NCBI GenBank assembly: GCA_041937185.1
Contig: CP166621.1
Coordinates: 2,196,571-2,260,570 of the forward strand
DNA length: 64,000 nt
Origin: Leptolyngbya sp. BL-A-14
GTDB lineage: Bacteria; Cyanobacteriota; Cyanobacteriia; Leptolyngbyales; Leptolyngbyaceae
Direction: 5' to 3'
Shown here: piece after piece, positions 1-64,000 of the stretch
Position numbering within the stretch: position 1 is the first letter of the stretch
Layout: each line of letters starts with the position of its first letter
Made by a program: the position numbers and the translations under genes
The notes under the pieces: generated by a model
Seen by the model: only the letters and a program-made list of their open reading frames with translations
The model's database searches: none
What the model was told of the DNA's origin: nothing

Positions 1-191
1 CTGAAGCCAATGCCATGACTCATCCAGAAGCCTGCCCGGATTCGCTGCAACCAGAGCTAAAAGCCTGCGCTGTTCAACTCGTCCCCATTGCACCTGAAAA
101 CACCCGTGCTGGAACAGTTCCTACAGCCCAAAGCGTGAGTCCACTTTCACCACCCCTTTCGGTTTAGGCAATCCATCAACGGTAAGTCTGT

Positions 192-722
192 TTAAGCCTG
201 CGGACTTTGCTCCCAGAGCTTCTCCAGTAGCTTGATTTGGGCGTCTAACGTAGCAGTACGGTAGGACTGATAGCGATCGTGCAGAAAGAGCGTTAACCCA
301 AACCCAACTGGCAAGACAAAGTACAGTATCCCCAGCAAAATGTCCGAAAGACGTTCCATTTGCTCGTTGGTGAGGGGGTGCAACATTGTTCCAGTCTGCA
401 CACTCGCTTGAGAGGACACAGGTAGCGCTTCAAGCTCATGGCTGCTCGTCGTACACATCAGCCCTTGTGGGTCGATCGCACAGGTTGGGTGTTGTACCGT
501 TGCATCAGCTCCGGATCGTATAGCACTTGGACTCAAAACAGCACTTTGACTCAAGGCAGACGGTGTGATCGAGAGTACCCCTGCAAAAACCAACCCAACC
601 GTTGCCAAGTTGATATATTTGCCGCTGCGCCCATGGAGAGTGGATGTCGGTTGAACGCTCAAACAGCGACTTGGCGACTGTAAAGGTAACCCATCACCCT
701 TTCGTACATTATGTAAAACCAT
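192..722 (-). CDS. hypothetical membrane-associated protein
   Basis: 176-aa ORF with an internal hydrophobic stretch (GLVFAGVLSITPSAL) and a second TM-like segment near the C-terminus; no recognisable motif. Confidence 0.35.
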   Translation of the reverse strand: MVLHNVRKGDGLPLQSPSRCLSVQPTSTLHGRSGKYINLATVGLVFAGVLSITPSALSQSAVLSPSAIRSGADATVQHPTCAIDPQGLMCTTSSHELEALPVSSQASVQTGTMLHPLTNEQMERLSDILLGILYFVLPVGFGLTLFLHDRYQSYRTATLDAQIKLLEKLWEQSPQA

Positions 723-1496
723 CTCTGGAACCAGATTCTAAAACAATTTCTGTATCTAATATTACTATTTAAGGCTTTCTAGTTCAAGAACTTCTTCAGT
801 CTTGAAAGGATGTCGCACCTGTCTCACAGGACTGTTACTTTACATAACGCCTTTCTAGTGAACGTTGTGCCTGCTTTGAACGATCGACAACGATAGAAAC
901 GCGCACAAAAATGTCTTGCTTTCCTGACAATTACGTTGAATGGAATGCTTTCTTCGCATGAGAATGATGCCTTTTTGACACTACCGCATCAAGCTCGTCC
1001 CTTAAATTCACTAAACCCTCTAAAAAAGCAGATGGCAGATGGTTTTCTATATGGAAAACTCTTCAGTCTGTGTCGGTTTGCGTCAGTTGATGCAAATGCA
1101 CGATCGACATTTCACTGATGCGAATTAGGCAAGTTCTACAGCTTATCGTTACAGGGAATACATTTACGATCGCGTGCAAAATCTAACGTGAGCGCATGAG
1201 TAAAAATTCAGTTTTCTAAAGGCTCAAAACAACTGATTTGCGAGCCCTTTGATCAAACCAAACACGTTTGAGCTTTTTGCTCAAATCAAACATTTTTGAG
1301 TCTTGCTGAAGAGTAGGATTTTGCACAATCAACAACGTGTTTGGTCAGAGAACCGTAGAAGAAGAAGCCCCCTTTTTACTCTTTCAATTACTTCACTTGA
1401 GCGTTGACTACAGCAACAGCGTTGTAGAAAGCACAACGCAAAAAATGGCAGGTTACGGATACTCATGCACATCTTTTCTTCTAAAGGAATCTTGCT

Positions 1497-2981
1497 ATGC
1501 TGCGAGGGCTTTTGTCTTTTAGAGGTCCCTATCGGATCTTGAACTTCGCCTGGTTTGCGTTCTTCTTAACGTTCGTACTGTGGTTTAACTATGCCCCGTT
1601 TACAACCGTTATTCGAGAAGATTTGCATCTCACAGTAGCGCAAGCCAGAACCATTGGCTTGTGTAATCTGGCGCTCACAATTCCAGCTCGAATTATTATT
1701 GGGATGGTGCTGGATCGTTTCGGTCCGCGCATCACGTTTTCGTCACTGCTGATTTACGCAGCGCTGCCATGTTTTGCATTTGCCTCTGCTCAAAACTTTA
1801 ATCAGTTAGTGCTGAGTCGCTTAGCCATGGGCATTGTGGGCGCAGGCTTTGTAGTTGGCATTCGCTTAGTGGGCGAATGGTTTCAACCCAAGCAAATTGG
1901 GTTTGCTCAAGGCATTTATGGTGGTTGGGGCAATTTCGGTTCCTTTGCTGCCGAAGCTGTCTTGCCGATCCTTGCCTTCGGTTCTGCCTTTCTCTATGCG
2001 GGTCATGAAAACTGGCGGTTGGCGATCGCCCTTTGTGGTGTGGTTTCTGCCGTTTATGGGGTGATCTTTTACCTCAATGTGCAAAACACGCCCCCTGGGA
2101 AAGAATATCAGCGCCCTGCCCGCAATGGCGGCATGGAAGTAACCAGCCGCAAAAGTTTTTGGGCACTCGTACTCACCAACATTCCTCTCTTTGGAGCACT
2201 GGGGCTGATTACCTGGCGTTTACAGCTGATCAAGTTCCTGAGCCCGACGACGATGTATGGGATCTGGGTCTTCCTGGCAGGGTTATTTCTGGTGCAAACC
2301 TACCAGCTTTACAACGTCAATCGGGAAGTCGTTCACGGTACGAAGCATTATCCACCCGACGATCGCTACCAGATTAGTCAAATCATGGTGCTGAATCTGG
2401 CCTATGCCGTGAGTTTCGGCTCTGAATTAGCAGTCGTCTCCATGCTGCCTGAATTTTTTGAGCACACATTCAACCTCAGCCATCAGGTCGCAGGGCCCGT
2501 CGCAGCAACGTATCCCTTAATGAACCTGATCTCTCGCCCCGCCGGAGGCTTGATTTCAGACAAGATTGGGAGCCGTAAGTGGACGCTGACAGCCATGATT
2601 GGCGGTGTGGGTGTGGGCTACATGATGATGAGCCTCATTTCGGGCGGATGGCTGTTGGCGTTGGCGATCGTCATGACCATGGGCTGTGCCTTCTTCGTGT
2701 TTGGCGGTGCGGGTGCCACATTTGGCATTGCCCCCTTGATTAAACGGCGAGTCACAGGACAGATCGCGGGCAACATCGGCGCTTATGGCAGTGTTGGCTC
2801 CGTTATCTATGCCACCACCTATAGCTTGCTGCCCCAAACCGTAGAAGGGAACCGTACGTTTTTCCAATTCCTGGGTTCAGCGGCACTCATTGTCTGCTTC
2901 CTCTGCGCCTTCATTCTGAAAGAGCCAGCCGTTGTGAAGAGTGAAGAGTTGGTCGAAGATCCCGCCTTTGCAGGTCATTAA
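1497..2981 (+). CDS. MFS transporter, nitrate/nitrite porter (NNP/NarK-NrtP-like) family
   Basis: 494 aa with about 12 predicted TM helices; glycine-rich GGWGNFG motif typical of the NNP family; overall resembles cyanobacterial NrtP. Confidence 0.7.
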   Translation: MLRGLLSFRGPYRILNFAWFAFFLTFVLWFNYAPFTTVIREDLHLTVAQARTIGLCNLALTIPARIIIGMVLDRFGPRITFSSLLIYAALPCFAFASAQNFNQLVLSRLAMGIVGAGFVVGIRLVGEWFQPKQIGFAQGIYGGWGNFGSFAAEAVLPILAFGSAFLYAGHENWRLAIALCGVVSAVYGVIFYLNVQNTPPGKEYQRPARNGGMEVTSRKSFWALVLTNIPLFGALGLITWRLQLIKFLSPTTMYGIWVFLAGLFLVQTYQLYNVNREVVHGTKHYPPDDRYQISQIMVLNLAYAVSFGSELAVVSMLPEFFEHTFNLSHQVAGPVAATYPLMNLISRPAGGLISDKIGSRKWTLTAMIGGVGVGYMMMSLISGGWLLALAIVMTMGCAFFVFGGAGATFGIAPLIKRRVTGQIAGNIGAYGSVGSVIYATTYSLLPQTVEGNRTFFQFLGSAALIVCFLCAFILKEPAVVKSEELVEDPAFAGH

Positions 2982-3094
2982 CAAAGTTTTTGGTTGTTAG
3001 TGGCTAGTTGTTAGACGGAGTTGGTTCAAAAACCGGGTTCCGCTGCGAATAGCTGTTGTTGAAACACCGAAGTAGCTAACTCATAGGGTGGGCA

Positions 3095-4612
3095 ATGCCC
3101 ACCCTAGTTAAATCAGCGCCATTCTACGTGCATCCCATTAACGAAAAACTGGCAACTAAAATACTCTCTTTCGACAAACGGCTCTTTGCATCCAATGGTC
3201 GGTTATGCCTTCCCCATTCATTGAGGAGCTTTATGGTATCCACGCCTTCAAGTAATGATGTGACCGCAGAGACAGCGGAAAATCAGTCTAGCTACGGTTC
3301 GAATGAGTTGGGTTATCAGCAGTTGATTTTGTGTGCTGCGCTGATTGGTATTGCCGGTGGGCTGGTGGCAACCGCTTACTATTACGTGTTAGAAGCTTGT
3401 CTTCATATCACCTGGCATACGCTGCCCGACGTTGTGCTGCCACTCTTTCCTGCCATTCCAGCATGGAACTATGTGTGGATTGCGACGACGATCGGCGGTT
3501 TTTGTGTCGGTCTAACGCTGCGCTTTATGGGGCTACCCGGTGAAGTAGCCATGGTGGTGGACAAAGTGCATGATCCGGGTCGCATTGAAGTAAAGCAAAC
3601 ACCCGCCATGATTGTGGCATCGCTGTTTTCCATTACGGCGGGGGGCAGTGCTGGCCCCGAAGCACCGCTGGTGCAAATTCTGGGCAGCTTTGGGGGCTGG
3701 CTCAGCAGCAAACTGCGGCTCACGTTAGTAAACACTCGCGTGCTGACATTTTGCGGCATGAGTGCAGCGCTGGGTGCCTTTTTTGGCGCACCGTTGGGTG
3801 GTGCTTTGTTTGCCCTGGAACTCCCCCATCGACGCGGGTTGGAATATTACGAAGCATTGATTCCCGCCGTGCTATCCGCCATTCTCAGCTTCTTTGTGTT
3901 TCGGTTTAATACCGGGCTAACGATCGGCGGCATGTACCATTTTGAGGCCATTCCAGAACTGACGCTGATGAGCCTGCTGCAAGGCTTGTTACTTGGTGCA
4001 GCTGGTGCGGGTGTAGCCGTTACGTTTGTGTTGATCTTTCGGCTGATTGGCTCTCTGCTGCATCGGCTGGAGCACCACACCATTTTGCTGGCAACGCTCG
4101 GTGGTCTGACCATTGGGCTGCTGGCGCTGGCAGTGCCCCAAACTCTGTTTTTTGGCGAGAAAGAAATTCAGACGATCGTCGAAACGGGTGCCACGTTAGG
4201 GTTAACGATGTTGCTCGTCATTGGTTTCACCAAAATGCTGGCGATCGGCTTCACATTGCATTCTGGCTTTCGGGGCGGTTTCATCTTTCCCCTGTTTTAT
4301 CTGGGTGCCACCTTTGGCTACGCGATCGCTCTCAGCGTCCCCAATCTTCATCCGACGATCGCCATGGTGTGCATGATGGCAGCCGTGAATGTCGCCATTA
4401 CCAAAACACCCATCAGCAGCACGGTGATTCTGAGCGTGTTGTCCGATACAGCAATGGTGCCTGTGATCTTGATTGCGAGCTTTACCAGCTTTTTGCTCAC
4501 GACGCAGGTCTCGCTGATTGGTACCCAGCGATCACGCACCATTTTTCCGGCTGGACCACTCTTACAAGCAGAGCCCCAGCCTATCCCAATCGAAGTGCCT
4601 GTAAAGGTGTGA
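3095..4612 (+). CDS. CLC family voltage-gated chloride channel / H+-Cl- antiporter
   Basis: 505-aa polytopic protein with CLC signature segments GGSAGPEAP (GxEGP-like selectivity filter) and GFTLHSGFRGGFIFP; true start may be an internal Met. Confidence 0.8.
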   Translation: MPTLVKSAPFYVHPINEKLATKILSFDKRLFASNGRLCLPHSLRSFMVSTPSSNDVTAETAENQSSYGSNELGYQQLILCAALIGIAGGLVATAYYYVLEACLHITWHTLPDVVLPLFPAIPAWNYVWIATTIGGFCVGLTLRFMGLPGEVAMVVDKVHDPGRIEVKQTPAMIVASLFSITAGGSAGPEAPLVQILGSFGGWLSSKLRLTLVNTRVLTFCGMSAALGAFFGAPLGGALFALELPHRRGLEYYEALIPAVLSAILSFFVFRFNTGLTIGGMYHFEAIPELTLMSLLQGLLLGAAGAGVAVTFVLIFRLIGSLLHRLEHHTILLATLGGLTIGLLALAVPQTLFFGEKEIQTIVETGATLGLTMLLVIGFTKMLAIGFTLHSGFRGGFIFPLFYLGATFGYAIALSVPNLHPTIAMVCMMAAVNVAITKTPISSTVILSVLSDTAMVPVILIASFTSFLLTTQVSLIGTQRSRTIFPAGPLLQAEPQPIPIEVPVKV

Positions 4613-4745
4613 GGAGTTGGTAGAGAGAGGTAGAGGGATGAGGGATGAGAAACGGCCAAAGGCTGACCGTTGATAGCGAGGGAGAAGGCAGAAGAAAGGC
4701 TGAAGGCTAAAGGCTGAAGGCTAAAAACCTGACTCCTGATCACTG
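4613..4745. repeat. STRR-like heptamer tandem-repeat cluster between convergent genes
   Basis: GGTAGAG, GGATGAG, GGCTGAA, GGCTAAA and GGCAGAA heptamer runs. Confidence 0.8.
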
Positions 4746-4759
4746 CCCGTCCTTCGTCG

Positions 4760-5884
4760 CTAACCCATCCCAGGAATCAAGCTGCTGCTAAGGCGTTTGA
4801 GTGCCCGATTCGCCACATCGGCATAGCGTAATTCACCACACAAAATCTGGCCGATGCGCTGAGTCGCGGAGGGACGCTTAATCCCTACTTTGTAGCCAAT
4901 GTTCGGAACACGGTAGAAAACCCCTGCAAGCCGCTGGGCCCAAAGCATATCGGCTCCCCACTCGTTGTTGATCAAGTCAGTATAAGCTTGCAGCGCATTC
5001 ACGTTGCCTGCCAGAGCTTCGTCGATCGCCCCTGCAGCCTTAACACCTGTAAAGATTGCAGGACGAATGCCTTCAGCCGTGAACGGATCAACTACCGAAG
5101 CGGCTTCTCCAGCTAGCAAAGCATTTTGGGCATGCAGTGTTTGATTTCCATCCCATAGGCAAAGGGAGTGAGCCGTCAGTTGACCGGCTTTGACATTCAG
5201 ACCAGACTTTTGGGCGTAATCGGTCAGCAGTTTGTTCAAGTCTGTAGGATCATTCCCTCGGAAGGTCGCAATGCCGAGCGAATAGCCATCAGCCTTAGGA
5301 AACCGCCAAATATAGCCGTTTTTAACCATGCCAAACTCAAAGTAAGCTTTCTCGGCATCAACATCAGCGGCTGGCACTTCTAGCACAGCCCCAGAACGGC
5401 ACTTCGGTTCTTTGAAGCCAAGCCATTTGGATGTGGGTCCTTTGGCACCATCAGCCGCAATCAGGTAACGACCAGTAATGGCTCCATTCAATGTGTTTAC
5501 CTGCCAGTGATCGGTCTTGAACTCAATCCCAGTGGCCTCAGTGTTGTCTCTTAATTCAGTACCCTGCTTCTGAGCTTGCTGTACAAGAAAGTGATCAAAT
5601 ACATCACGACGTACCATCCACATCGGCTCAGAGGTTTGCAATTTCGCATCGACTGGATCACCGAGTTTCCAGGTGTAGCAAATGTTTTCAAGTTTGCGAT
5701 CAATGGCAGGAGCAAAGTCAAAGTCAAACCATTGCGCGATCGCCGGAGAGACACCACCACAGCATGGCTTGTAACGGGGCAACGATTGCTTTTCAAGTAG
5801 CAGCACCGATCGTCCCCGTTTTGCCAGGTGGTAAGCCGCACTCGCTCCAGCGGGACCCGCTCCTACAACAATGCAATCAAACAT
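4760..5884 (-). CDS. geranylgeranyl reductase family FAD-dependent oxidoreductase
   Basis: N-terminal Rossmann dinucleotide-binding motif DCIVVGAGPAGASAAYHLAKRG; 374 aa; family-level similarity to geranylgeranyl reductases (TIGR02032-like). Confidence 0.7.
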   Translation of the reverse strand: MFDCIVVGAGPAGASAAYHLAKRGRSVLLLEKQSLPRYKPCCGGVSPAIAQWFDFDFAPAIDRKLENICYTWKLGDPVDAKLQTSEPMWMVRRDVFDHFLVQQAQKQGTELRDNTEATGIEFKTDHWQVNTLNGAITGRYLIAADGAKGPTSKWLGFKEPKCRSGAVLEVPAADVDAEKAYFEFGMVKNGYIWRFPKADGYSLGIATFRGNDPTDLNKLLTDYAQKSGLNVKAGQLTAHSLCLWDGNQTLHAQNALLAGEAASVVDPFTAEGIRPAIFTGVKAAGAIDEALAGNVNALQAYTDLINNEWGADMLWAQRLAGVFYRVPNIGYKVGIKRPSATQRIGQILCGELRYADVANRALKRLSSSLIPGMG

Positions 5885-6482
5885 CAGTCCTACTCTCCTT
5901 CAAACTCTAAGACCTTAAAAGCCAGCGATATGATTATGTTGATCAGACACAATTTCCCTACAGGGAGTATTTCAGTTCAGCATTCTCGCTTATCGTGCCG
6001 CATATTTACCCGCATTGAGGTTTGTGTGGCACCAGACGCAAGCAACGCTTCGATCGTGATTCACGTCAACATAAGACGCGTCAGAAATTGTACTGGAGAT
6101 GCCCCGCTTCTCCAGTCATAACAAGCGTTAATCCCCAGTCAATTGACGAAAGTCAGGGTAAAACGGATGACGACTTGCTTAAAAACTTCAGAAAGACACG
6201 CTCAAAGCTGAGACAACAAACCTTATCTACGTACTCGCCTCAATTATGCGATTCACCAGTTATACGGAGTGCAAAGTTCCAATAAGAATCTTAGGATAGA
6301 AGCATAAATCTTTCATGAAGTGCGCCGCCTCAATTCAGTATCATTCAGCAATTCCTCACTGCTGTTGCCCCCCAGTGACGGAAAAACTGCAAAAGCGGAC
6401 GTTAAGCGCTCAAACTAAGCTTTACGATGAGTGGGCGACTGCTCATGTCCATTGCGACCTATTTGGTGAGGCTACATTTATG

Positions 6483-6671
6483 CTTTGGGAAGTTTGTATT
6501 CGATATCCAAACGGTCAGGAACGCGCCTTGCGCTCTTACAAAGACCGGGAAATAGCGCTCAAACGTATTGATGCTATTTATTCAGAAGGTTATCCCCTGC
6601 ACGTTGCGTACATTGTACGACCCGCACAAGAGATCGCCTTTGGCGGACAATTGGCGGTAGCCAGCATCTAG
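6483..6671 (+). CDS. small hypothetical protein (about 62 aa)
   Basis: Internal ATG of ORF 6315..6671, which lies in a roughly 1-kb gene-poor region; no motif; speculative. Confidence 0.2.
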   Translation, partial: LWEVCIRYPNGQERALRSYKDREIALKRIDAIYSEGYPLHVAYIVRPAQEIAFGGQLAVASI

Positions 6672-6867
6672 CAGAAGCACGTATTACGTAAAGAGGCAAG
6701 TTGAGCGAGACGTTAGCCGTTCATATCGCTTTGAACGCAAATTACCGCTAATCAATCTCTACCCGTTACTTGCCTCCTGATCGTTCTATAGTTTGCAACG
6801 ATTGAAGATGAAATCATTGGCTGTTGCAAGCACACATTCATTGAAGGCGGCTGAAGCGCAAAGCTGG

Positions 6868-7416
6868 CTAAACCGTCATAATGTCTTTTTCTTTGTCAGC
6901 CAAAACTTCGTCTACTTTGGCGATGTATTTATCAGTCAGTTTTTGAATTTTGTCCTGCAAATCGCGAGCTTCATCTTCAGGCAGTTCGCTATTTTTCTCT
7001 TGCTTTCGCACACTATCTACCGCATCCCGGCGGATGTTGCGGATCGATACTTTACCTTCTTCGGCATATTTTGCTGCCATTTTGACCAGCTCTTTCCGCC
7101 GATCGTTCGTTAAAGGTGGAATATTGAGACGAATTGTTGAGCCATCGTTATTAGGGGTTAACCCAATATCCGATAGAGAGATCGCTTTCTCAATTAAGCT
7201 CAAGCTACTGCGGTCAAAAGGCTGCACCGTAATGGTTGAGGCATCAGGCGTATTGATGTTTGCAAGCGACTTGAGTGGTGTGGGTGCTCCGTAATACTCA
7301 ACCTGCACCCGATCGAGAATCGAGGCATTCGCTCGGCCAGTCCGAATGGTATTAAACGATCTCTGCGTGGCTTCAATCGCCTTCCGCATGTGTTCTTCAA
7401 CGTCAACTAACTTCAC
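6868..7416 (-). CDS. frr: ribosome recycling factor
   Basis: Conserved RRF sequence ([20 protein letters not shown] ... RNIRRDA); likely GTG start at 7416 preceded by a GGAGG Shine-Dalgarno sequence; overlaps the pyrH stop by 14 nt. Confidence 0.9.
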
Positions 7417-8131
7417 AAGAACCTCCGACAAGCGTTCCAATTTGTTCGCCCGCAACGGCTCGACGTACATTTCCTTTCACGGAAAGGTCAAACACGATGA
7501 TCGGGATATTGTTGTCCTTACATAAGGATATCGCAGTACTGTCCATCACCCGTAGATCCTGGGTGAGAATATGTCCATAGGTAAGGGTTTTGTAGCGGCG
7601 CGCCTCAGGGTTCTTGCGGGGGTCAGAATCGTAAACACCATCGACTTTGGTTGCTTTGAACAACACATCAGCACCAATTTCAGCGGCTCGTAGTGCTGCG
7701 GTCGTATCGGTTGTAAAAAAGGGATTGCCGGAGCCTGCGCCAAAAATGACGACCCGTCCTTTTTCTAGATGGCGGATGGCGCGTCGCCGGATATACGGTT
7801 CAGCGACTTCTTGCATTGAAATAGCTGTTTGAACCCGCGTAGGAACACCAATTTGCTCCAGTGCATCTTGAAGGGTCATGGCGTTCATGACGGTTGCGAT
7901 CATCCCAATATAGTCGGCGGTAGCGCGATCCATGCCTGCGGCAGCGCCTTTGACTCCTCGGAAGATATTGCCGCCACCGACGACGATCGCCACCTGTACT
8001 CCGGTTGCAATCACGTCGGCAACTTCTTGAGCAATGTCTTGCACAATGTTGGCATCAATTCCGTAGGAAAGCTCACCCATGAGGGCTTCACCGCTTAATT
8101 TCAGCACGACTCGCTGGTAAGTGACTCCCAT
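7403..8131 (-). CDS. pyrH: UMP kinase
   Basis: 242 aa; canonical UMP kinase sequence ([11 protein letters not shown] ... GGGNIFRG ... VDGVYDSDP); classic pyrH-frr gene order. Confidence 0.92.
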
Positions 8132-8337
8132 GTGGTGCTATTTCTCTTACTCCAGGTTGCTTTCAACCATAAAGATACTCCTTAGTGAAGAGATTCGTCC
8201 ACCTTGATTACAGATCAGGAAAGTGCGCTAAAAGTAGCTTGACGGATTGCGAGTGAGGCAAAAAGTAGCTGTTATGGCAAAGGCAGCGTACTGTTCCCTT
8301 GCTTCAACGGGATTCTTTGTGGCTAAAGCTTGAACGA

Positions 8338-8883
8338 TTAAAGATGCCATTTGACCGAGCAGCCGACAGGTTCCGTAGAGGTGGGTCGAATGGGAGCATT
8401 GATCAAAATCTGGGCGATCGCGTCTCGAAGATACGTCACTCGCACAGAATCGGGATCATTTGGGCTATCATCCACCGAGCCGCTGTAGCACAGCACGCCA
8501 TCTTGATTTAGGAGAAAAACGTGCGGAGTTTTCTCTGCGCCAAAGCTTTGGGCAACTTCTTGCGTCACATCCCGCAAGTAGGGAAAGTTGAGTTGATGCT
8601 CGGTTGCAAACCGCTTCATGTTCTCAAAGCTGTCATCTGGGTAACGATCGGCATCATTCGAGTTAATCCCAATCAGCGTTACGCTCTGATCTTGGAAATC
8701 TGCCTGGATCTGTTTGAGGCGATCGAGGTGCCGATGTACGTAGGGGCAGTGATTGCACATAAACACAACCGCTACCGCGCGAAATTGCTCCAAATACCGT
8801 GCCAGATGATGCACAGAACCGTCAATCCCTGGAATTTCGAAGTCGGGAGCGTAACTGCCAATCACGGTACTCATTTTTTCCAT
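8338..8883 (-). CDS. thioredoxin-fold thiol-disulfide oxidoreductase (redoxin/TlpA-like)
   Basis: CNHCPY CxxC motif in a thioredoxin-like 181-aa protein. Confidence 0.6.
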   Translation of the reverse strand: MEKMSTVIGSYAPDFEIPGIDGSVHHLARYLEQFRAVAVVFMCNHCPYVHRHLDRLKQIQADFQDQSVTLIGINSNDADRYPDDSFENMKRFATEHQLNFPYLRDVTQEVAQSFGAEKTPHVFLLNQDGVLCYSGSVDDSPNDPDSVRVTYLRDAIAQILINAPIRPTSTEPVGCSVKWHL

Positions 8884-9133
8884 GAAACAGAATCCTGGTA
8901 GAGCAGAGAGGAAGGGGCAAGGGAAGTTTTTGGTTGCTAGTTGAGAAAGGGAAGCAGAGAGAGGACGTTTTGAGCTTTGAGTTGAGGCAGTTTTTAGTGG
9001 TTGGTTTTTAGTTTTTAGGACTGGAACAAGCGCTGCTTTTCTCTCCTTCTAACAACTAACAACTAACAACCAAAAACCCTTCTGCCCTCTGCCTCCTGCC
9101 TTCTTCTAGCAACTAGCAACCCAAAACGAACAA
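8884..9133. repeat. composite STRR-like repeat element with conserved AGCGCT core
   Basis: The whole 250-bp spacer is heptamer runs (GTTTTTA, AACAACT, CCTCTGC) around the core GGAACAAGCGCTGCTTTTCTCTCCTTCTAA. Confidence 0.8.
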
Positions 9134-10045
9134 CTACATCCAGTTTTGTGCGATCGCCTGGTATCCAATTAGTTTATAGACCAATTTCGCTGCCGTAAAC
9201 TCTGACACCACAGAATCGGTAATGGGAGCCAACTCCATCACATCGCACCCGATGACCTGATGAGCCGCGAAGATACGTTGAATGAAGGTAAGCAGGCTAT
9301 ACCAGTTCAGGCCACCTGGTTCAGGGGTGCCAACTCCAGGAATTAGGGTAGGATCAATCCCGTCGAGGTCGATCGTGATAAAGACTTTCTCAGTTTTGAT
9401 ACTGGCAACGGCACGATCGATCCAGTCAGGCTGTATAACAATTTCCCGTGCTCGAAAGACAGCGAGTTGCTTCTCTTTAATCAAATCGGCTTCTTCTTTG
9501 CAAATGCTGCGAATGCCTACCTGAACCGTGGGCAACCCCATATCCACGATCCGTCGCATCACACAGGCGTGGTTGTGAATTGAGCCTTCGTATTCGTGAC
9601 GCAAATCGCCATGAGCATCAACCTGCACAACGGTGAAGGACTCCCCTGGATTCGCTTGCCGATACGCCTCGACAATGCCCGTTGTAATACTGTGTTCACC
9701 ACCCAGCGAGATAACAAATTTGCCGTCTGAGGCAAGCTTAAACACCGTTTCCTGCGTTGCGCGAAGCATTGCTTCAGAGGAAACTTTCTGACCGTTACGA
9801 GTATCGGCGATCGCATCGTGCGTATAGATACCCACCGGCCAAAGTTCGCGATCGAGTTCCTCGTCGTAATACTCGACTTGCTGCGACGCATCGAGAATGG
9901 CATCGGGGCCATGCTCACAGCCACGTCGATAAGTGGTAGTGGCTTCGTAAGGGATCGGCAGGATCACAACGTTAGCCTTGTCATAGGCCGCCGCGACATC
10001 CGGCCCTAAAAACGGTAGTGAAGAAACAGACGTTTGCACCAGCAT
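9134..10045 (-). CDS. speB: agmatinase / arginase-family ureohydrolase
   Basis: Arginase-fold Mn-binding motifs (GGEHSIT, VQVDAHGDL, ITIDLDGIDP); 303 aa. Confidence 0.8.
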   Translation of the reverse strand: MLVQTSVSSLPFLGPDVAAAYDKANVVILPIPYEATTTYRRGCEHGPDAILDASQQVEYYDEELDRELWPVGIYTHDAIADTRNGQKVSSEAMLRATQETVFKLASDGKFVISLGGEHSITTGIVEAYRQANPGESFTVVQVDAHGDLRHEYEGSIHNHACVMRRIVDMGLPTVQVGIRSICKEEADLIKEKQLAVFRAREIVIQPDWIDRAVASIKTEKVFITIDLDGIDPTLIPGVGTPEPGGLNWYSLLTFIQRIFAAHQVIGCDVMELAPITDSVVSEFTAAKLVYKLIGYQAIAQNWM

Positions 10046-10172
10046 GACAGACCCGATTTAAGCAACACCTGATCCTGGCACATTCTTCCCACGATCGACC
10101 ACTGGCAAGACATCTATAATGGAGCGATCGTGTTTCAATCAAATTCTTAATGGTAACACGCTGGCGTGTAAA

Positions 10173-10676
10173 ATGTCTAATCAAGGTGAAAAGAAACCGA
10201 GCGGAAGCAAATATCAGCCCTTGTTAGATGCCTTACGTCGAAGTGATCAACTCAAGGTCACGCTCACCTTTAGCACCATCGAAGCCTTGCTGGGTGAAAG
10301 CCTGCCTCCTTCTGCTCGTAGTAAGCGTGGGTGGTGGAGCAATCGCAGCAAGGGCGCATTACAAGCCACGGCCTGGATGGCAGCAGGCTATCTGGTGGAG
10401 ACGATCGACCTGGAGGGTGAGCAAGTTACCTTTACAAAACCGCCAGAGGTTTACCGTGTGCGGTGCATTGACGACACCCTGCAGTGGAACAGCGAGTTGA
10501 TTCGGGCTTTACGGTTGCACATGGGCTTGACCCAGGCAGGCATGGCGAAAGAATTAGGCGTCCGGCAACAAACGGTAAGCGAGTGGGAAAAGGGTATTTA
10601 CGCCCCAACCCGCGCCAGTTCAAAACATTTGACGTTAGTCGCAGAAAAAGCGGCGTTTCGCTATGAGATTTATTGA
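10173..10676 (+). CDS. XRE-family helix-turn-helix transcriptional regulator with N-terminal domain of unknown function
   Basis: C-terminal HTH (LRLHMGLTQAGMAKELGVRQQTVSEWEKG); start chosen at internal ATG 10173. Confidence 0.6.
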   Translation: MSNQGEKKPSGSKYQPLLDALRRSDQLKVTLTFSTIEALLGESLPPSARSKRGWWSNRSKGALQATAWMAAGYLVETIDLEGEQVTFTKPPEVYRVRCIDDTLQWNSELIRALRLHMGLTQAGMAKELGVRQQTVSEWEKGIYAPTRASSKHLTLVAEKAAFRYEIY

Positions 10677-10854
10677 AGCGCTATTCAGATCTTCCCAAAG
10701 ACATTGTTGCTCCGGTAGAGCGGCTTCGGATGGGGATCTGGTGTAGGGTCATGCCTGAAGTGGAATAGAAACAATTGCATTGGCGCTGTAGGAGCGATCG
10801 CGCTTAAACTGGGGGTAATAACGCAAGCACCCTCCCGATTGAAGAAATCCCAGC

Positions 10855-11922
10855 ATGCAAGTCCTTTTTAACGTCATCAGACAAGACAAGACCTCGACCC
10901 CGAAGGTTGAAACCTTTAAGCTCGATGTTGATCCCGGCAGCACTATCTTAGACTGCTTAAATCGCATCAAATGGGAGCAGGACGGCACGCTGGCGTTTCG
11001 CAAAAATTGCCGCAACACAATCTGTGGTAGCTGCTCAATTCGCATCAATGGTCGCTCTGCTCTGGCCTGTAAAGAAAATGTCGGCAGTGAACTTGCCCGC
11101 TTGCAGCAAGCCATGCCTGCCAAACTAGCAGATGCCCCAACCCCTGACGCTGAAAGCATACCCACCATCACCCTGGCACCCATGGGCAACATGCCAGTGA
11201 TTAAGGATCTGGTGGTAGACATGCACAGCTTTTGGAACAATCTCAAGGCGATCGATCCCTACGTCAGCACCGCTGCCCGACAGGTTCCAGAACGTGAGTT
11301 TTTGCAAACCCCGGAGGAGCGAGCGAAACTCAATCAGACAGGCAATTGCATCCTTTGTGGTGCTTGCTATTCCGAATGTAACGCCTACGAAGTGAATCCC
11401 AACTTTGTGGGACCGCATGCACTTGCCAAAGCGTATCGGATGGTCGCTGACTCACGTGACGAAAAAACAGAGGCACGGTTAGAAAAATACGACCACGGCA
11501 CAGATGGTGTTTGGGGCTGCACACGCTGCTACTACTGCAATTCTGTCTGCCCGATGGAAGTTGCGCCTCTCGATCAAATCAGCAAAATTAAAGGCGAAAT
11601 TCTAGACTTCAAGGATGCCCAGTCCAGTCGTTCGATTCGTCACCGTAAAACACTTATTGAATTGGTCAAGCAAGGTGGTTGGATTGATGAGCGCCTATTT
11701 GGCCTCAAAGTGGTCGGCAATTCCTTCCGCGATCTAAGGGGACTCGCAAGTTTGGGTCCTCTGGGGTTACGCATGATCGCAAAGGGCAAATTTCCGCTCA
11801 GTTTCGAGCCGTCTGAGGGTGCCGCTACTGTACGATCGCTCATTGACGCTGTACAAACCTTAGAAGCCTCTCAAGTGCAGCTTGAAACCCTTGCTGAAAC
11901 GCGTGAACCTGTTGGCGGTTAA
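10855..11922 (+). CDS. sdhB: succinate dehydrogenase / fumarate reductase iron-sulfur subunit
   Basis: Three Fe-S cysteine clusters (CGSCSIRINGRSALAC; CILCGACYSEC; CTRCYYCNSVCP); 355 aa with a C-terminal extension. Confidence 0.85.
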   Translation: MQVLFNVIRQDKTSTPKVETFKLDVDPGSTILDCLNRIKWEQDGTLAFRKNCRNTICGSCSIRINGRSALACKENVGSELARLQQAMPAKLADAPTPDAESIPTITLAPMGNMPVIKDLVVDMHSFWNNLKAIDPYVSTAARQVPEREFLQTPEERAKLNQTGNCILCGACYSECNAYEVNPNFVGPHALAKAYRMVADSRDEKTEARLEKYDHGTDGVWGCTRCYYCNSVCPMEVAPLDQISKIKGEILDFKDAQSSRSIRHRKTLIELVKQGGWIDERLFGLKVVGNSFRDLRGLASLGPLGLRMIAKGKFPLSFEPSEGAATVRSLIDAVQTLEASQVQLETLAETREPVGG

Positions 11923-11946
11923 TCCCGTAGCGTGTCTTATGAGTCG

Positions 11947-12471
11947 CTAACGGTTCATTGACGAATCCGGTAGAGCATCTAATGGCTGTCCATCCCGGTT
12001 GTACAGCACCACATCCCACTGACCATTAACGCTGGACTCAAACGCAATTGTGTCACCATCTGCCGTGATGGTAGGATTTCGCACTTCTGCTCTCACGTTT
12101 TCGGTGAGGTTGCGAAGCTGTTGCGTGTCACGGTTGTACAGGTAAATACCCGATCGCCCCTCGCGAGAACCTGTAAACACAATATAACGACCATTTTCTG
12201 AGATACCAGGGCTGGAGACAATCATGTCGATCGCGTTCAATCCTGGCAAATCCACCAGGTTGTGAATCACCATGTCGTAAAGATAAAGATTCTGACTGCC
12301 GCTGCGATCAGACACAAACACGATATAGCGACCCGAAATACGAGGTTTCAGGTCAGAAAAATTACTGTTTAGACTGCGACCACCTGGATCAAAGGGAAAA
12401 TTGACCAATTGTGGGCCACAGCCACTCAAAACACTAGCTAGAAGCAGAATTAGGAGCAGGCGAAGCTTCAC
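11947..12471 (-). CDS. TolB-like PD40 beta-propeller lipoprotein
   Basis: Lipobox LSGC after a signal peptide; PD40/WD40-like repeats; likely GTG start at 12471, because the upstream part of the ORF is a translated heptamer array. Confidence 0.55.
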   Translation of the reverse strand: MKLRLLLILLLASVLSGCGPQLVNFPFDPGGRSLNSNFSDLKPRISGRYIVFVSDRSGSQNLYLYDMVIHNLVDLPGLNAIDMIVSSPGISENGRYIVFTGSREGRSGIYLYNRDTQQLRNLTENVRAEVRNPTITADGDTIAFESSVNGQWDVVLYNRDGQPLDALPDSSMNR

Positions 12472-12612
12472 AGAAACGTGGGGGCTAGGGAAGTAAAGCA
12501 GGGGATGCGGAGGGAGCAAGGGGAGCGGAGGAAGGAATTTTAAGCGCATTACGCCGCTACATCAGGGAGTTTGGAGTTCTCTCCGTCCTTCTACCGTCCA
12601 CCTTGAGCACCT

Positions 12613-13233
12613 TTAAGGTGCAGATGAAAGCCGCGATCGCATATTGTCAGGCAAGTCTGATTCTACATTGGGACCGCGATCCATCACTTCAATATCCCAC
12701 TGCCCCCGCACAGCCGTCTCAAAAGCAACGTAGCGACCGTCAGGGCTAATGCTCGGATTGCGAAACCAACCGCGATAGTTAGCGGTGAGTACTTGCGGCT
12801 GCTGGAGCGCTCGATCGTAGAGTTCAATTTCAGGCCGCACACTGTCGCTCGTTACATAAACAATGTAGCGCCCTGTATAGCTAAGGCTGGGAGATTCTGC
12901 GATCGCGTTCTGACGGTTAAGGCGAGGGAGCATCACCATCTGCCGTTGCGTCCGATCGTAAAGCAAAATACCACGATTGCCATCACGGTTGGAGACAAGC
13001 GCCAAAAAACGACCGTCTCCACTAAGGGCGGGTTGCTCATCATTATGACGACTGTCGAATGCCGCAGAAACCGTTGGTGGTAGCTCCTCTTGCGCGCAAG
13101 CAACCAGCAGCAAAACAACAACAATGAGGCGAATACTACCTTTAAAAAACTCGCCTCTCCCCAAAAACCTGCGAAACACTACCGCAGCCATGTTCAAAAG
13201 CATTCTTGAACTAGCTGGTTCTCTCGTACACAA
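12613..13233 (-). CDS. TolB-like PD40 beta-propeller lipoprotein (tandem paralog)
   Basis: Signal peptide with LVAC lipobox; PD40 repeat segments (SPDGRYVAFE); exact start uncertain. Confidence 0.55.
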   Translation of the reverse strand: MCTREPASSRMLLNMAAVVFRRFLGRGEFFKGSIRLIVVVLLLVACAQEELPPTVSAAFDSRHNDEQPALSGDGRFLALVSNRDGNRGILLYDRTQRQMVMLPRLNRQNAIAESPSLSYTGRYIVYVTSDSVRPEIELYDRALQQPQVLTANYRGWFRNPSISPDGRYVAFETAVRGQWDIEVMDRGPNVESDLPDNMRSRLSSAP

Positions 13234-13259
13234 AGTTGCTTCACAACGTTATGAAGCCT

Positions 13260-14048
13260 CTAATAGCTGCCCCAGTTATCCTCTTCATCGGTATCGACTG
13301 GGCGATAATCCACATACTCAGAGGGCGGGGCACCATTACGAGATTCAGAGCGGCGATCGCGGGAAGAAAAACTGTCGTCCGAGGAGGGGCGGGAGCGTCT
13401 TGGGCGCGAGGACGGCGACTGATTGCCTGATGAGCGGGAGGGCGATGATCCACGGCTACGAGAGGGCTTATCATCCCAAAGGTCAGAGTCTTCGCGGCTA
13501 CCGCCGATCGAATCAATGGAATCATCCGATGTACGAGGACGACGCTTGCGAGGACGATCGCTCGTGCCTGTGCCTAGGCGAGCTTCACCCGTACGGCTAG
13601 TGGGACGGCGACGTGGCTCTTCATCGTACTCATCTCGCTCAGAGCGCACATCACGCGTTCCACGAATACGACGAGCAGCAGGACGTTCCTCGTAGGGATT
13701 CAACTCTTCCAAATCTGCTCGATACACCCGACTCACAGGACGGTCGTCATCCACGATCGGTGTATTGCGCTTTGCTTGCTCGGTCGCTGCACCACGAAGA
13801 CGGATGCTTTCGTAGGCGAAGAAGATTGCGGTACCTGCCAGCAAGAACTGGTTAAATTGCAAAATGGGGTCAAGCCGCCAACCCTGAAAAAAGAGGATGC
13901 CGCCGCAGAGAAGCGCAATGGCTGCAAAGAAGATATCGTGGTCGCGAGCAAGCCGAGGACGTAGCGATCGCAACGCATATAGACCAGCCCCTGACGCTGC
14001 CAGCGCTATGCCTACAAAACTCGCCCAATTCAGTGAGGCGTTTACCAT
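13260..14048 (-). CDS. ycf66: Ycf66 family protein
   Basis: N-terminal Ycf66 membrane domain (ASFVGIALAASGAGLYALR ... FFQGWRLDPILQF); long R/S/D-rich disordered C-terminal tail. Confidence 0.7.
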   Translation of the reverse strand: MVNASLNWASFVGIALAASGAGLYALRSLRPRLARDHDIFFAAIALLCGGILFFQGWRLDPILQFNQFLLAGTAIFFAYESIRLRGAATEQAKRNTPIVDDDRPVSRVYRADLEELNPYEERPAARRIRGTRDVRSERDEYDEEPRRRPTSRTGEARLGTGTSDRPRKRRPRTSDDSIDSIGGSREDSDLWDDKPSRSRGSSPSRSSGNQSPSSRPRRSRPSSDDSFSSRDRRSESRNGAPPSEYVDYRPVDTDEEDNWGSY

Positions 14049-14466
14049 CGCATCCCTCTCCTAGTTACATCCTATGTTAACGACTGATGCCCAAATTCTC
14101 CAACCCCTCGGTTGAGAAAGAGAACTCCATCCAGGATACCCTTAGAGCACCTTAATCGGTATAGTGCCTTTCTGTCTTAAGTAAAGGCTCACATTCTTTT
14201 TGAAGCGCAGCACCATCTTTGAAGCGCGGCACCATCAGGCACCATCAATGACCTATTCGTGTGGCTGCATTCGCTAATCGCCTAAAGTCAAAACCCCGGA
14301 AACATCTCAAAAGCAGGCAGAATGCCTATTTCAGAGTGGTCCAGGGCTTTTCAACTTGCTTATTAAAGCTATCTGTGCGTTGAGGCTGTCCATACAGAAG
14401 GACATTCCATGTACCAATGCAGGCACCTTCATTGCACCAGAATCTAGGAACGATGAATCTTTTTAA

Positions 14467-14580
14467 CTAACGTTGAATCTGATCTTTTTGGCTAATGAAA
14501 AGGAGGCCACCGAAGATGCCGCCGACTACAATGGCACCTGCCAACAGGCTGATGAAAAAGTTCATTAAAGCAGGGGTCAT
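14467..14580 (-). CDS. psbX: photosystem II reaction-centre protein X
   Basis: 37-aa ORF MTPALMNFFISLLAGAIVVGGIFGGLLFISQKDQIQR matches the PsbX consensus (MTPSL...FISQKD.IQR); it is below the ORF-track length cutoff, so I translated it by hand. Confidence 0.8.
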   Translation of the reverse strand: MTPALMNFFISLLAGAIVVGGIFGGLLFISQKDQIQR

Positions 14581-14768
14581 AGATTAATGTTCCTCGTTGT
14601 ATAACGCGATCGTCATCATAATCTTAGCGGTCTGTTACGCACTTGAGAAGCAGGTTGGGCAAAAGGTTTCTGGATGAGGCTCACCGTTTCATTGTCGGGT
14701 TGGGGCAGAAATGGCGCTAAAATTGATGAGAAAGCTGTTTACATCGCTTCAAACTTATCGGTTGAGCT

Positions 14769-15071
14769 ATGGATTTGATGACGATCGCCTCTTGGACGCT
14801 GAGTCTTGTACTGGGCATCATGACGTTTCTCTTTATCTTTCGCATTGTGCTGACCTGGTACCCACAGGTCGATCTCACTCGCTTTCCCTTTAATGTGATT
14901 GCGGTGCCGACTGAGCCGTTTCTAGCGACATCCCGTAAAATCGTGTCGCCAATCGGTGGTGTTGACATTACACCAATTATTTGGGTCGGCATCATGAGCT
15001 TCTTGCGCGAAATTCTTCTCGGTCAGCAGGGGCTTTTGACCATGATGATGATGGATGGGAAGGGGTTTTAG
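14769..15071 (+). CDS. YGGT family membrane protein (Ycf19-like)
   Basis: 100-aa two-TM protein with the YGGT-family pattern (IFRIVLTWYPQVDL ... PIIWVGIM). Confidence 0.8.
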   Translation: MDLMTIASWTLSLVLGIMTFLFIFRIVLTWYPQVDLTRFPFNVIAVPTEPFLATSRKIVSPIGGVDITPIIWVGIMSFLREILLGQQGLLTMMMMDGKGF

Positions 15072-15184
15072 GGGTGAGGGATGAGAGAAGAAGGCTAAAG
15101 GATGAAGGCTAAAGGCTAAAAAGCTGACCGCTGACTGCTCCTGAACTCAGAACTCAAAACTCAAAACTCCTCTCCCCTCGCCCT
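15061..15184. repeat. STRR-like heptamer repeat cluster
   Basis: GGATGAG, GGCTAAA, GAACTCA and AAAACTC heptamer runs between ycf19 and accC. Confidence 0.8.
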
Positions 15185-16549
15185 TCACCCTTTCGCGTCC
15201 TGCTCTTTTTGCATCATTTGTTCGACGAAGTTCGTATAGATGTCGCCTTTTTGGAACTCTGGAGTATCCAGAATGCGTTGATGAAAACCGATCGTGGTGG
15301 GTAAGCCTGTGACAGCACATTCACGAAGCGCGCGGCGCATGCGTCGGATGGCGGCTGGGCGATCACTGCCCCAAACAATTAGCTTGCCAATCAACGAGTC
15401 GTAGTAGGGCGGAATTTCGTAATCGGTATAAACATGGGAGTCCATGCGTACGCCAGGACCACTGGGCGGAAGGTAGCCACTGATGCGTCCAGGGTTGGGG
15501 CGGAAGTTGTGATCAGGGTCTTCGGCATTGATGCGGCATTCGATCGCGTGTCCCCGCAATACGACCTCGTCTTGCGTGATGCTGAGCGCTTCACCCTGCG
15601 CGATCCGAATTTGCTCTGCGATTAAATCTAGACCTGTGATCATTTCTGTCACGGGATGCTCTACCTGAATTCGGGTATTCATCTCCATGAAGTAAAATTC
15701 GCCAGACTGGTCAAGCAAAAATTCAACTGTACCGGCACCGACATAGTTGATTGATTTCGCTGCCATGACGGCGGCAGTCCCCATTTTTTCGCGCAGGATG
15801 GGTGTTAAGGCTGGGCTGGGTGCTTCTTCTAACAATTTTTGGTGGCGACGCTGAATCGAACATTCTCGCTCACCCAGATGGATCACGTTGCCATGCATAT
15901 CGGCAAGAATTTGAAACTCGATGTGGCGAGGCTTTTGCACAAACTTTTCAAGGTAAACACCGGGGTTGCCAAACGCTGCTTCGGCTTCTCCCTGGGCTGC
16001 TGCAAAAAGCTTCGCTAAATCGCTCTCATCGCGAACCAGTCGCATACCTCGTCCACCACCACCGGCGGTTGCTTTGATGATGATTGGGTAACCAATTTTA
16101 TGCGCGATCGCCCGTGCTTCGGCTTCGTCGGTCAGTAAGCCTGCACTGCCAGGCACCGTTGGCACACCGACTTGCTGCATCGTCTTTTTGGCTGTTGATT
16201 TATCGCCCATCGCTCGAATTGAGTCAGGCGAGGGGCCAATAAAGGCGATCTGGTGATCGGCACAAATCTCGGCAAAGCGGGCGTTTTCTGCCAGAAAGCC
16301 ATAGCCAGGATGAATGGCGGTTGCATTGCGAGTCAGTGCCGCCGCAATAATGTTAGGAATGTTTAGATAACTCTTACTGCTGGGTGGTTCCCCAATACAA
16401 ACTGCTTCGTCAGCAAGCTGTACATGGAGCGAATGGCGATCGACCGTCGAATGAACCGCAACTGTCGCAATCCCCATCTCCTCACAGGTTCGAAGAATCC
16501 GAAGGGCAATTTCACCACGGTTAGCAATCAAAACTTTTGAAAACTGCAT
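15185..16549 (-). CDS. accC: acetyl-CoA carboxylase biotin carboxylase subunit
   Basis: 454 aa; ATP-grasp biotin carboxylase sequence ([14 protein letters not shown] ... GGGGRGMR ... [14 protein letters not shown]). Confidence 0.93.
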
Positions 16550-16589
16550 CTCTATAAACTTTGGTTCTGTATTGAGTAGAATAGACGCT

Positions 16590-16800
16590 TCTGTGGGGCA
16601 CTGGAAGAGGAGAGTGGGGAGTAGGGAGTAGGGAGTAGGGAAGAAATTTGAGTTTTGAATTGTAAGTAGGCTGTGAAGTTCGGGCGTTCGGAGTCAGAAG
16701 ACCTCTGAGTTTGAGACGATTGATCATGCAGGTTTGCCTAACTCTGTTTCCTACTTTTTCCCTTTGCCTTTCCTTCGCAAACAACCAACAACCAACAACT
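16590..16800. repeat. STRR-like heptamer repeat cluster
   Basis: GGGAGTA x4, GAGTTTT, CAACAAC runs. Confidence 0.75.
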
Positions 16801-16801
16801 A

Positions 16802-17515
16802 CTACTGCTCCCCGCACTTACAGCTATCCTTCAGTTGGTGCATCACAGCAGGGGCAAGTCCGCCCCAGAGAGGAGTGTTAACGCCAGCCGATCGCAATCC
16901 TTCAGCCGTCCAGGAGTTGCAAGTTTTGAACATGGAGTAGTGTCCGGTGGCAGCGTAGAAGCTACTATCGCCATCACGTCCACTGCTAATCCGTTCTTGC
17001 TCCTGACCGTTAGTCTGAAAGGAGGCTTCGAGAAAGTGCATAAGCTTCAAGTAATGAGCTTGATCCAGGCTGATGCACCGAAGGGTTTCGTTGGGGTAGT
17101 GGGGAACAGAGGTGTGTCCTTTGACGAAGAGAGCGGCGGCGTTTTGCAGCAGAAGCGATCGCAGTGCGCTAGAAATGCTGATCTTATCCCAGGATGGTGT
17201 TTCAACGTAAAAGATGCGATCGCCCCAGCCAAACTGGAGATACCGATATGTTTCTGGTGCGCTTTTACCCAACGTGGCTAAGTTGAGGTGCTGGTTCCAG
17301 TCGAAGGCATCGTTGCGGACGGGCACAAAAAGATTTGTGTGCATCATGTCGCCCGATACATAGATTCTAAATTTGCAGTCTGCCGGGGGCGGCGACAGCT
17401 GCCACTGTCGAGGAGTGAGAGCGGCGATCGCAAAGAGGGCGAGCGTTCCTGCAATGCCACAAAATCCGTATAACCCTGCCTGTCCAACCCGCCTCCAAAC
17501 GCCCCTGTCGTTCAT
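16802..17515 (-). CDS. conserved hypothetical protein (possibly TIGR02117/DUF2459 family)
   Basis: 237-aa ORF with an N-terminal signal/TM segment; family assignment from memory only. Confidence 0.5.
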   Translation of the reverse strand: MNDRGVWRRVGQAGLYGFCGIAGTLALFAIAALTPRQWQLSPPPADCKFRIYVSGDMMHTNLFVPVRNDAFDWNQHLNLATLGKSAPETYRYLQFGWGDRIFYVETPSWDKISISSALRSLLLQNAAALFVKGHTSVPHYPNETLRCISLDQAHYLKLMHFLEASFQTNGQEQERISSGRDGDSSFYAATGHYSMFKTCNSWTAEGLRSAGVNTPLWGGLAPAVMHQLKDSCKCGEQ

Positions 17516-17785
17516 TACTGCGCCAAACGTGTTGAGTTAACCTACCATTGAGCAAACGAGGCTTATGATTAAGCGACGTTAGACTGCGTATTGCATCAGA
17601 AATATGATCTAATTGGCACTATCTTCTGACTGCTCTTGCCAGCTTGCTTGCAACCCGTTCAGAAGGGTAAGGCAGTCCATTAACGTCTATCCTACGCTGA
17701 TTCGCGATCGCATGATTGCACGCCTGACCAGTAGGGTGTTTGTATAGCCTGTGTTCTCTAGCCTGTTATTTTTTGTGGCCTGACT

Positions 17786-19312
17786 ATGGTGAAACAACGG
17801 CTTTTTCTTGGATCGGTTGCCTTTGGTCTTAGCTTTGGCATTAGCTTCCTGACAGGTCGTGATCTGGGTCGGGCGATCGCGTCAGGGGCAACGACAGCGG
17901 TGGTGTCAGTCGCGGCGGCGGCAGTCGTCGATCGACAGTACTACCAGCAGGCACATACACGCATCGCCGACCTTAAAAGCCATATTCACGCTTTGCAGCA
18001 ACGGCGCGCCGAAGCCTATCAAGCGTATATGCAGCTTGAAGCGGAGAGAGAACAGTTGGCAGCCAGTTTCCAAACCCTTGCGTTTGAGCCCCATCAGTCC
18101 CAATTTCCCCCTCAGCCCCAGTTTGGCAGCGTACAGCTTCCCAGAGCGCTTCCTGCGGCACGTAAAGCGCTGAGTTGGGATTTATCAGCTTCGGCTCAGG
18201 TTGAGCCCTCGATCGTCGTGAAGCCTTATGACCTGCCAACAGAGATTCCTGCTGAACGGCAATCGCCCTGGAATCAATCAGAAGGCGGGCCATCAGAGGG
18301 AGCAACGCCGCAGCAAGTCTTTTCTGAAGCAACTGCAACCAAGCAAAAAATTGAAGCCAGTCTTGCGGCACTTCAAGCTGAACTGAGCCAGATCAAAGGG
18401 CAAATTACCGACCATCGCCAAACGCGGGAAAAGCTCTCGCGGGATGTTGCCAATATCAGGGAAGAAAAACGTCAACTGGAAGCAACCGCCAAAACCCTGA
18501 AGGGCGAAGTGGAGGAATTAGAAACCTGTCGGGTTGAGCTAGAGCAGTTTTTGACTGATGCCGAGGCGAAGAAGCGAGAGCTAGAAACAGGTTCAAATCC
18601 CCTTCAAGAAGCCTTTAAGCAATTACAAACCCAGGTTGTTGCCTTACAAGAAGAACTGCGCGTTTTGGAAGCTCAAATTCTCGATCGTCGCAGCCAAAAA
18701 GAAGCGCTCGAACAACAGTTAGCCATGCTTGCCGCTGTTCCGTTAGATGCGCAAGGAGCCTTACAGCTTGAGTTAAACGGACAGCAACGAAGCGATAACA
18801 CAGCCACGAACGGCAATGGCAAGAACGCTAAGACTAACGATCCAATGGCGATCGCTCTTCAAACTGAGCGTTCAAAGCCAACCCCTCCATCCAAGCAACC
18901 TGTATTATCCCGCAAGCCTGCTGTCATCACAAAGCCAACAGACGAGCCCTCACTGTCGCGATCGACCCAGGCTGGAACAGCCACGCTTCCATCCAAGGCG
19001 GTTACTGCTGACCCAGCAACTGACCTGCCTCAGGAATGGGCAGACCTGATCATGCAATTGCCAGAATATGAGCTACAAGCGCTGAAGGTCATTGCCGAGC
19101 AGAACAACCCTGCTGCCGCACTTAAACAGCTTGCGGAAGATAATTTGACCATGCCAGAGCTATTGATTGACTCGATCAATGAACATGCCCTGGAAACGAT
19201 CGGCGACCTTCTGATTGATGCCAACGCTGGTGCAGGCTCAGCGACGATCGTCCGTGAGCATCTCAAGCAGGTGAAAAAGATCCTGAGAACGTATGACAAT
19301 CTGGCTCACTGA
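17786..19312 (+). CDS. membrane-anchored coiled-coil protein
   Basis: 508 aa; N-terminal TM segment, long heptad-like Q/E/L/A-rich coiled-coil region, globular C-terminus. Confidence 0.55.
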   Translation: MVKQRLFLGSVAFGLSFGISFLTGRDLGRAIASGATTAVVSVAAAAVVDRQYYQQAHTRIADLKSHIHALQQRRAEAYQAYMQLEAEREQLAASFQTLAFEPHQSQFPPQPQFGSVQLPRALPAARKALSWDLSASAQVEPSIVVKPYDLPTEIPAERQSPWNQSEGGPSEGATPQQVFSEATATKQKIEASLAALQAELSQIKGQITDHRQTREKLSRDVANIREEKRQLEATAKTLKGEVEELETCRVELEQFLTDAEAKKRELETGSNPLQEAFKQLQTQVVALQEELRVLEAQILDRRSQKEALEQQLAMLAAVPLDAQGALQLELNGQQRSDNTATNGNGKNAKTNDPMAIALQTERSKPTPPSKQPVLSRKPAVITKPTDEPSLSRSTQAGTATLPSKAVTADPATDLPQEWADLIMQLPEYELQALKVIAEQNNPAAALKQLAEDNLTMPELLIDSINEHALETIGDLLIDANAGAGSATIVREHLKQVKKILRTYDNLAH

Positions 19313-20421
19313 ATACACCTACCTTGAGTCAGGTTAGCCTCGCTTAGTGCTTAGTAGAAGATGATAAAGTGGTTTTTAGGAGATGGTTTAAGCCATAGAC
19401 AACAAAGAAATTGATGAGTCCGTTTGTCGGCTCATTATTGTGTAGTGGGAAATCTTTGCTCTCTGCGATTGGTAGAATCCATTCCCATCCTTTAAAGTCG
19501 GCTTTGAAGACATTGACTAACCCAATTGGTACAAATCTGGTCTTTCCGTCTGCTTTCCCCAAATTCTCAACTTGTGTAAAGATACTCTGTCAAAGAAGCC
19601 AACATAGTTTAACTCGCTTTTGACTTCTTGGATTTACAGAAATAGTTGTGTTGAAGGGGATCAACAAGGCACCGACAAGATGATGTGCGCTTTCCATTCC
19701 CCCAACGGCTCGTCATTTTTCCTCTTCTAGCACTAAAATAACGCGATGTGCTTGCTAGACTTAAACAGCTCTAGACTTAAACAGTTACAGTTAGTTCCTC
19801 AAACTGCGAAGGATTACTACTACAGCGGTTGAGCTATTGATAGGCGATGTGGTCAGCAGTTTACGCTCACTTTGCTTGTGAAGATTTAGTTGCACACCGC
19901 GTGATATACTTCGGTTCTTAATCGTTAGTTCTATTTGATAAAAGCTGTATACTCATTAGCGTTTCTCCGATGGATGAGATAGAGGTGGGAGGTGCAGGGC
20001 AGCGATTTGAGCCTCTGGGTGTACCTCACGCTAGCCGGAAACGCTATACACTTTTCTAAGCTTGTGTCTTTCAAAATGAGAAACCTGATTCATGAGATTT
20101 TGAGAGTTCCACCCTCTAATTTAAGATTTCTGTAAAAATAAGCTGCTTAAAGAAAAGTTCTAAATAGCTGTCTTAGGGCAGTTACTGCAAGGGATTTGCT
20201 TACTCTATTTTGCAAGTTGTTTAGTACCAACCAGTTACTAATTATAGTGGTAAACATATTGACTACAATTGTGGGTTATTTAGCTATGCATGCAACATAA
20301 CTAGAATTCAGAGCTTTAGCAGTTCCAACTGCTCACTTTTTATCTTTAAAGAGGTCTATTGTTCGTACTCAAGCCTTACCCTAGTTATGTGAAGTAATGA
20401 TTAGAAAAGTCGGGTCCTAGA

Positions 20422-21465
20422 ATGCTAGATAATAAAGTTCAGGGTGAGCCTAAATTAAAGGACAGCCAAAACAAAAAAAGAAAGCTAGTGATTCTCATTC
20501 CTATATTTAACGATTGGGAAGCACTAGAGGAGCTGTTGCTATTAATTGACGAAATCGGTACTCCGCAAGAATATAATTTGGAGATTCTTATAGTTGATGA
20601 TTACTCAACGAAACCTTTACCTGAATCACTAGCCTATCGAAAGTATCGGCAACTTCAAACCGTTAATATCCTTCGGTTACGTCGAAACCTTGGGCACCAG
20701 AGAGCCATTGCAGTTGGTTTATGTTACATACACGACAATTTAAGTTGTAGTGTAGTTGTCGTGATGGATGGTGATGGAGAAGACAATCCCTTCGAAATAG
20801 TGCGATTACTGGAAGCCCTCAACAGAAGTGTTGGTGATAGCATTATTTTTGCAAAGCGGAGTAAGCGGTCTGAAAACTGTACATTTAGATTATTTTATTT
20901 TGCGTATAAAATAATTTATTGGTTGCTTACAGGGCGAGATAGCAGCGTTGGCAATTTCAGTTTACTGCCGGGTTCCTTGTTAAGAAATATCGTGGTTATT
21001 TCAGAACTTTGGAATCATTATTCCGCAAGTATTTATCGTTCTAAAATCCCTTATATTGAAGTCAATGTTCCTCGATCAAAGCGATTGGCTGGACAACCTA
21101 AAATGAGCTTGGTATCCCTTGTGACCCATGGCTTGAGTTCGATAGCGGTATATGGGGATGTTGTTGGTACGAGAATCTTACTGAGTACGTCGTTTCTATC
21201 AGTCTTTCTTTTATTTCTACTGCTTATTGTTTTACTCATTAAGTTGTTTACAAATTGGGGAATTCCAGGGTGGACTACTTACGTTTCAGGCTTACTTATT
21301 CTAGCACTTTTCCAAGTGATCTTAATTGGAACTGTTTTCAGTATGATTATCTTGTCAGCCCGTAACAGTTCTAACTTCCTTCCAATTCGAGACTACAAAT
21401 ATTACGTTGATGGATTCTATACGGTGATTGCATGGAAGAGCTTACATACTCTGGAAAAGAATTGA
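20422..21465 (+). CDS. GT2 polyprenyl-phosphate glycosyltransferase (GtrB/DPM1-like) with C-terminal TM pair
   Basis: GT-A fold motifs (ILIPIFNDWE, IVDDYS, MDGDGED as the DxD motif, RNLGHQRAIAVG) plus two C-terminal TM helices typical of GtrB/ArnC-type enzymes; low-GC island. Confidence 0.8.
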   Translation: MLDNKVQGEPKLKDSQNKKRKLVILIPIFNDWEALEELLLLIDEIGTPQEYNLEILIVDDYSTKPLPESLAYRKYRQLQTVNILRLRRNLGHQRAIAVGLCYIHDNLSCSVVVVMDGDGEDNPFEIVRLLEALNRSVGDSIIFAKRSKRSENCTFRLFYFAYKIIYWLLTGRDSSVGNFSLLPGSLLRNIVVISELWNHYSASIYRSKIPYIEVNVPRSKRLAGQPKMSLVSLVTHGLSSIAVYGDVVGTRILLSTSFLSVFLLFLLLIVLLIKLFTNWGIPGWTTYVSGLLILALFQVILIGTVFSMIILSARNSSNFLPIRDYKYYVDGFYTVIAWKSLHTLEKN

Positions 21466-22145
21466 ATTTGTTTGCTGAGGCAAAGAATTGGAAAAGCTAT
21501 GTCAGGAATCACTTAAAGAACTATATCAAAGGAGATGTTTTAGAAGTTGGAGCAGGGATAGGAAGTAATACTTGTTCGCTTTCTTCCTGTTCCTACAGAA
21601 AATGGTTGTGTTTAGAGCCAGATCCTAACCTTTTCCAGAGTTTGGAGACAGAGATCAGTTCTTGCAGTATTGTTAACTGCTACGCTCAAAAAGGAACCAT
21701 TGATACATTAACTAACGAACAGATATTTGATTCCATTCTATATCTGGATGTTTTGGAACATATTTATGAGGATAGAGAAGAAGTTGCAAAGGTGATTAAG
21801 CATCTTAAAGCCAACGGGAACTTAATTATTTTAGCTCCTGCGCATCAATGGTTATTTACACCGTTTGATTCGGCTATTGGTCATTACCGTCGTTACAGTA
21901 AACTAACACTTGAGGCAGTTTTACCAGACAGTGTTGAAGTAACAAGGCTCATTTATATAGATAGCGTTGGCTTGCTAGCCAGTTTGGCAAATAAGTTACT
22001 TCTTAGGCAAAGCCAACCAACTCTACGGCAAATCAAGGTATGGGACAAAGTAATGGTACCTGTATCCAGTAAAACTGATGCGATTTTGGGATACCAACTT
22101 GGCAAAACAGTTTTACTGGTTGGAAAGAAAAAGGTTAGTAAATGA
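21432..22145 (+). CDS. class I SAM-dependent methyltransferase
   Basis: SAM-binding motif I VLEVGAGIGSNT, acidic motif II (LYLDVLEH); 34-nt overlap with the upstream GT2 gene suggests co-translation. Confidence 0.75.
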   Translation: MEELTYSGKELNLFAEAKNWKSYVRNHLKNYIKGDVLEVGAGIGSNTCSLSSCSYRKWLCLEPDPNLFQSLETEISSCSIVNCYAQKGTIDTLTNEQIFDSILYLDVLEHIYEDREEVAKVIKHLKANGNLIILAPAHQWLFTPFDSAIGHYRRYSKLTLEAVLPDSVEVTRLIYIDSVGLLASLANKLLLRQSQPTLRQIKVWDKVMVPVSSKTDAILGYQLGKTVLLVGKKKVSK

Positions 22146-22489
22146 TCTTAAAACTTCACCTTAGTGGTATTTTCCCATCTCAACCAGATCGCTATCCTTA
22201 GAGATCTTCTCAGCCTGTGATTATAAAATCCAAGCCTTTGCTCTACGCTCAGTTGGTATCTACTTGAATTTTATTTGTGAATGTTTTTTGTCTTAGGCCT
22301 TTGGTCTAAAAACAACATTTTATTAGAAAAATCAATTAAACCGCTTAAAAATTTTAGTAAGTACATTGGTCATGTTCACAAAAAATTAAGATATACCCCC
22401 TATTATTTATACAGTTGAAAAAAAGATTGGTTTTGATTGAAATTAACTACGGAGTTTAGCCAACCCACTTTTGAAGGTAAAAAGAGCCC

Positions 22490-24316
22490 ATGAAGTTGAG
22501 AGAATTTTCATTCCGTCAAGAGGTATTATTTGCCTCCATTCATAAGCTTATTGCTATCTGTATAGCCACTATTCCCATATTTTTACTTATACCTTTACTG
22601 GTAAAGAATGCAATCAATATGCCTTACTTGGATGAATGGGATACTCCAGGTATTGCACTGTTAAAGTTTGCTAGTAATACTCTTTCTTTTGGTGACCTAA
22701 TTGCTCAAGCTAACGAAAGCCGACCTCTATTTCCACGTTTAATATTTCTTGGGATGGCATTTTTGACAGGTTGGGATACAAGATATGAATTTTTGGTTAT
22801 CTTTCTTGTAGCCTGCTTGATCAGTTATCAAATATATCGTCTTAGTCAAATTACCATTCGAGGTTCTGAGTACCAGCGGCTTTTTTTAATGCTGCTTGCT
22901 AATCTACTTATTTTTAGCCCAGTTCAATCTGACAACTGGCTTTGGGGAATTCAGCTCATTACTTTTATGCCAATCACCTGTATTACAGCAGGGCTGCTTG
23001 TTTCTTACTCTAACTTGGGAACCAAGCTAAAGACACTGATTTTGCTAGGTTTGTGTACCATTAGCACTTATTCTTATGCTAATGGAATGCTTGCCTGGCT
23101 ACTTTTATTTCCAAGTGCTATCTTCACTTCTAGATTTTTCCAAAATCGAGATCTAAAAGATCAGCGATGGCTAATGTTTGGAGGGGTGATAGGTTGCGTT
23201 TCGAATGTAGTTGTTTACTTCCACAACTACAAGCAGCCTCCAGTTGCAAGCTTTTCAGAATCTTTAATTCACCCGCTTGAGGCTTTAAAATTCTTCTTAA
23301 TCTTCTTAGGTAACCCCTTAAAGAATGGTCAAATAGAAGCTTCCCAACAACTAGGAACTTCTCTGACTGTTGGCTTAGTTCTCTTTACCTTATTTAGTTG
23401 TGTCTTACTTTACCTACTGTCGAATAGGAAGGACAAAGCATTACTTTACTATTCAACACCCTGGGTCGTAATTGGAGGCTACTCTTGTGCAAGTGGGCTA
23501 ATTACAACGGTAGGCAGGCTCGGGTTGGGCTTAGAAGCAGCGCTCTCTTCACGATACCCAACATTCTCACTATATCTTCTTGTTTCTTTGATTTATCTCT
23601 TAGCGATTGTTGCTGAAAATATAATTCAGAACTATTACCTTCATGAAATCAAGAAAGTACGTATCATTCGAGGCGTTCTTGTTTCTTTAACAGCTTCTTT
23701 GATTGTACTTCATACTTCTACTTACTTGTCGCACGCTAAAACTATGGCACTGGACCATCGTTATCGACTTCATGCTAAAGCTTGCCTGTTATTTATAAAT
23801 TTTGTTGATGAGAAGCCGACTTTCGAAGCGCGCATTTATCCCTATTATGAAATTGGCAAACCTAAAATCATTCAGTTGAACCAAAATCATTTTTTGAAGC
23901 CAGCGTTGGTCGAAAGTCCTAATCTCTCTATCATTGAAGGCAAAAGAAAACAGTATCCTTCAGAAGCCTATGGTTTTTTGGACTCAATTACTCAAACCAG
24001 TGAATCAGAACTTTTGCTTTCCGGTTGGGCAGTCTTTCCCGACCGGAAAAAGCCTGCCGATGCTGTGATTTTGGCATACGAAACACCAAACAGCGCGCCG
24101 AAAGCGTTTGCGATCGCTCCTGTCATTGAAAAATCAAAGGATATTGTCAGAGTGTTCAAAGATCAAGCTTATCAGAATGTTCGTTGGAGTAAGTCTTTGG
24201 CAGTTAACAAGCTACCTGAAGGGGATATTAAAGTGAGTGCTTGGGCATTTGATACTGAAGCAAAGCAAGCATTTCGATTGGCGGGTTCAAAGAGCTTGAG
24301 TAAGCCACTTAAGTAA
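22490..24316 (+). CDS. polytopic membrane protein, candidate GT-C-type glycosyltransferase
   Basis: 608 aa; about 11-13 TM helices over the first 400 aa; YLDEWD acidic motif in the first predicted loop; roughly 200-aa soluble C-terminal domain. Confidence 0.6.
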   Translation: MKLREFSFRQEVLFASIHKLIAICIATIPIFLLIPLLVKNAINMPYLDEWDTPGIALLKFASNTLSFGDLIAQANESRPLFPRLIFLGMAFLTGWDTRYEFLVIFLVACLISYQIYRLSQITIRGSEYQRLFLMLLANLLIFSPVQSDNWLWGIQLITFMPITCITAGLLVSYSNLGTKLKTLILLGLCTISTYSYANGMLAWLLLFPSAIFTSRFFQNRDLKDQRWLMFGGVIGCVSNVVVYFHNYKQPPVASFSESLIHPLEALKFFLIFLGNPLKNGQIEASQQLGTSLTVGLVLFTLFSCVLLYLLSNRKDKALLYYSTPWVVIGGYSCASGLITTVGRLGLGLEAALSSRYPTFSLYLLVSLIYLLAIVAENIIQNYYLHEIKKVRIIRGVLVSLTASLIVLHTSTYLSHAKTMALDHRYRLHAKACLLFINFVDEKPTFEARIYPYYEIGKPKIIQLNQNHFLKPALVESPNLSIIEGKRKQYPSEAYGFLDSITQTSESELLLSGWAVFPDRKKPADAVILAYETPNSAPKAFAIAPVIEKSKDIVRVFKDQAYQNVRWSKSLAVNKLPEGDIKVSAWAFDTEAKQAFRLAGSKSLSKPLK

Positions 24317-24433
24317 CTGTTTACCAAGAGCACAATGAGCTGGAATAGCGTTGAGTTGTCGTGCCTGACTACCAAAAGAGTAATGAACGATTGCTTTAGG
24401 GTATGAGCCAGCCTTGTTTAAGCTAACTTCACA

Positions 24434-24976
24434 CTAGAGTGCTTGCCATACTTGTGCAACCGCGATCGTAACGGTACCTGATTGTTCTGCAATACGGTAG
24501 TGACACTTGGGAATATGGAGGATGGGCGTAGGGTGTCGAGCGTAGGAGGTGGAAAGGTCTGTTGGAAAGCTGTCTCCGCGCCTCTGCGTCTCTGCGTTGG
24601 CCTGATCGGCTCTCCTTTCTACTTCCTCCCAACAGGCCAAAAGCGCTGCGGCCTCAGCCACACTGGGAGTGCCAACTGCGCGGTCGATCGTACTAGACGG
24701 ATGGGGAACCGCCACTGATCGCAGCACCTCGGCAGAATAAAAAAAGAGAGGCAGGCTGTGATCGACACAAAATTCGATCAGACCTGCCTCATTTCTTTTT
24801 ATGTCAAGCGTTGCTATACCAGCGATCGCGCTTTCGGGTAGCAAGTGAGCGCTAAATACAGACCGCATCGCTTCTTCGATCAAGCTTTTTGGCGTATTCT
24901 TTTTACAACCAAGCCCAACCCAAAAGACCCTGGAGAGCAATTGCTTGTCGCATTCAGCGCTAGAGTTTGATACCAC
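24434..24976 (-). CDS. cobalamin biosynthesis protein CobE / CbiG C-terminal domain protein
   Basis: 180 aa; resembles the CobE/CbiG_C family (FWVGLGCKKNTP ... ATLDIKRNE). Confidence 0.55.
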   Translation of the reverse strand: MVSNSSAECDKQLLSRVFWVGLGCKKNTPKSLIEEAMRSVFSAHLLPESAIAGIATLDIKRNEAGLIEFCVDHSLPLFFYSAEVLRSVAVPHPSSTIDRAVGTPSVAEAAALLACWEEVERRADQANAETQRRGDSFPTDLSTSYARHPTPILHIPKCHYRIAEQSGTVTIAVAQVWQAL

Positions 24977-24979
24977 GCC

Positions 24980-26569
24980 CTAGCTTTTACGATCAGCATC
25001 AACCACAGGGGTTAACGCAGCCGCTTTGGGCGTACCAGCATCCTGACTTGCCGTTAAGGACAACTGTTGCAGGATGGGCGTTTGAGCCACCGCACTGTTC
25101 GTCAGCGCAAAGAGTGGATTTGAGAGAATGCCCGCCAACGACGTGACGATCGCGGTCATCACCAGCCCGAATTGGAGCGATCGCATACCGGGCAGGCTCC
25201 AGCTAATCGTAGGATAGTTCTTCACAGAATCAGACATTTCCTGCGGTTCTTTCACCACCATCATCTTGACCACACGGATGTAGTAGTAGATAGAGATGAC
25301 GCTAGTCACCAAGCCTAGCAAGACCAACCCATAGGCTCCCGCCTGCCAGCCGGCCCAAAACAGGTAGATTTTGCCGAAGAAGCCAACCAGTGGTGGAATG
25401 CCGCCCAACGACAGCAAGCATAAGCTCAGGCAAAGGGTTAACAGCGGGTCTTTCTGGTATAGACCAGCATATTCGCTAATTTGATCCGTTCCCGTCCGTA
25501 GGGAGAACAGAATGACCCCGATAAACGCCCCCAGGTTCATGAACAGGTAGGAGATCAGATAGAAGAGCAGACTGGCATAGCCCGCGTCACTGTCGATGAC
25601 CAAACCGATCATGACGAAGCCCGCTTGCCCAATGGAAGAATACGCCAGCAGACGCTTCATGCTTGTTTGAGCCAGTGCCACCACATTTCCTAGCACCAAG
25701 CTGAGTACTGCCAAGGCCGTCATGACCAGATGCCACTCTTCGGTGAGCAAGGGGAAGGCGGTCACTAACAACCGAATCGCCAGCGCGAACCCTGCTGCTT
25801 TTGAGCCCACTGAAAGGAATGCCACCACCGGGGTCGGCGCACCTTCGTAGACGTCTGGAGTCCATTGATGAAAGGGCACTGCGGCAATCTTGAAGGCGAT
25901 CCCCGCGATCGCAAAAACCAGTGCAATCACCAAACCCAAGGACTGCGTTGAGCCAGTAGCCGCAATTTGCGTAGCGATTGCGCTCAGCGTTGTTTCACCA
26001 CCCGACAAACCGTATAGGAGTGACAGCCCGTACAGAAAAATGGCAGAACTGGATGCTCCAATCAGCAAATACTTTAGCGACGCTTCATTTGAGCGGGGAT
26101 CACGCTTTGTATAGCCTGTTAGCAAGTATGACGAGATACTCAACGTCTCTAGCGACACGAAGATCATAACCAGTTCGTCTGCGCCAGAGAGAAACATCCC
26201 GCCGATCGTAGCTGTGAGTAGAATCGCTAAAAACTCTGCCAGAGAGGTGCCTGAGCGATCGATGTAGCTGATCGACATCAGAATTGTGACCACGGCTGAC
26301 AGCGCCACGATCCCTCGCAGGAGAACACTCAGCGCATCGCCGTTGAAGCTGCCCAAAAAGGAAATCGGGTTTGAGACATCCCACTGGTAATACAGCGCAA
26401 CCACAGCAGCCAGTAGCCCTGCGATCGAGACGTAGGGTGTCCAGCGCGAGGAGGCAGTTCGTCCCACAATCAAGTCACCCACAATGACGATCATGAGGGT
26501 GGTAATGACAATGCCTTCTGGCAGAATCGTCCCAGCGTTAAGCTGAGCAGCAAGCGTGGCGAAATCCAT
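24980..26569 (-). CDS. ndhB: NAD(P)H-quinone oxidoreductase subunit 2
   Basis: 529-aa polytopic protein; N-terminus [22 protein letters not shown] is characteristic of cyanobacterial NdhB. Confidence 0.92.
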
Positions 26570-26975
26570 GAGGTGTAACTCTATGAATAAGGTACGTTAG
26601 GGGTACGTCAAGGGAAGACGCGATCGGCCTTCTGGCGTCAGTGCTTCTAATCACCAGGAGGCGAGAGAGTCAGAAATCCTCTACAGTGGATTCTACATCG
26701 CAATTTACTGTAACGCTGTATTCCGTAGCATTGGGTTTAAAGTCAGTTGTAATCGCGATCGCTCAATGCAAGACGCTTTCTCTGGGTGGTAAATACCTTA
26801 AACGTCCTTCCAGACAGCGAATACAGCCGATCACTGGTTGACAATCTCCCGGTTTCACACTAGGAATGACATCTCAGGAATCTCTCACTCAACCCTGGTA
26901 GTCACTGCAATATTGGTTATAAGAGAGATTAGAGAATCCGATTGCCGCGATATCCTTTTCAACGTTAACGATCCC

Positions 26976-29705
26976 ATGTCAAAGCTTGTCATCGTCGAGT
27001 CACCCACCAAAGCGCGCACCATTCGCAATTACCTTCCTGAAGGGTATCGGGTAGAGGCGTCAATGGGTCATGTACGTGATTTACCCCAATCCGCCAGTGA
27101 AATTCCGGCAGGCGTGAAGGGAGAAAAGTGGGCACCGCTTGGCGTTAACGTGGAGGCAAACTTCGAGCCCCTGTATGTCGTACCGCAAGACAAGAAAAAG
27201 ATTGTTAAAGAACTGAAAGAAGCGCTAAAGGCAGCAGACGAACTCATTCTGGCGACTGACGAAGACCGGGAAGGAGAAAGCATTAGCTGGCACCTGCTGC
27301 AATTGCTCAAGCCCAATGTGCCGATCAAGCGCATGGTCTTCCACGAAATTACCGAAGATGCGATTCGTGAAGCCATCCGTAACTGCCGCGATGTCGATGA
27401 ACGGCTGGTACGCGCGCAGGAAACCCGCCGGATTCTCGATCGCTTGGTGGGCTACACCCTCTCGCCCCTGCTGTGGAAAAAAATTGCGTTTGGGCTTTCG
27501 GCTGGGCGGGTGCAGTCTGTATCCGTTCGCCTGCTGGTTAGACGGGAACGCCAGAGACGAGCCTTCCGTCAGGGCAGCTATTGGGATTTGAAGGCAACGT
27601 TGGAAGCTGGAGAGCAGGAGAAGCAGTCGTTTGAAGCGCGACTCGTGACGCTGGCAGGCGTTCGGGTTGCCAACGGCAGTGACTTTGATGAAGCAACGGG
27701 ACAGGTGATTGCCGGACGGAATGTGATGCTGCTGAATGAGGCAGAAGCACGGACGTTACAGGACCGGATTCGCGATCGCCCCTGGACCGTCACCAACCTG
27801 GAAGAGCGTCCCGTTACTCGCAAACCTTCGCCACCGTTTACAACCTCCACCCTGCAACAGGAGGCAAACCGTAAGCTAGGGCTTTCTGCCCGCGACACAA
27901 TGCGGACGGCCCAGAGCCTCTACGAGCAGGGTTACATTACCTACATGCGAACGGACTCCGTCAGCCTCTCGCAACAGGCAATTACCGCTGCTCGCGATTG
28001 TGTGCAATCCATGTACGGTGCCGAGTACCTCAGCCCAGAGCCCCGTCGCTACTCCACCAAAAGTAAAGGTGCGCAAGAGGCCCACGAAGCCATTCGTCCG
28101 TCTGGCAGCAGTTTCCGTACTCCACAGCAAACTGGGCTCAAAGACCGAGAATTTCGTCTTTACGACTTGATCTGGAAGCGTACAGTCGCCACCCAAATGG
28201 CTGAAGCTCGGCAAACCCACGTGACGGTACAAATCCAGGTTGAGGATGCGGGGTTTCGTGCCAGTGGTAAGCGCATTGACTTTCCAGGGTTCTTCCGCGC
28301 CTATGTCGAAGGGTCGGACGATCCGAATGCCGCGATCGAAGATCAGGAGATCATCCTTCCCCCCTTGCAAGTCGGCACTACACCTACCTGCACTGATCTG
28401 GACGCTATCGGCCACGAAACCCAGCCACCCGCCCGTTTTACCGAAGCTTCTCTAGTTAAAACGCTGGAAAGCGAAGGCATTGGTCGCCCCAGTACCTACG
28501 CCAGCATTATTGGCACCATCATCGATCGGGGCTACGCCAATATGGTCGGCAATGCCCTGGTACCGACCTTTACCGCCTTTGCGGTCACCGCCTTACTCGA
28601 AAAATACTTCCCCGATCTGGTCGATACAGGATTTACGGCCCGCATGGAACATGCGCTAGACGAGATCTCCACGGGCGCGGTTGATTGGCTCCCCTACCTG
28701 AAAGAGTTCTATCTGGGCGAAACCGGACTTGAAACCCAGGTGAAAGACCGCGAGAGCGAAATCGACCCGACAGAGGCACGGACGGTCGATTTAGAAAATT
28801 TGGCCGCGAAAGTGCGTATTGGTCGCTTTGGAGCCTACATCGAAGCTGAAAATGGCGATGGGAGTGTCAAAGCCTCCATTCCCAAAGATTTGACCCCGGC
28901 GGATCTCGATCCCGCTCAGGTGGAAGTACTGCTACGCCAAAAAACCGAAGGTCCCGATAAGGTCGGTCTACACCCCGAAACCGGCGAACCGATTTATCTC
29001 AAAATCGGTGCGTACGGTCCCTACGTGCAGCTTGGCGACGAGACAGAAGCCAACCCTAAGCCCAAACGTGCCTCTTTGCCCAAAGGCGTCACACCTGACA
29101 CGCTAACGCTCGAACAAGCGGTTGGCTTACTCAAGTTACCCCGGCTGCTAGGGACGCATCCTGAGTCAGGCGGCAAAATTCAGGCAAGCCTGGGTCGTTT
29201 TGGTCCCTACGTCGTGTTGGATCAGGGCAAAGGCGTGAAGGAATATCGCTCCATCAAAGCAGGCGATGATGTGTTGACGATTACCCTCGATCGCGCCCTC
29301 GAAATGCTGGCAGAACCCAAAGCGAGTCGCGGCAAACGGGGTGCCGCCAAACCCCTCCGCGAACTGGGTGCCCATCCTGAAGACGGCGAACCTGTCAATA
29401 TTTACGATGGGCCTTACGGTCCTTACATCAAGCACGGCAAGGTGAATGCCTCGCTGCCCGAAGGCGAAACCGTGGAAGCGATCGCTATGACTACCGCAGT
29501 GGAAGCCCTCAACGCCAAGGCGGGCACAAAGAAAGGAGGACGATCGCGCAAAGCCAGCACCGACGCCACTGAAACCACCAAAGCCACCAAAGCCAGCGGC
29601 ACCGCCAAAAAGACCGCCGCCAAAACAACGGCTGGCACCAAAAAGACCACCGCGAAGAAAACGACGACTAAAAAATCCACCACCAAAAAAGCTTCAACGA
29701 CCTGA
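26976..29705 (+). CDS. topA: DNA topoisomerase I
   Basis: Toprim N-terminus ([14 protein letters not shown]), active-site region, multiple zinc-ribbon-like repeats; lysine/threonine-rich C-terminal tail; start moved to internal ATG 26976. Confidence 0.93.
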
Positions 29706-29789
29706 ACGAATTCGCTCTTTGTTTAACTTGATTGAGCAGGCCGTAACACATTGGTCGATTTTACGATCGCCATTTTTATCCGATCGCCC

Positions 29790-31394
29790 TTAGCATCCAG
29801 CCTCAATCTGCCTCACAGCCGTTAGCGCTGAGTAACTTACCCCTGCCGTTCCCTCACCGGGATGGGTTGAGTCTCCTACCAGCCAAAGGTTACGAATGGG
29901 TGTCCGGTTCGCAAAGCCAAAGGGACCAAACGTAGGTACCCGTTGACCAATGCCACCAACGATGCCCCGATCACGCCCCGTAAAGTGTGCAAACGTGCGA
30001 GGAGTCGCCGCTTCCACCAACAAAATCGTCTCGTCATTCAGGGTGAAGAATTGAGATAACCGGGCGATCGCTTCATCGGTATACCGCTGTTTGAGCAAGG
30101 CAAAAGAGTTAAGAGTTAAGAGTTTTGAGTTTTGAGTTTCAAGTTTAATCTTTTGCCTTCTGCCTTCTGCCTTCTGCCTTCTGCCTTCTACTTCCCCCTT
30201 TTCCCACCAAAGCCCCACATCCGTAAACGACGACGCAATAATCGTCGCCTTCCCCTCCGGTGCCCGACCATCACCCGGACGACTGACCGACACGAAGAGC
30301 GAGTTGTTTTCGCCGATCGGGCCCTCGTAGTCGTATAAAAATTGCAGATGAGGCGGACAGTCTTCAGGAAGCGCACGTTCATCTACGCCCAGATACACCA
30401 CAAACGCACCAGAACTCGGCGGCAGTTTCTCCACCCGTCGTTGGTAGCCGTTGGGAGCCTGGTCGCCCAGCAGTTGCATCAAATTCTGCACCGTTACATT
30501 TGCCACCACGTGGTCAACGGGTTCCGTCCAGCTTTCACCTGTTTTCTGGTTGCGGATCGTTACTCCCGTTGTTCGCCCTTTCTCAGTGTGAATCGCTTTC
30601 ACCGTGTGGCGCATGAGGAGCTTGCCACCATCTCGTTCTAAGGCAGCAACGAGGCGATCGCTCAACGCCTGCATGCTCCCGTGAAGGTGAAACAATCCCT
30701 GTGGCTCCTGAGAAACCCCTAAAGCTGTGGCTGCGTAGAGCAACGCCGTTTCTTCGGCGTCGACCTGAGAATAAAGCTTGAGTTGCAGATCAAGGAAGGT
30801 TCGTAGCCGTTGGTTGTCTGCCAAACCGTAGCCGCGAAGGGCATCTCCCACTGTCGAAAACGTATGCGGCAGCGTCAAAAGCGTATCGGGACGGACAGCC
30901 TTGGTTAATTGCCACAAATCCCACCCGTTGCGTGGCGGTAAGACTGGATCACGAGACTGAAACGCCCAGCTATGGCGAAACAGATCGGACAACAGTTGCC
31001 AGAAGGGTTCGCTGCCTGGAAATTGCCGTTGACGCTCAGCCTGCCATCGCTGCGGGTCGCGCCACACGTTAATGGGTGTGGTTTCTCCAGGCAAATAAAC
31101 GGCACAAGCAGGGTCGCAGTGCGTTGCAGCAGGCAGTTCAATCTCTAGCTCCGAGAAAATGCGGTGATGAATGCCGCCGGGTTCTAACCCTGCAACCTGA
31201 GTCGCACCCACATCAAAGGTAAACCCCTGCCGTTTAAAGGTCGAAGCACAACCACCCGGCACTAGCGCTTGATCCAGCATCAGCACTGAGTAGCCCCGAT
31301 GGGCCAGCAAAGCGCCTGCGGTCAGCCCGCCAATGCCTGCACCAATCACAACCACACGGGGAGAATGAGCACGATCGCCCTGTTTACCTGGCAT
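29790..31394 (-). CDS. phytoene desaturase (CrtI) family FAD-dependent oxidoreductase
   Basis: VVVIGAGIGGLTAGALLAHRGYSVLMLD dinucleotide-binding motif, GGCASTFKRQGFTFDVGA; contains an in-frame STRR-like insertion. Confidence 0.75.
   Translation of the reverse strand: MPGKQGDRAHSPRVVVIGAGIGGLTAGALLAHRGYSVLMLDQALVPGGCASTFKRQGFTFDVGATQVAGLEPGGIHHRIFSELEIELPAATHCDPACAVYLPGETTPINVWRDPQRWQAERQRQFPGSEPFWQLLSDLFRHSWAFQSRDPVLPPRNGWDLWQLTKAVRPDTLLTLPHTFSTVGDALRGYGLADNQRLRTFLDLQLKLYSQVDAEETALLYAATALGVSQEPQGLFHLHGSMQALSDRLVAALERDGGKLLMRHTVKAIHTEKGRTTGVTIRNQKTGESWTEPVDHVVANVTVQNLMQLLGDQAPNGYQRRVEKLPPSSGAFVVYLGVDERALPEDCPPHLQFLYDYEGPIGENNSLFVSVSRPGDGRAPEGKATIIASSFTDVGLWWEKGEVEGRRQKAEGRRQKIKLETQNSKLLTLNSFALLKQRYTDEAIARLSQFFTLNDETILLVEAATPRTFAHFTGRDRGIVGGIGQRVPTFGPFGFANRTPIRNLWLVGDSTHPGEGTAGVSYSALTAVRQIEAGC
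30098..30195. repeat. STRR-like heptamer array inside CDS (in-frame)
   Basis: AAGAGTT, GAGTTTT and CCTTCTG x5 runs; translated as [28 protein letters not shown] within the oxidoreductase. Confidence 0.8.
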
Positions 31395-31596
31395 AGTGAC
31401 ACGTTACAGTTCTTAACACTTCTATCTTAAAGCCTTACGCTCTGTTACTGCGAAGACAATGGACAGCAGTCACCAAGCCCATAGAACTCCATCGCGGCAG
31501 GAAGCTGGAGCGAAAAACGCTTCGTGAAACCATGCAAACTTAGGGTGTTAATCGCCACAGTCTTACCCGGCAACTCTCCGGTTCAGATTAAGATAG

Positions 31597-32943
31597 GTGA
31601 AGCTACCCATCGAAGGGCACTGCATGACTTCAACCCTCATCAAATCCACGGCTCATAAACTAAATGCGCCAACACTGCATCGGCTCCCTAACGGCTTGAC
31701 GATCGTCGCCGAGCAGATGCCCGTCGAAGCAGTCAATCTAGATATCTGGCTTAATGTCGGTTCTGCGGTTGAAGCAGACAACATTAACGGGATGGCGCAC
31801 TTCCTAGAGCACATGATCTTCAAAGGCACTGCGCAACTCCAGAGCGGCGAATTTGAGCGCCGGATTGAGCAACGAGGAGCGGTAACCAACGCGGCCACCA
31901 GTCAGGATTACACTCACTACTACATCACGACAGCACCGAAGGATTTTGCAGCGCTAGCCCCCTTACAACTGGATGTTTTGCTCAATGCGAGCATTCCTGA
32001 TGATGGGTTTGAACGCGAACGTCAGGTGGTTTTAGAAGAAATTCGGCGATCGCAGGATAACCCTCGTCGTCGCACCTTTCAGCATGCCACTGAGTTAACG
32101 TTTGATCGACTTCCCTATCGCCGTCAGGTGTTAGGTCCCACCAACGTTATCGAGCAGCTCACGGCTCAACAAATGCGGGATTTTCACCAGCATTGGTATC
32201 AGCCAACTGCGATGACAGCCGTTGCCGTTGGTAATTTACCTGTTGATGAATTGATCCGCATTGTTGAAGAGGGGTTTGAGCAAACTGTTAGCCGTCAGTG
32301 GCCAAGGGGCACTCAATTGCCCGCACCCCACAACCCACAACCCACACCTACACCCCACACCCCACACCCTGAGTCCCCCTTTCAGCACATTGTGCGCCGT
32401 GAATTGGTTGATGCAAGCCTTCAGCAAGCACGACTGGTGATGATCTGGCGCGTGCCAGGGTTGAATGATTTGCAGCAGACTTATGTCCTGGATGTCCTGG
32501 CTTCTGTATTAAGTCACGGTCGCGCGACTCGTCTGGTGCAAGATTTGCGAGAACAACGGGGACTCGTATCGAGCATTGCTGCCAGTAACATCACCTACCG
32601 TCATCAGGGTGCCTTTTACATTTCAGCGCAGTTGCCTGTAGAAAATCTTGATCGAGTAGAGGCGGCGATCGTCCAGCACCTTCGCACACTACAAACAGAG
32701 TTGATTAGCGACGCAGAAATCGCCCGCATTCGGACTCGTGTGGCCAACCATTTCGTCTTTGGCAGCGAAACGCCCAGCGATCGAGCGGGTCTCTACGGCT
32801 ACTACCAAACTCTGGTGGGTGACGTCTCAGCAGCGCTTGACTATCCGAAGCTGATCCAGGCACTGGATGCCGAAGCGGTCAGGACAGCCGTGCAGACCTA
32901 TCTTTCACCCGAAGCCTATGCGGTGGTTACGATTAAGCCGTGA
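31597..32943 (+). CDS. M16 family zinc metallopeptidase (pitrilysin-like processing protease)
   Basis: Inverted zinc-binding motif HFLEHMIFKGT (HxxEH); 448 aa; internal P/H/T-rich segment encoded by CCCCACA/CACAACC repeats. Confidence 0.85.
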   Translation: MKLPIEGHCMTSTLIKSTAHKLNAPTLHRLPNGLTIVAEQMPVEAVNLDIWLNVGSAVEADNINGMAHFLEHMIFKGTAQLQSGEFERRIEQRGAVTNAATSQDYTHYYITTAPKDFAALAPLQLDVLLNASIPDDGFERERQVVLEEIRRSQDNPRRRTFQHATELTFDRLPYRRQVLGPTNVIEQLTAQQMRDFHQHWYQPTAMTAVAVGNLPVDELIRIVEEGFEQTVSRQWPRGTQLPAPHNPQPTPTPHTPHPESPFQHIVRRELVDASLQQARLVMIWRVPGLNDLQQTYVLDVLASVLSHGRATRLVQDLREQRGLVSSIAASNITYRHQGAFYISAQLPVENLDRVEAAIVQHLRTLQTELISDAEIARIRTRVANHFVFGSETPSDRAGLYGYYQTLVGDVSAALDYPKLIQALDAEAVRTAVQTYLSPEAYAVVTIKP

Positions 32944-32944
32944 A

Positions 32945-33025
32945 GGAAGTTTTTAGTGGTTAGTTTTTCGTTGTTAGATCAAGATAGCAATCTAACAACG
33001 AAAACCCAACAACCAATGACTTTCC
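32945..33025. repeat. STRR-like repeats with embedded 12-bp-stem hairpin (32968..33001)
   Basis: GTTTTTAG, GTTAGT, AACAACG runs; perfect inverted repeat TCGTTGTTAGAT ... ATCTAACAACGA. Confidence 0.7.
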
Positions 33026-33889
33026 ATGTGGAACCAAATTGCTGCACACATTAGTCAGGCCACAGGAACGCCCTTTCAAGGAAGCGATCGCCGCTCGGTG
33101 GGGGGCGGTTGTATCAATCAAGGCTATCGGCTAGCTGATGACAACATCGCCTATTTTGTCAAACTTAATCAAGCGTCAGAGCTTGGGATGTTTGAGGCCG
33201 AAGCGGTAGGGCTACAGCAAATGCAACAGACCGGCACCATTCGGGTGCCAACGCCTATCTGCTACGGCGCTGAAGGCGGCAGTGCTTACATTGTGCTGGA
33301 ATGGCTGACCTTGGGACGAGGTAATGAGCGATCGTGGCAGCTTATGGGCCAAAAGCTTGCAGCCCTGCATCAGGCGAATGTAGCCGACAAATTTGGGTGG
33401 GAGCGCAACAATACGATCGGCTCCACTACCCAAATCAACACCTGGACGGCTGATTGGATCACTTTTTGGGTAGAGCATCGGCTCAGCTACCAGCTCAAGC
33501 TTGCCGAGCGTCGGGGTGGTCACTTTCCCCTACAAAACCAACTGCTAGAAGCAGTGCCCCACCTGTTAGTAGGACACACACCGCAACCATCATTGGTGCA
33601 TGGTGATTTGTGGTCAGGCAATGCGGCTGTCACAGAGGCAGGTGAACCGGTTATTTTTGATCCAGCCACGTATGTGGGCGATCGAGAAGTTGATCTGGCG
33701 ATGACCGAACTCTTTGGTGGTTTTCCAGCCAGTTTCTATCAGGGATATAGCCAGGTCTTACCGATCGAGGAGGGCTATCAACAGCGCAAAACGCTCTACA
33801 ACCTCTATCACATTCTCAATCACTTCAATCTTTTTGGTGGCAGCTATGAAGCACAAGCCAATCGGATGATGAACCAACTGCTGAAGTAA
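33026..33889 (+). CDS. fructosamine kinase family protein (protein-ribulosamine 3-kinase-like)
   Basis: 287 aa; FN3K-family segments (YFVKLN, LVHGDLWSGN, FDPATYVGDREVDLAMTELFGGF). Confidence 0.85.
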   Translation: MWNQIAAHISQATGTPFQGSDRRSVGGGCINQGYRLADDNIAYFVKLNQASELGMFEAEAVGLQQMQQTGTIRVPTPICYGAEGGSAYIVLEWLTLGRGNERSWQLMGQKLAALHQANVADKFGWERNNTIGSTTQINTWTADWITFWVEHRLSYQLKLAERRGGHFPLQNQLLEAVPHLLVGHTPQPSLVHGDLWSGNAAVTEAGEPVIFDPATYVGDREVDLAMTELFGGFPASFYQGYSQVLPIEEGYQQRKTLYNLYHILNHFNLFGGSYEAQANRMMNQLLK

Positions 33890-35662
33890 GGTTCTTTTCT
33901 GAATTTGGTGATCAAGGTTTGGAGTGATATTTGGCTCGGCAGGAACCGTTTCAACTGGCTAAAAGCACCCTTTTTTGCAAAAGGTCAAAACCAGCCCGAC
34001 CGTACATTTGCCGCTTGAGCATCTTCAGCCGATTGATTTGCCCTTCCACTTGTCCATTGCTCACTGCTAACGTCACGCCTGCTTTGACCGCCTCATAATC
34101 CTCCTGCAAACTCTTGGCAAAGTTTTGAAACTGTTTGATCTTGCTGCAACTGGCTTGCTCCAGCCAGGGGTCAAGCTGCTGGGGCGACCGTTGTCGAACC
34201 AACGCCGCAAATTGCTGAGCGAGAGTAATCGCTGTTGCTAACGCAGGATGCTGCTGTAACTCGATAAGCAACGGTTCATCCTCAATGGCTTGCTGCTGGG
34301 ATGGTTTGAGTACCAGCCAGGCAGCGCGACGGGCACTCAAAGGGGGTTGCTTTGCTTCGCTGCCGGCAAGAGCTGGTCCTCGCCCCTCTGAGGTGCTTAA
34401 CTGTTGCCGTTGCGCTTGACGCAGTTGATGGGTATATTTGGCAACGGTTTGATAGGTCCCCTGATAGCCCTGCTGCTGAATGTCCTCAAACAATTGCTTC
34501 GTCTGACGTTGCCCAGTGTGCCATTGCTCGTATAAGTAGGATTTGTAGGGAGTCAGGATGCTAGGACGGGAACGCCGCCGTGGCGATGGCTGCCATTCGG
34601 GAAAACTGGGAGCCGCCAAGTAGGTAAAAACAGTCCGTTCACCCATGCCTAAATGATGTGCAATATCGAGTACCTGGTAGCCCTGCTGGCGCAGTTTGTG
34701 CACCTGCTCGTAGTTCGCCAATCGTCTTGCCCGCCGTTGCTGCGCTCGTTGTTGCTGCGCCGTTGGCGGTTTGGGTGGAACTACCAGCGGTTTGCCTAAG
34801 GCTCGATGATAAGCGAGGTCTACGACTTTGAGCGCATCACTTTGCGTGGCTAGAAAACGCTCTAGGACTTCCGCCAGATTTTGCAGCAGATGGAAGCGGT
34901 CAGCGACCTGAATCGCTGCCGGTGCGCCTTGCGTCATGCCTTGCTTGTACGCCTTGGAGCGATCTCGCGACAGCACTTGCACACCAGGATGCTGTTGGAG
35001 CCAGGCGGCTAAAGTGTTCGCTTCTCGATCTTTGAGCAACGCGATCGGGTGGTGCTGATCGAGGTCAACCAGGATCGTGCCGTAGCGTTGCCCCTTGCGA
35101 AAGGCGAAATCATCGACGCCTAAAGTTTTAGGGGTCGTCATTGTGGGTAAGGTTTGTCGTGCCACGAGTTGCAACAACGGATTGAGGCTAACCCTGTGCC
35201 CCAACCGTCGGCTCAAGCGGGTGCCGGCCGCGCCGCCTAAGGCGAGTCCAATGGCGGTCAAACAGGCTGCCAAACGGCAGGTGCGTCTTGCCCACGGCAG
35301 GGTGACTTGGGGTAAGCGCTCGGTGAAGATGCGCCGTTGGCAGCCAGCCTTGAGGCAGAAAAACTTCCGCACTTGCAGGCGCAGGGTAACGGTGTAATCG
35401 ATACAGGGCAGATCTTGTAGGGTTCGCTCATAGCGACTGTGAATGCGATGGGTTGCTGACTGGCACAGCGGACAGTGGGCAGCAGATTGGCTGCTTGAAA
35501 CCGTAAGAGTTAGTTGTTTATCGTTCGTAGCGAAGGACCAGTTTTCGAGTCGAAGTAATGCCTGATTCGGCAACAGATGGTGCAGGAAATCCACTACTGC
35601 TTAAGCGTGAAATAGGTACACCTTGATCCTGCCGTAAGATCACCAAATTCAGAAAAGAACCT
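33890..35662 (-). mobile_element. ISL3-family insertion sequence, apparently intact
   Basis: 24-bp perfect terminal inverted repeats GGTTCTTTTCTGAATTTGGTGATC (33890..33913 and reverse-complement 35639..35662); 8-bp direct repeat TGAAGTAA at 33882..33889 and 35663..35670; a single transposase ORF. Confidence 0.85.
33951..35594 (-). CDS. ISL3 family transposase
   Basis: N-terminal zinc-finger (CPLCQ ... HSRYER), DDE region, and ISL3-typical C-terminus NGQVEGQINRLKMLKRQMYGRAGFDLLQKRVLLAS. Confidence 0.9.
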   Translation of the reverse strand: MDFLHHLLPNQALLRLENWSFATNDKQLTLTVSSSQSAAHCPLCQSATHRIHSRYERTLQDLPCIDYTVTLRLQVRKFFCLKAGCQRRIFTERLPQVTLPWARRTCRLAACLTAIGLALGGAAGTRLSRRLGHRVSLNPLLQLVARQTLPTMTTPKTLGVDDFAFRKGQRYGTILVDLDQHHPIALLKDREANTLAAWLQQHPGVQVLSRDRSKAYKQGMTQGAPAAIQVADRFHLLQNLAEVLERFLATQSDALKVVDLAYHRALGKPLVVPPKPPTAQQQRAQQRRARRLANYEQVHKLRQQGYQVLDIAHHLGMGERTVFTYLAAPSFPEWQPSPRRRSRPSILTPYKSYLYEQWHTGQRQTKQLFEDIQQQGYQGTYQTVAKYTHQLRQAQRQQLSTSEGRGPALAGSEAKQPPLSARRAAWLVLKPSQQQAIEDEPLLIELQQHPALATAITLAQQFAALVRQRSPQQLDPWLEQASCSKIKQFQNFAKSLQEDYEAVKAGVTLAVSNGQVEGQINRLKMLKRQMYGRAGFDLLQKRVLLAS

Positions 35663-35864
35663 GAAGTAAGCCATTACTAGTTAACTGACAAATTTGTTGA
35701 CTGGCAAATTTAGCGTCGGTTGAGGTTATAGCGATAGCAAAAACCCAACACCAGGGGCTCTTTTATTGCATTACCCTGCGGGAAGCAAGCGACGTACAGC
35801 TCAGCCCAACCAACGGCAGGACAGGGGTTTCATGAGTTTTGTCAGTTAATCAGTCTTGGACAGT

Positions 35865-36386
35865 TTAAAGCATCAGCACTTGACAAGGCAGTTCTGACAT
35901 ACGTTCGGCTTCTTGAGACCAGGCTTCCGTAGAAAGCAGAACGCTAGATGTGTTCAATCGCACTGGATAGGGCGGTTCTTGTAACGAAAACGAGGAACCA
36001 TTTTTTTTCGTTTTTGCTTTGACTAAACTCACAATCCAGGGCAAAAAGGCTAACAGTTCTTCGGGTAAAACAGTCAACTCAAAATGCCAGCCTTGATTCA
36101 TGCCCTGATGCGGCTGATCACGCTTAAAGAAGGTGATGCCGCCAGCCCCTTTGTTAATTGCAACTCGGAGAATAAAAGGACGCTCTGCTAATAGATTGTC
36201 GGGTGCCGTGTGCGCGTAGATGCTGACATAATTGAGGTGCTCCTGCTCATCCACCCAAGACGCGATCGAGGAGCTTCTGTTGTATGAGCTACCGCTAATT
36301 TTTACAGGAACATTCATTGCGGTGGCGAACAACGTATAAAAGTCGCGTCGCAAATTTGAAACCATTTGTACTGCTTCAGGAGTCAT
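35865..36386 (-). CDS. hypothetical protein
   Basis: 173-aa ORF; no recognisable motif. Confidence 0.4.
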   Translation of the reverse strand: MTPEAVQMVSNLRRDFYTLFATAMNVPVKISGSSYNRSSSIASWVDEQEHLNYVSIYAHTAPDNLLAERPFILRVAINKGAGGITFFKRDQPHQGMNQGWHFELTVLPEELLAFLPWIVSLVKAKTKKNGSSFSLQEPPYPVRLNTSSVLLSTEAWSQEAERMSELPCQVLML

Positions 36387-36639
36387 ACATTACCTACGCC
36401 GCTTAAAAATTAAGATGATCGAATTGACGTTCGATCGACCTGGCTCACTAGGGAACTTTGCATGCTGGGGGTAGACGCGATCGAGATGCCCTTTACAAAT
36501 CCTATTGCTCCCAGAAATAGCCGCTTAAGGAGTTAACCGCCGTGATGCTTAAATACAAAATTCATAACTTTTGAGCAACACAACTTTAGCCCACTTGAGG
36601 CTGACTGCATGAAAGATTAAATCAATACAATCAAACTTG

Positions 36640-36686
36640 TTAAAAATAGTAGCCTGCTCCGTTTCAAGCATGAAAACTGGAGCAGG
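36640..36686 (-). terminator. intrinsic terminator downstream of rpsU
   Basis: Stem of about 10 bp (AGCCTGCTCC ... GGAGCAGGTT) followed on the minus strand by a U-rich tract (CUACUAUUUUUAAC). Confidence 0.6.
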
Positions 36687-36713
36687 TTTCTAACACAAAT
36701 AAGTACAGTGAGA

Positions 36714-36902
36714 TTAGTAACGAGAGCGCTGTCTACGTTGCTTGTGTTTAGCAATTGCCTTGCGCTTTTCCTTTTCCAGCGGCGTTTCAAAGTGCCGCTT
36801 TTTCCGCATATCTTGAAAGATTCCTGCCTTAGAAACCTGGCGTTTAAATCGTCGTAGAGCGGATTCAATGCCTTCGTTCTCGCCAACTACTATCTGGGTC
36901 AT
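36714..36902 (-). CDS. rpsU: 30S ribosomal protein S21
   Basis: 62 aa [48 protein letters not shown] matches S21. Confidence 0.9.
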
Positions 36903-37141
36903 GCTTTATCCTCCAATGGAACAGGTCGCTACAAGCTACTGGACGTTAGACCACGGACTGGAGGGAAAAGCTAAACAGGCATGTGCTTTTAACCTGTGGC
37001 GCGATTATCGTTTAGTCCATACTCATACATTCGTGAGTCTAAAGTCCAACGCTGAAGCGTAAACAAAAAGCCTCTGGCAGAGTGGAGCAGTTGCTTTTCA
37101 TCTGCCAGAGACTCTGAAAATTAAGCTTTAAGCATAACGCC

Positions 37142-37456
37142 TTAGTAGCGACGACCGCCGCCACCACCACTGCCACGGTTGTTTCCACCCCAACCGCCAG
37201 AAGAACCGCGTTCTTCACGGGGTTTTGCTTTGTTCACTTTTAAGTCACGTCCCATCCACTCAGCGCCGTCAAGGGCTTCAATGGCAGCCGCTTCTTCTTC
37301 TTCGGTGCCCATTTCTACAAAGGCAAACCCGCGCATGCGACCAGTTTCGCGATCGGTGGGTAGTTGAACTCGATTAACAGTACCGTACTCCTCAAAAGCT
37401 TGCTTCAGATCTTCCTGAGTAACCTGGTACGAAAGGTTACCGACGTAAATTGACAT
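37142..37456 (-). CDS. rbp: RRM-type RNA-binding protein with glycine-rich C-terminus
   Basis: RNP2 (IYVGNL) and RNP1 (RGFAFVEM) motifs; [18 protein letters not shown] tail; located just upstream of rpsU as in the known cyanobacterial rbp-rpsU arrangement. Confidence 0.88.
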
Positions 37457-37601
37457 GGAGTGTCTCCAAATTTCAGAGTGTGTGAGAGTTAAATTCGGAG
37501 AGACGCTTGTCACGGAACAAAAACGAATTACACAGCCGAAGATAATCCTGTAGGCAAACTATAGCACAGGGCTAAAAAACCGTTTTGCCAGCCCTTGTAG
37601 T

Positions 37602-38558
37602 CTATCGCAGAAACGGCAAAACCAGTTCTGCAACTTCAGTCGCGTATTCTTCGTGTAAGCCTAGCGACCCTGAAAGCCGTTCACTTTGCAGTTTAGGCTG
37701 TGCGGCCAGGGCGTCCATCTCAGCTTTAGAGGCAGCCGGTGAACGATCGCCAATCACAACCATCATCGGCATGTTTAAGCGTTGCAGCGGTTTAAGAAAA
37801 TCTTCACGTGTCGCAGCGGGGTCTAACGCACCAGTGACAAAGGCAGCAGGCGCAAACCTGGCACCTGGTTGCTGAGTAATGTGATATTTCTGATCAATAA
37901 AGTCTGGTGTCAGCATGTCTGGGTTGGTATAGACGTGCTGACGGTACATAAAACGTAGGAAAGACGGCAACGTATTGAGCTTGTAAAGCGTTTGACCCAG
38001 AATCGGCGTTCCAACGGTTTGCCTGATGGCGGCAAACCAGGGTTGCTGCTTACCCATCATGGTGGGCAATGGGCCGCGCCAGGTCGGAGCAACCAGCACT
38101 ATTTTCGACCAGAGGGTGTCGATCGCCCCCGCTTGCAAAACATAACCAGCTGCGTGCCCAGCCGCGATCACTGCAAGGGGACGATCGCATACATCGCTGA
38201 CAAATGCCTGCAAAAGCTGGTGGTAAACGTCTGGCTGGTAGGCGATCGCAGGACGTGCCGAATCGCCAAAGCCTAACCAATCCAACGCGATCACTTGAAA
38301 TTCAGATGCTAAGCGATCGGCTAAGCCACTCATCTCGCCTCTAGTAGAAACGGTGCTAAAGGCAGGCAGCAGCAAAACTTGATGTCCCTGTCCTCGCGTT
38401 TCGTACGCGATCGCAAATTCTTGCCCTTCATAACGCCATTGATACGTGTGAACAACACCACCAATCTGGGCCGAAATGGTCGGTGAGCGGTCAAGCGTGG
38501 AAGTCATATTAACGTTCCCACTGAGGGCTGTGAGTAACCTGACTATAGCATCAGCCAA
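37602..38558 (-). CDS. alpha/beta-fold hydrolase
   Basis: 318 aa; alpha/beta hydrolase topology with an HGxP-like oxyanion region (ALDWLGFGDS) and an AAGHAAG nucleophile-elbow-like segment. Confidence 0.65.
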   Translation of the reverse strand: MADAIVRLLTALSGNVNMTSTLDRSPTISAQIGGVVHTYQWRYEGQEFAIAYETRGQGHQVLLLPAFSTVSTRGEMSGLADRLASEFQVIALDWLGFGDSARPAIAYQPDVYHQLLQAFVSDVCDRPLAVIAAGHAAGYVLQAGAIDTLWSKIVLVAPTWRGPLPTMMGKQQPWFAAIRQTVGTPILGQTLYKLNTLPSFLRFMYRQHVYTNPDMLTPDFIDQKYHITQQPGARFAPAAFVTGALDPAATREDFLKPLQRLNMPMMVVIGDRSPAASKAEMDALAAQPKLQSERLSGSLGLHEEYATEVAELVLPFLR

Positions 38559-38591
38559 CGTTGCTAACCCGCTCCAGCTAGTTTGTTGTGC

Positions 38592-38960
38592 CTACTCACC
38601 GATCAACTCCATCAACTCAAGGCGATTGCCAAATGGATCGGTCACATATACTTGACGGTAACGTGCAGCCCCTTCACCCACTACAACGCGATACCCCGAT
38701 CGTTGACATCGACTGACAAGCTCATCCAAATCTTCAACCAAGAGGGCAGGATGGGCTTTTTGAGCGGGGCGAAAGCTGTGGTCAACACCCAGGTGAAGCT
38801 TCAAATCATCCTGCTCGAACCAGACACCTCCAGATCTGACTAAATGCTCAGGTTTTGGCGTTTCACGAAGTCCAAGAATCTTGCCATAAAATACCCTTGC
38901 GATCTCTTCGCTATGCGGAGGAATGGCAAGCTGAACGTGATCGATGGCATAAATTTTCAT
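38592..38960 (-). CDS. VOC (glyoxalase/bleomycin-resistance/dioxygenase) family protein
   Basis: IDHVQLAIPPHSEEIARVFYGKILGL N-terminal beta-alpha-beta-beta-beta module; about 122 aa from ATG 38960. Confidence 0.75.
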   Translation of the reverse strand: MKIYAIDHVQLAIPPHSEEIARVFYGKILGLRETPKPEHLVRSGGVWFEQDDLKLHLGVDHSFRPAQKAHPALLVEDLDELVSRCQRSGYRVVVGEGAARYRQVYVTDPFGNRLELMELIGE

Positions 38961-38987
38961 CAATTGTGCTCCCACTGACTTCTACCA

Positions 38988-39347
38988 CTAACTTCCCCGA
39001 TAGGTACTGTATGACCAGGGTGAAGCCAGCAGCGGGACATGATAGTGAGCATTGGGATCAGCAATGCCAAATTTAATCGGAATTTCATTCAGAAAGGGCG
39101 GGTTGGGCAAGCCCGAAAGGTGTTGGGCGAAGTAGGCTCCAGCACTGAAGACCAGTTCATACACGCCCGCTTGCAGCGCACCATCCGCTAATAACGGACT
39201 GTCTGTGCGCCCATCGGCATTGGTTGTCACCGTTTTCAGGAGTGTTTTTTCACCAGAGGGCGCGATCGACCAGAGTGCGATCGCTAAACCAGCGGCTGGG
39301 CAACCTTGAGCGGTATCGAGAACGTGTGTTGTGAGTTTGCCAGACAT
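38988..39347 (-). CDS. uraH: 5-hydroxyisourate hydrolase (transthyretin-like)
   Basis: 119 aa; N-terminal LTTHVLDTAQGCPAAG and the diagnostic C-terminal YRGS tetrapeptide. Confidence 0.8.
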   Translation of the reverse strand: MSGKLTTHVLDTAQGCPAAGLAIALWSIAPSGEKTLLKTVTTNADGRTDSPLLADGALQAGVYELVFSAGAYFAQHLSGLPNPPFLNEIPIKFGIADPNAHYHVPLLASPWSYSTYRGS

Positions 39348-39425
39348 GGAGGGTAGGGATGGTGAGGGAGCAGAGGGAGCGGAGGGAGCAGAGGAGGGAG
39401 GGGGGCTTAGTTTTGAGTTGGGTTC
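39348..39425. repeat. STRR-like heptamer repeat cluster
   Basis: GGGAGCA/GAGGGAG runs and GTTTTGAGTT in the divergent uraH-guaD spacer. Confidence 0.7.
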
Positions 39426-39558
39426 GGTTACTGAGCTCTGACTGCTGAATTGTCTGTATCAGCTACTTTTGTCACTTTAGATACGCAGTTGCTCGAAAGG
39501 TATGATTTTATGAGACAAATCGCAGTTGATCCCTTTCTTATTCTCCTGAGCTAGTAAC

Positions 39559-40896
39559 GTGTCTTTAAAAGCGTTTCGTGGTGCGTTTCTCGATTTTGTT
39601 GATGATCCATTCTATGTCTCAGAAGCGGACAGCGTTCGTTACCTGCCGGACGGTTTACTGGTTGTAGAAGATGGCAAGGTTAAAGCGTTAGGGACTTACG
39701 AAAGTCTCCAGTCGAGTTATGCAGATATCCCCATTACGGCTTACCCCGATCGGTTGATTGTGCCGGGGTTTATCGATACGCACATTCACTTTCCGCAAAC
39801 GGAGATGATTGCAGCGTGTGGAGAGCAACTGTTGACATGGTTGGGCAAATACACCTTTCCAACGGAAGGAAAGTTTAAAGATAAAGCGTATGCCCTGGAA
39901 ATTGCGTCCTTCTTTTTGGATGAATTACTGAAGCACGGCACCACAACGGCTTTAGTTTTTGCAGCGGTTTATCCCCAGTCGGTCGATGCGTTTTTTGAAG
40001 AAGCGAGCCGTCGCCATCTGCGTATGATTGCGGGCAAGGTGCTGATGGATCGCCATGCACCAGACTTTTTAACGGATACGCCAGAAAGTGCTTATGAAGA
40101 GAGCAAACAGCTCATTGAGAAATGGCACGGACACGATCGCCTGTTGTATGCCATTACACCTCGTTTTGCGGTTACCTCGAGTGATGAGCAACTGCGGCTA
40201 GCGGGTAAGCTGCTGGCGGAGTATCCAGATGTCTACTTACACACGCATTTGTCAGAGAACGTGGATGAGGTGGCGCTGGTAGCAGAACTATTTCCGGACA
40301 GCAAGAACTATCTAGATGTGTACGATCGTGCTGGACTGGTTGGCAGTAAATCTGTCTTTGCCCACGGTGTACAGTTGACCGAAGCTGAATTTCAACGCCT
40401 GTCAAAGGCGCGATCGGCGATCTCTTTTTGCCCAACGTCCAACCTTTTTCTTGGCAGCGGGCTTTTCAATCTAAAAAAAGCGAAGTCTACAGACTACCCC
40501 ATTAAAGTAGGCTTGGGCACTGATGTTGGCGGTGGTACGAGCTTTTCGATGCTTCAAACCACCAGTGAGGCGTACAAAGTCACTCAATTGCGGGATGAAG
40601 CACTTTCATCTTTTCAGGCAATCTTTCTAGCGACGCTGGGTGGTGCGAAGGCACTTTGCCTGGAGGATACGTTAGGCAACTTCAACCCTGGTAAAGAAGC
40701 CGATTTTGTTGTCCTGGATCCAAGAGCAACGCCACTCATGGCCCGTCGAAACCCAATCGCGAAGGCTGATTCACTAGAAACACTCGCCGATCAAGTGTTT
40801 GCCATGATGATCTTGGGGGACGATCGCGCCATTCACGCTACATACGTTATGGGCGAGCTTGCATATGAGAATGCAGCGTATCAGAATCGGGGTTAG
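39559..40896 (+). CDS. guaD: guanine deaminase
   Basis: Amidohydrolase with PGFIDTHIHFPQT metal-binding motif and N-terminal FRGAFLDFVDDPF typical of guanine deaminases; 445 aa. Confidence 0.85.
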   Translation: MSLKAFRGAFLDFVDDPFYVSEADSVRYLPDGLLVVEDGKVKALGTYESLQSSYADIPITAYPDRLIVPGFIDTHIHFPQTEMIAACGEQLLTWLGKYTFPTEGKFKDKAYALEIASFFLDELLKHGTTTALVFAAVYPQSVDAFFEEASRRHLRMIAGKVLMDRHAPDFLTDTPESAYEESKQLIEKWHGHDRLLYAITPRFAVTSSDEQLRLAGKLLAEYPDVYLHTHLSENVDEVALVAELFPDSKNYLDVYDRAGLVGSKSVFAHGVQLTEAEFQRLSKARSAISFCPTSNLFLGSGLFNLKKAKSTDYPIKVGLGTDVGGGTSFSMLQTTSEAYKVTQLRDEALSSFQAIFLATLGGAKALCLEDTLGNFNPGKEADFVVLDPRATPLMARRNPIAKADSLETLADQVFAMMILGDDRAIHATYVMGELAYENAAYQNRG

Positions 40897-40931
40897 GCGC
40901 AAGTGGGTGCCGCTTAGGAGAGAAAGACAAC

Positions 40932-41924
40932 ATGATTGATGACCCGGTGGTTCTAAATGACTGGCATCCTGTGGCGCGATCGGAAGCTGTACCAGAAGGT
41001 GCTGTCTTACCCGTCTGTCTTTTAGAAGAAGAGTTGGTGCTATGGCGCACAGGCGAGCAAGTCTATGCCTGCCAGGATGTGTGCGCCCATCGCGGAACGC
41101 GCCTTTCCTGTGGTCATGTGAAGGAGGAAACGCTGGTCTGCCCCTACCACGGCTGGGTCTACAATAGCGATGGCCAGTGCGTCCACATTCCAGCCCATCC
41201 GGGGCAGACGATTCCGAAACGCGCTCAGGTGAAGACGTACCGCGTACAGGAACGCTACAACCTGGTTTGGGTGGCGATTGGTGAACCCGCGCACGACATT
41301 CCACCCTTTCCTGAATGGGATGATCCGACCTATCGCAAACTGCTATGCGGACCTTATGGAGCGTTTGAACTGTGTGGTCTGCGGGCGATCGAAAACTTTC
41401 TCGATGTGGCCCACTTTCCTTTTATTCATGAGGGCATTTTGGGCGATGTTGCCTACCCCGAAATTGAAGATTATGGAAGCACGATCGAGCCCGACGGTGT
41501 GCTTTCTAAAGGAGTGAGCGTCTACCAGCCGAATCCCTACGGCACTGGGCAAGGCGGCGTGGTGGCTTACACCTACCGGGCTTTGCGACCCTTCACGGCC
41601 TACCTGGCAAAAGAATCAGAGGGCACCCGCTTCTCCATTTTCTTTTGCATCACGCCCCATGCGCCGCTGAGCAGCACGCTCTGGATGTGGATGGCGATGA
41701 ACTATGACTATGAAACCCCTGCGGACGAACTGATCGCGTGGCAGGAGAAAATTCTGAACCAGGACATTCCCATCATCCAGGCGCAACGTCCTGCCCTACT
41801 GCCGCTTGACGGTCAAACGGATTTGCTGCTCAATAGCGATCGCACCCTCATCCTCTACCGCAAATGGTTGCAGGAGATGGGCCTTCGTTTCGGAACTGTG
41901 AATGGTGGAACCGTGAATGGGTAA
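40932..41924 (+). CDS. Rieske [2Fe-2S] domain oxygenase
   Basis: Rieske motif CAHRGTRLSCGHV ... CPYHGWVY; 330 aa with a C-terminal catalytic-like domain. Confidence 0.75.
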   Translation: MIDDPVVLNDWHPVARSEAVPEGAVLPVCLLEEELVLWRTGEQVYACQDVCAHRGTRLSCGHVKEETLVCPYHGWVYNSDGQCVHIPAHPGQTIPKRAQVKTYRVQERYNLVWVAIGEPAHDIPPFPEWDDPTYRKLLCGPYGAFELCGLRAIENFLDVAHFPFIHEGILGDVAYPEIEDYGSTIEPDGVLSKGVSVYQPNPYGTGQGGVVAYTYRALRPFTAYLAKESEGTRFSIFFCITPHAPLSSTLWMWMAMNYDYETPADELIAWQEKILNQDIPIIQAQRPALLPLDGQTDLLLNSDRTLILYRKWLQEMGLRFGTVNGGTVNG

Positions 41925-42213
41925 TTGCTGATTGATCCCCTGGCTGAATGATTTGTGCAGGGAAAGCGCTACCCACACGTCTTCATCGGCGCAAGACATA
42001 CTAGAAAGAGACGATCGCACCAAGTCTGTAGCCCCTACCTGACCATGCAGCCTTGTTCATCCTGTAAACTCGTTGATGCCATACTTTTGATGCAGTACGT
42101 ATCAATCCCCACCGCAGAAGTGGCATGGCGAGAGTAACCTTAGCGATCGACGAACTGTACTCTTAACTATTTTTGCGCCCTTAATCCTTTATCGCTCTGT
42201 AGAGACTCTGACT

Positions 42214-44826
42214 ATGCTTGAATCCTACCGTCAACACGTGGCCGATCGCGCGGCTCAAGGTGTACCGCCCTTACCGCTGAGCGCCGAACAAATGTCTGCT
42301 TTGGGTGAACTGCTCAAACAGCCACCCGCAGGCGAAGAAGCGTTTTTGCTGTCACTGCTGCGCGATCGCGTGCCGCCCGGTGTGGATCAGGCGGCGTACG
42401 TGAAGGCAGGCTTTCTGACGGCGATCGCCAAAGGTGAAATCACCAGTCCCCTTGTCTCACCCAAAGAAGCCGTCGAACTGTTAGGCACCATGATGGGCGG
42501 CTACAATGTCCATTCGCTGATTGATCTGCTGCAAGTTTCGGATGCCGACATTGCCGCTACTGCCACCAAAGCGCTGAGCAAGATTCTCCTCGTTTACGAT
42601 GCCTACCATGACGTGGAGGAGCTGGCGACGAACGGCAACCCCTACGCCAAGCAAGTCCTAGACTCCTGGGCCAACGCTGATTGGTTCACCAGCCGCCCCG
42701 AACTGCCGGAAGCGATCACGGTCACCGTCTTCAAAGTGCCGGGAGAAACCAACACGGACGATCTTTCACCGGCACCCCACGCCACCACGCGCCCTGATAT
42801 TCCCCTCCACGCCCAGGTCATGCTGGAAACCCGGCAACCTGGAAGCCTGGAGACGATCGCTACTCTTAAGCAAAAGGGACATCCTGTGGCTTACGTCGGC
42901 GATGTTGTGGGAACAGGGTCTTCTCGGAAATCTGCCATCAACTCGGTTTTGTGGCATATCGGCGATGACATTCCCTTCGTGCCCAACAAGCGCACAGGTG
43001 GCTACATTCTGGGCGGCAAGATTGCGCCGATCTTTTTCAATACGGCAGAAGATTCGGGAGCACTGCCGATCGAGTGCGATGTCACCAAACTCGAAACTGG
43101 GGATGTGATTACGATCCATCCCTACAAAGGTGAAATTACGAATGAGGCAGGCGAAGTCGTTTCCACCTTCACCCTCAAACCCGACACGATACTGGATGAA
43201 GTCCGGGCGGGTGGTCGCATTCCCCTCCTCATTGGTCGCACGCTGACCGATAAAATCCGCGCCGATATGGGTCTGGATCACAGCCCCTTGTTCCGCCGTC
43301 CCCATCAACCCGCCGATACGGGCAAAGGTTTCACGCTGGCACAAAAAATGGTGGGCAAAGCCTGTGGCCTTCCCGGTGTGCGTCCCGGTACTTCCTGCGA
43401 ACCGCTCATGACCACTGTGGGTTCCCAAGATACGACGGGACCCATGACCCGCGACGAGCTGAAAGAGCTTGCCTGTCTGGGCTTCAGCGCCGATCTCGTG
43501 ATGCAGAGCTTCTGCCATACGGCGGCTTATCCCAAACCTGTTGATATCAAAACGCACAAAGAACTGCCCGACTTCATGCACGAGCGCGGTGGTGTAGCGT
43601 TGCGTCCCGGCGATGGGATCATCCACTCCTGGCTGAACCGCATGCTGCTGCCTGACACCGTTGGTACGGGTGGCGATTCCCATACCCGTTTTCCACTCGG
43701 CATTTCCTTCCCGGCGGGTTCTGGTCTGGTGGCCTTTGCAGCGGCCCTCGGCGCGATGCCGCTGGATATGCCCGAATCGGTGCTGGTGCGCTTCAAAGGC
43801 ACGCTGCAACCGGGTGTCACCCTGCGCGATATTGTGAACGCCATTCCCTATGCCGCGATGCAACGGGGACTGCTGACGGTTTCCAAGGAGAACAAGCAAA
43901 ACGTCTTCTCCGGTCGCATTATGGAAATGGAAGGATTGCCCGATTTGAAGCTGGAGCAAGCCTTTGAACTGACGGATGCCACAGCAGAACGCTCCTGCGC
44001 TGGTTCTACCATCAAGCTGAGTACAGATACGGTGGCAGAGTACCTGCGATCGAACGTTGCCCTGATGAAAAACATGGTGGCACGGGGCTATGGCGATGCT
44101 CGTACGATTTTGCGCCGCGTTGCCAAGATGGAGCAGTGGTTGGCAAATCCCAGCTTGATGGCCGCTGATGCTGATGCAGAGTATGCCGAAATCATTGAAG
44201 TGGATCTGGATCAGATTAAGGAACCGATCGTCGCGGCTCCCAACGATCCTGACAACGTCAAGCTGATGTCTGAATGTGCAGGCGATCCGGTGCATGAGGT
44301 CTTCATCGGCTCCTGCATGACCAACATTGGGCATTACCGTGCCGCTGCCAAAATTCTGGAGGGCGCAGGTCCCGTCAAAGTACGCCTCTGGATCTGCCCG
44401 CCTACCCGCATGGATGAAAAGCAACTGCGGGAAGAGGGGATGTACGGCATCTTCGCCGCTGCGGGAGCCAGAACCGAAATGCCGGGATGCTCGCTCTGCA
44501 TGGGCAATCAAGCACGGGTTGCAGACGGTACCACGGTGTTCTCAACCTCCACACGGAACTTCAATAACCGTATGGGCAAAGGCGCTCAGGTCTATCTCGG
44601 TTCAGCAGAGCTAGCTGCCGTCTGTGCGCTGCTGGGCAAAATTCCCACCGTGGAAGAGTACATGGCGATCGTCACCAAAAAGATCGATCCGTTCGCGGCT
44701 GACCTCTACCGCTACCTCAACTTCGACCAGATTCCCGACTTTGAAGACGAAGGTCGCGTGATTCCGCTCGATGAAATGCCCCGCATTGAAGACATCCTGG
44801 GCATGCCAACTGCCGCCGCACGTTAG
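42214..44826 (+). CDS. acnB: aconitate hydratase B (bifunctional aconitase / 2-methylisocitrate dehydratase)
   Basis: 870 aa; AcnB-type N-terminal HEAT-like domain and Fe-S cluster ligands in the C-terminal aconitase domains ([18 protein letters not shown]). Confidence 0.95.
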
Positions 44827-45124
44827 GGCAGCGCAAGCAGAACGACTGCTATGCCAGAAGAATAGTGGTCGAGCACCGGCAAAGAGGAGTAGCTTTTTGT
44901 TGCTCTCCTAGCCAATGTCAGCAGGAGTAGCAGGGGCGATCGTATGCGATGAAGCACGCTGCCCCTGTGACGGCGGAAGCGTTTGAAGCGATTGGGTGAC
45001 AACGGTGCACAACTAAGTTTTGTTTAAGTAAAGAAACAACCCCTCAATAGCCATGTATAGTACTCTTGCTCATTTGCCAATTTTGGGCGTTGCTTGAGTT
45101 CTCTAGCTATCGGGGTCAGCCTTC

Positions 45125-47368
45125 ATGGGTATACCGTTTGTTTTAGATGTTGCGATCGGTCTAGTTTTCATCTATTTAATTCTGAGCCTTCTCGCTTCGG
45201 AATTACAGGAGTTGCTGACGACGCTTTTTCAATGGCGAGCAAAACATCTAAGAGATGCGATCGAAGTTTTTTTGGCAGGCGGTAGTGGCACTCCAGAAGA
45301 AGAGAAAGTCAGGGATTTAGTGAGCAAACTTTATGACGATCCACTGCTTAAAAACGTCAATCAAGAGTCAAAAGGATTGATTACACGGGGTGCCAGAGAA
45401 ATTACTCGTTGGCTGATTCCAGGTAATCGTAAAGGCGCTTTTGGGTTTAATCAATCAAGTGGACCTTCATACATTGCTGCAGAAACATTTTCAACCTCCT
45501 TGCTAGAGCGTTTGGGCATGGCAACGTTAGCCAAAAAGCTGACCGAAGTCAGGTTAGAAAAGTTTGCCGCCAGAATTGTTGGTAGCTTCAAAGTGCAAGC
45601 CGACGCCGCCTCGATCAGCGATTGGGAGAAGGGCAAAATCAGAGTGATTGCTGAGAAAGCAAATAAGGATTTGAGCAGCGATGCCAACTTTGCAGCGCTT
45701 GTGGACGAGTATAACGATATTCTCAATGATTTCAGGGCTGAGGAAATAACGTTAGACACAAGCGTTGAACGGATGGGGGAAAGTCTTGAAGCGTACATTG
45801 CTAGCTATCCACTTACCAATACGCCCACAACCAATACGCCCGCAAATGTATCTGCTGCACCCCAGAATGCCAATCCATCAGTAGCCCCGGTTGAAGAAGG
45901 CGCAGGTGATGGGGTCGCCACTGAAGCTCCCCAAGCTGAAAATGTTTCTGCTGGTAGTGCGCCTGCTAGTGAGCCAACTCCTATGAGTCAAGTGTCAGTT
46001 AGCGGTGACGATCCCAACTATTTCCCAAGGCGATTACAAGCGTTAAAGCAAAGTCTGTTTGGTGACAATAACGAAAGGGCGATTCTGTCTGGAGGTTTGC
46101 GTCCAAGTCTTGCAGAAATTGCCCAGTTGGTGGATGAAAGCAGTTCAACCTATCAAGAGGTGATGCAAGGCTATGAGTCGATGCTTGCCAAAGCACAACC
46201 CTTAGAAGCATTAGTGAACCCTGAACTTGAACAAGAGCTATTGGAAGCCTATCCAGAAGCTATTGAAAAAGAGATTGTGCAAGCCTATCCAGAAACGGTT
46301 GAAGAGCAACTTGTAGCGATCGCGCCAGACGTTTTTAAGAGCGTTGAACAGCAGTTGACTGAGCGTCGTCGCAAAATCTATCGCGCTAAAGTAAACCCTC
46401 AAGCTAATTTATTAAAGCAGCAGAAACGAACCATTCATAACGCTTTAGGTCAACTGAGCACGGAACAACGACAGCAGGTTTTAAGCGCCGTATTGAATCA
46501 ATTCAGTGGGGATGAGCGGACACTTATTATTAGTAGAAGTCTAGAACAACTGAGCAATGAGCAGCGTTATGCTGTGATTAATATTGTCTTCGTTAAATTG
46601 GGTCTCACGAATGCCGATCGCTCCGTTTATGATGACTATCAAACGTACAAGGTGATTCGACAAGCATTAGAAAAACTGCCGAACTCGGTCAAAGACAGTT
46701 TTGCTATTCTTGCTCGACGGGCGCAGTCTAAAGTACAGCAAGCAAGCCGCGATATTAACCAGTTTCGTGTGGAAGTAGGAGAATGGTTCGATCGCTCAAT
46801 GGAGCGAGCTTCTGGTGTTTACAAGCGCAATGCAAAAGGTGTCGCGCTTTTAATTGGCTTAGCGCTAGCAAGTGCTACAAACTCAGATGCCTTTTTCATT
46901 GTTAATCGCTTAGCCAACGATGAGAACTTACGCAAAGTGATCACCGACCAGGCGGCGCAGTTGCCTCAAAGAGATCCGTCAGCCAAAGTGAGACCACTCG
47001 ATCAGGAGCTTAGGGATCTCAAGCAACAGACCGATATAGCACTTAACGATCTCTCGCTTCCGATCGGCTGGAAACCAGAAAACTTTTCCAACCAATTTGA
47101 GTGCCCACCGCCCCCCTTTGCCCCATCTGGCGGTGATTCCTGTAACGTGTTTTCTAACCAAGCAGGAGCGATGAATGCGGGTTCCATCGTTCAACTCATC
47201 GCATCGAAACCGATCGACCTCCTCAAGCTGCTGATTGGTTGGATCGTGAGTGGTCTGGCGATCTCGATGGGCGCACCGTTCTGGTTTGATCTGCTAGGCA
47301 AGATTATGAATGTACGCAACTCAGGCAGCAAGCCGCCATCGCCAGAAACGAAGGAAACGGCGAAGTAG
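45125..47368 (+). CDS. large hypothetical membrane protein with acidic repetitive central region
   Basis: 747 aa; TM helix at the N-terminus (VAIGLVFIYLILSLL) and two near the C-terminus; central E/Q-rich coiled and low-complexity region. Confidence 0.6.
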   Translation: MGIPFVLDVAIGLVFIYLILSLLASELQELLTTLFQWRAKHLRDAIEVFLAGGSGTPEEEKVRDLVSKLYDDPLLKNVNQESKGLITRGAREITRWLIPGNRKGAFGFNQSSGPSYIAAETFSTSLLERLGMATLAKKLTEVRLEKFAARIVGSFKVQADAASISDWEKGKIRVIAEKANKDLSSDANFAALVDEYNDILNDFRAEEITLDTSVERMGESLEAYIASYPLTNTPTTNTPANVSAAPQNANPSVAPVEEGAGDGVATEAPQAENVSAGSAPASEPTPMSQVSVSGDDPNYFPRRLQALKQSLFGDNNERAILSGGLRPSLAEIAQLVDESSSTYQEVMQGYESMLAKAQPLEALVNPELEQELLEAYPEAIEKEIVQAYPETVEEQLVAIAPDVFKSVEQQLTERRRKIYRAKVNPQANLLKQQKRTIHNALGQLSTEQRQQVLSAVLNQFSGDERTLIISRSLEQLSNEQRYAVINIVFVKLGLTNADRSVYDDYQTYKVIRQALEKLPNSVKDSFAILARRAQSKVQQASRDINQFRVEVGEWFDRSMERASGVYKRNAKGVALLIGLALASATNSDAFFIVNRLANDENLRKVITDQAAQLPQRDPSAKVRPLDQELRDLKQQTDIALNDLSLPIGWKPENFSNQFECPPPPFAPSGGDSCNVFSNQAGAMNAGSIVQLIASKPIDLLKLLIGWIVSGLAISMGAPFWFDLLGKIMNVRNSGSKPPSPETKETAK

Positions 47369-47477
47369 GGAGAGGGATAAAGGATAAAGGATGAAGGATA
47401 AAAAGCTGATCGCTGACTTTTCTACTCCCTACTCCTTACTCCCTACTCCCTGCCCTCTGCCCTCTGCCTTCTCTCCC
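47369..47477. repeat. STRR-like heptamer repeat cluster
   Basis: GGATAAA/GGATGAA runs, CTCCCTA x3, CCCTCTG x3. Confidence 0.8.
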
Positions 47478-48896
47478 CTACTCCCTCACCGCCATTTTCT
47501 CTAATGCCGTTTGCAGGTCTTGCGTTAGGGTTGTCACGGCTTGTTTGGCGTTGCGTCGGTTGCCTTCGTAATCTTGCCAGCGATCGGACACTGAAAGCGG
47601 TTGCCCGATCGTCACAATGGCTTTTTGCTTGCCAAGTTTCGGGCGATCGAGGGGTGTGCCGCCTTTAATGCGGGCAATCATATCCCACATCAGCAGGGCT
47701 GTTTCAGCAAAGCGTTCAGCCGTCGGCTTTTCGAGCACGTACTTACCTGTAACGGCAACAAAACTTTCAACGACGCGCATATGCCAGAGGCGTAGATCGG
47801 CTTCTTCAGCCAGTCGATCGGCAAGTCCATGTTCCAGCAGTGAAACCTCCTCAATCGGCTTCAGATCTTCTCGATAGATGTAGTCCCAACCCGCTTGCTC
47901 CAACCGCCGACAGCGATCGATCACGCTACCTTTGGGCTGCAAGTTGAAATACTGCTCTGCGACTTTTAATGCGGCATCCATCAGCGCGTTGAGGCGAGTG
48001 GCAAACGCTTCGTGAGAAATTGGTGCGTCAAGGTCTGCTGGTGGTGCAGTGCTGCCGTCCTTTACGGTTGCTAGCGGCTGGTGATAGAAACGGCTATAGA
48101 ACTGCTCCATCACCGAGAGTAAGTGTTCACCCAGACGATACAGCCGTTTGTAAAGAAGTGGCTCTGCAGTTGCATCTGCGTGACGGATCGGGCTACTGGC
48201 TAAGCCTGTATCGAGTTCCAGAGTAGTTAAAAGCTGATCGATCGCGCTCCAGGGTGGCGAAATGTAGTGATATTGAATCCCGATCGGCACGACGAGAACT
48301 GTTTCCGATCGATTGGCTTTGTGCAGATCTTCGGCACACCAAAAGGCAAGTTGGCTAAGCCCAGGTTCTAGCGGGCTCACAATTTCGGTATGCCCGTTGG
48401 TCGCCCCTTCGGGAGCAGCAGCCAGTGGCAGCGAACCGTTTGCAAATAGATCGCGGGCAGAACGTAACCCAACGCGATCGACTTTGCCCCGATGAATTGG
48501 CGTACCGCCCAGTCGTGAATAGAGCCAACCCATGAGCGAACCCGCCCAGAGTGGAATGCCGCGATCGTAAATAAAATGGGCATGCAGTGGACGGTTGAGC
48601 GCAACCTTTTGCTGACGCGCAACCTTCGGCACGAGGCGAGCCAGCAAATAAGCCAGCACAAAGGGATCGGTCGCACTCGGATGCCGAAACGCCATGAGAA
48701 AGCGAATGTTACCCGCCTGAAATTGACGATACAGATCGACCAACACCTCAACGTTTTCGGCTTCAACCCGCCGAATCGATGTCCGCGATCGCATAATCAA
48801 CGGCAACAGCCATTGCAACACTTGAACAACGGTCATGCTGAGCTGAGGCGGAATGAATTCTAGCGGTGGTTGAACTTGGCGAATGAGGCGAGGCAA
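47478..48896 (-). CDS. lysophospholipid/glycerol-phosphate acyltransferase (PlsC-like) family protein
   Basis: HX4D motif (FRHPSATD) and PEG motif (AAPEGATNGH); 472 aa with a long C-terminal extension. Confidence 0.65.
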   Translation of the reverse strand: MPRLIRQVQPPLEFIPPQLSMTVVQVLQWLLPLIMRSRTSIRRVEAENVEVLVDLYRQFQAGNIRFLMAFRHPSATDPFVLAYLLARLVPKVARQQKVALNRPLHAHFIYDRGIPLWAGSLMGWLYSRLGGTPIHRGKVDRVGLRSARDLFANGSLPLAAAPEGATNGHTEIVSPLEPGLSQLAFWCAEDLHKANRSETVLVVPIGIQYHYISPPWSAIDQLLTTLELDTGLASSPIRHADATAEPLLYKRLYRLGEHLLSVMEQFYSRFYHQPLATVKDGSTAPPADLDAPISHEAFATRLNALMDAALKVAEQYFNLQPKGSVIDRCRRLEQAGWDYIYREDLKPIEEVSLLEHGLADRLAEEADLRLWHMRVVESFVAVTGKYVLEKPTAERFAETALLMWDMIARIKGGTPLDRPKLGKQKAIVTIGQPLSVSDRWQDYEGNRRNAKQAVTTLTQDLQTALEKMAVRE

Positions 48897-49115
48897 GGGA
48901 AGTCTCCTTGGTGGTGGTGGAAGGCAGGAGGCAGAAGGCAGGAGGCAGAAGGCAGAGGGCAGAAGGCAGGAGGTTTTTGGGTTGTTAGCGGTTAGTGGTT
49001 AGAAGGAGAGAAAATGCAGCGCTTGTTCTAGCTCAAAACTCAAAACCAACCACTCAAAGCTCAAAACTCTCTAGCGAAGCGGCACGAAGTGCTACTCAAA
49101 ACTCTCTTTCGCTCT
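48897..49115. repeat. composite STRR-like repeat element with conserved AGCGCT core (reverse orientation)
   Basis: GGCAGAA/GGCAGGA runs, GTTAGTG runs, core TTAGAAGGAGAGAAAATGCAGCGCTTGTTCT, AAAACTC runs. Confidence 0.8.
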
Positions 49116-50471
49116 CTAAAAGATAAACATCAGCTTCAGTTTCCACGTTTCCGCCTCGCGGATCAGTTCGATTTGGCAGATAAATTCACGAAAGTAGAAG
49201 CGGCGTTCAGGTTCGGAAAGGTCGAGCCAAAACTGGGGAATAGAGACAGTTTGAGCGATCGCTTGCAAATTAACGGGCGGTAATTGTGCCAGTTTGCTTT
49301 GGAGCACAGCTATTTCAGTGCGGAGTTTGTAGGCGCGGAGGTCGGCGGTTTCTTGATCAAGCACACCACTGGTTACCAACGGAGGCAGTTGGGTCAAGAT
49401 TGCTTGCTTCGCGGCGATCGCACCGTTGATGCCTTGCTTTATGGTGCCCACATCCGGTAGTGCAACATCGGCGACTGCACGTGGTAAATCTTCGCAGATG
49501 CGCTCAATGGTTTGCTGAAGAATGGCATCGTACTCGATCGCCTTGCATTTGGGTGCTCGGGAACATTGAGTGGGTCGCAGATAGAGGTATTCGCGATCGC
49601 GGCGAGGGGCTGAAACACGCGTCACGGTCATGGGCGATCGACATTCACTGCACACCACTAAGCCTGCTAGAGAACGCGGTGCGCTGGCAGTGCGAGGCGG
49701 TAGCTGACGGTTGCGTCTTAGCAGACGATCGACCTGCGCTGCTTCTTCGCGAGAGATGATGGGAGTATGGGTATCGCTGATCAGTTCGCCGTTTTGATAG
49801 GCTGTATCGCCCCGATAGACAGGGTTCGTTAGCCACCGGTGCCCCGTAGAGACGGCAATCTTTTTGCTGTACTTTTTGGCTAAGTAACGCACCGCTTCAC
49901 GGAGGGAACCGTAGAGCAAAAATTGATCGAAAAAGTCTTTGACAACGGGAGCCGTGCTGCGATCGACCACATAACGAGCTTTGCTGCGACGATAGCCGTA
50001 GGGCGCTTTCCCAGGTGGCGGTAAAGCATTGACGCGATTCTGGGCGTGCCCTTGACGAATGCGGCGGCTGCGTTGTTCGCGCTGCACTTGCTGCAACAGC
50101 CTGAGCAAATCTGCTTGAAGGTCGGCTCCTTTCAAAAGGGGCTGCTCGGCCAGAGTTGGATGTATTGGGCTAGTTGCTTGCTCTGTCACAATGAGACGGA
50201 CGCCCAGCGTTTCCAGTTCAGCCAGGCGATCGCCGACTGCCTGAACAGAATCGCCCAATTCTTCCACGCGCCGAATGAGCAGATAATCCGCTGGTTCTGC
50301 CTGACAGTCTTCGAGAAGCTCTTGCCACTGCTGCCGAGCGATCGCACCTCTCTTGGGCACGGTTGCGATGGCTAAATCCTGGTAGACGCGATCGACCTCC
50401 CAACCCCACAGGCTCTGATCAGGTGTCGGTTCTAACAACGGATCACTGTAGAGATAGGCAATAATTTTCAT
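49116..50471 (-). CDS. large serine recombinase family protein with divergent catalytic motifs
   Basis: N-terminal resolvase-like domain (KIIAYLYSDP; ADYLLIRRVEELGDS), recombinase domain and zinc-ribbon (CSEC ... C ... C); start overlaps the upstream GNAT stop by 4 nt. Confidence 0.75.
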   Translation of the reverse strand: MKIIAYLYSDPLLEPTPDQSLWGWEVDRVYQDLAIATVPKRGAIARQQWQELLEDCQAEPADYLLIRRVEELGDSVQAVGDRLAELETLGVRLIVTEQATSPIHPTLAEQPLLKGADLQADLLRLLQQVQREQRSRRIRQGHAQNRVNALPPPGKAPYGYRRSKARYVVDRSTAPVVKDFFDQFLLYGSLREAVRYLAKKYSKKIAVSTGHRWLTNPVYRGDTAYQNGELISDTHTPIISREEAAQVDRLLRRNRQLPPRTASAPRSLAGLVVCSECRSPMTVTRVSAPRRDREYLYLRPTQCSRAPKCKAIEYDAILQQTIERICEDLPRAVADVALPDVGTIKQGINGAIAAKQAILTQLPPLVTSGVLDQETADLRAYKLRTEIAVLQSKLAQLPPVNLQAIAQTVSIPQFWLDLSEPERRFYFREFICQIELIREAETWKLKLMFIF

Positions 50472-51052
50472 CGTGCCGAAGGTGGTCGGTCTGCCACCAT
50501 AAGCCAGCTATCCCGATAAACGCCCTCATGCAGTTCATGCTCAGGCAGTTGTTTGACTTTGATAAAGCCACATTTCTCGTAACAGCGGATAGTACGGGTA
50601 TTACTAACGTGCGGGTCTATCAATACCTTATCAGCTTGCAGATGCTCAAACAGGTAGATCAAAGCGGCTGACAGCGCTTTCGTACCAATGCCTTGATTCC
50701 AACAACGCGGCTCGCCAATAAACAGGTCAATGGCATAAAGCCGAAGACCTTCGCCACGACCATAGCCACCATAGCTTTGCTGATCAGCCTCTGTAAGGTG
50801 ATAGTACTGTAAATAGCCGATCGCCTCAGTTTGGTACAGAATCAAACACGGAATGACATTCTCCTCTGCTAAAACGTTGAGACGATACTCTTCTAAAATT
50901 CTTGCTAATGGAAACGGATTATCTCTGCCTTCATAAAATTCCAGCACTGTTGTATCAGTGAGCCAGTTTGCCATCCGTTGATAATCCTGCATGTCGTCTT
51001 GCATGAGACGAATAGCCACATCGTCCTGCTGGATTAACACTCCACTAACCAA
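50468..51052 (-). CDS. GNAT family N-acetyltransferase, AAC(6')-Ib-like
   Basis: 194 aa; resembles aminoglycoside 6'-N-acetyltransferase type Ib (VAIRLMQDD ... WNQGIGTKAL ... IRCYEKCGF). Confidence 0.8.
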   Translation of the reverse strand: MVSGVLIQQDDVAIRLMQDDMQDYQRMANWLTDTTVLEFYEGRDNPFPLARILEEYRLNVLAEENVIPCLILYQTEAIGYLQYYHLTEADQQSYGGYGRGEGLRLYAIDLFIGEPRCWNQGIGTKALSAALIYLFEHLQADKVLIDPHVSNTRTIRCYEKCGFIKVKQLPEHELHEGVYRDSWLMVADRPPSAR

Positions 51053-51057
51053 AACTG

Positions 51058-51420
51058 CTAAACCTCGCCCAACTCAATGACATTGCCATCGGGGTCCTGA
51101 GTAAAAAGTGCAGCACGACCAGACGCACTCGTTTGAATCGGGCAATTGTGAGCCAAAAGACGCTCTTTGGCGGCGTCTAAACTGGCAACAGAAAAGGCAA
51201 GGTGGCGGTTACGTCCCCATTTTTCAGGGTTATCCAGTTCAGTGGTGAACGCATCGGCAACAATCAAATGGATCTGAAAGCCAGCGACTTCGTACCAGGC
51301 TCCAGGAAAACGGAGCACGCGATCGACTTTCTCTAACCCCAGCACCGAGCCGTAAAACTGCTCCGATCGCTCCAGGTCTGAAACCAACAGGGCAGCGTGA
51401 AGGCAGCGAGTAATCTTCAT
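51058..51420 (-). CDS. VOC family protein (glyoxalase/bleomycin/fosfomycin-resistance-like fold)
   Basis: MKITRCLHAALLVSDLERSEQFYGSVLGL N-terminal module; alternative upstream start at 51468. Confidence 0.7.
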   Translation of the reverse strand: MKITRCLHAALLVSDLERSEQFYGSVLGLEKVDRVLRFPGAWYEVAGFQIHLIVADAFTTELDNPEKWGRNRHLAFSVASLDAAKERLLAHNCPIQTSASGRAALFTQDPDGNVIELGEV

Positions 51421-51478
51421 GGTGATCAACCTGTGAGCATCACTCTCCAGAATACCGGAACTCATCATAGCAACGCTT

Positions 51479-52783
51479 TTAGCTGTGCATAATCTCCATC
51501 AAGCAGTCGGCAATCCTTTTGGCGGCTCCGGGTGTGCCCATGCGACGATGACCGTTTTCGGCGATCGTTTGTAGCGCATCGGGATTTTGCAACAGCGATT
51601 GGATCACAGCCGCCACACGATCGGGTTCCTTCACCAACAGAACGGAGGCACCTAATAAACGAGTTTGTGCTTCAGCAAAACGAGGCGTAAACTGCGGACC
51701 TTTGCCTGGAAGGATGATCGCAGGTTTACCCAAGCCGACAAACTGTTCCGTTGCGGTGCCTGCCATCGCGATCGCTACATCGGCTCGATGCAAACACTCT
51801 GCAAACCGTCGTTGCGCCAACACCAGCGTCGATTTGCGATCGCCCAAGCCCACCGTGTAGGAATCTTCCGTCAACTGCTGCCAGCGATACGCCATCAATG
51901 CCTTGTGCAGCAAGTCTACATCCAGTCCGGGCGCGATCGCGGCTAAGAGCGTGAGCGGTCGTGACATCTGGGCAATCATCCCATTCACCGCTTGCAAAAT
52001 CGTTTCCCAATTGGCGTAAGCCTCCGGTGGACGGGAACCGGGAATGAGAGCGATTGTTAAGGCTAAAGGCTGAAGGCTGAAGGCTAAATCTTGACTTTTA
52101 TCCTTTATCCCTAAGCCTTTATCCTTCTCTTCCCACTCCAGCCCATCCATCATTGGATTTCCCAAATCAAACGCTGGAATGTTTCGCCGTCGAAGGCTCG
52201 TTGCCGTGATGGTGTCTCTAGGGAACACCGCTTTGCAGTGTAGATGGCTCATCAGCCACCGCTCCCACGGAAGGTAAATACACCCCGTCCAGCGCTCAAG
52301 GCGATCGTCCCACCAGGAGTCACGCGGCAACCAGCCCCCCTCATCGCGCAGATAGTATTCTGACTTCGCCGTACCCACAAACGCGTAGGGAAGCCCACTG
52401 AGACGGGCGAAGAGGAGGGGGACGATATCGCCAACCGCGAGGATGAGGGAGTGGGGAGTGGGGAATGGGGAGTGGGGAGCGGCGGTTTCCTTTGCCCAGG
52501 CTTTGATGGCGCGGAGTTGTGCCAGCGTGAGTTGAAGTAACCCACCTCGAATGTCGCGCGCAAGCTGCCGCCCATCCTGATAGATGAAACCACCAGACGG
52601 CATGGTCTTGACGGAGCCAATGAGGGAAATGCCATTGTCGATATAGGCATGACCTTCACCCACGATCGGCAAAGCGGCAAGTTCTGGTGGATTGGGCTGT
52701 TGCTGAAGTTCACGCAAGATGCGGAGGGCGATCGCATCTTCACCATGACCGTTGCTAAGACAGAGTACGCGCATGAGCAGCAA
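51479..52783 (-). CDS. lipid-A-disaccharide synthase-related protein (LpxB-like glycosyltransferase)
   Basis: 434 aa; N-terminal LSNGHGEDAIA motif of the LpxB-related family; carries two in-frame heptamer-repeat insertions. Confidence 0.65.
   Translation of the reverse strand: MLLMRVLCLSNGHGEDAIALRILRELQQQPNPPELAALPIVGEGHAYIDNGISLIGSVKTMPSGGFIYQDGRQLARDIRGGLLQLTLAQLRAIKAWAKETAAPHSPFPTPHSLILAVGDIVPLLFARLSGLPYAFVGTAKSEYYLRDEGGWLPRDSWWDDRLERWTGCIYLPWERWLMSHLHCKAVFPRDTITATSLRRRNIPAFDLGNPMMDGLEWEEKDKGLGIKDKSQDLAFSLQPLALTIALIPGSRPPEAYANWETILQAVNGMIAQMSRPLTLLAAIAPGLDVDLLHKALMAYRWQQLTEDSYTVGLGDRKSTLVLAQRRFAECLHRADVAIAMAGTATEQFVGLGKPAIILPGKGPQFTPRFAEAQTRLLGASVLLVKEPDRVAAVIQSLLQNPDALQTIAENGHRRMGTPGAAKRIADCLMEIMHS
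52056..52137. repeat. STRR-like heptamer array inside CDS (in-frame)
   Basis: GGCTAAA, GGCTGAA x2, GGATAAA-type runs; translated as EWEEKDKGLGIKDKSQDLAFSLQPLA inside the LpxB-like ORF. Confidence 0.8.
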
Positions 52784-52997
52784 AAGACTGAGGACTGATG
52801 GCTAGAATAGGGCAGATAGACGACCAACAGACCAATTAGTGCCCTTTAGCTTTAATTTTGTCCCACTGAATACTGAACTTAAGCAGTTGTCCTGGCGCGA
52901 TAGACTGACAGTATGAAACTCTTACTGATGGGATTCATTCGCAGGTACAGGATGTTTCTTTCGCCGTGATTACCGCAGTGTGTCCGTTGAAGCAAGA

Positions 52998-53483
52998 TTA
53001 GTGGGCTGGAGATTGTTTGGGTGCGGGTGCTTCTAACGTTCCTGTAAAGGGGATTTCGCCAGGAGCGGAGCTTAAGCTGAGCGTACCGTTGAGAGATTGT
53101 TGCGCGATCGTCCCCTGAATTTTGACATCGCCCTGGCATTTAGGTAGGTAGCTGGCATCTCCCTGTAAGGTTAACCGTTGATTCTCCCAATTTCCCGTCA
53201 TCGAAGGACGTTCTGTTGCCCGTTTTTCCAGCGCTTCTGCAGTCTCAGACGCAAGCAGCGATCCGGTTAAATAAATCCCAGACTGCTGCACCAGTAGAAT
53301 TAACTGCTCAGACTTCAAGCATCCTGGCAAAGCCTGGGCTGGAATTTGGTAGCGACCGTCGATTTTTTGAGCCGCTTTCAGATTTGCTTCGCCGTAGGCT
53401 GTCACAACGCTAAACAAAGCTACAACAACGGCGATCGCGCCACCGTAGAAACTGAGAGATTTGAGATTGAAGTGATTGCCCAT
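52998..53483 (-). CDS. hypothetical secreted/membrane-anchored protein
   Basis: Start at ATG 53483 (MGNHFNLKSLSFYGGAIAVVVALFSVV signal/TM); the upstream part of the ORF is translated GAGTTTT repeats. Confidence 0.5.
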   Translation of the reverse strand: MGNHFNLKSLSFYGGAIAVVVALFSVVTAYGEANLKAAQKIDGRYQIPAQALPGCLKSEQLILLVQQSGIYLTGSLLASETAEALEKRATERPSMTGNWENQRLTLQGDASYLPKCQGDVKIQGTIAQQSLNGTLSLSSAPGEIPFTGTLEAPAPKQSPAH

Positions 53484-53782
53484 GAAAAATAGTTTTGAGT
53501 TTTGAGTTTTGAGTTTAGTCAGTTTTAAAGCCTTCGGCATGGCTTCGCTAGAGGGGTTGGTTTTCGTTTTTAGCTGGAACCAGCGCTACCTTTTCTCTCC
53601 TTCTAAGCACTTTTCTTGAATGCCCTCTCTTGTATGCCTGAAAGGCTTTAGGGCTATACCACTAACGACCAAAAACCCTTCTGCCTTCTGCCTTCTGCCT
53701 TCTGCCTTCTGCCTTCTGCCTTCTGCCTTCTGCTTTCTGCCTTCTGCTTTCTGCCTTCTGCTTTCTGCCTTCTCCCCCATCC
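53484..53782. repeat. composite STRR-like repeat element with AGCGCT core plus a TTCTGCC array of about 15 copies
   Basis: GAGTTTT x4; core GGAACCAGCGCTACCTTTTCTCTCCTTCTAA; (CCTTCTG)n/(CTTTCTG)n array from 53677 to 53782. Confidence 0.85.
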
Positions 53783-55978
53783 CTACGTAATCGCCTCTGA
53801 CTGATCGGCTTCCCGCCCTGTGCTGTCTCCTGCTGTGCCTAAAACAGACGTTAAGTGTGCTGTGACCTGGCTGTAGCGACGGGTAATCAAGAGTGAAGAG
53901 TGGCACTCTACCGCAAGTTGATCGGCATAAAACCCAAGGGTTTGACGTTCTAAACCCCATTCTCGACTGGCTCCTGCGATCGTCAGGTCTACGGTCGCCG
54001 ACGCTTTGACCACGGCTTCAAGCGGGTTACTGGACTCTACTTGAGGTGTATGAATCCGATCGCGCACTGAGGCAGGTAACTGTTCCATCAGCGTCCGAAA
54101 TTCGTATGTGTGAGCGTTGACTTGCTGATTTTGAGTGACGCTCAGAATGGTCAGCGTAGCCTCTGGGGAATTTACCAAAATGCGAAGGGCAATTTCCAGT
54201 CCAAGATCGTTGTGGCTGTTGGCAACATAGGGCACTAGCAGATTTTGGAGCTTTCCTGGCTGACGATCAACAAAGACTGCAACATCTGTACGTGCTGTGC
54301 TGAGAATTTGCCCCACGCGACCGCCCAGGCGATTGCGACTAAAAGCTGGGCGATGCCATCCCAACAGGACTAGATCAACCCGATCGACCTCGGCAACCCG
54401 AACGGTCTCTTGTGCCACATCCGTCGCAACTCGAATAATGGGGCGCACCACTGAACGAACTTGTGCGGGCTCCAGGCTGGCAACGAGTTCTGTCATCCGA
54501 CGGGTTCGCTCGGCAATGAGCCGTTCTGCTTCGGCAGGGGTACTGCTAAACGCATAGTCCTCATCGAGTTGGATCAGGCTGAGGGGGTAAATGGCAGCAG
54601 AGGTCATGATGGGAGATTCCAGGTCGCTGCCCAGCGCGATCGCCACCGCCAGTTGAATGAGACCCTTCTGGCTGGCAGGGTTTGCGATGGGAACCAGAAT
54701 CCGGTAGTCCGGTTCAGTTTCGTTGACGATCGGCTCCACCACATCCTGGCGAATCAGTCGTTTGGGATAGACCCATTCCAGCAGCGGCGAGGTCATAAAG
54801 GTCGTCACCAACGCCATGATGACCAGCATTGTAAAGAGCAACGGCGAGATTACGTGCAGGCTTAACCCAATGTTCAATACAATCAGTTCTGTTAGGCCAC
54901 GGGTATTCATCAGCCAACCCAAGGCTGCGGCTTCTCGGGGCTCGATTTTAGAAACCCTGGCGGCATAATAAGTGCCAAAATACTTGCCCACGATCGCCAC
55001 AGCAACCACTAGGCCACACAGCAACCACAAAAAGGGACTGTTAAGCAACCCGATTTGAGTGCGTAAGCCGCTATAGGCAAAGAAAATGGGCAGTAAAAAA
55101 GTCAGCACAAAGTCTTCTGTTTTTTGCGCCAGTTCTCGCGTTAACCCGGCATGCTTGGGCATCACTGCACCAATCAAAAAGGCACCAAAAATCAGGTGAA
55201 TGCCAATTAACTCAGTAATCAGCGCTGAGACGACGACCCCAATGTAAATCACAGCCAGTACAAACTGACTTAAACGCCCGCTGCGATTGTAATACGTAGC
55301 AAACGTCTTCAAAAAACGGCGACCTACAGTCACCATAAAAGCGATGTAGAGAATAGATAACAGCACAGTTGGAATCGCACCCGCCATGCTGTTCGTACGG
55401 GTCACTGCGATCGCCAACGCGAGTAAACACCATGCTGTCACGTCATCGACGGCCGCGCAGGTCAGTGCCATCGTCCCCAACCGTGTGCTTTGAAGGTTGT
55501 TTTCTGTAATAATGCGCGCTAAAACGGGGAACGCCGTGATGGACATTGCAGCCCCCAAAAACAGCGCAAAGGCCGTAAACGAAACGCTGCCGCTTGACAC
55601 CAATGGATAGAGCAATAGAGACAACACCGTCCCCAGCGCAAAGGGCACCAAAATGCTGACATGCGAGACTAAAACAGCCACGTCAAGCTGACTTTTCAGA
55701 TATTTAGGGTCCAGCTCAAGCCCGATCAAAAACATGAAAAAGATCAGCCCTATCTGAGAAAGAACATTCAGATAGGGAATTGTTTCGGGTGGAAAAAGGC
55801 CAGTCGCTACAACTGGCGCAAGCAAGCCCAGTAAAGAGGGGCCAAGCATCACCCCGGCGACAATTTCACCAATGACTAGGGGTTGCTTAATTCGACGGAA
55901 CCCCAAACCAACCAACCGGGAAAGCCCGATGACAACGACAATTTCGATGAGAACCTGAACAACGATTTCGAGTTTCAT
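53783..55978 (-). CDS. CPA2-family cation/proton antiporter with C-terminal regulatory (Usp-like) region
   Basis: 731 aa; N-terminal roughly 400-aa Na+/H+ exchanger-type polytopic domain ([15 protein letters not shown]), C-terminal soluble tandem domains. Confidence 0.85.
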
Positions 55979-56064
55979 TGATGTTGTAGGTGGGAGTATA
56001 GAGAAATTCTGAATCGCACGTTGCTAAAGAGATGGGCGGTTTCGCTAAAGCGCGTTGCGTGTTT

Positions 56065-56145
56065 AGTTGGTTGAGTGGTTAGCCATCAGCTTCGACCTTT
56101 CCCCTTTTACTACCCTCTGCCTCCTGCCCTCTACTTTTTGAGTCC
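56065..56145. repeat. STRR-like heptamer repeat cluster
   Basis: GTTTAGTTGGTTGAGTGGTTAG and CCCTCTGCCTCCTGCCCTCTAC runs. Confidence 0.7.
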
Positions 56146-56162
56146 GGCTTTCCACGACTGCT

Positions 56163-57398
56163 CTAGCTCCTCACGCCTGCGTCAGGCAGTTGTAACGATC
56201 GCCCACGCCAAGTCCACCCCCAACCCGTTTCCGTTTTTATAATAGAGCCAATGACGATCGCTGCTACCAATGCACCTCCCACACCGGATAGCCACCAGTA
56301 GCGTGTGGGTATCGCTGCCACGCGCTCAATCGAATAACGAAGGTTGTACTGAAGCCCGATTGCACCCAGAGCAAGCGCGATCGCAAGCCCATCGATTGGG
56401 GGTAGCCCAGCCGTTGCCGTTTTGTAAAGTAAGGTGACTAAGCTTAACCAGGGCAAGACACAAACCCAAAACATAATCATGGCCGAAAGGAGACTGATGT
56501 AGAGGCTGCGACGAGACCCTAAATGCCAGTTTTTAGTCCACCCCTCCCAAACAGCGGCTAGAGAGCGATACATTCGCACTGAGGCCAGGTGAGCCCCAAC
56601 CGCATAGTAAAGCTTTAGCCCCTGCTGTTTCAGTCGCCGGGCTAACTCGACATCTTCAACGGTTTGATCGGCAACGGCTCGGTGTCCCCCTAACTGCTCA
56701 TACGCCGTGCGACGAAAAAACATAAACATGCCCGCCGCAAAGGCCGCTTCTGCGTTGGGATCATTCACTTCGTTAAAGTCAAACCCAGCCATCAGTAGGC
56801 TCATCATCCACGGTTGCACCAGCCACTCAGCGAGGCAAGCACACTCCACCCTGGGACATAGAGTCAGCAGATCAATCTGAAGTGACTCTACCGTCTCGAT
56901 CGCCGCCGCGATCGCCCCTGGGTTTAACCTGAGATCCGCATCCAGAAACAGCAAAAACTCGCCTGCTGCCTGTTCTGCTGCCTGGGTACACGCCCAGTTT
57001 TTACCCATCCAAAGCGCTTGATCGGGTCTGGGCTTGCCTGCCCGTACGTGTAAACGGGGATCATTGAGTGTTGCTTGCAGCGTTTGGGCGATCGCCAGCG
57101 TTGCATCGCTCGACTGGTCATCCACCACCCAAACCTCCAAGGGCTCCACTGACTGGGGCGTTTGCTGCAAGACAGAGAGAATACAAGCTTCAATATTGTC
57201 TGCTTCGTTGTAGGCCGGAATGATCACCGAAACACGTGGCGCAATCAGCTTGCAATCCTGACTGTCCTGTGAGAAGGTGCTGTCGCTGTCGTCCACAGGG
57301 ATAACGAGTTGGGGAGCCGTTGCAGCAATGCGACGTAATTTAGCGGCATAAACCATCGCCGCCAGTAAGGCGATGACCACCAGTACAAGTACTATCAA
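56163..57398 (-). CDS. glycosyltransferase family 2 membrane protein
   Basis: N-terminal TM, GT-A motifs (VSVIIPAYNEADNI; VVDDQSSDAT; LFLDADLRL as DxD), C-terminal TM bundle; 411 aa. Confidence 0.8.
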   Translation of the reverse strand: MIVLVLVVIALLAAMVYAAKLRRIAATAPQLVIPVDDSDSTFSQDSQDCKLIAPRVSVIIPAYNEADNIEACILSVLQQTPQSVEPLEVWVVDDQSSDATLAIAQTLQATLNDPRLHVRAGKPRPDQALWMGKNWACTQAAEQAAGEFLLFLDADLRLNPGAIAAAIETVESLQIDLLTLCPRVECACLAEWLVQPWMMSLLMAGFDFNEVNDPNAEAAFAAGMFMFFRRTAYEQLGGHRAVADQTVEDVELARRLKQQGLKLYYAVGAHLASVRMYRSLAAVWEGWTKNWHLGSRRSLYISLLSAMIMFWVCVLPWLSLVTLLYKTATAGLPPIDGLAIALALGAIGLQYNLRYSIERVAAIPTRYWWLSGVGGALVAAIVIGSIIKTETGWGWTWRGRSLQLPDAGVRS

Positions 57399-57887
57399 TG
57401 TTTTAGCGACCGTAGAGTAGGGAGACAGGAAGAATGAGCAGGCTTGGCAGCATGTTGTTTGAGGCGAGTAGAGGTGAACAGACCTTGCGACCCGACTGAT
57501 CCAGCGTGAACAGCCATCCGCATTCTAAGAGATTGCCTTCAGCAGCGACATAGTTCGTTATCCTCTGTAGGGCTGTATAAAGGGCGATCGCGAGAAGGCG
57601 TGCTCACTTGGCCCAAAAACGGATGTAGAGAGGTTGCCAACTGCGCTGTAACGGCTGAGCAAACGTATTTTTGCTGCTGCATGGTGCATCATCACTGAGT
57701 CTCCAGCCCTCCAAGGCTTGTCTAGCTTGACTCGCAGGTCTTGACGCAAGGACTTTATCTAGACTCTTCTTTTTAAGAAGATTTCCTTTCTTTAGAAAAG
57801 ATTTAGGATCCCTGCTTATAATTTGTACAGACATCTTCGTAATGCTTTAACTTTTATAAGCAATCAGCACCTTTATTTCCTTGAGCG

Positions 57888-58628
57888 ATGCCCCGGATAC
57901 TCGTCATCGACGATGACCCTGCAATTTCAGAACTCGTTGCCGTCAATCTTGAGATGGCTGGCTATGACGTTAGTCAGGCTGCTGATGGCGTGAAGGGTCA
58001 AGCGATGGCCTTACAGCTTCAGCCTGATCTTGTCATGCTGGATTTAATGCTCCCCAAAGTGGACGGCTTTACCGTCTGTCAACGTCTGCGCCGCGACGAG
58101 CGTACGTCGGATATTCCCGTATTGATGCTAACGGCTCTCAGCCAGACCCAAAACAAAGTTGAAGGGTTTAATGCGGGTGCGGATGATTACCTCACGAAGC
58201 CTTTTGAGATTGAGGAAATGTTGGCGCGAGTACGGGCTTTGCTGCGTCGCACCGATCGTATTCCGCAAGCAGCTAAGCATAGCGAAATCCTAAATTACGG
58301 TCCTCTGACCCTGGTACCAGAACGCTTTGAAGCGATTTGGTTTGATCAAACCGTTAAGCTAACTCACCTCGAGTTTGAGCTACTTCATTGCTTGTTGCAA
58401 CGCCACGGACAGACCGTTTCACCCAGCGAAATTCTCAAAGAAGTCTGGGGCTATGACCCAAACGATGATATCGAAACAATTCGGGTACACGTTCGTCATC
58501 TTAGAACAAAGTTAGAACCTGATCCCCGCCATCCCCGGTATATTAAAACGGTGTATGGTGCTGGTTACTGTTTAGAACTGCCAGCGTCTGGGAAAAACTC
58601 GGAGAGTGACGAATCGTTAGCGGGTTAG
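57888..58628 (+). CDS. rpaA: OmpR-family response regulator, RpaA-like
   Basis: Receiver domain ([11 protein letters not shown] ... [15 protein letters not shown]) plus winged-helix domain; near-identical in recalled regions to Synechococcus elongatus RpaA ([11 protein letters not shown] ... VLMLTAL ... GAGYCLELP). Confidence 0.8.
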
Positions 58629-58629
58629 T

Positions 58630-59667
58630 GTGTTGACTCAGCCCTATCGCTTTGGCTGGTTTGATTGGTTTTGTCTCTGGTATCCCCCCGGTTGGCTCAT
58701 TTTGTTCAACCGCCACTGGCAACACTACAAACCTAATAAGGACGGCTGGACATGGCTGGAATACGGTCTGTTTTTGTTACCCCTTGGATTTTATCTGGCG
58801 CTGCTCTTGCGCTGGGTGCGGTTCAATGTGCGATCGCTCCTACAAGGACGATCGACCAGGCTACCCACCAATAGCGATCCCGATCCTGATTACCAGAAAG
58901 CGTTTCAGCAGGAAATTCTCACCCCGATCGTTCATCATTACTTTCGCGCGGAACTGCATCAACTAGAGCACCTACCGGCAAACGGCCCACTTCTGATTGT
59001 GATGAATCATGCTGGGATGTGCTTTCCCTGGGACTTCGTGTCTTTGGGGCTGTTGCTTAGCCAGCAGCGTGACTGGTTTGTACAACCGTTGGCCCATTCC
59101 ATCTTTTTTGACCATCCCTGGTTGCGATGGTGGTTGCCAAACGGTTGGGCGCAGATGCTAGGAGGGGTGCGGGCAGAACGGCAAAGCTTTGAAACGGCGA
59201 TGCATACAGGAGACCCGCAAAAGCGCATTTTGCTTTATGCGCCGGAGGGGTGGCGGGGCTTAAGCAAAGGCTGGCAACAGCGCTATCAACTGGCAACCTT
59301 TGATCCCAGCTTTTTGCGGCTGAGTTTGCGCGATCGCGTACCCGTTTTGCCAGTCATTTGTATTGGCAGCGAATACTTACATCCACTGGCCGCGAATCTG
59401 CCCTGGCTGGCGCGTCGGTTGGGGCTGCCGCTCTTTCCACTGTCGCCGTTGGTGCTGGCGTTTGTGCTCTTTCCCTCAATGGGCGTGTGGGCAATGCGAT
59501 CGCGCTTACACTTCCACGTGCAACCCCTTCAACTCCCCTGGGAGCATACAGCCCACAGTGCAAAGCAAACGCAAACACGCACTTATCGCATGGCAGCCGC
59601 ATTGCGATCGAGCCTACAGGTCGTGGTGAATCAGTTGCGACAGGCTAAGAAAGAACAGACGCTTTGA
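58630..59667 (+). CDS. hypothetical membrane protein with acyltransferase-like motifs
   Basis: 345 aa; N-terminal TM helices; NHAG...D and PEGWRG segments reminiscent of LPLAT motifs I and III; starts 2 nt after the rpaA-like stop. Confidence 0.5.
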   Translation: MLTQPYRFGWFDWFCLWYPPGWLILFNRHWQHYKPNKDGWTWLEYGLFLLPLGFYLALLLRWVRFNVRSLLQGRSTRLPTNSDPDPDYQKAFQQEILTPIVHHYFRAELHQLEHLPANGPLLIVMNHAGMCFPWDFVSLGLLLSQQRDWFVQPLAHSIFFDHPWLRWWLPNGWAQMLGGVRAERQSFETAMHTGDPQKRILLYAPEGWRGLSKGWQQRYQLATFDPSFLRLSLRDRVPVLPVICIGSEYLHPLAANLPWLARRLGLPLFPLSPLVLAFVLFPSMGVWAMRSRLHFHVQPLQLPWEHTAHSAKQTQTRTYRMAAALRSSLQVVVNQLRQAKKEQTL

Positions 59668-59889
59668 GGGGGGTGGGAGGCAGGGGATAGGAGTTGGGGC
59701 AGTGGTGAAAGATTTATCGATCAAACAGAGGCAGGAGGCAGAAGCGTTGAAAGGAGTCAGGAGTCAGAAGCGACAGCTAGGGGAAAGCTGTTGAAGGACT
59801 TCAGCCCATACAGAGCATAAACCAGCTTAGATCTTAAATCTGTCCCCCACGTCCTTTGCCTTCCACCCTCTGCCCTCTGCCTTCTACCT
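59668..59889. repeat. STRR-like heptamer repeat cluster between convergent genes
   Basis: GGCAGGA/GGCAGAA, GGAGTCA x2, CCCTCTG/CCTTCTA runs. Confidence 0.75.
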
Positions 59890-62187
59890 TTACCTCACTA
59901 GAACGCTTGCTTCCACGGGCAAACTCAGGCTAAAGCAACTGCCACGACCGGGCTCGGAGGTTACGGTGAGGTCGCCATGATGCAGTTGAGCCAGCTTGCG
60001 TGCAAGTGCCAAACCAAGCCCAGTGCCCTGATATTTCTTATCCAATCCGGTGTCAAGCTGTTGGAAGGGCTGAAAGAGCAGGGGAAGATCTTGTTGCTCA
60101 ATGCCGATGCCCGTATCCTGCACGTGAAACTGAATGCAAGCGTCTACCTGATGGCTAGAGTGTTTGGTTTTAACGTTTGGGTGGCATGCCTTGGTCAGGC
60201 GCTCTACCCGTAATGTTACAGTCCCTTGTTCGGTAAACTTGACGGCATTTGAGAGCAGGTTAACTAAGATTTGCTTCAGACGACGGCTATCGGCAGTACA
60301 TGTTGTAGCATCGGGGGCGATCGACAGTACTATTTGCAGTCCCTTCAAGCTTGCCTGCTCGCGGATGAAGGCGAGACAAGCCGTACAAAGGTCTTTTACA
60401 TCAACGGTTTCTACGATTAACTCATCCCGCCCTGCTTCAATTTTTGATAGGTCTAGCAGATCATTGATGAGCGATAAAAGATGTTCGCCGCAATCGGCAA
60501 TGTTCTCAATATACTGCTGCTGCTTTGCGTTTAAGGGGCCAAAGATTTGCTTGAGTAGGAGGCTAGAAAATCCCAGAATGCCTGTCAGTGGGGTGCGCAG
60601 CTCGTGACTCATATTGGTCAGAAATTCGCTCTTAGCGGTGTTTGCCGCTTCAGAAAGGCGTTTTTCGCGTTCCAGCTCTTGCGTACGAGCCTGCACCAGT
60701 TGTTCTAACCGTTCATAGCTTTGTGCGTTGTAAAGCGCGATCGCGGCCTGATCACCAATTTGTTGCAGTAAGTGAATTTCGCCATCAGTAAACCGTCGCT
60801 GAGCCGTTGTGGCATTCAGACAAATGCCCCCAAAGAGCTTCCCTCGAATAAAAATCGGCACGCTGATGACAGATTTGACCTGATAGTCGAGGTGGTGCAC
60901 CCGTCTCGTTGGGGTTTGAGCGAGCGCCCCATAATCCGGTGCATGAAAGACCCGTTTGGTGTAAAAGTCAGCTTGTGGGTCAAGTAGGTCAGACCATTCT
61001 GCTAGCGGAAAAGTATTGTTGAGCAGGGAGGGTAGAGCATTGGTTGCCTGCCACTCTTCAACGATGTGAATCTGGCTATCCCGAATTTCAAAGATGAAGG
61101 CTCGATCGACCGTAAAGCTGGTGCCTGTTAGCCGAGTGATTTCTTGCAAAATATAGTTTGGATCGAGGCTTGAATTAATGATGCGGGCAATCTGGTTGAG
61201 AAGCTGCTCTCGCTGCGCTTGCCGCTGTACTTTGTTAAACAGTTGCGTCTGCTGAATCGCGATCGCGCACTGATCTGCGATCGCTTGTAACATCGAAACT
61301 TCGTCGGCTGTCCAGGTGCGATCGCGTTCACACTGGTACAACGATAGCCCGCCCAAAAACACCTGCTGATACAGCAAGGGAATCGTCAAAAAGGCACGGA
61401 TGTGGTACTCCTCAGCCAGTGCCCGCACATCATCCTGATCAGCTTGATCGGCTCTATTTACAACCACTGTCCCACCCTGGCTCAACAAGTTTTCATAGTG
61501 GGGAAACATGCTACAAGGGCAATGCAGCAGCGCTTTCCATTTTTCGGGAGCCTCGCTAAGATTGGACACCACCAGTTCACCACTCTTAGCAGAGCAAACC
61601 ATGAGGCAGCAGGTAGGGTTGAGTGCCGCATACACCATATCAACGGTTGTTTGCAGCACTTCATCTAAAACCAGGGTTTCGCGCATCGCCTGTACAATGC
61701 GGTTAATAATCGTTTCACGCTGGGCTTGCTGGCGGATGCGCAGCATCGCGGCTTGCTGTTGGCGACCAAGCTCAAATTCGTGGAGCGATCGCTTCAACAC
61801 CGTCGGCAAGCGAAACAGTCGATCTTTCAGCACATAATCTGTCATGCCTGCCTTGATACAATCGACTGCCGCTTCTTCGCCCAGGCTACCAGTAATGAGA
61901 ATGAAGGGAATTTGCTGGCCTGACTGTTGAAGCAAACTTAAGACTTGATGCCCCGTAAACCCCTTCAAGCGATAGTCTGACAATAAGACATCCCATGATT
62001 GGGCTTGCAATAACGCCTGGCAACCATCAAGAGTATCAGTGACTTCACAACATACTTCAATATGTGCTTCTGCCAACGCTAAAGTAATCAACTCAGCATC
62101 GGCTGGCTCATCCTCTACGATTAGTACCCGTAGGCTGGAGGGTAGCGTGAACCCCGATTGAAGCGTTGGCTGCTGGTACTCGGACAT
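59890..62187 (-). CDS. hybrid sensor histidine kinase (receiver-GAF-GAF-HisKA-HATPase)
   Basis: N-terminal receiver (VLIVEDEPADAEL ... DVLLSDYRL), two GAF-like regions, H-box MSHELRTPL, HATPase_c G-boxes (GTGLGLALAR); 765 aa. Confidence 0.88.
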   Translation of the reverse strand: MSEYQQPTLQSGFTLPSSLRVLIVEDEPADAELITLALAEAHIEVCCEVTDTLDGCQALLQAQSWDVLLSDYRLKGFTGHQVLSLLQQSGQQIPFILITGSLGEEAAVDCIKAGMTDYVLKDRLFRLPTVLKRSLHEFELGRQQQAAMLRIRQQAQRETIINRIVQAMRETLVLDEVLQTTVDMVYAALNPTCCLMVCSAKSGELVVSNLSEAPEKWKALLHCPCSMFPHYENLLSQGGTVVVNRADQADQDDVRALAEEYHIRAFLTIPLLYQQVFLGGLSLYQCERDRTWTADEVSMLQAIADQCAIAIQQTQLFNKVQRQAQREQLLNQIARIINSSLDPNYILQEITRLTGTSFTVDRAFIFEIRDSQIHIVEEWQATNALPSLLNNTFPLAEWSDLLDPQADFYTKRVFHAPDYGALAQTPTRRVHHLDYQVKSVISVPIFIRGKLFGGICLNATTAQRRFTDGEIHLLQQIGDQAAIALYNAQSYERLEQLVQARTQELEREKRLSEAANTAKSEFLTNMSHELRTPLTGILGFSSLLLKQIFGPLNAKQQQYIENIADCGEHLLSLINDLLDLSKIEAGRDELIVETVDVKDLCTACLAFIREQASLKGLQIVLSIAPDATTCTADSRRLKQILVNLLSNAVKFTEQGTVTLRVERLTKACHPNVKTKHSSHQVDACIQFHVQDTGIGIEQQDLPLLFQPFQQLDTGLDKKYQGTGLGLALARKLAQLHHGDLTVTSEPGRGSCFSLSLPVEASVLVR

Positions 62188-62197
62188 AGCGCTAACT

Positions 62198-62683
62198 TCA
62201 CGAAGGAAATAGAGGCGGTTTATTTAGTAGCATCCAATAAAGCCCTACGTCCCGTGCAACGTCTAAAAACTGCTGAAAGTCTAGAGGCTTCACTACGTAG
62301 CTATTCACTCCCAGATCGTAGCAAGTATTTAGATCGCTGTCTTCCTGAGATGATGTCATAACGACCACAATGAGCCGCTCTGTACGGGGATGACTACGTA
62401 GGGTTTGTAGGACACGAATGCCATTAATTTTCGGCAGCTTTAAATCAAGCAAAACAAAGCGTGGTAGCGGGCGTGGTGCTATTTCCTCTTGCCCCAATAA
62501 GTAGTGAAGTGCCTGTTCACCATCGGTTACCCAATCAATTTGATTGACCAGTCTGTGATTGCGAAACGCAAGCTGAATCAGTTCAACATCATTAGGGTCA
62601 TCTTCGACCAATAAGATGCGAGTAGGCTCAATCTCACCAATACCATCAGTTGATTGAATCATGCGTTTGAGCGATTGAAGCAA
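62198..62683 (-). CDS. single-domain response regulator (CheY-like receiver)
   Basis: ILLVEDDPNDVEL ... VLLDLKLPKINGI ... VVVMTSS ... VVKP; 161 aa. Confidence 0.85.
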   Translation of the reverse strand: MLQSLKRMIQSTDGIGEIEPTRILLVEDDPNDVELIQLAFRNHRLVNQIDWVTDGEQALHYLLGQEEIAPRPLPRFVLLDLKLPKINGIRVLQTLRSHPRTERLIVVVMTSSQEDSDLNTCYDLGVNSYVVKPLDFQQFLDVARDVGLYWMLLNKPPLFPS

Positions 62684-62849
62684 CTTACTATCTGAACGTG
62701 ACCGTAGCGTTGAAGATCCTGGAGTCTGATAGAAAAGGTTTATTAGGGAACGAGTGGAGATTTAACGCGTGAGGATGCGTATGAGGTAACGGGGCTTTCG
62801 TCCACTTCTACCTGCTCACTGCCCTTTCCTGCAAAGCACGGCCAAAATA

Positions 62850-62896
62850 GTTGATAAGTCTTTTGCTGTTGATAAGTCTTCTGCCGTTGGTAAATG
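62850..62896. promoter_or_regulatory. tandem 18-bp direct repeats upstream of the response-regulator gene (candidate regulator binding site)
   Basis: GTTGATAAGTCTTTTGCT / GTTGATAAGTCTTCTGCC / GTTGGTAAATG starting about 165 bp upstream of the 62683 start codon. Confidence 0.3.
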
Positions 62897-62898
62897 TT

Positions 62899-64000
62899 CT
62901 AGAGCGGCCTAATTTCCTGATCAAGATTGTAGGTGGACTGCTTGCTGCTAGCGGAAGGGGCGTTTAACTTGAAGTAGAAAGTCGCTCCTTGGTTGGGTTG
63001 ACTTTCTGCCCAAATCTTGCCGCCATGTCGATGGATAATCCGCTGGACGATCGCCAGACCAATACCATGTCCCTCAAACTCTGAGCGTGAATGAAGCCGT
63101 TGAAAGGCTCCAAAGAGCTGATCGGCATACTCCATCTTAAAGCCCACCCCATGATCACGTACAAAAATTGTACCGTCAGAGAGAGAACCAATTTCGATCT
63201 CTACAGGTTGGCAATTTTGCTTTGCAGACGTTTCATGGCCGCGACTGAACTTCACTGCATTATCAAGCAAGTTAGCAAACACTTGCTGAAGTAACGTCGC
63301 ATCACCCAAAACCGTGGGTAGCTCGCCCACCTGAAACTGGATCGGTGGCTGGCTACTTTCTCCCGCTCTTGGTTCAGCTTCATGGGTTTCTGATCGCTGA
63401 GCGAGAACTGTGGCCACCAAATGGTTCAGGTTAACAGGGACAAATGCTTTCTGTCGCCGTCCAACGCGTGATAGGGTGAGCAACCCATCAATGAGTTGTC
63501 CCATCGTCTGGCTACTGTTCTGGAGAATCTGGAGGTAGTGAGAAACTTTTGGATCGGTCAATTGCCCATTGCGAGTGAGTTGATCAGTCAGGGCTGCTAC
63601 AAAGCCTGTGAGATGCCGTAGTGGAGCACGCAGGTCGTGGGAAACGGAATAGGAAAAGGATTCTAGCTCCTGATTGGCAATTTCAAGCTGTGCCGTGCGA
63701 TCGGCCAGTGCTTGTCGTGCTTTGACCAATTCTGTGATATCGCGCGACGTGCCGATGAGGGCATACACTTCACCATTCGGCTTTTTGAGCGGAATCTTGT
63801 ACGTATCAAAATTCATCGTCCCTAAGGGCGTTGTGTAGGTTTCCTGAAAATGCAGGGTCTCACCCGTTTCAAAAACTTGCTGATTTTGGGCGGCAAATGT
63901 GGCTGCCAGTTCTGCGGTGTAGCACTCAAAGATGGTTTTACCTGCTACCTGGTGACGGCTGTCCTTGCCAACCAAGGCAGCAATCCAATCGTTGCAAAAG
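62899..64000 (-). CDS. PAS-domain sensor histidine kinase (5' end beyond the window)
   Basis: H-box VSHDLRAPL, HATPase_c N/G boxes (DNAVKF, GHGIGLAIV), upstream PAS-like region; the reading frame stays open to the window edge. Confidence 0.85.
   Translation of the reverse strand, partial: FCNDWIAALVGKDSRHQVAGKTIFECYTAELAATFAAQNQQVFETGETLHFQETYTTPLGTMNFDTYKIPLKKPNGEVYALIGTSRDITELVKARQALADRTAQLEIANQELESFSYSVSHDLRAPLRHLTGFVAALTDQLTRNGQLTDPKVSHYLQILQNSSQTMGQLIDGLLTLSRVGRRQKAFVPVNLNHLVATVLAQRSETHEAEPRAGESSQPPIQFQVGELPTVLGDATLLQQVFANLLDNAVKFSRGHETSAKQNCQPVEIEIGSLSDGTIFVRDHGVGFKMEYADQLFGAFQRLHSRSEFEGHGIGLAIVQRIIHRHGGKIWAESQPNQGATFYFKLNAPSASSKQSTYNLDQEIRPL

What the first reader, a model, noticed from the sequence alone, without database searches (positions are those of the whole stretch)
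8960..9110. Repeat element with a unique AGCGCT-containing core present at three or more loci
Beyond simple heptamer runs, three spacers share a unique core of about 31 bp. The copy at 8884..9133 reads GGAACAAGCGCTGCTTTTCTCTCCTTCTAA. The copy at 53484..53782 reads GGAACCAGCGCTACCTTTTCTCTCCTTCTAA. The copy at 48897..49115 has the reverse complement of AGAACAAGCGCTGCATTTTCTCTCCTTCTAA. In each case the core is flanked on one side by GTTTTTAG/GTTAGTG runs and on the other by AACAACT and then CCTTCTG runs. A conserved non-repetitive core flanked by ordered heptamer arrays suggests a discrete mobile or functional unit rather than slippage alone. It could be a MITE-like element, a small RNA gene or a protein-binding module.
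Basis: seen in the sequence. Interest (0 to 1): 0.6.

Follow-up and report, generated by a model that had tools for sequence, protein, structure and literature searches.

The report
Dispersed intergenic repeat in cyanobacterial heptamer spacers
A roughly 100-base non-coding repeat occurs three times in gene spacers of the cyanobacterium Leptolyngbya sp. BL-A-14 but not in its relatives, and it looks like ordinary selfish or neutral repeat DNA rather than a gene.

Summary
The 30-31-nt core occurs exactly three times in the window: 9023-9052 (+), 53576-53606 (+) and 48999-49029 (-). None is expected by chance.

Homology extends to a ~100-bp unit with 83-86% pairwise identity. In copy 1 the unit is a clear imperfect palindrome with the core at its apex. 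It always lies between a (GTTTTGA)n and a (CCTTCTG)n array, in spacers between co-directional genes. One copy is inverted relative to transcription.

Only ~23 nt (CTGGAACAAGCGCTGC.TTTTCT) is truly unique. CTCCTTCTAA is heptamer scaffold also found in relatives, and AGCGCT occurs 39 times in the window.

The window comes from Leptolyngbya sp. BL-A-14. The unique core is absent from:
- 11 orthologous spacers of related Leptolyngbyaceae;
- ~150 kb of their DNA;
- pattern scans of species-representative genomes, metagenomes and viral contigs, and BLAST against plasmids.

The spacers are mosaics. Copy 2 carries a clean 45-nt insertion that a relative has in a different spacer. It also carries a 28-nt module found in Nostoc and Stanieria plasmids.

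There is no promoter, terminator, Rfam match or covariation.

Best reading: a lineage-specific, non-coding dispersed repeat module (MITE/SDR-like) copied among heptamer-repeat scaffolds. This is ordinary for filamentous cyanobacteria, so interest is modest.

The parts
8884..9133 (+). Copy 1: the whole spacer between the redoxin/AhpC-TSA gene (8338-8883, -) and the agmatinase gene (9134-10045, -). It is a nested palindrome, with outer arms 8926-8957 / 9096-9127 and inner arms 8990-9018 / 9049-9077.
8986..9085 (+). Copy 1, conserved ~100-bp unit (hairpin arms plus apex core).
   Evidence: Covariance model R1 scores 109.9 bits. RNA fold gives -26.2 kcal/mol, z=-3.2 on the + strand and z=-1.9 on the - strand.
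9023..9052 (+). The unique part is 9021-9043; 9043-9052 (CTCCTTCTAA) is scaffold.
53484..53782 (+). Copy 2: the whole spacer between a hypothetical gene (start at 53483, -) and the cation:proton antiporter gene (53783-55978, -).
53550..53684 (+). Copy 2, conserved unit, interrupted by a 45-nt insertion.
   Evidence: R1 scores 55.8 bits; alignments A2 and A4
53576..53606 (+). Copy 2, 31-nt core GGAACCAGCGCTACCTTTTCTCTCCTTCTAA.
53613..53657 (+). Module 3: a clean 45-nt insertion (TTCTTGAATGCCC...GGGCTAT) in the right arm of copy 2. Together with its scaffold flanks it is 87% identical over 70 nt to L048 9800-9868. That site is in a related species, in the spacer orthologous to copy 3.
53526..53553 (+). 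Module 2: TAAAGCCTTCGGCATGGCTTCGCTAGAG, to the left of the unit in copy 2. It is also present in a relative (L043, 25/25) and in plasmids of Nostoc, Aulosira and Stanieria.
53677..53773 (+). (CCTTCTG)x13.9 tandem array flanking copy 2.
48897..49115 (-). Copy 3: the whole spacer between the lysophospholipid acyltransferase gene (47478-48896, -) and a large-serine-recombinase-like gene (49116-50471, -). The element is inverted relative to copies 1 and 2.
48966..49068 (-). Copy 3, conserved unit.
   Evidence: R1 scores 100 bits; 110 bp at 86% identity to copy 1
48999..49029 (-). Copy 3, 31-nt core AGAACAAGCGCTGCATTTTCTCTCCTTCTAA.
49069..49093 (-). Variant of module 2 in copy 3 (AGCACTTCGTGCCGCTTCGCTAGAG).
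32945..33028 (+). Coreless twin hairpin. It has the same kind of arms (AGTTTTTAGTGGTTAGTTTTTCGTTGTTAG / CTAACAACGAAAACCCAACAACC) but a short unrelated loop where the core would be. It fills the spacer between two + strand genes.
   Evidence: R1 scores 33.9 bits, E=1.4e-6, with 26 model positions replaced by 9 nt

Best explanation
The element is a non-coding, lineage-specific dispersed repeat of Leptolyngbya sp. BL-A-14.

Anatomy (shown). The unit is ~100 bp. In copy 1 it is a clear imperfect palindrome. Its arms are built from GTTTTTAG / CTAACAAC heptamer-like units, and its apex carries a ~23-nt unique sequence (CTGGAACAAGCGCTGC.TTTTCT). The unit sits at the junction between a (GTTTTGA)n and a (CCTTCTG)n array, inside intercistronic spacers.

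History (part shown, part inferred). Related species have spacers of similar heptamer vocabulary at the same loci, so I infer that such scaffolds pre-date the core. The unique centre is present only in BL-A-14. It was therefore copied from one scaffold to others within this lineage.

Mechanism (inferred). I think the most likely route is homology-guided copying: ectopic gene conversion, or template switching at hairpins. The near-identical heptamer arms would serve as the homology, with no dedicated transposase. The same process would shuffle the other small modules (2 and 3) among spacers.

Function (inferred). The element is presumably co-transcribed with its flanking genes and can fold into an imperfect stem-loop. 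I infer no sequence-specific cellular function. It is selfish or neutral repeat DNA of a kind typical of filamentous cyanobacteria.
For: - Three homologous copies, far beyond chance.
- All three lie in spacers between co-directional genes of unrelated function, and one is inverted.
- The source genome was identified by exact protein look-up.
- The unique core is absent from every orthologous spacer examined. These are six for copy 1 (L018, L021, L022, L023, L042, L043), three for copy 2 (L044, L046, L047) and two for copy 3 (L048, L049). Most of them keep the same heptamer vocabulary.
- The core is absent from ~154 kb of relatives' DNA. It is also absent from the pattern scans of 185,579 species-representative genomes, metagenomes and viral contigs, and from BLAST against plasmids.
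- Coreless hairpins with the same arms exist in the window (32945-33028) and in Stenomitos frigidus (L046 15221-15296).
- Similarity between copies runs beyond the core into the arms and the flanking arrays. One example is the 16/16 match GTTTTGAGCTTTGAGT, as expected for conversion tracts.
- The spacers are mosaics. Module 3 is a sharp 45-nt insertion at the same scaffold point in copy 2 and in a relative's non-orthologous spacer. Module 2 is shared with distant cyanobacteria.
- No promoter or terminator, no Rfam family.
- The only transposase in the window is an ISL3 element whose 24-bp terminal repeats are unrelated to the unit.
Against: - Only 64 kb of the source genome could be read, so copy number, a possible master copy and a possible cognate enzyme are all unknown.
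- The copies are 14-17% diverged, so they are not a recent burst.
- A 17-nt stretch (CTTTTCTCTCCTTCTAA) is invariant in all three copies, which could mean constraint. However, its last 10 nt are scaffold.
- Gene conversion was not shown directly. The sharp boundaries of module 3 look more like insertion than conversion.
- Hairpin potential is strong only in copy 1. The whole spacers of copies 2 and 3 fold no better than shuffles (z=+1.2 to +1.9).
Confidence: 0.45

Rival explanations
1. It is a true miniature mobile element. It would be either a MITE or a Nostoc-type 'small dispersed repeat' (SDR). A dedicated enzyme or an RNA-templated mechanism would insert it at a preferred point of heptamer scaffolds: a hairpin apex, or between two tandem heptamers.
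For: - Presence or absence at 11 orthologous spacers.
- The unit in copy 1 has 29-nt inverted arms that are 83% complementary. It sits in the centre of an older, outer palindrome.
- The same arms occur with a different short loop at 32945-33028.
- Module 3 is a clean 45-nt insertion, flanked by a repeated A(A/C)(A/C)ACT heptamer, at the same scaffold point in two species.
- The unique core is ~23 nt, inside the 21-27-nt range I recall for SDRs.
Against: - No target-site duplication could be defined.
- Inverted arms are weak in copy 3 (20 nt, 75%) and undetected in copy 2.
- The arms are ordinary scaffold heptamers, not element-specific ends.
- No matching transposase or RAYT gene is in the window.
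- The copies are 83-86% identical rather than near-identical.
Confidence: 0.25
2. It is a functional cis-element of intercistronic regions. Either the stem-loop tunes processing, stability or translation of the flanking messages, or the apex sequence is a binding site for a protein.
For: - All three copies lie between co-directional, probably co-transcribed genes.
- The hairpin drawn from copy 1 is 85% pair-compatible across the three copies, against 41-59% for slid controls.
- Copy 1 folds well (z=-3.2).
- A 17-nt stretch is invariant among otherwise 14-17% diverged copies.
- Experiments in Nostoc suggest that heptamer repeats can modulate expression (bioRxiv 10.1101/2022.06.06.494920).
Against: - One copy is inverted relative to transcription.
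- The flanking genes are functionally unrelated.
- The core is absent from all orthologous spacers in relatives, so it is not needed for those operons.
- There are no compensatory changes.
- The pair-compatibility figure is biased, because the structure was derived from copy 1.
- The hairpins of copies 2 and 3 are not better than shuffles.
Confidence: 0.2
3. It is a small RNA gene present in three paralogous copies.
For: A conserved non-repetitive sequence with some hairpin potential, in intergenic DNA.
Against: - No promoter-like or terminator-like site in or next to the conserved unit on either strand.
- No Rfam match, even at permissive thresholds.
- No covariation.
- The units fill spacers between co-directional genes and would be read through by their transcription.
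- There are no homologues in other cyanobacteria.
Confidence: 0.04
4. There is no common origin. The similarity would be convergence, produced by slippage of the same heptamer vocabulary.
For: The flanks and the last 10 nt of the 'core' are indeed scaffold motifs that recur independently.
Against: - The ~23-nt centre is non-periodic and shared with 1-3 substitutions and a one-base length difference.
- 0.00-0.03 matches are expected by chance.
- Copy 1 versus copy 3 gives E=4e-20.
Confidence: 0.03

Closest known systems
Small dispersed repeats (SDR1-8) of Nostoc punctiforme and relatives (Elhai et al. 2008, Genome Res 18:1484). The paper is not held in the library. My description rests on memory and on citing papers PMC5861425 and PMC4390886.
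   Same: - A very short unique sequence (~23 nt here, 21-27 nt there).
- Dispersed in intergenic DNA.
- Embedded in hairpin or MITE-like contexts and next to tandem heptamer repeats.
- Present or absent at orthologous sites.
- No known enzyme.
   Different: - The host is a Leptolyngbyaceae. PMC5861425 states that Elhai et al. found no SDR-like repeat outside Nostocaceae.
- Only three copies were seen, and they are 83-86% rather than near-100% identical.
- All three sit in the same scaffold context rather than in varied contexts.
- Sequence relationship to SDR1-8 could not be checked.
Bacterial MITEs and imperfect-palindrome intergenic repeats: Nezha in Anabaena/Nostoc, ERIC/IRU in enterobacteria, Correia/NEMIS in Neisseria, RUP in pneumococcus (my own knowledge).
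   Same: - A ~100-bp non-coding imperfect palindrome.
- Located in intergenic, often intercistronic positions, in either orientation.
- Able to fold as a stem-loop in read-through transcripts.
- Lineage-specific.
   Different: - No defined terminal inverted repeats distinct from the surrounding repeats.
- No target-site duplication.
- No related IS found.
- The arms are made of the host's generic heptamer vocabulary.
STRR / long heptanucleotide simple-sequence repeats of cyanobacteria. Sources: Mazel et al. 1990 and Jackman & Mulligan 1995 ('highly variable but structured intergenic regions'), both from memory; Mrazek et al. 2007, as summarised in PMC4679880.
   Same: - The flanking arrays (GTTTTGA, CTAACAA, CCTTCTG and others) are tandem heptamers in intergenic DNA.
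- CCTTCTG/CCCTCTG arrays recur in Nostoc, Trichormus, Calothrix and Stanieria plasmids.
- Orthologous spacers differ in sequence between close relatives but keep the same style.
   Different: - The finding is the non-repetitive centre, not the arrays.
- The heptamer units differ from the STRR1-3 consensus sequences.
REP/REPIN elements mobilised by RAYT transposases (PMC3116915, PMC3733652).
   Same: Short extragenic palindromes organised as hairpin-forming doublets. They are reported in Nostoc punctiforme too.
   Different: - No GTAG- or CGTC-tagged 20-40-bp REP.
- No RAYT (Y1 transposase) gene in the window.

Membership tests
MITE | Short non-coding element in multiple dispersed copies | tested here: met
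   A ~100-bp unit occurs three times in 64 kb, with no conserved ORF. The genome-wide count was not obtainable.
MITE | Element-specific terminal inverted repeats | tested here: inconclusive
   Copy 1 has arms of 29 nt at 83% complementarity. Copy 3 has 20 nt at 75%. Copy 2 has none detected. The arms are generic scaffold heptamers that are also present in coreless hairpins.
MITE | Target-site duplication | tested here: inconclusive
   No duplication is identifiable at the unit's borders. The borders lie in tandem heptamers, which mask any duplication.
MITE | Related autonomous IS with the same ends | tested here: not met
   This was tested within the window only. The sole transposase is an ISL3 element (33890-35661) with terminal repeat GGTTCTTTTCTGAATTTGGTGATC, unrelated to the unit. 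The rest of the genome could not be tested.
MITE | Filled versus empty orthologous sites | tested here: met
   The unique core is absent from 11 orthologous spacers in related species. These are different species, not strains, so independent spacer turnover is not excluded.
Nostoc small dispersed repeats (SDR) | 21-27-nt unit (as I recall the definition; paper not held) | tested here: met
   The unique part is 22-23 nt.
Nostoc small dispersed repeats (SDR) | Many near-identical copies in varied sequence contexts | tested here: not met
   There are three copies, with 1-3 substitutions and a one-base length difference in the unique part. All are in the same scaffold context. Genome-wide data are lacking.
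Nostoc small dispersed repeats (SDR) | Association with tandem heptamers / hairpin contexts | tested here: met
Nostoc small dispersed repeats (SDR) | Sequence identity to one of SDR1-8 | not testable with these tools
   The paper and its sequences are not held. BLAST of the core against cyanobacterial plasmids, including Nostoc punctiforme plasmids, gave no hit.
REP/REPIN | 20-40-bp palindromic REP with GTAG/CGTC head, in inverted doublets, with a RAYT gene | tested here: not met
   No such head is visible in the sequences read. No Y1-transposase domain is found among the ~50 ORFs of the window.
Small RNA gene | Own promoter and terminator; conserved structure with covariation; Rfam family | tested here: not met
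   No promoter or terminator lies in the units. None of the pairs predicted by RNAalifold is compensatory, and the single double change under the copy-1 structure does not exceed shuffles. There is no Rfam match.
STRR / heptamer simple-sequence repeats | Tandem heptanucleotide arrays in intergenic DNA of cyanobacteria | tested here: met
   This is met for the flanks only. Examples are period-7 arrays at 8989-9018, 9049-9070, 9078-9104, 48920-48973 and 53677-53773. The core itself is not periodic.

The most novel reading that the evidence does not exclude
The unique core, the 45-nt module 3 and the 28-nt module 2 could all be examples of ultra-small (23-45 nt) site-specific mobile modules. They would home to fixed points of heptamer scaffolds: a hairpin apex, or the gap between two tandem heptamers. 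They would do so across cyanobacterial orders, since module 2 occurs in Leptolyngbyaceae, Nostocales and Pleurocapsales. This would extend the unexplained SDR phenomenon beyond Nostocaceae and imply a still unknown templated insertion mechanism.
Probability: 0.2. Interest if true: 0.6.

Novelty: new member of a known kind. Interest (0 to 1): 0.3.

Why it matters
The practical value is mainly for annotation. These spacers should be labelled as repeat elements, not as sRNA genes or regulatory sites.

If the modules prove to be truly mobile, this lineage would be a second, independent system for studying how sequences of only 20-45 nt are copied around a genome. That question has been open since the Nostoc SDRs were described. 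The clean 45-nt insertion shared between species at different loci would be a convenient handle for that work.

The comparison of orthologous spacers also shows how quickly cyanobacterial intercistronic regions turn over while keeping a heptamer-based style.

Tried and rejected
- **Retrieving more of the source genome.** The exact-protein contig look-up found nothing on record, so no genome-wide census was possible.
- **Exact-pattern scans.** AGCGCT-N2-3-TTTTCTCTCCTTC in species-representative genomes gave 17 hits, none cyanobacterial. TTTTCTCTCCTTCTAANNACT in metagenomes gave 15 hits, mostly the reverse complement of ribosome-binding sites before ATG. The viral scan gave one chance hit.
- **BLAST of the units and of the bare core against plasmids.** Only the CCTTCTG-type arrays and module 2 hit cyanobacteria. 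The core hit nothing relevant.
- **Rfam**, at gathering and at permissive thresholds. This gave only meaningless weak miRNA-hairpin matches for copy 1.
- **Consensus folding.** RNAalifold finds no shared long hairpin and no covariation.
- **Whole-spacer folding of 12 orthologous spacers.** There is no consistent excess of structure, so 'structure conserved despite sequence turnover' was rejected as a general rule.
- **A conserved mini-ORF after the Shine-Dalgarno-like AAGGAG on the reverse strand of the core.** I rejected this by eye. Copy 3 has an ATG, copy 1 only a TTG, and copy 2 neither.
- **AGCGCT as a special palindrome or restriction-related signature.** Rejected: 39 copies, not depleted.
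- **A link between copy 3 and the adjacent serine-recombinase-like gene.** Rejected: that gene and its synteny are conserved in relatives that lack the core.
- **A relation to the ISL3 terminal repeats.** Rejected: 13 of 24 positions match by my own alignment of the two T-rich sequences (repeat sequence).
- **The array junction at 30104-30189 as an intergenic 'empty site'.** Rejected, because it lies inside an ORF.
- **Elhai et al. 2008** could not be read.

Full report
**1. The observation**

- GGAACAAGCGCTGCTTTTCTCTCCTTCTAA lies at 9023-9052 on the + strand.
- GGAACCAGCGCTACCTTTTCTCTCCTTCTAA lies at 53576-53606 on the + strand.
- AGAACAAGCGCTGCATTTTCTCTCCTTCTAA lies on the - strand at 48999-49029.

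The invariant 16-mer TTTTCTCTCCTTCTAA occurs exactly three times, against 0.03 expected from dinucleotide-preserving shuffles. A fuzzy search (up to 7 edits) and a covariance model find no fourth copy in the window.

- Copies 1 and 3 align over 110 bp at 86% identity, E=4e-20.
- A ~100-bp unit is shared by all three at 83-86% pairwise identity. Its coordinates are 8986-9085 (+), 53550-53684 (+) and 48966-49068 (-).
- The order of parts is the same in all copies: (GTTTTGA)n, left arm GGTTGGTTTT.AGTTTT.AG, core, CTCCTTCTAA, right arm CTAAC.ACC.AAAAACC, (CCTTCTG)n.

**2. Context and origin**

Each copy fills a whole spacer between two co-directional genes on the - strand.
- Copy 1 lies between agmatinase and a redoxin.
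- Copy 2 lies between a cation:proton antiporter and a hypothetical protein.
- Copy 3 lies between a large-serine-recombinase-like gene and a lysophospholipid acyltransferase.

Copy 3 is inverted relative to copies 1 and 2. The messages of loci 1 and 2 would therefore carry the reverse complement of the core, and the message of locus 3 the core itself.

Exact protein look-ups show that the window comes from the 7.19-Mb chromosome of Leptolyngbya sp. BL-A-14. This is a new species isolated from Enid Lake, Mississippi (PMC11370537). Its nearest relatives are Stenomitos and Tildeniella. The window has 61 HIP1 sites (GCGATCGC). The rest of the genome could not be retrieved.

**3. What is unique and what is scaffold**

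The window is full of period-7 tandem arrays drawn from a small vocabulary. Many spacers share these arrays without sharing the core. CCTTCTG/CCCTCTG arrays of the same kind occur in plasmids of Nostoc, Trichormus, Calothrix, Tolypothrix and Stanieria.

It also occurs, directly or as TTAGAAGGAG, in coreless spacers of relatives. AGCGCT is an ordinary hexamer here, with 39 occurrences against about 30 expected. The truly unique part is therefore ~23 nt: CTGGAACAAGCGCTGC(N)TTTTCT.

**4. Structure**

In copy 1 the unit is a good imperfect hairpin.
- Its arms are 8990-9018 and 9049-9077, 83% complementary, with the core at the apex.
- It is nested inside an older outer palindrome, 8926-8957 / 9096-9127.
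- As RNA it folds at -26.2 kcal/mol, with z=-3.2 on the + strand and z=-1.9 on the - strand.

The units of copies 3 and 2 fold no better than shuffles (z between -0.3 and -1.5).

I mapped the copy-1 structure onto the three-way alignment. 85% of cells pair, against 41-59% for slid controls. The structure was derived from copy 1, however, and there is no excess of compensatory change. RNAalifold finds no shared long hairpin.

Whole spacers of copies 2 and 3, and of several orthologues, are less structured than shuffles. Hairpin potential is therefore real for the unit in copy 1 but is not a demonstrated conserved property.

A coreless twin with the same kind of arms and a short unrelated loop lies at 32945-33028. 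Similar coreless heptamer hairpins occur in Stenomitos frigidus (L046 15221-15296).

**5. Comparison with relatives**

Synteny is conserved at all three loci, which let me read 11 orthologous spacers.
- Copy 1 locus: six spacers (L018, L021, L022, L023, L042, L043).
- Copy 2 locus: three spacers (L044, L046, L047).
- Copy 3 locus: two spacers (L048, L049).

Most have heptamer scaffolds of the same vocabulary. None has the unique core. The orthologue of spacer 2 in S. frigidus has its arrays in the opposite order relative to the genes.

The core is also absent from the following:
- ~154 kb of relatives' DNA;
- one genome for each of 185,579 species;
- JGI metagenomes;
- viral contigs;
- 72,556 plasmids.

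As far as the searchable data go, the unique core arose and was copied to at least three scaffolds within the BL-A-14 lineage.

**6. The spacers are mosaics of small modules**

Copy 2 differs from copies 1 and 3 by a clean 45-nt insertion (module 3, 53613-57). It sits between two heptamer units of the right arm. Together with its scaffold flanks, it is 87% identical over 70 nt to L048 9800-9868. That site is at the same scaffold point, but in the spacer orthologous to copy 3. L048 and L047 come from the same metagenome, whose contigs are attributed to Lyngbya sp. HA4199-MV5. In L047, the orthologue of spacer 2, module 3 is absent.

Copies 2 and 3 also share a second module.
- In copy 2 it reads TAAAGCCTTCGGCATGGCTTCGCTAGAG; copy 3 has a variant.
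- It is 25/25 identical at the end of a relative's contig, in the copy 1 orthologous spacer (L043).
- It recurs at 23-29 nt and 93-97% identity in plasmids of Nostoc flagelliforme, Nostoc sp. UHCC 0926, Nostoc sp. C052, Aulosira laxa and Stanieria cyanosphaera.

The finding is thus one instance of a general pattern: small discrete modules of different phylogenetic breadth, embedded in a heptamer scaffold.

**7. Function**

There is no promoter-like or terminator-like site in the units and no Rfam family. By eye, there is no conserved mini-ORF. The flanking genes have no common function. Orientation is not fixed.

Apart from the resident serine-recombinase-like gene next to copy 3, the only mobile-element gene in the window is a complete ISL3 insertion sequence with unrelated ends. 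No RAYT gene was found.

My best explanation is a non-coding, selfish or neutral dispersed repeat. It would have been copied among pre-existing heptamer scaffolds, most likely by homology-guided copying: gene conversion, or template switching at hairpins.

Three points favour this over transposition:
- similarity extends into the arms and the arrays;
- no target duplication or element-specific ends can be defined;
- no cognate enzyme is seen.

A true MITE/SDR-type insertion mechanism remains a serious rival, and the sharp edges of module 3 favour it. A cis-regulatory role is possible but unsupported. An sRNA gene and chance similarity are disfavoured.

**8. Relation to what is known**

The closest described systems are the following.
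- The small dispersed repeats of Nostocaceae, and their association with heptamer repeats and hairpin contexts (Elhai et al. 2008). That paper was not readable here, so this rests on memory and on citing papers PMC5861425 and PMC4390886.
- Bacterial MITEs and imperfect-palindrome repeats (Nezha, ERIC, Correia, RUP), from my own knowledge.
- Cyanobacterial heptamer simple-sequence repeats (STRR; PMC4679880).

The element works like these, but it cannot be filed as a formal MITE, REPIN or SDR member on the features tested.

PMC5861425 reports that no SDR-like repeat was found outside Nostocaceae. An SDR-like modular system in a Leptolyngbyaceae would therefore be a modest extension. I rate it a new member of a known kind, with modest interest.

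Noticed in passing
window 53526-53553 (+) and 49069-49093 (-); L043 1-25; L050 251-279; L051-L054: A 25-28-nt module (TAAAGCCTTCGGCATGGCTTCGCTAGAG) is shared with a related Leptolyngbyaceae (25/25). It is also shared with plasmids of Nostoc, Aulosira and Stanieria. In Nostocales it sits inside a longer conserved ~45-nt sequence, TTAGCGCAGCG...CGCTTAGAGCGAG. The only variable base in its GCC-TNC-GGC centre is the N. It has no Rfam match, and the sequence was not found in the text of any paper.
   Followed up: partly
window 53613-53657; L048 9800-9868: A clean 45-nt insertion (TTCTTGAATGCCC...GCCTGAAAGGC...GGGCTAT, a nested mini-hairpin) sits at the same scaffold point in copy 2 and in a relative's non-orthologous spacer. 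In both it is flanked by a repeated A(A/C)(A/C)ACT heptamer.
   Followed up: partly
window 15120-15136 and 47402-47418 (a diverged relative near 4720-4740): A second shared non-repetitive centre, AAAGCTGAYCGCTGACT, lies between other heptamer arrays: AAGGCTA/GGATAAA on one side and AACTCAA/CTACTCC on the other. There are 2 exact-pattern matches against 0.03 expected.
   Followed up: partly
window 32945-33028: A coreless heptamer hairpin fills the 82-bp spacer between the M16 peptidase gene and the fructosamine kinase gene. Its 3' arm runs right up to the ATG of the downstream gene.
   Followed up: partly
window 30104-30189 (in ORF 29790-31394); 52059-52126 and 52447-52479 (in ORF 51479-52783); 32320-32369 (in ORF 31597-32943): Heptamer arrays also lie in frame inside long ORFs. 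One adds ...[30 protein letters not shown]... to an amine-oxidase-family protein whose conserved C-terminus continues after the insert. This is reminiscent of the in-frame palindromic elements of Rickettsia.
   Followed up: no
window 33890-35661: A complete ISL3-family insertion sequence. It has perfect 24-bp terminal inverted repeats (GGTTCTTTTCTGAATTTGGTGATC) and an 8-bp target duplication (TGAAGTAA). It is inserted exactly at the stop codon of the fructosamine kinase gene.
   Followed up: yes
window 49116-50471: A large-serine-recombinase-like gene (Resolvase, Recombinase and Zn-ribbon domains) is conserved in synteny with the acyltransferase gene in relatives, so it is a resident gene. Its match to the Resolvase profile starts only at profile position 31, so the catalytic N-terminus may be degenerate.
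   Followed up: partly
window, whole: Several 6-bp palindromes are strongly avoided: GGCGCC 0 against 10.7 expected, CCGCGG 0 against 7.2, CCCGGG 0 against 6.1, GTCGAC 1 against 11.2. This suggests restriction-modification pressure. HIP1 (GCGATCGC) occurs 61 times.
   Followed up: no
L040 (Stanieria sp. NIES-3757 plasmid) 1-450; L041 (Nostoc sp. PCC 7524 plasmid) 220-445: Inverted GAGGGCAGAAGG / CCTTCTGCCCTCTGCC arrays bracket a cargo. In Stanieria the cargo is a gene annotated 'S23 ribosomal protein'. Inverted heptamer arrays flanking variable centres therefore occur across cyanobacterial orders.
   Followed up: no
L046 12197-12292 versus window 53484-53782: The orthologous spacer of Stenomitos frigidus has the GAGTTTT and CCTTCTG/CTAACCAC arrays in the opposite order relative to the flanking genes. 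This suggests either inversion of whole spacers or independent replacement.
   Followed up: no
window 37142-37513: A gene for a small RRM-type RNA-binding protein. It is a conceivable binder of single-stranded heptamer RNA, but this is pure speculation.
   Followed up: no
P0115: In one relative the agmatinase and the redoxin are called as a single 493-aa product (Arginase plus Redoxin/AhpC-TSA domains). The spacer that holds copy 1 in BL-A-14 appears to be absent or read through there.
   Followed up: no

What the first reader, a model, noticed from the sequence alone, without database searches (positions are those of the whole stretch)
19313..24433. AT-rich, HIP1-free island carrying a three-gene lipid-carrier glycosylation cassette
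The host sequence has GCGATCGC (HIP1) every few hundred bp and a GC content that by eye is around 55%. Between 19.3 and 24.4 kb the GC drops to what I judge by eye to be about 35-40%. HIP1 disappears except for one copy near 24.1 kb, and codon usage shifts to A/T-ending codons. The island encodes three co-oriented, partly overlapping genes: a GtrB/DPM1-like GT2 with a C-terminal TM pair, a class I SAM methyltransferase, and a 608-aa polytopic membrane protein. This mirrors Gtr-type three-component systems. In those, a cytoplasmic GT2 makes a polyprenyl-phosphate sugar and a GT-C transfers it to a periplasmic acceptor. Here there is an added methyltransferase and no GtrA flippase. About 1.1 kb of apparently non-coding AT-rich DNA, with small ORF fragments, sits upstream. 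This is a candidate horizontally acquired surface-glycan modification module of unknown specificity.
Basis: partly seen in the sequence, partly recalled or inferred. Interest (0 to 1): 0.72.

Follow-up and report, generated by a model that had tools for sequence, protein, structure and literature searches.

The report
Inserted sugar-decoration gene cassette in Leptolyngbya
A 5.1-kb AT-rich block was inserted between two housekeeping genes of a Leptolyngbya cyanobacterium, and it carries three genes that most likely load a sugar (possibly methylated) onto a membrane lipid carrier and attach it to a surface polysaccharide outside the cytoplasm; this is a variant of a well-known kind of system.

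Summary
Window 19313-24433 has 38.7% GC against 51.6% elsewhere, about 9 SD below any other 5.1-kb stretch. It has GC3 of about 0.35, one CGATCG against about 18 expected, and a single HIP1 site.

Five related genomes keep the flanking gene order (accC, DUF2459, TerB_C, then convergent cbiG, ndhB, topA). They have only 30-230 bp where the island sits, so it is a lineage-specific insertion. No integrase, tRNA, terminal repeats, plasmid or phage relatives were found.

The genes are:
- a GtrB/ArnC/DPMS-type polyprenyl-phosphate glycosyltransferase (GT2a);
- a class I SAM methyltransferase overlapping it;

GT2a and the methyltransferase form a conserved, overlapping pair across cyanobacteria. In other genomes the pair sits with GtrA flippases, with Wzm/Wzt O-polysaccharide exporters and with different large membrane partners.

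The 344-bp spacer holds a decayed 3' relic of a second GT2 ("GT2b"), the usual partner of this GT-C family, so the donor-making module was swapped.

Verdict: a Gtr-like periplasmic glycosylation cassette with a built-in methyltransferase and no flippase of its own. It is a new variant of a known kind. Sugar, acceptor and methylation step are unknown.

The parts
19313..24433 (.). The whole inserted AT-rich block, lying between the stop of the TerB_C-domain gene (19312) and the stop of the convergent cbiG-C gene (24434).
   Evidence: GC 0.387 against 0.516 elsewhere; 1 CGATCG against about 18 expected; 1 HIP1 site. The site is empty (30-230 bp) in five syntenic relatives, L005-L009.
19313..20420 (.). 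Orphan upstream DNA of 1.1 kb, GC 0.40, with no gene. Origin unknown. It presumably carries the cassette's promoter.
   Evidence: Only ORFs of 72 aa or less. No Pfam hit. Full HMMER scan of 1.8 billion representative proteins with the best ORF found only itself plus weak partial matches to long proteins that I did not follow up and judged uninformative. No Rfam family or tRNA. Not shared with the homologous cassette in L001/L002, whose DNA homology starts at 20421. Promoter-like hexamers are no more frequent than in shuffles.
20422..21465 (+). GT2a: a polyprenyl-phosphate glycosyltransferase of the GtrB/ArnC/DPMS type. It has a GT-A catalytic domain plus a C-terminal TM hairpin. It carries a 10-aa C-terminal extension relative to L001.
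   Evidence: PF00535, E 4.5e-12. Full-length but sub-threshold matches to PgfS and ArnC NCBIfam models. PDB matches: GtrB sll0501 (5EKP) residues 21-307, E 7e-14; ArnC E 2e-09; DPMS. The DGD motif (MDGDGED) aligns with GtrB DAD. TM segments at about 258-276 and 292-310. Homologues are 60-80% identical across cyanobacteria, and JGI names several 'polyisoprenyl-phosphate glycosyltransferase'. dN/dS 0.15 against L001.
21432..22145 (+). Class I SAM-dependent methyltransferase, soluble, overlapping GT2a by 34 nt. Its substrate is unknown.
   Evidence: Methyltransf_12/11/25 hits. LEVGAGIG motif invariant in 52 homologues. AF2 model pLDDT 90 with a Rossmann-type methyltransferase fold. Best Foldseek hits are uncharacterised or small-molecule methyltransferases, which gives no substrate information. 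Homologues are 50-80% identical, and GT2a lies immediately upstream in 7 of 7 intact contexts. dN/dS 0.12.
22171..22437 (+). Decayed relic of the last 90 or so codons of a second GT2 ('GT2b'), containing at least three in-frame stops. It lies inside the 344-bp spacer 22146-22489.
   Evidence: All four GT2b proteins (from L003, L004, L016, L018) hit this spot through their last residue by tblastn, at 35-41% identity. E is 1.3e-5 for L016 against the whole window and 2.8e-10 against the spacer alone. A 25-nt 96% match to the 3' end of L003 GT2b. The relic ends 52 nt before the GT-C start, close to the intact GT2b to GT-C spacing of 38-54 nt in L004, L016 and L018; L003 has 186 nt.
22490..24316 (+). 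MEM: a 608-aa GT-C-fold glycosyltransferase from a family not covered by Pfam. It has about 13 TM helices, a first outer loop with an invariant acidic motif, and a C-terminal β-sandwich.
22631..22642 (+). Codons for D48-E49-W50-D51, directly after TM1. This is the candidate catalytic acidic motif of the first extracytoplasmic loop.
   Evidence: D48 and W50 are invariant in 68 family members. The position after helix 17-40 comes from the model. The analogy with the loop-1 Asp/Glu of PMT, ArnT and PglB rests on established knowledge, not on a residue-level structural alignment.
23972..24298 (+). C-terminal β-sandwich domain (residues 495-603), possibly a carbohydrate-binding module for the acceptor glycan.
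24110..24117 (+). The only HIP1 site (GCGATCGC) in the island. It encodes Ala-Ile-Ala.
   Evidence: The homologous L001 sequence reads GCGATTGCA, the same amino acids, so the site differs from L001 by two synonymous changes.
24317..24433 (.). A 117-bp spacer between the GT-C stop and the cbiG stop. It contains the right-hand junction, whose exact position is not resolved.
   Evidence: Homology to L001 ends at 24312. No similarity to the intergenic DNA of relatives. No terminator-like site was found there.
17786..19312 (+). Left flank: host gene for a coiled-coil protein with a TerB_C domain. Not part of the cassette.
   Evidence: Orthologues of 58-69% identity in L005-L009 lie directly upstream of cbiG.
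24434..24976 (-). Right flank: host CbiG C-terminal-domain gene, followed by ndhB (24980-26569, minus strand). Not part of the cassette.

Best explanation
The block is a horizontally inserted, self-contained donor-plus-transferase cassette for extracytoplasmic glycosylation. It is a variant of the Gtr-type three-component systems.

Proposed mechanism:
1. GT2a, anchored by its C-terminal TM hairpin, transfers a sugar from a nucleotide sugar to polyprenyl (undecaprenyl) phosphate at the cytoplasmic face.
2. The overlapping methyltransferase methylates that sugar. Most likely this happens while the sugar is lipid-linked and still cytoplasmic, by analogy with ArnD and LgmC, which modify the Und-P-sugar before it is flipped.
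3. A flippase encoded elsewhere in the genome moves the lipid-linked sugar to the periplasmic face.
4. The GT-C-fold protein uses its loop-1 acidic motif to transfer the sugar onto a periplasmic acceptor. Its C-terminal β-sandwich holds the acceptor. The acceptor is most likely an O-antigen-like polysaccharide made by the ABC-transporter pathway.

The cassette arose by replacing the GT-C's original partner (GT2b) with the GT2a-methyltransferase module. It then entered this Leptolyngbya lineage between the TerB_C gene and cbiG.

What is shown: the insertion, the protein folds and families, the conserved gene linkage, the GT2b relic, and purifying selection.

What is inferred: the lipid carrier, the sugar, the step at which methylation occurs, the flippase acting in trans, and the acceptor.
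For: Insertion: the site is empty in five syntenic relatives, and composition is about 9 SD off.

GT2a: it aligns end to end with GtrB, ArnC and DPMS, including the TM hairpin.

Linkage:
- GT2a-MT-MEM in L001/L002 at a different chromosomal site, and in L012.
- GtrA-GT2a-MT-MEM-Wzm-Wzt(Wzt_C)-MT in L014.
- GT2a-MT-GtrA in L015.
- GT2a-MT next to a PMT_2 protein in L011, and next to an unrelated 637-aa membrane protein in L010.
- GT2b-MEM followed by a small EamA-type membrane protein, inside a Wzm/Wzt cluster, in Scytonema hofmannii.
- MEM family members beside RmlC/RmlD genes.

Other:
- More than 40 identical longest-contig lengths are shared between the top-120 GT2a and methyltransferase hit lists, a proxy for co-location.
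- GT2b relic in the spacer; the closest MEM relatives still carry intact GT2b.
- dN/dS 0.12-0.24 for all three genes.
- The three-component logic and GT-C features are as described in PMC11127046.
Against: - No flippase is present in the island or in the 64-kb window.
- No polysaccharide gene cluster is nearby in this genome, so the acceptor is guessed from other genomes.
- Nothing identifies the sugar.
- The methyltransferase fold search is uninformative about substrate. It could act on a nucleotide sugar, on the acceptor, or on something unrelated to the sugar.
- No promoter or terminator stands out, and expression is untested.
- No mobility gene, tRNA, target duplication, plasmid or phage relative explains how the block arrived.
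Confidence: 0.62

Rival explanations
1. The machinery is the same, but the acceptor is protein. The GT-C would be a PMT-like O-glycosyltransferase decorating Ser/Thr-rich regions of periplasmic, pilus, S-layer or membrane proteins, as in the streptococcal PgfS/GtrB-dependent systems.
Against: Family members elsewhere sit inside Wzm/Wzt and rhamnose-synthesis clusters. There is no sequence match to the PMT or PMT_2 families in any of 68 members. ALG12, AftB and ArnT score about as well as the PMTs. The PgfS match is far below its cut-off, 65 against 500 bits.
Confidence: 0.15
2. An ArnC/ArnT-like modification of lipid A or the LPS core. The sugar would be added to the lipid A-core rather than to a polymer, with the methyltransferase taking the place of the donor-tailoring enzyme (ArnD or LgmC).
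Against: The ArnC match is weaker than the GtrB match. There is no PMT_2/ArnT sequence signal. The association with O-polysaccharide exporters and the CBM-like C-terminal domain fit a polymer acceptor better.
Confidence: 0.08
3. The block is ancestral and was lost from the relatives. Its low GC would reflect a composition intrinsic to these genes rather than foreign origin.
For: The cassette is 8-13 GC points below its neighbours in every genome examined, including low-GC hosts, so low GC is not by itself a sign of recent arrival. No mobility signature is present.
Against: All five relatives, spanning several genera, lack it at a tightly conserved junction, which would require repeated clean deletions. 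The same triad sits at a different locus, beside uvrB, in L001. HIP1/CGATCG depletion shows that little of the host's sequence signature has accumulated. The 1.1-kb orphan DNA has the same foreign composition.
Confidence: 0.07
4. The cassette is a decaying or silent remnant with no present function in this strain.
For: It has no flippase or acceptor cluster of its own. It contains a pseudogene relic and 1.1 kb of orphan DNA. A visibly decayed GT2a-methyltransferase cassette exists elsewhere, in L013. The GT2a stop has shifted, giving a 10-aa extension.
Against: All three ORFs are intact. The window's GT-C retains all 28 invariant family residues, and the methyltransferase retains all 46. dN/dS is 0.12-0.24 against L001, although that measures the whole branch and not only the time since insertion.
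Confidence: 0.08

Closest known systems
Gtr (GtrA/GtrB/GtrC) O-antigen glucosylation operons of Salmonella and Shigella and their phages
   Same: A GtrB-type polyprenyl-phosphate GT2 with a TM hairpin, plus a polytopic GT-C-fold transferase, in one short co-oriented cassette. The cassette is horizontally acquired and low in GC. Homologous cyanobacterial cassettes include a GtrA-family gene. The comparison rests on PMC11127046 and on the title and abstract of PMC3688519; PMC3688519 was not read in full.
   Different: There is no gtrA in this island. A SAM methyltransferase overlaps the GT2 gene. The GT-C belongs to a family with no Pfam or PDB sequence relative. No phage context was found.
Klebsiella gmlABC and Citrobacter youngae ORF12-15 (GT136) side-chain systems, which modify ABC-transporter-dependent O-polysaccharides
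   Same: Relatives of this cassette lie beside Wzm/Wzt(Wzt_C) exporters and WbdD-like coiled-coil methyltransferases. The GT-C carries an extra extracytoplasmic β domain, like the CBM of ORF12 (PMC11127046).
   Different: The donor synthase here is a GtrB-type GT2, not a phosphoribosyl-transferase-type enzyme. No MATE or SMR flippase is present in the island. No sequence similarity to GT136 was tested or seen. gmlABC is cited from my own knowledge.
Arn (ArnC/ArnD/ArnE-F/ArnT), Bordetella Lgm and Francisella Flm/NaxD pathways
   Same: The architecture is a GT2 that makes a Und-P-sugar, an enzyme that tailors the lipid-linked sugar on the cytoplasmic face, and a GT-C that transfers it. This is the precedent for placing the methyltransferase at the lipid-linked stage (established knowledge; ArnC match).
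   Different: The tailoring enzyme here is a methyltransferase rather than a deformylase or deacetylase. The likely acceptor is a polymer rather than lipid A. The GT-C is not an ArnT/PMT_2 family member.
Haloferax volcanii Agl pathway (AglP methyltransferase, AglD/AglS/AglR)
   Same: A SAM methyltransferase acts on a lipid-linked sugar, and a Dol-P-sugar made by a GT2 is transferred outside the cell by a polytopic enzyme (my own knowledge; not tested here).
   Different: It is archaeal N-glycosylation. AglP acts on a dolichol-linked oligosaccharide, not on a polyprenyl-phosphate monosaccharide. No homology was examined.

Membership tests
Gtr-type three-component periplasmic glycosylation system | A GtrB-type GT2 polyprenyl-phosphate glycosyltransferase with a C-terminal TM hairpin | tested here: met
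   PF00535. Full-length alignment to GtrB 5EKP residues 21-307, ArnC and DPMS. Two TM segments at 258-310.
Gtr-type three-component periplasmic glycosylation system | A polytopic GT-C-fold transferase encoded alongside | tested here: met
Gtr-type three-component periplasmic glycosylation system | A small GtrA-family (PF04138) or SMR/EamA-type flippase in the operon | tested here: not met
   There is no such ORF in the island. tblastn with GtrA from L014 and L015 and with the small EamA protein from L004 finds nothing in the 64-kb window. A flippase is present in the homologous cassettes L014, L015 and L004.
Gtr-type three-component periplasmic glycosylation system | Transfer of a single sugar from a Und-P-sugar to an already exported glycan | not testable with these tools
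   This needs biochemistry or genetics.
GT-C glycosyltransferase superfamily (for the 608-aa protein) | 7-13 TM helices, with a first extracytoplasmic loop after TM1 that carries a conserved acidic residue | tested here: met
   About 13 helices in the model, with the N-terminus basic at K2, R4 and R9. D48 and W50 are invariant and E49 and D51 adjoin them. Topology is inferred from helix count, not measured.
GT-C glycosyltransferase superfamily (for the 608-aa protein) | Sequence membership in a curated GT-C family (PMT, PMT_2/ArnT, Emb, GT87, STT3 and others) | tested here: not met
   No Pfam or NCBIfam hit. None of 68 members hits a GT-C model at E<=1. The profile against PDB sequences finds nothing relevant. 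hhalign against the PMT_2 protein of L011 gives probability 1.3%. CAZy itself was not searched.
Polyprenyl-phosphate glycosyltransferases (PI-GT: GtrB/DPMS/ArnC) | A DXD metal-binding motif in a GT-A domain | tested here: met
   MDGDGED aligns with GtrB IDADLQD.
Class I SAM-dependent methyltransferases | A Rossmann-like fold with the glycine-rich SAM motif | tested here: met
   Methyltransf_12/11/25. LEVGAGIG invariant. Foldseek probability 1.00 to many class I methyltransferases. The substrate class is not resolved.
Genomic island (horizontally acquired DNA) | Atypical composition and absence from the syntenic site in relatives | tested here: met
   composition; empty site in 5 genomes.
Genomic island (horizontally acquired DNA) | Mobility hallmarks: integrase or transposase, tRNA target, flanking direct or inverted repeats | tested here: not met
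   No tRNA. No convincing border repeats. No transposase or integrase remnant in the 1.1-kb orphan DNA. No plasmid or viral relatives.

The most novel reading that the evidence does not exclude
The conserved, overlapping GT2a-methyltransferase pair is a dedicated factory for a methylated polyprenyl-phosphate sugar. The methyl group would be installed on the lipid-linked monosaccharide before flipping. Interchangeable GT-C partners would then deliver an O-methyl sugar to surface glycans from outside the cytoplasm. These partners include this family, which is not covered by Pfam and is a candidate for a new CAZy GT family. Methylation of the lipid-linked donor within a bacterial three-component system has not, to my knowledge, been described. 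It could explain some of the O-methyl sugars typical of cyanobacterial LPS and sheaths. The GT2b relic would record a natural swap of the donor module feeding the same GT-C.
Probability: 0.3. Interest if true: 0.6.

Novelty: new variant of a known kind. Interest (0 to 1): 0.45.

Why it matters
Periplasmic side-chain glycosylation is a main source of surface-antigen diversity and of phage-receptor variation. It has been worked out almost entirely in enteric bacteria, mycobacteria and Gram-positives. This cassette gives three things.

1. A clean, datable example of such a module entering a cyanobacterial chromosome, with an empty-site control.
2. A widespread cyanobacterial GT2-methyltransferase donor module whose chemistry is unknown and easy to test in vitro.
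3. A GT-C family of several hundred members with no curated model. Its members sit in O-polysaccharide clusters of Trichodesmium, Okeania, Scytonema, Phormidium and others.

The GT2b relic shows that the donor-making and transfer modules are exchanged independently, which is relevant to glycoengineering. None of this overturns current understanding. It extends a known scheme.

Tried and rejected
- Rfam (gathering thresholds) and ARAGORN over the whole window found nothing.
- The repeat search across the island borders gave only short chance-level matches, with no target-site duplication or terminal inverted repeats.
- Six-frame reading of the 1.1-kb upstream DNA found only small ORFs. Pfam at E<=10 found nothing. 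A full HMMER scan of 1.8 billion representatives with the 81-aa best frame found only itself plus weak partial matches to long proteins that I did not follow up and judged uninformative. I therefore could not identify a mobile-element remnant.
- Intergenic DNA from the relatives does not align to either island border, so the exact junctions are unresolved.
- The promoter/terminator scan was no better than shuffles.
- PLSDB plasmids (DNA and protein modes) and IMG/VR gave no relative of the cassette or the GT-C. The viral methyltransferase hits are generic, 35-37% identity over 63 aa. A phage or plasmid vehicle is therefore unsupported.
- hhalign of the GT-C family profile against the two other membrane partners of GT2a-methyltransferase (the PMT_2 protein of L011 and the 637-aa protein of L010) showed no relationship.
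- The fold search of the methyltransferase model returned generic class I enzymes: uncharacterised proteins, alkaloid N-methyltransferases, prenyl-diphosphate C-methyltransferases and RebM. It gives no substrate inference.
- I considered reading the Asn aligned with GtrB's Asp (the GDF motif) as an active-site anomaly. I dropped this because, from memory, other PI-GTs also vary at that position and GT2b has Val there.
- The HIP1 gap alone is not decisive, because a second 5.2-kb gap exists around an ISL3 transposase.
- Literature searches for a GT2-methyltransferase-GT-C system or for this strain's glycans found no description.

Full report
**Source and observation.** The 608-aa protein is 100% identical to a hypothetical protein of Leptolyngbya sp. 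BL-A-14, on a 7.19-Mb contig.

- The block 19313-24433 has 38.7% GC against 51.6% for the rest of the window. Non-overlapping 5.1-kb windows have mean 0.517, sd 0.0146 and minimum 0.487, and the global minimum starts at 19301.
- GC3 of the three genes is 0.34-0.35 against 0.50-0.63 in neighbouring genes.
- HIP1 (GCGATCGC) occurs 61 times against about 1 expected, roughly once per kb.
- The 5262-bp HIP1 gap from 18848 to 24110 is the longest in the window, but a 5158-bp gap at 33084-38242 nearly equals it. The better statistic is CGATCG: 204 copies in the window and 1 in the island, against about 18 expected.
The contrast is real and large.

**It is an insertion.** The TerB_C-domain protein on the left flank was used to fetch the orthologous locus from GTDB species representatives. 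Five genomes were recovered: Lyngbya sp. HA4199-MV5, Stenomitos rutilans, S. frigidus ULC18, Leptolyngbya sp. FACHB-321 and one MAG.

- All five keep accC, DUF2459 and TerB_C, then convergent cbiG-C, ndhB and topA. Protein identity to the window is 46-97%.
- TerB_C and cbiG are separated by only about 30-230 bp.
- None has any match to the three island proteins.
- The block has no tRNA, no border repeats, no recognisable recombinase remnant, and no relatives on PLSDB plasmids or in IMG/VR. How it arrived is unknown.

**Extent of the conserved cassette.** DNA homology to the nearest homologous cassette (L001/L002, metagenomic, from a host of about 52% GC rich in HIP1) runs from 20421 to 24312. 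Identity is 80% over GT2 and the methyltransferase and 76% over the membrane gene. The conserved unit is therefore the three genes. The 1.1 kb upstream (19313-20420, GC 0.40) matches nothing.

**Low GC is a general property of the cassette.** In L001 the triad lies beside uvrB, which is a different site, and is again 39% GC and HIP1-free among 52% GC genes. In every other genome examined the cassette is 8-13 GC points below its neighbours. Low GC is therefore not, on its own, evidence of recent transfer. Here the empty-site comparison carries the argument. The lone HIP1 at 24110 encodes Ala-Ile-Ala, and L001 has GCGATTGCA at that spot, two synonymous differences.

**GT2a (20422-21465).**
- It has PF00535 and full-length but sub-threshold matches to the PgfS and ArnC models.
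- phmmer aligns residues 15-305 with Synechocystis GtrB sll0501 (5EKP; E 7e-14). The alignment includes the DXD motif (DGD against DAD) and both TM helices. ArnC and DPMS follow.
- It is a polyprenyl-phosphate glycosyltransferase. Homologues of 60-80% identity are common in cyanobacteria.

**Methyltransferase (21432-22145).**
- It is a class I SAM enzyme.
- It is unusually conserved, 50-80% identity across cyanobacterial orders.
- In all seven intact contexts examined it directly follows GT2a. The overlap is 4 nt (the coordinates fit an ATGA overlap; the sequence itself was not checked) in L001, L010, L011, L012, L014 and L015, and 34 nt here because GT2a has a 10-aa extension.
- Fold comparison gives only generic class I methyltransferases, so its substrate is not identified.

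**Membrane protein (22490-24316).**
- It has no Pfam, NCBIfam or PDB sequence match.
- None of 68 family members hits any GT-C model at E<=1, and the family profile finds nothing relevant in the PDB.
- With a 68-sequence alignment, AlphaFold gives pLDDT 93 and pTM 0.91. The model has about 13 TM helices, a structured first loop and a C-terminal β-sandwich at residues 495-603.
- D48 and W50 are invariant. They lie in the sequence D-E-W-D right after TM1, where GT-C enzymes carry their catalytic acidic residues (established knowledge).
- Invariant aromatics in the β domain (W513, Y530, W566) fit a carbohydrate-binding role like the CBM of GT136 ORF12 (PMC11127046). This is an inference.

**Context in other genomes.**

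| Locus | Source | Gene order |
|---|---|---|
| L014 | Microcoleaceae | GtrA(PF04138)-GT2a-MT-MEM(742 aa)-Wzm-Wzt(Wzt_C)-methyltransferase |
| L015 | Leptolyngbya sp. AN02str | GT2a-MT-GtrA |
| L012 | Leptolyngbyaceae | GT2a-MT, then three MEM paralogues interleaved with RmlC, RmlD and a sugar nucleotidyltransferase |
| L011 | Nostoc sp. KVJ3 | PMT_2-type membrane protein-GT2a-MT |
| L010 | Pleurocapsa sp. PCC 7327 | GT2a-MT followed by an unrelated 637-aa membrane protein |
| L004 | Scytonema hofmannii PCC 7110 | Wzm-Wzt-coiled-coil MT-multidomain GT2s-GT2b-MEM-small EamA-type membrane protein |

GT2a-MT therefore behaves as a donor-making module that pairs with interchangeable large membrane partners. 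The MEM family is tied to ABC-transporter-type O-polysaccharide loci. This is the logic of three-component periplasmic glycosylation (PMC11127046).

**A displaced partner.**
- The closest MEM relatives outside the window/L001 pair (56-63% identity: L003, L016, L018) are preceded directly by a different GT2, 'GT2b' (311-319 aa). GT2b is 27-29% identical to GT2a. These loci have no methyltransferase in between.
- In the window, the 344-bp spacer between the methyltransferase and MEM contains a frame with at least three stops. That frame matches the last 90 or so residues of all four GT2b proteins through their final residue, at 35-41% identity. E is 1.3e-5 against the whole window and 2.8e-10 against the spacer. 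There is also a 25-nt 96% match to the 3' end of L003 GT2b.
- The relic ends 52 nt before the MEM start, close to the 38-54 nt spacing seen in L004, L016 and L018; L003 has 186 nt.
- The simplest reading is that GT2a-MT replaced most of GT2b upstream of an existing GT2b-MEM pair. In L001 the relic is almost erased.

**State of the genes.** All three ORFs are intact. The window's proteins retain every invariant family residue. dN/dS against L001 is 0.15, 0.12 and 0.24, with dS about 0.8-0.9. This indicates purifying selection along the branch, though not specifically since the insertion.

**What is missing.**
- No GtrA or EamA-type gene is in the island or the window.
- No polysaccharide cluster is in the window. 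Its other genes are mainly housekeeping or regulatory, apart from the mobile-element genes and unannotated ORFs listed under noticed in passing.
- A flippase and the acceptor pathway must be encoded elsewhere in the 7.19-Mb genome, which I could not inspect.

**Mechanism and confidence.** I take the cassette to be a Gtr-like module.
1. GT2a loads a sugar on polyprenyl phosphate.
2. The methyltransferase methylates it. I favour the lipid-linked stage, by analogy with ArnD, LgmC and AglP, with roughly one-in-three confidence for that specific step.
3. A flippase acting in trans exports it.
4. The GT-C attaches it to an O-antigen-like polymer.

Rivals are a protein acceptor (PMT-like), a lipid A/core acceptor (Arn-like), ancestral presence with loss elsewhere, and a silent remnant. 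All are less well supported.

**Novelty.** The kind of system is well known. The integrated, widely conserved methyltransferase, the GT-C family without a curated model and the module-swap relic make it a new variant rather than a new kind. Literature searches found no description of such a triad.

Noticed in passing
window 33084-38242: A second HIP1-free stretch of 5158 bp, nearly as long as the island's. It contains an ISL3-family transposase (33951-35594, minus strand) and an orphan 173-aa ORF (35865-36386, minus strand). GC dips to 0.45 at 36-37 kb. It is probably an IS element plus cargo.
   Followed up: partly
window 45125-47368 (+): A 747-aa ORF with no Pfam match, in a region of about 46% GC, partly within a 3.9-kb HIP1 gap (42421-46316). 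It may be another foreign segment.
   Followed up: no
window 49116-51052 (-): A large serine recombinase (Resolvase, Recombinase and Zn_ribbon_recom domains) overlaps a GNAT acetyltransferase gene by 4 nt. The composition is native and HIP1-rich.
   Followed up: no
window 56163-57398 (-): An unrelated 411-aa GT2/GT21-type glycosyltransferase with native GC. It is the only other glycosyltransferase in the window.
   Followed up: no
L001-L004, L010-L012, L014, L015 (cassette genes against their flanks): The GT2-(methyltransferase)-GT-C genes are 8-13 GC points below neighbouring genes in every genome, including hosts of about 42% GC where the cassette drops to 28-34%. The cause of this persistently low GC is unexplained. 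Candidates are a shared low-GC gene pool, selection, or the composition of membrane proteins.
   Followed up: partly
L013 3376-6705: A visibly decayed GT2a-methyltransferase cassette: GT2 split into fragments, a DDE_3 transposase fragment, and several Uma2 endonuclease genes around it. The intact methyltransferase sequence is recorded in 61 blocks of the contig collection (23 contigs read).
   Followed up: no
L012 2940-9770: Three paralogous members of the GT-C family (588, 597 and 589 aa) lie in one cluster with RmlC, RmlD, a nucleotidyltransferase, a GT2 and a GT4. This suggests several different side-chain additions to one rhamnose-containing polymer.
   Followed up: no
L014 6761-8989: This 742-aa family member carries a second copy of the C-terminal β-sandwich domain, 25% identical to the window's residues of about 495-605. 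The 709-747-aa members in the hit list may do the same (not checked).
   Followed up: partly
L001 4397-5323: A 308-aa ORF with no Pfam hit and 35% GC lies among genes of about 52% GC, 3 kb from the cassette in that contig. It is another small AT-rich insertion.
   Followed up: no
window 21432-21465: GT2a here is 10 aa longer at its C-terminus than its L001 orthologue. This gives a 34-nt overlap with the methyltransferase gene instead of the 4-nt overlap seen in the six other loci.
   Followed up: partly

What the first reader, a model, noticed from the sequence alone, without database searches (positions are those of the whole stretch)
22490..24316. 608-aa polytopic protein with YLDEWD loop motif: candidate uncharacterised GT-C glycosyltransferase
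The translation has many hydrophobic helices across the first roughly 400 aa. An acidic DEWD motif lies directly after the first helix. The soluble C-terminal domain of about 200 aa follows. This topology, with a D/E motif in loop 1, is the hallmark of GT-C enzymes such as ArnT, PMT and GtrC-like proteins that use polyprenyl-phosphate sugars. The protein sits directly downstream of a polyprenyl-phosphate GT2. I could not match it to a named family from sequence alone.
Basis: inference. Interest (0 to 1): 0.6.

Follow-up and report, generated by a model that had tools for sequence, protein, structure and literature searches.

The report
Unnamed GT-C membrane glycosyltransferase family
This gene encodes a membrane sugar-transferase of a well-known fold (GT-C) from a large, unnamed family; with two neighbouring genes it forms a horizontally acquired cassette that most likely decorates a cell-surface polysaccharide outside the cytoplasm, so it is a solid prediction of a familiar kind of system, not a new one.

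The parts
19313..20421 (.). ORF-free, low-GC leader at the upstream edge of the island
   Evidence: There is no ORF of 80 aa or more, only short overlapping ORFs. GC drops from ~0.51 to 0.37-0.43 here. Rfam finds nothing, the window has no tRNA and there are no convincing flanking repeats. Its function is unknown; it may hold the promoter or a remnant of the acquisition event.
20422..21465 (+). GtrB/ArnC-type polyprenyl-phosphate glycosyltransferase (GT2, 347 aa, two C-terminal TM helices); predicted maker of the lipid-linked sugar donor
   Evidence: Pfam Glycos_transf_2 matches at E 4.5e-12. The best NCBIfam hits are PgfS and ArnC, both below their cut-offs. PDB sequence hits are full length: Synechocystis GtrB sll0501 5EKP (E 7e-14, aa 15-305), ArnC 9BHC/8VXH/9HWJ (2e-9) and DPMS 5MLZ. 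It is 24% identical to E. coli ArnC over 275 aa (E 7e-13). TM helices lie at aa 258-276 and 292-310.
21432..22145 (+). Class I SAM-dependent methyltransferase (237 aa, soluble), overlapping the GT2 stop by 34 nt
   Evidence: Pfam Methyltransf_12/11/25/23 match. PDB gives only generic methyltransferase hits. The gene keeps the same position between the GT2 and the GT-C in L001/L002, L004 and L007. A homolog lies within 7 kb of the GT-C in 11 of 80 loci, with gene order varying. Its substrate is unknown.
22146..22489 (.). AT-rich intergenic gap between the methyltransferase and the GT-C
   Evidence: Sequence read directly. There is no Rfam hit and no terminator-like site in the gap.
22490..24316 (+). 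The finding: a 608-aa GT-C-fold membrane glycosyltransferase of an unnamed family
22538..23791 (+). Membrane domain (aa 17-434), about 11 TM helices, N-terminus in and C-terminus out in the best-fitting model
   Evidence: Helices come from the model. Loop charges averaged over the family alternate as the positive-inside rule expects, and the conserved polar residues all fall in the predicted outside loops.
22622..22642 (+). Loop-1 signature P45-Y-L-D48-E-W50-D51; D48 is the proposed catalytic base
   Evidence: D48 and W50 are 56/56 and P45 is 54/56. D and W are also invariant in the sister subfamily as D47/W49, and the motif is kept in both halves of the fusion protein P0226.
22706..22723 (+). 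Second loop-1 signature Q73-x-N75-E76-x-R78
   Evidence: Q73 is 56/56; E76 and R78 are 55/56. N-E-x-R is shared with the sister subfamily.
23516..23557 (+). R343 ... R355-Y356, conserved basic and aromatic residues in a predicted outside loop; candidate binders of the donor phosphate
   Evidence: R343 and Y356 are 56/56; R355 is 53/56 with K in the other 3. They align with R328 and R339-Y340 of the sister subfamily. The role is inferred by analogy with R349/Y350 of GT136 ORF12 (PMC11127046).
23972..24298 (+). C-terminal fn3/Ig-like beta-sandwich (aa ~495-603); proposed acceptor-glycan-binding module

Best explanation
The protein is an inner-membrane GT-C glycosyltransferase. It is the last enzyme of a Gtr/Arn-style extracytoplasmic glycosylation pathway carried on a horizontally acquired three-gene cassette.

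Proposed mechanism:
1. On the cytoplasmic face, the GtrB/ArnC-type GT2 (20422-21465) transfers one sugar from a nucleotide sugar to undecaprenyl phosphate.
2. The lipid-linked sugar is flipped by a flippase encoded elsewhere in the genome.
3. On the periplasmic face, the GT-C binds the lipid-phosphate-sugar in a groove formed by loop 1 and the outer ends of the TM helices. R343, R355 and Y356 would hold the phosphate.
4. The invariant D48 of the P-x-x-D-x-W loop activates an acceptor hydroxyl, and the sugar is transferred to an already exported surface glycan. The acceptor is most likely a rhamnose-containing O-antigen or exopolysaccharide, held by the C-terminal beta-sandwich.
5. The co-transcribed methyltransferase probably makes the transferred sugar, or its product, O-methylated.

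What is shown: the fold, the conserved residues and their position after TM1, the family identity of the GT2, the gene linkage and the low-GC island. What is inferred: the orientation, the catalytic roles of the residues, the identity of donor and acceptor, and the methyltransferase's substrate.

For: Active-site signature: D48 and W50 are invariant 8-10 residues after TM1. Other conserved polar residues (Q73, E76, R78, Q146, N198, R343, R355, Y356) fall in predicted outside loops. The same residues are kept in a sister subfamily related at 99.3% hhalign probability. Known GT-Cs place the catalytic Asp after TM1 (PMC11127046).

Topology: the N-terminus has net charge +1.5 and loop 1 has -1.8, averaged over the family.

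Donor supply: the GT2 gives full-length matches to GtrB 5EKP and to ArnC and has a two-TM anchor. A PI-GT-type GT2 lies within 7 kb in 37 of 80 loci, always on the same strand, and within 100 bp in 17.

Glycan context: rmlA/C/D appear in 9-11 of 80 loci and run in operon-like order with the GT-C in L004 and L007. Wzt with a coiled-coil methyltransferase, GT2s and a small EamA protein appear in Scytonema. GtrA appears in 3 loci. AlgX/SGNH proteins flank the Trichodesmium gene, and an arn-like aminotransferase/epimerase/GT2 set flanks the Pyrinomonadaceae gene. Tandem GT-C paralogs near the same GT2 occur in 16 loci, as with serotype-specific Gtr enzymes.

Island: 38.6% GC against 51.6%, and GC3 of 34-35% against 50-63%.

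C-terminal module: an fn3/Ig-like fold, modular duplication, and the precedent of the CBM of GT136 ORF12.
Confidence: 0.7

Rival explanations
1. It is a protein O-glycosyltransferase of the PMT/PgfM type. It would use the polyprenyl-phosphate sugar made by the GT2 to glycosylate Ser/Thr of exported proteins such as pilins or S-layer and cell-surface proteins, not a polysaccharide.
Against: The protein has no MIR or other PMT-type luminal domain and no PMT or PMT_2 Pfam hit. Related loci repeatedly carry polysaccharide genes: rmlACD, Wzt with Wzt_C, GT4, AlgX. The C-terminal beta-sandwich resembles modules found in glycan-active enzymes.
Confidence: 0.12
2. It is an ArnT-like lipid modifier. 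It would transfer the sugar to lipid A, LPS core or another membrane glycolipid, changing the charge or permeability of the outer membrane.
Against: There is no sequence relation to ArnT. ArnT lacks a beta-sandwich binding module. Tandem paralogs and linkage to rml and Wzt fit polymer decoration better.
Confidence: 0.08
3. It has the GT-C fold but is not a monosaccharide side-chain transferase. It could be a polymerase or ligase acting on lipid-diphosphate-linked oligosaccharides, or a non-catalytic scaffold like PIG-U/GAB1.
Against: An invariant Asp after TM1 and invariant Arg/Tyr in outside loops are kept across two subfamilies, which argues for catalysis. Tight same-strand linkage with a monosaccharide-loading GtrB-type GT2 in 37 loci argues for a lipid-monophosphate sugar donor.
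Confidence: 0.07
4. It is not a glycosyltransferase at all but a polytopic transporter or other membrane protein, and the fold matches are artefacts of generic helical bundles.
For: Foldseek also lists MFS and other transporters. The only Pfam near-hits among relatives were DUF2231 and ACR_tran, at non-significant E-values.
Confidence: 0.03

Closest known systems
GT136: Citrobacter youngae O1 ORF12, the GT-C of the three-component pentofuranose side-chain system (Kelly et al. 2024, PMC11127046)
   Same: The architecture is nearly identical: about 11 TM helices, a small helical periplasmic domain after TM1 carrying the essential Asp (D31/E34/Y35 in ORF12; D48/W50 here), an essential Arg-Tyr pair near residue 350 (R349/Y350 in ORF12; R355/Y356 here), and a C-terminal Ig-like beta-rich module that binds the unmodified polysaccharide. 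ORF12 also had no sequence similarity to existing GT families and was annotated as hypothetical.
   Different: The donor pathway differs. GT136 systems use a UbiA-type polyprenyl-phosphoribose synthase and a MATE or SMR flippase. Here the partner is a GT2 GtrB/ArnC-type enzyme plus a methyltransferase, and no UbiA-type gene was seen in any inspected locus. ORF12 has a CDD EpsG-family hit, while this family has no EpsG Pfam hit. A direct sequence comparison was not possible.
GtrA/GtrB/Gtr(type) O-antigen glucosylation systems of Shigella and Salmonella phages
   Same: A GtrB-type polyprenyl-phosphate GT2 sits next to a polytopic GT-C. The cassette is small, low in GC and horizontally mobile. 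Several variable GT-C paralogs can share one GT2.
   Different: There is no gtrA in the window cassette, and gtrA appears in only 3 of 80 loci. A methyltransferase takes the middle position. The GT-C is larger (608 aa) and has a C-terminal beta-sandwich. It has no homologs in the phage or plasmid collections, and no named Gtr protein appears in the BFVD fold search.
ArnC/ArnT (GT83, Pfam PMT_2) lipid A aminoarabinose pathway
   Different: No sequence similarity is detectable (hhalign probability 0.06-0.13). There is no PMT_2 or PMT Pfam hit. The soluble C-terminal domain differs. The genomic context points to polysaccharide, not lipid A.
Mycobacterial GT-C arabinosyl- and mannosyltransferases (AftA, AftB, AftD, EmbA/B/C, PimE)
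   Different: There is no sequence relation. Their donor (decaprenyl-phosphate arabinose or mannose) is made by a different route, and they belong to a different phylum with a different cell envelope.

Membership tests
GT-C fold superfamily | Polytopic N-terminal membrane module whose 3D fold superimposes on solved GT-C enzymes | tested here: met
GT-C fold superfamily | Conserved acidic residue in the first extracytoplasmic loop, shortly after TM1 | tested here: met
   D48 is invariant in 56/56 sequences, 8 residues after helix 17-40. It is also invariant in the sister subfamily as D47. Its catalytic role was not tested.
GT-C fold superfamily | Active-site loop faces the extracytoplasmic side | tested here: inconclusive
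   Charge bias supports it: the N-terminus is +1.5 and loop 1 is -1.8, and an 11-TM model obeys the positive-inside rule. No dedicated topology predictor or model coordinates were available.
GT-C fold superfamily | Uses a polyprenyl-phosphate-linked sugar donor | not testable with these tools
   Support is contextual only: a GtrB/ArnC-type GT2 in the same cassette and in 37 of 80 loci.
ArnT / PMT_2 (PF13231, GT83) and PMT (PF02366, GT39) | Significant match to the family HMM or profile | tested here: not met
   There is no hit for the target, for 56 aligned relatives, or for 10 more distant ones. P0029 and P0050, which UniProt names 'RgtA/B/C/D-like', have no such hit even at E<=10. hhalign against ArnT gives probability 0.06, and 0.13 against a shallow profile of close enterobacterial ArnT orthologs (>=76% identical).
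GT136 (C. youngae ORF12 type) | About 11 TM helices, a helical loop-1 domain with the essential Asp, and a C-terminal Ig-like CBM | tested here: met
   The model's elements were compared with the published description.
GT136 (C. youngae ORF12 type) | Sequence similarity to ORF12 or its orthologs | not testable with these tools
   No GT136 sequence could be obtained. BK026208.1 and CP099034.1 are absent from the collections, and the SI alignment is an image. One indirect point: ORF12 has a CDD EpsG hit and this family has no EpsG Pfam hit.
GT136 (C. youngae ORF12 type) | Partnered with a UbiA-type polyprenyl-phosphoribose synthase and a MATE/SMR flippase | tested here: not met
   The partner here is a GT2 PI-GT plus a methyltransferase. 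No UbiA or MATE gene appears in the window cassette or in the seven annotated related loci.
Three-component Gtr-type glycosylation system | GtrB-type polyprenyl-phosphate GT2 encoded beside the GT-C | tested here: met
   for the window; 37 of 80 loci.
Three-component Gtr-type glycosylation system | GtrA-type or small SMR/EamA-type flippase encoded in the cluster | tested here: not met
   None lies in the island or in the scanned ORFs of the window. GtrA is present in only 3 of 80 related loci and a small EamA protein in 1 or 2.
Other named bacterial GT-C families (YfhO, EpsG, DUF2142, GT87, Arabinose_trans and similar) | Pfam or NCBIfam HMM match | tested here: not met
   No such family was reported at E<=1 for 56 members or at E<=10 for 4 queries. 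NCBIfam gave no hit.

The most novel reading that the evidence does not exclude
The GT2, methyltransferase and GT-C trio makes and transfers a methylated sugar. The soluble methyltransferase would act on the undecaprenyl-phosphate sugar at the cytoplasmic face, before flipping. That would be an on-lipid methylation step with no described precedent, and the GT-C would be the founding member of a new CAZy family specialised for O-methyl-sugar side chains on rhamnose-rich cyanobacterial and acidobacterial surface glycans.
Probability: 0.12. Interest if true: 0.6.

Novelty: new member of a known kind. Interest (0 to 1): 0.35.

Why it matters
Extracytoplasmic decoration of surface glycans through lipid-linked monosaccharides drives antigenic and phage-receptor diversity, but it has been studied almost only in enteric pathogens, Gram-positives and mycobacteria. 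This family has more than 11,000 clusters at 50% identity, plus a sister subfamily in Verrucomicrobiota and Acidobacteriota. It has no Pfam or NCBIfam model and is annotated 'hypothetical' almost everywhere, so a whole branch of GT-C enzymes is invisible to routine annotation of cyanobacterial and soil-bacterial genomes. Defining it would give a new Pfam and CAZy family. It would also give a candidate downstream GT-C for cyanobacterial GtrB-like enzymes, since no partner is described for the structurally characterised Synechocystis GtrB. Finally, it would give a handle on how bloom- and mat-forming cyanobacteria such as Trichodesmium, Okeania and Microcoleus vary their surface polysaccharides. 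The biology itself is an expected variation on a known theme.

Tried and rejected
1. Sequence searches for a named family all came back empty: Pfam and NCBIfam on the target, on 56 relatives and on 10 distant relatives; PDB phmmer and a profile search.
2. hhalign of the family profile against E. coli ArnT, both as a single sequence and as an 8-sequence profile, gave no signal. The ArnT homolog search returned only sequences at least 76% identical, so that profile was shallow. The sister-subfamily profile against ArnT was also negative.
3. A direct GT136 comparison failed. BK026208.1 and CP099034.1 are not in the local collections, and the alignment figure in the paper's SI is not held as text.
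4. The afdb50 Foldseek library was unavailable. The BFVD search gave no named Gtr proteins.
5. tblastn against annotated plasmids and phages gave no match.
6. A flippase was sought in the island and the window and not found.
7. Island boundaries were examined: no tRNA, no convincing direct or inverted repeats, and no Rfam family in the leader.
8. The promoter and terminator scan was no better than shuffled sequence.
9. The weak profile hit of the C-terminal domain to the endolysin EfAmi1 (8C4D; E 0.13) was followed up. The matched part is an unresolved, uncharacterised putative carbohydrate-binding domain. It is suggestive only and was not used as evidence of homology.
10. The transporter reading was rejected because the Foldseek probabilities and TM-scores for those hits are very low.

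Full report
OBSERVATION. The ORF lies at 22490..24316 on the + strand, starts with ATG and encodes 608 aa. YLDEWD occupies aa 46-51. The gene is certainly real. A search of 5.8 billion proteins found 171 homologs. One is a 100% match to 'hypothetical protein ACAF41_10635' of Leptolyngbya sp. BL-A-14, which identifies the source organism. An exhaustive profile search found 11,202 cluster representatives at E<=1e-3 and 3,026 at E<=1e-30. First, a 237-aa SAM-methyltransferase gene (21432-22145) and a 345-bp AT-rich gap separate the target from the GT2 (20422-21465), so it is not directly downstream. Second, in an alignment of 56 family members only D48 and W50 are invariant and P45 is 54/56. Position 49 is Q in 43 sequences and position 51 is variable. 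The family signature is therefore P-[FY]-x-D-[QDE]-W, and 'DEWD' is this lineage's version of it.

NO NAMED FAMILY BY SEQUENCE. Pfam and NCBIfam give nothing for the target. The same holds for all 56 aligned relatives and for 10 more distant relatives. It also holds for two members that UniProt names 'Glycosyltransferase RgtA/B/C/D-like domain-containing protein'. That automatic name could not be reproduced with the current Pfam. PDB sequence searches with the single protein and with the profile found no membrane-protein relative. Profile comparisons with E. coli ArnT were negative, at probability 0.06 and 0.13, although the ArnT profile was shallow.

TOPOLOGY AND CONSERVED RESIDUES. I averaged K+R minus D+E over the family for each loop of the model. 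The N-terminus is +1.5 and the loop after TM1 (aa 41-79, holding D48, W50, Q73, E76 and R78) is -1.8. With helix 80-93 counted as part of loop 1, an 11-TM model with the N-terminus in and the C-terminus out makes every inside loop net positive. It also places all the invariant polar residues in outside loops: Q146, W150, S195, N198, Y243, Y247, R343, R355 and Y356. This supports a periplasmic active site and a periplasmic C-terminal domain. It remains an inference, because no topology predictor or model coordinates were available and a 13-TM variant is not excluded.

A SISTER SUBFAMILY POINTS TO THE CATALYTIC CORE. One relative, P0226 (1,215 aa), is a tandem fusion of two copies. Its divergent N-terminal half still reads P-I-F-D-Q-W and H-N-E-H-R. 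Searching with that half found a sister subfamily of about 626-aa proteins in Verrucomicrobiota and Acidobacteriota. These too are all 'hypothetical' or 'uncharacterized membrane protein' and have no Pfam domain. The two subfamily profiles match at 99.3% probability (E 3.5e-20) over residues 29-350. The shared residues are D48/W50, N75-E76-x-R78, W95-D96, the E-N-x-L-W-G-x-Q stretch at 146-155, S195...G199, R343 and R355-Y356. The C-terminal domains do not align. This is the pattern expected for GT-C enzymes: a conserved donor-binding and catalytic membrane module joined to a variable acceptor-side module. In the characterised GT136 enzyme ORF12, the essential residues are D31, E34 and Y35 after TM1, H106, and R349/Y350 (PMC11127046). 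The D...R-Y arrangement here is strikingly parallel, but I could not test homology.

C-TERMINAL DOMAIN. The domain is an fn3/Ig-like beta-sandwich with invariant G512-W513-A514, Y530, W566, W585 and D588. Relatives of about 730 aa carry it twice in tandem, so it behaves as a module. The family profile weakly matches (E 0.13) the C-terminal domain of the Enterococcus prophage endolysin EfAmi1, which is uncharacterised and was proposed to bind carbohydrate. Foldseek against viral models also hits an Enterococcus phage endolysin. GT136 ORF12, EmbC and AftD carry C-terminal carbohydrate-binding modules that bind the acceptor polymer. A glycan-binding role is the best inference, but it is unproven.

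NEIGHBOURS. The GT2 (347 aa) has two C-terminal TM helices. It aligns over its full length with Synechocystis GtrB (5EKP, E 7e-14), with ArnC structures (2e-9) and with archaeal DPMS. It is 24% identical to E. coli ArnC over 275 aa. It is therefore a polyprenyl-phosphate glycosyltransferase. Its sugar specificity cannot be read from sequence. The methyltransferase is a generic class I SAM enzyme and overlaps the GT2 stop codon by 34 nt. The three genes, together with a 1.1-kb ORF-free leader, form a sharp low-GC island: 38.6% GC against 51.6% for the rest of the window, and GC3 of 34-35% against 50-63% in the flanking accC, ndhB and topA. The cassette is also 5-9 GC points below its flanks in six other loci. 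I found no tRNA, flanking repeats or integrase at the edges. The rest of the window is housekeeping and holds no flippase or polysaccharide cluster.

CONSERVATION OF CONTEXT. The GT2, methyltransferase and GT-C trio recurs in a 67%-identical metagenomic relative, in Phormidium sp. LEGE 05292 and in Floridaenema. In the last two it lies with extra GT-C paralogs, and rmlC-rmlD-rmlA, a GT2 and a GT4 follow directly in operon-like order. Phormidium also has a GtrA gene. In Scytonema hofmannii the homolog follows a Wzt ABC-transporter ATPase with a Wzt_C domain, a coiled-coil methyltransferase, multi-domain GT2s and a 314-aa GT2, and it precedes a 122-aa EamA-type protein like ArnE/F. I then surveyed 79 genome loci plus the window. 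A PI-GT-type GT2 (270-420 aa with a C-terminal TM anchor) lies within 7 kb in 37 of 80 loci. It is always on the same strand as the GT-C, is upstream in 28, and is within 100 bp in 17. Sixteen loci hold two or three GT-C paralogs. The methyltransferase occurs in 11 loci, rml genes in 9-11 and GtrA in 3. Where no GT2 is nearby the context is still glycan-related. In Trichodesmium erythraeum IMS101 the neighbours are AlgX/SGNH-type proteins. In a Pyrinomonadaceae genome they are a GT2, an epimerase/dehydratase and a DegT aminotransferase. The family occurs mainly in filamentous cyanobacteria and in Acidobacteriota. It is absent from the phage and plasmid collections.

MECHANISM. The most likely mechanism is a Gtr/Arn-style pathway. 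The GT2 loads one sugar onto undecaprenyl phosphate in the cytoplasm. A flippase encoded elsewhere moves it across the membrane. The GT-C then transfers the sugar in the periplasm to an exported glycan. D48 would act as the base, the conserved Arg/Tyr residues would hold the phosphate, and the beta-sandwich would hold the acceptor. The methyltransferase probably accounts for an O-methyl group on that sugar or on its product. The steps actually shown are the fold, the conservation pattern, the GT2 family, the linkage and the island. Everything else is inferred. I put 0.7 on this reading overall: about 0.95 on 'GT-C fold enzyme' and about 0.55-0.6 on a polysaccharide acceptor specifically. The rivals are a protein O-glycosyltransferase (0.12), an ArnT-like lipid modifier (0.08), a GT-C-fold protein with another role (0.07) and not a glycosyltransferase at all (0.03).

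COMPARISON WITH KNOWN SYSTEMS AND NOVELTY. By architecture the closest characterised enzyme is GT136 ORF12. By system logic the closest are the Gtr and Arn pathways. Membership of PMT_2/ArnT, PMT, EpsG, YfhO and the other named families was tested and not met. GT136 membership could not be tested by sequence, and its partner genes (a UbiA-type synthase and a MATE transporter) are not present here. I found no paper describing this family or a GT-C partner for cyanobacterial GtrB. Kelly et al. note that most GT-C genes are annotated as hypothetical, so a dark GT-C family is not in itself surprising. I class this as a new member, probably a new CAZy and Pfam family, of a known kind of system. It has one organisational twist, the embedded methyltransferase. 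Interest is 0.35.

Noticed in passing
window 19300-24350: A sharp low-GC island (38.6% GC against 51.6%; GC3 of 34-35% against 50-63%) contains exactly the GT2, methyltransferase and GT-C genes plus a 1.1-kb ORF-free leader. It has no tRNA, integrase or clear boundary repeats. Cassettes in six other loci are also 5-9 GC points below their flanks.
   Followed up: yes
window 19755-19784: A perfect 14-nt tandem direct repeat (CTAGACTTAAACAG twice, 16-nt spacing) lies in the ORF-free leader upstream of the GT2. Its meaning is unknown.
   Followed up: no
P0226 (1215 aa); sister subfamily P0378-P0497: P0226 is a tandem fusion of two divergent family copies. Its N-terminal half defines a sister subfamily of ~626-aa proteins in Verrucomicrobiota and Acidobacteriota. 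That subfamily has no Pfam domain, is related to the target family at 99.3% hhalign probability, and has a different C-terminal domain.
   Followed up: yes
window 23972-24298 (aa ~495-603): The C-terminal beta-sandwich weakly resembles the uncharacterised, putative carbohydrate-binding C-terminal domain of Enterococcus (pro)phage endolysins (EfAmi1/8C4D, profile E 0.13; BFVD endolysin hit). Enterococcal walls carry a rhamnopolysaccharide, and this GT-C family is often linked to rml genes. The connection is speculative.
   Followed up: partly
L078 9044-11928 (Pyrinomonadaceae): Directly downstream of the GT-C homolog lie a 257-aa GT2, an NAD-dependent epimerase/dehydratase and a DegT-family aminotransferase. 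This arn-like set suggests an amino-sugar donor in the acidobacterial members.
   Followed up: partly
L065 2278-12240 (Trichodesmium erythraeum IMS101): The GT-C homolog is flanked by three GDSL/SGNH/AlgX-like proteins, which are of the type that O-acetylates extracytoplasmic polysaccharides, and has no GT2 nearby.
   Followed up: partly
window 33951-35594 (-): An ISL3-family transposase (DDE_Tnp_ISL3 plus zinc ribbon), 547 aa.
   Followed up: no
window 49116-52783 (-): A large serine recombinase (Resolvase, Recombinase and Zn_ribbon_recom domains; 451 aa) is followed on the same strand by ORFs of 194, 136 and 434 aa. The 434-aa ORF has no Pfam hit; the two smaller ones were not scanned. This may be a small integrated element.
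   Followed up: no
window 45125-47368 (+): A 747-aa ORF with no Pfam hit at E<=1e-5.
   Followed up: no
window 56163-57398 (-): A second GT2 in the window (411 aa; Glycos_transf_2 plus Glyco_transf_21 similarity), far from the cassette. It resembles lipid glucosyltransferase or processive GT2 types.
   Followed up: no
window 17786-19312 (+): A 508-aa coiled-coil protein with a TerB-C domain lies immediately upstream of the island. The island starts right after its stop codon.
   Followed up: no
window 11947-13233 (-): Two tandem ~200-aa proteins with PD40 (WD40-like beta-propeller) repeats.
   Followed up: no
window 42766-44511 (-): A 581-aa ORF lies entirely antisense to the aconitase B gene (42214-44826, +). 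It is almost certainly a spurious shadow ORF.
   Followed up: no
L004 16319-19584 (Phormidium sp. LEGE 05292): Two FGE-sulfatase-domain proteins lie just downstream of the rml/GT cluster that contains the GT-C paralogs.
   Followed up: no
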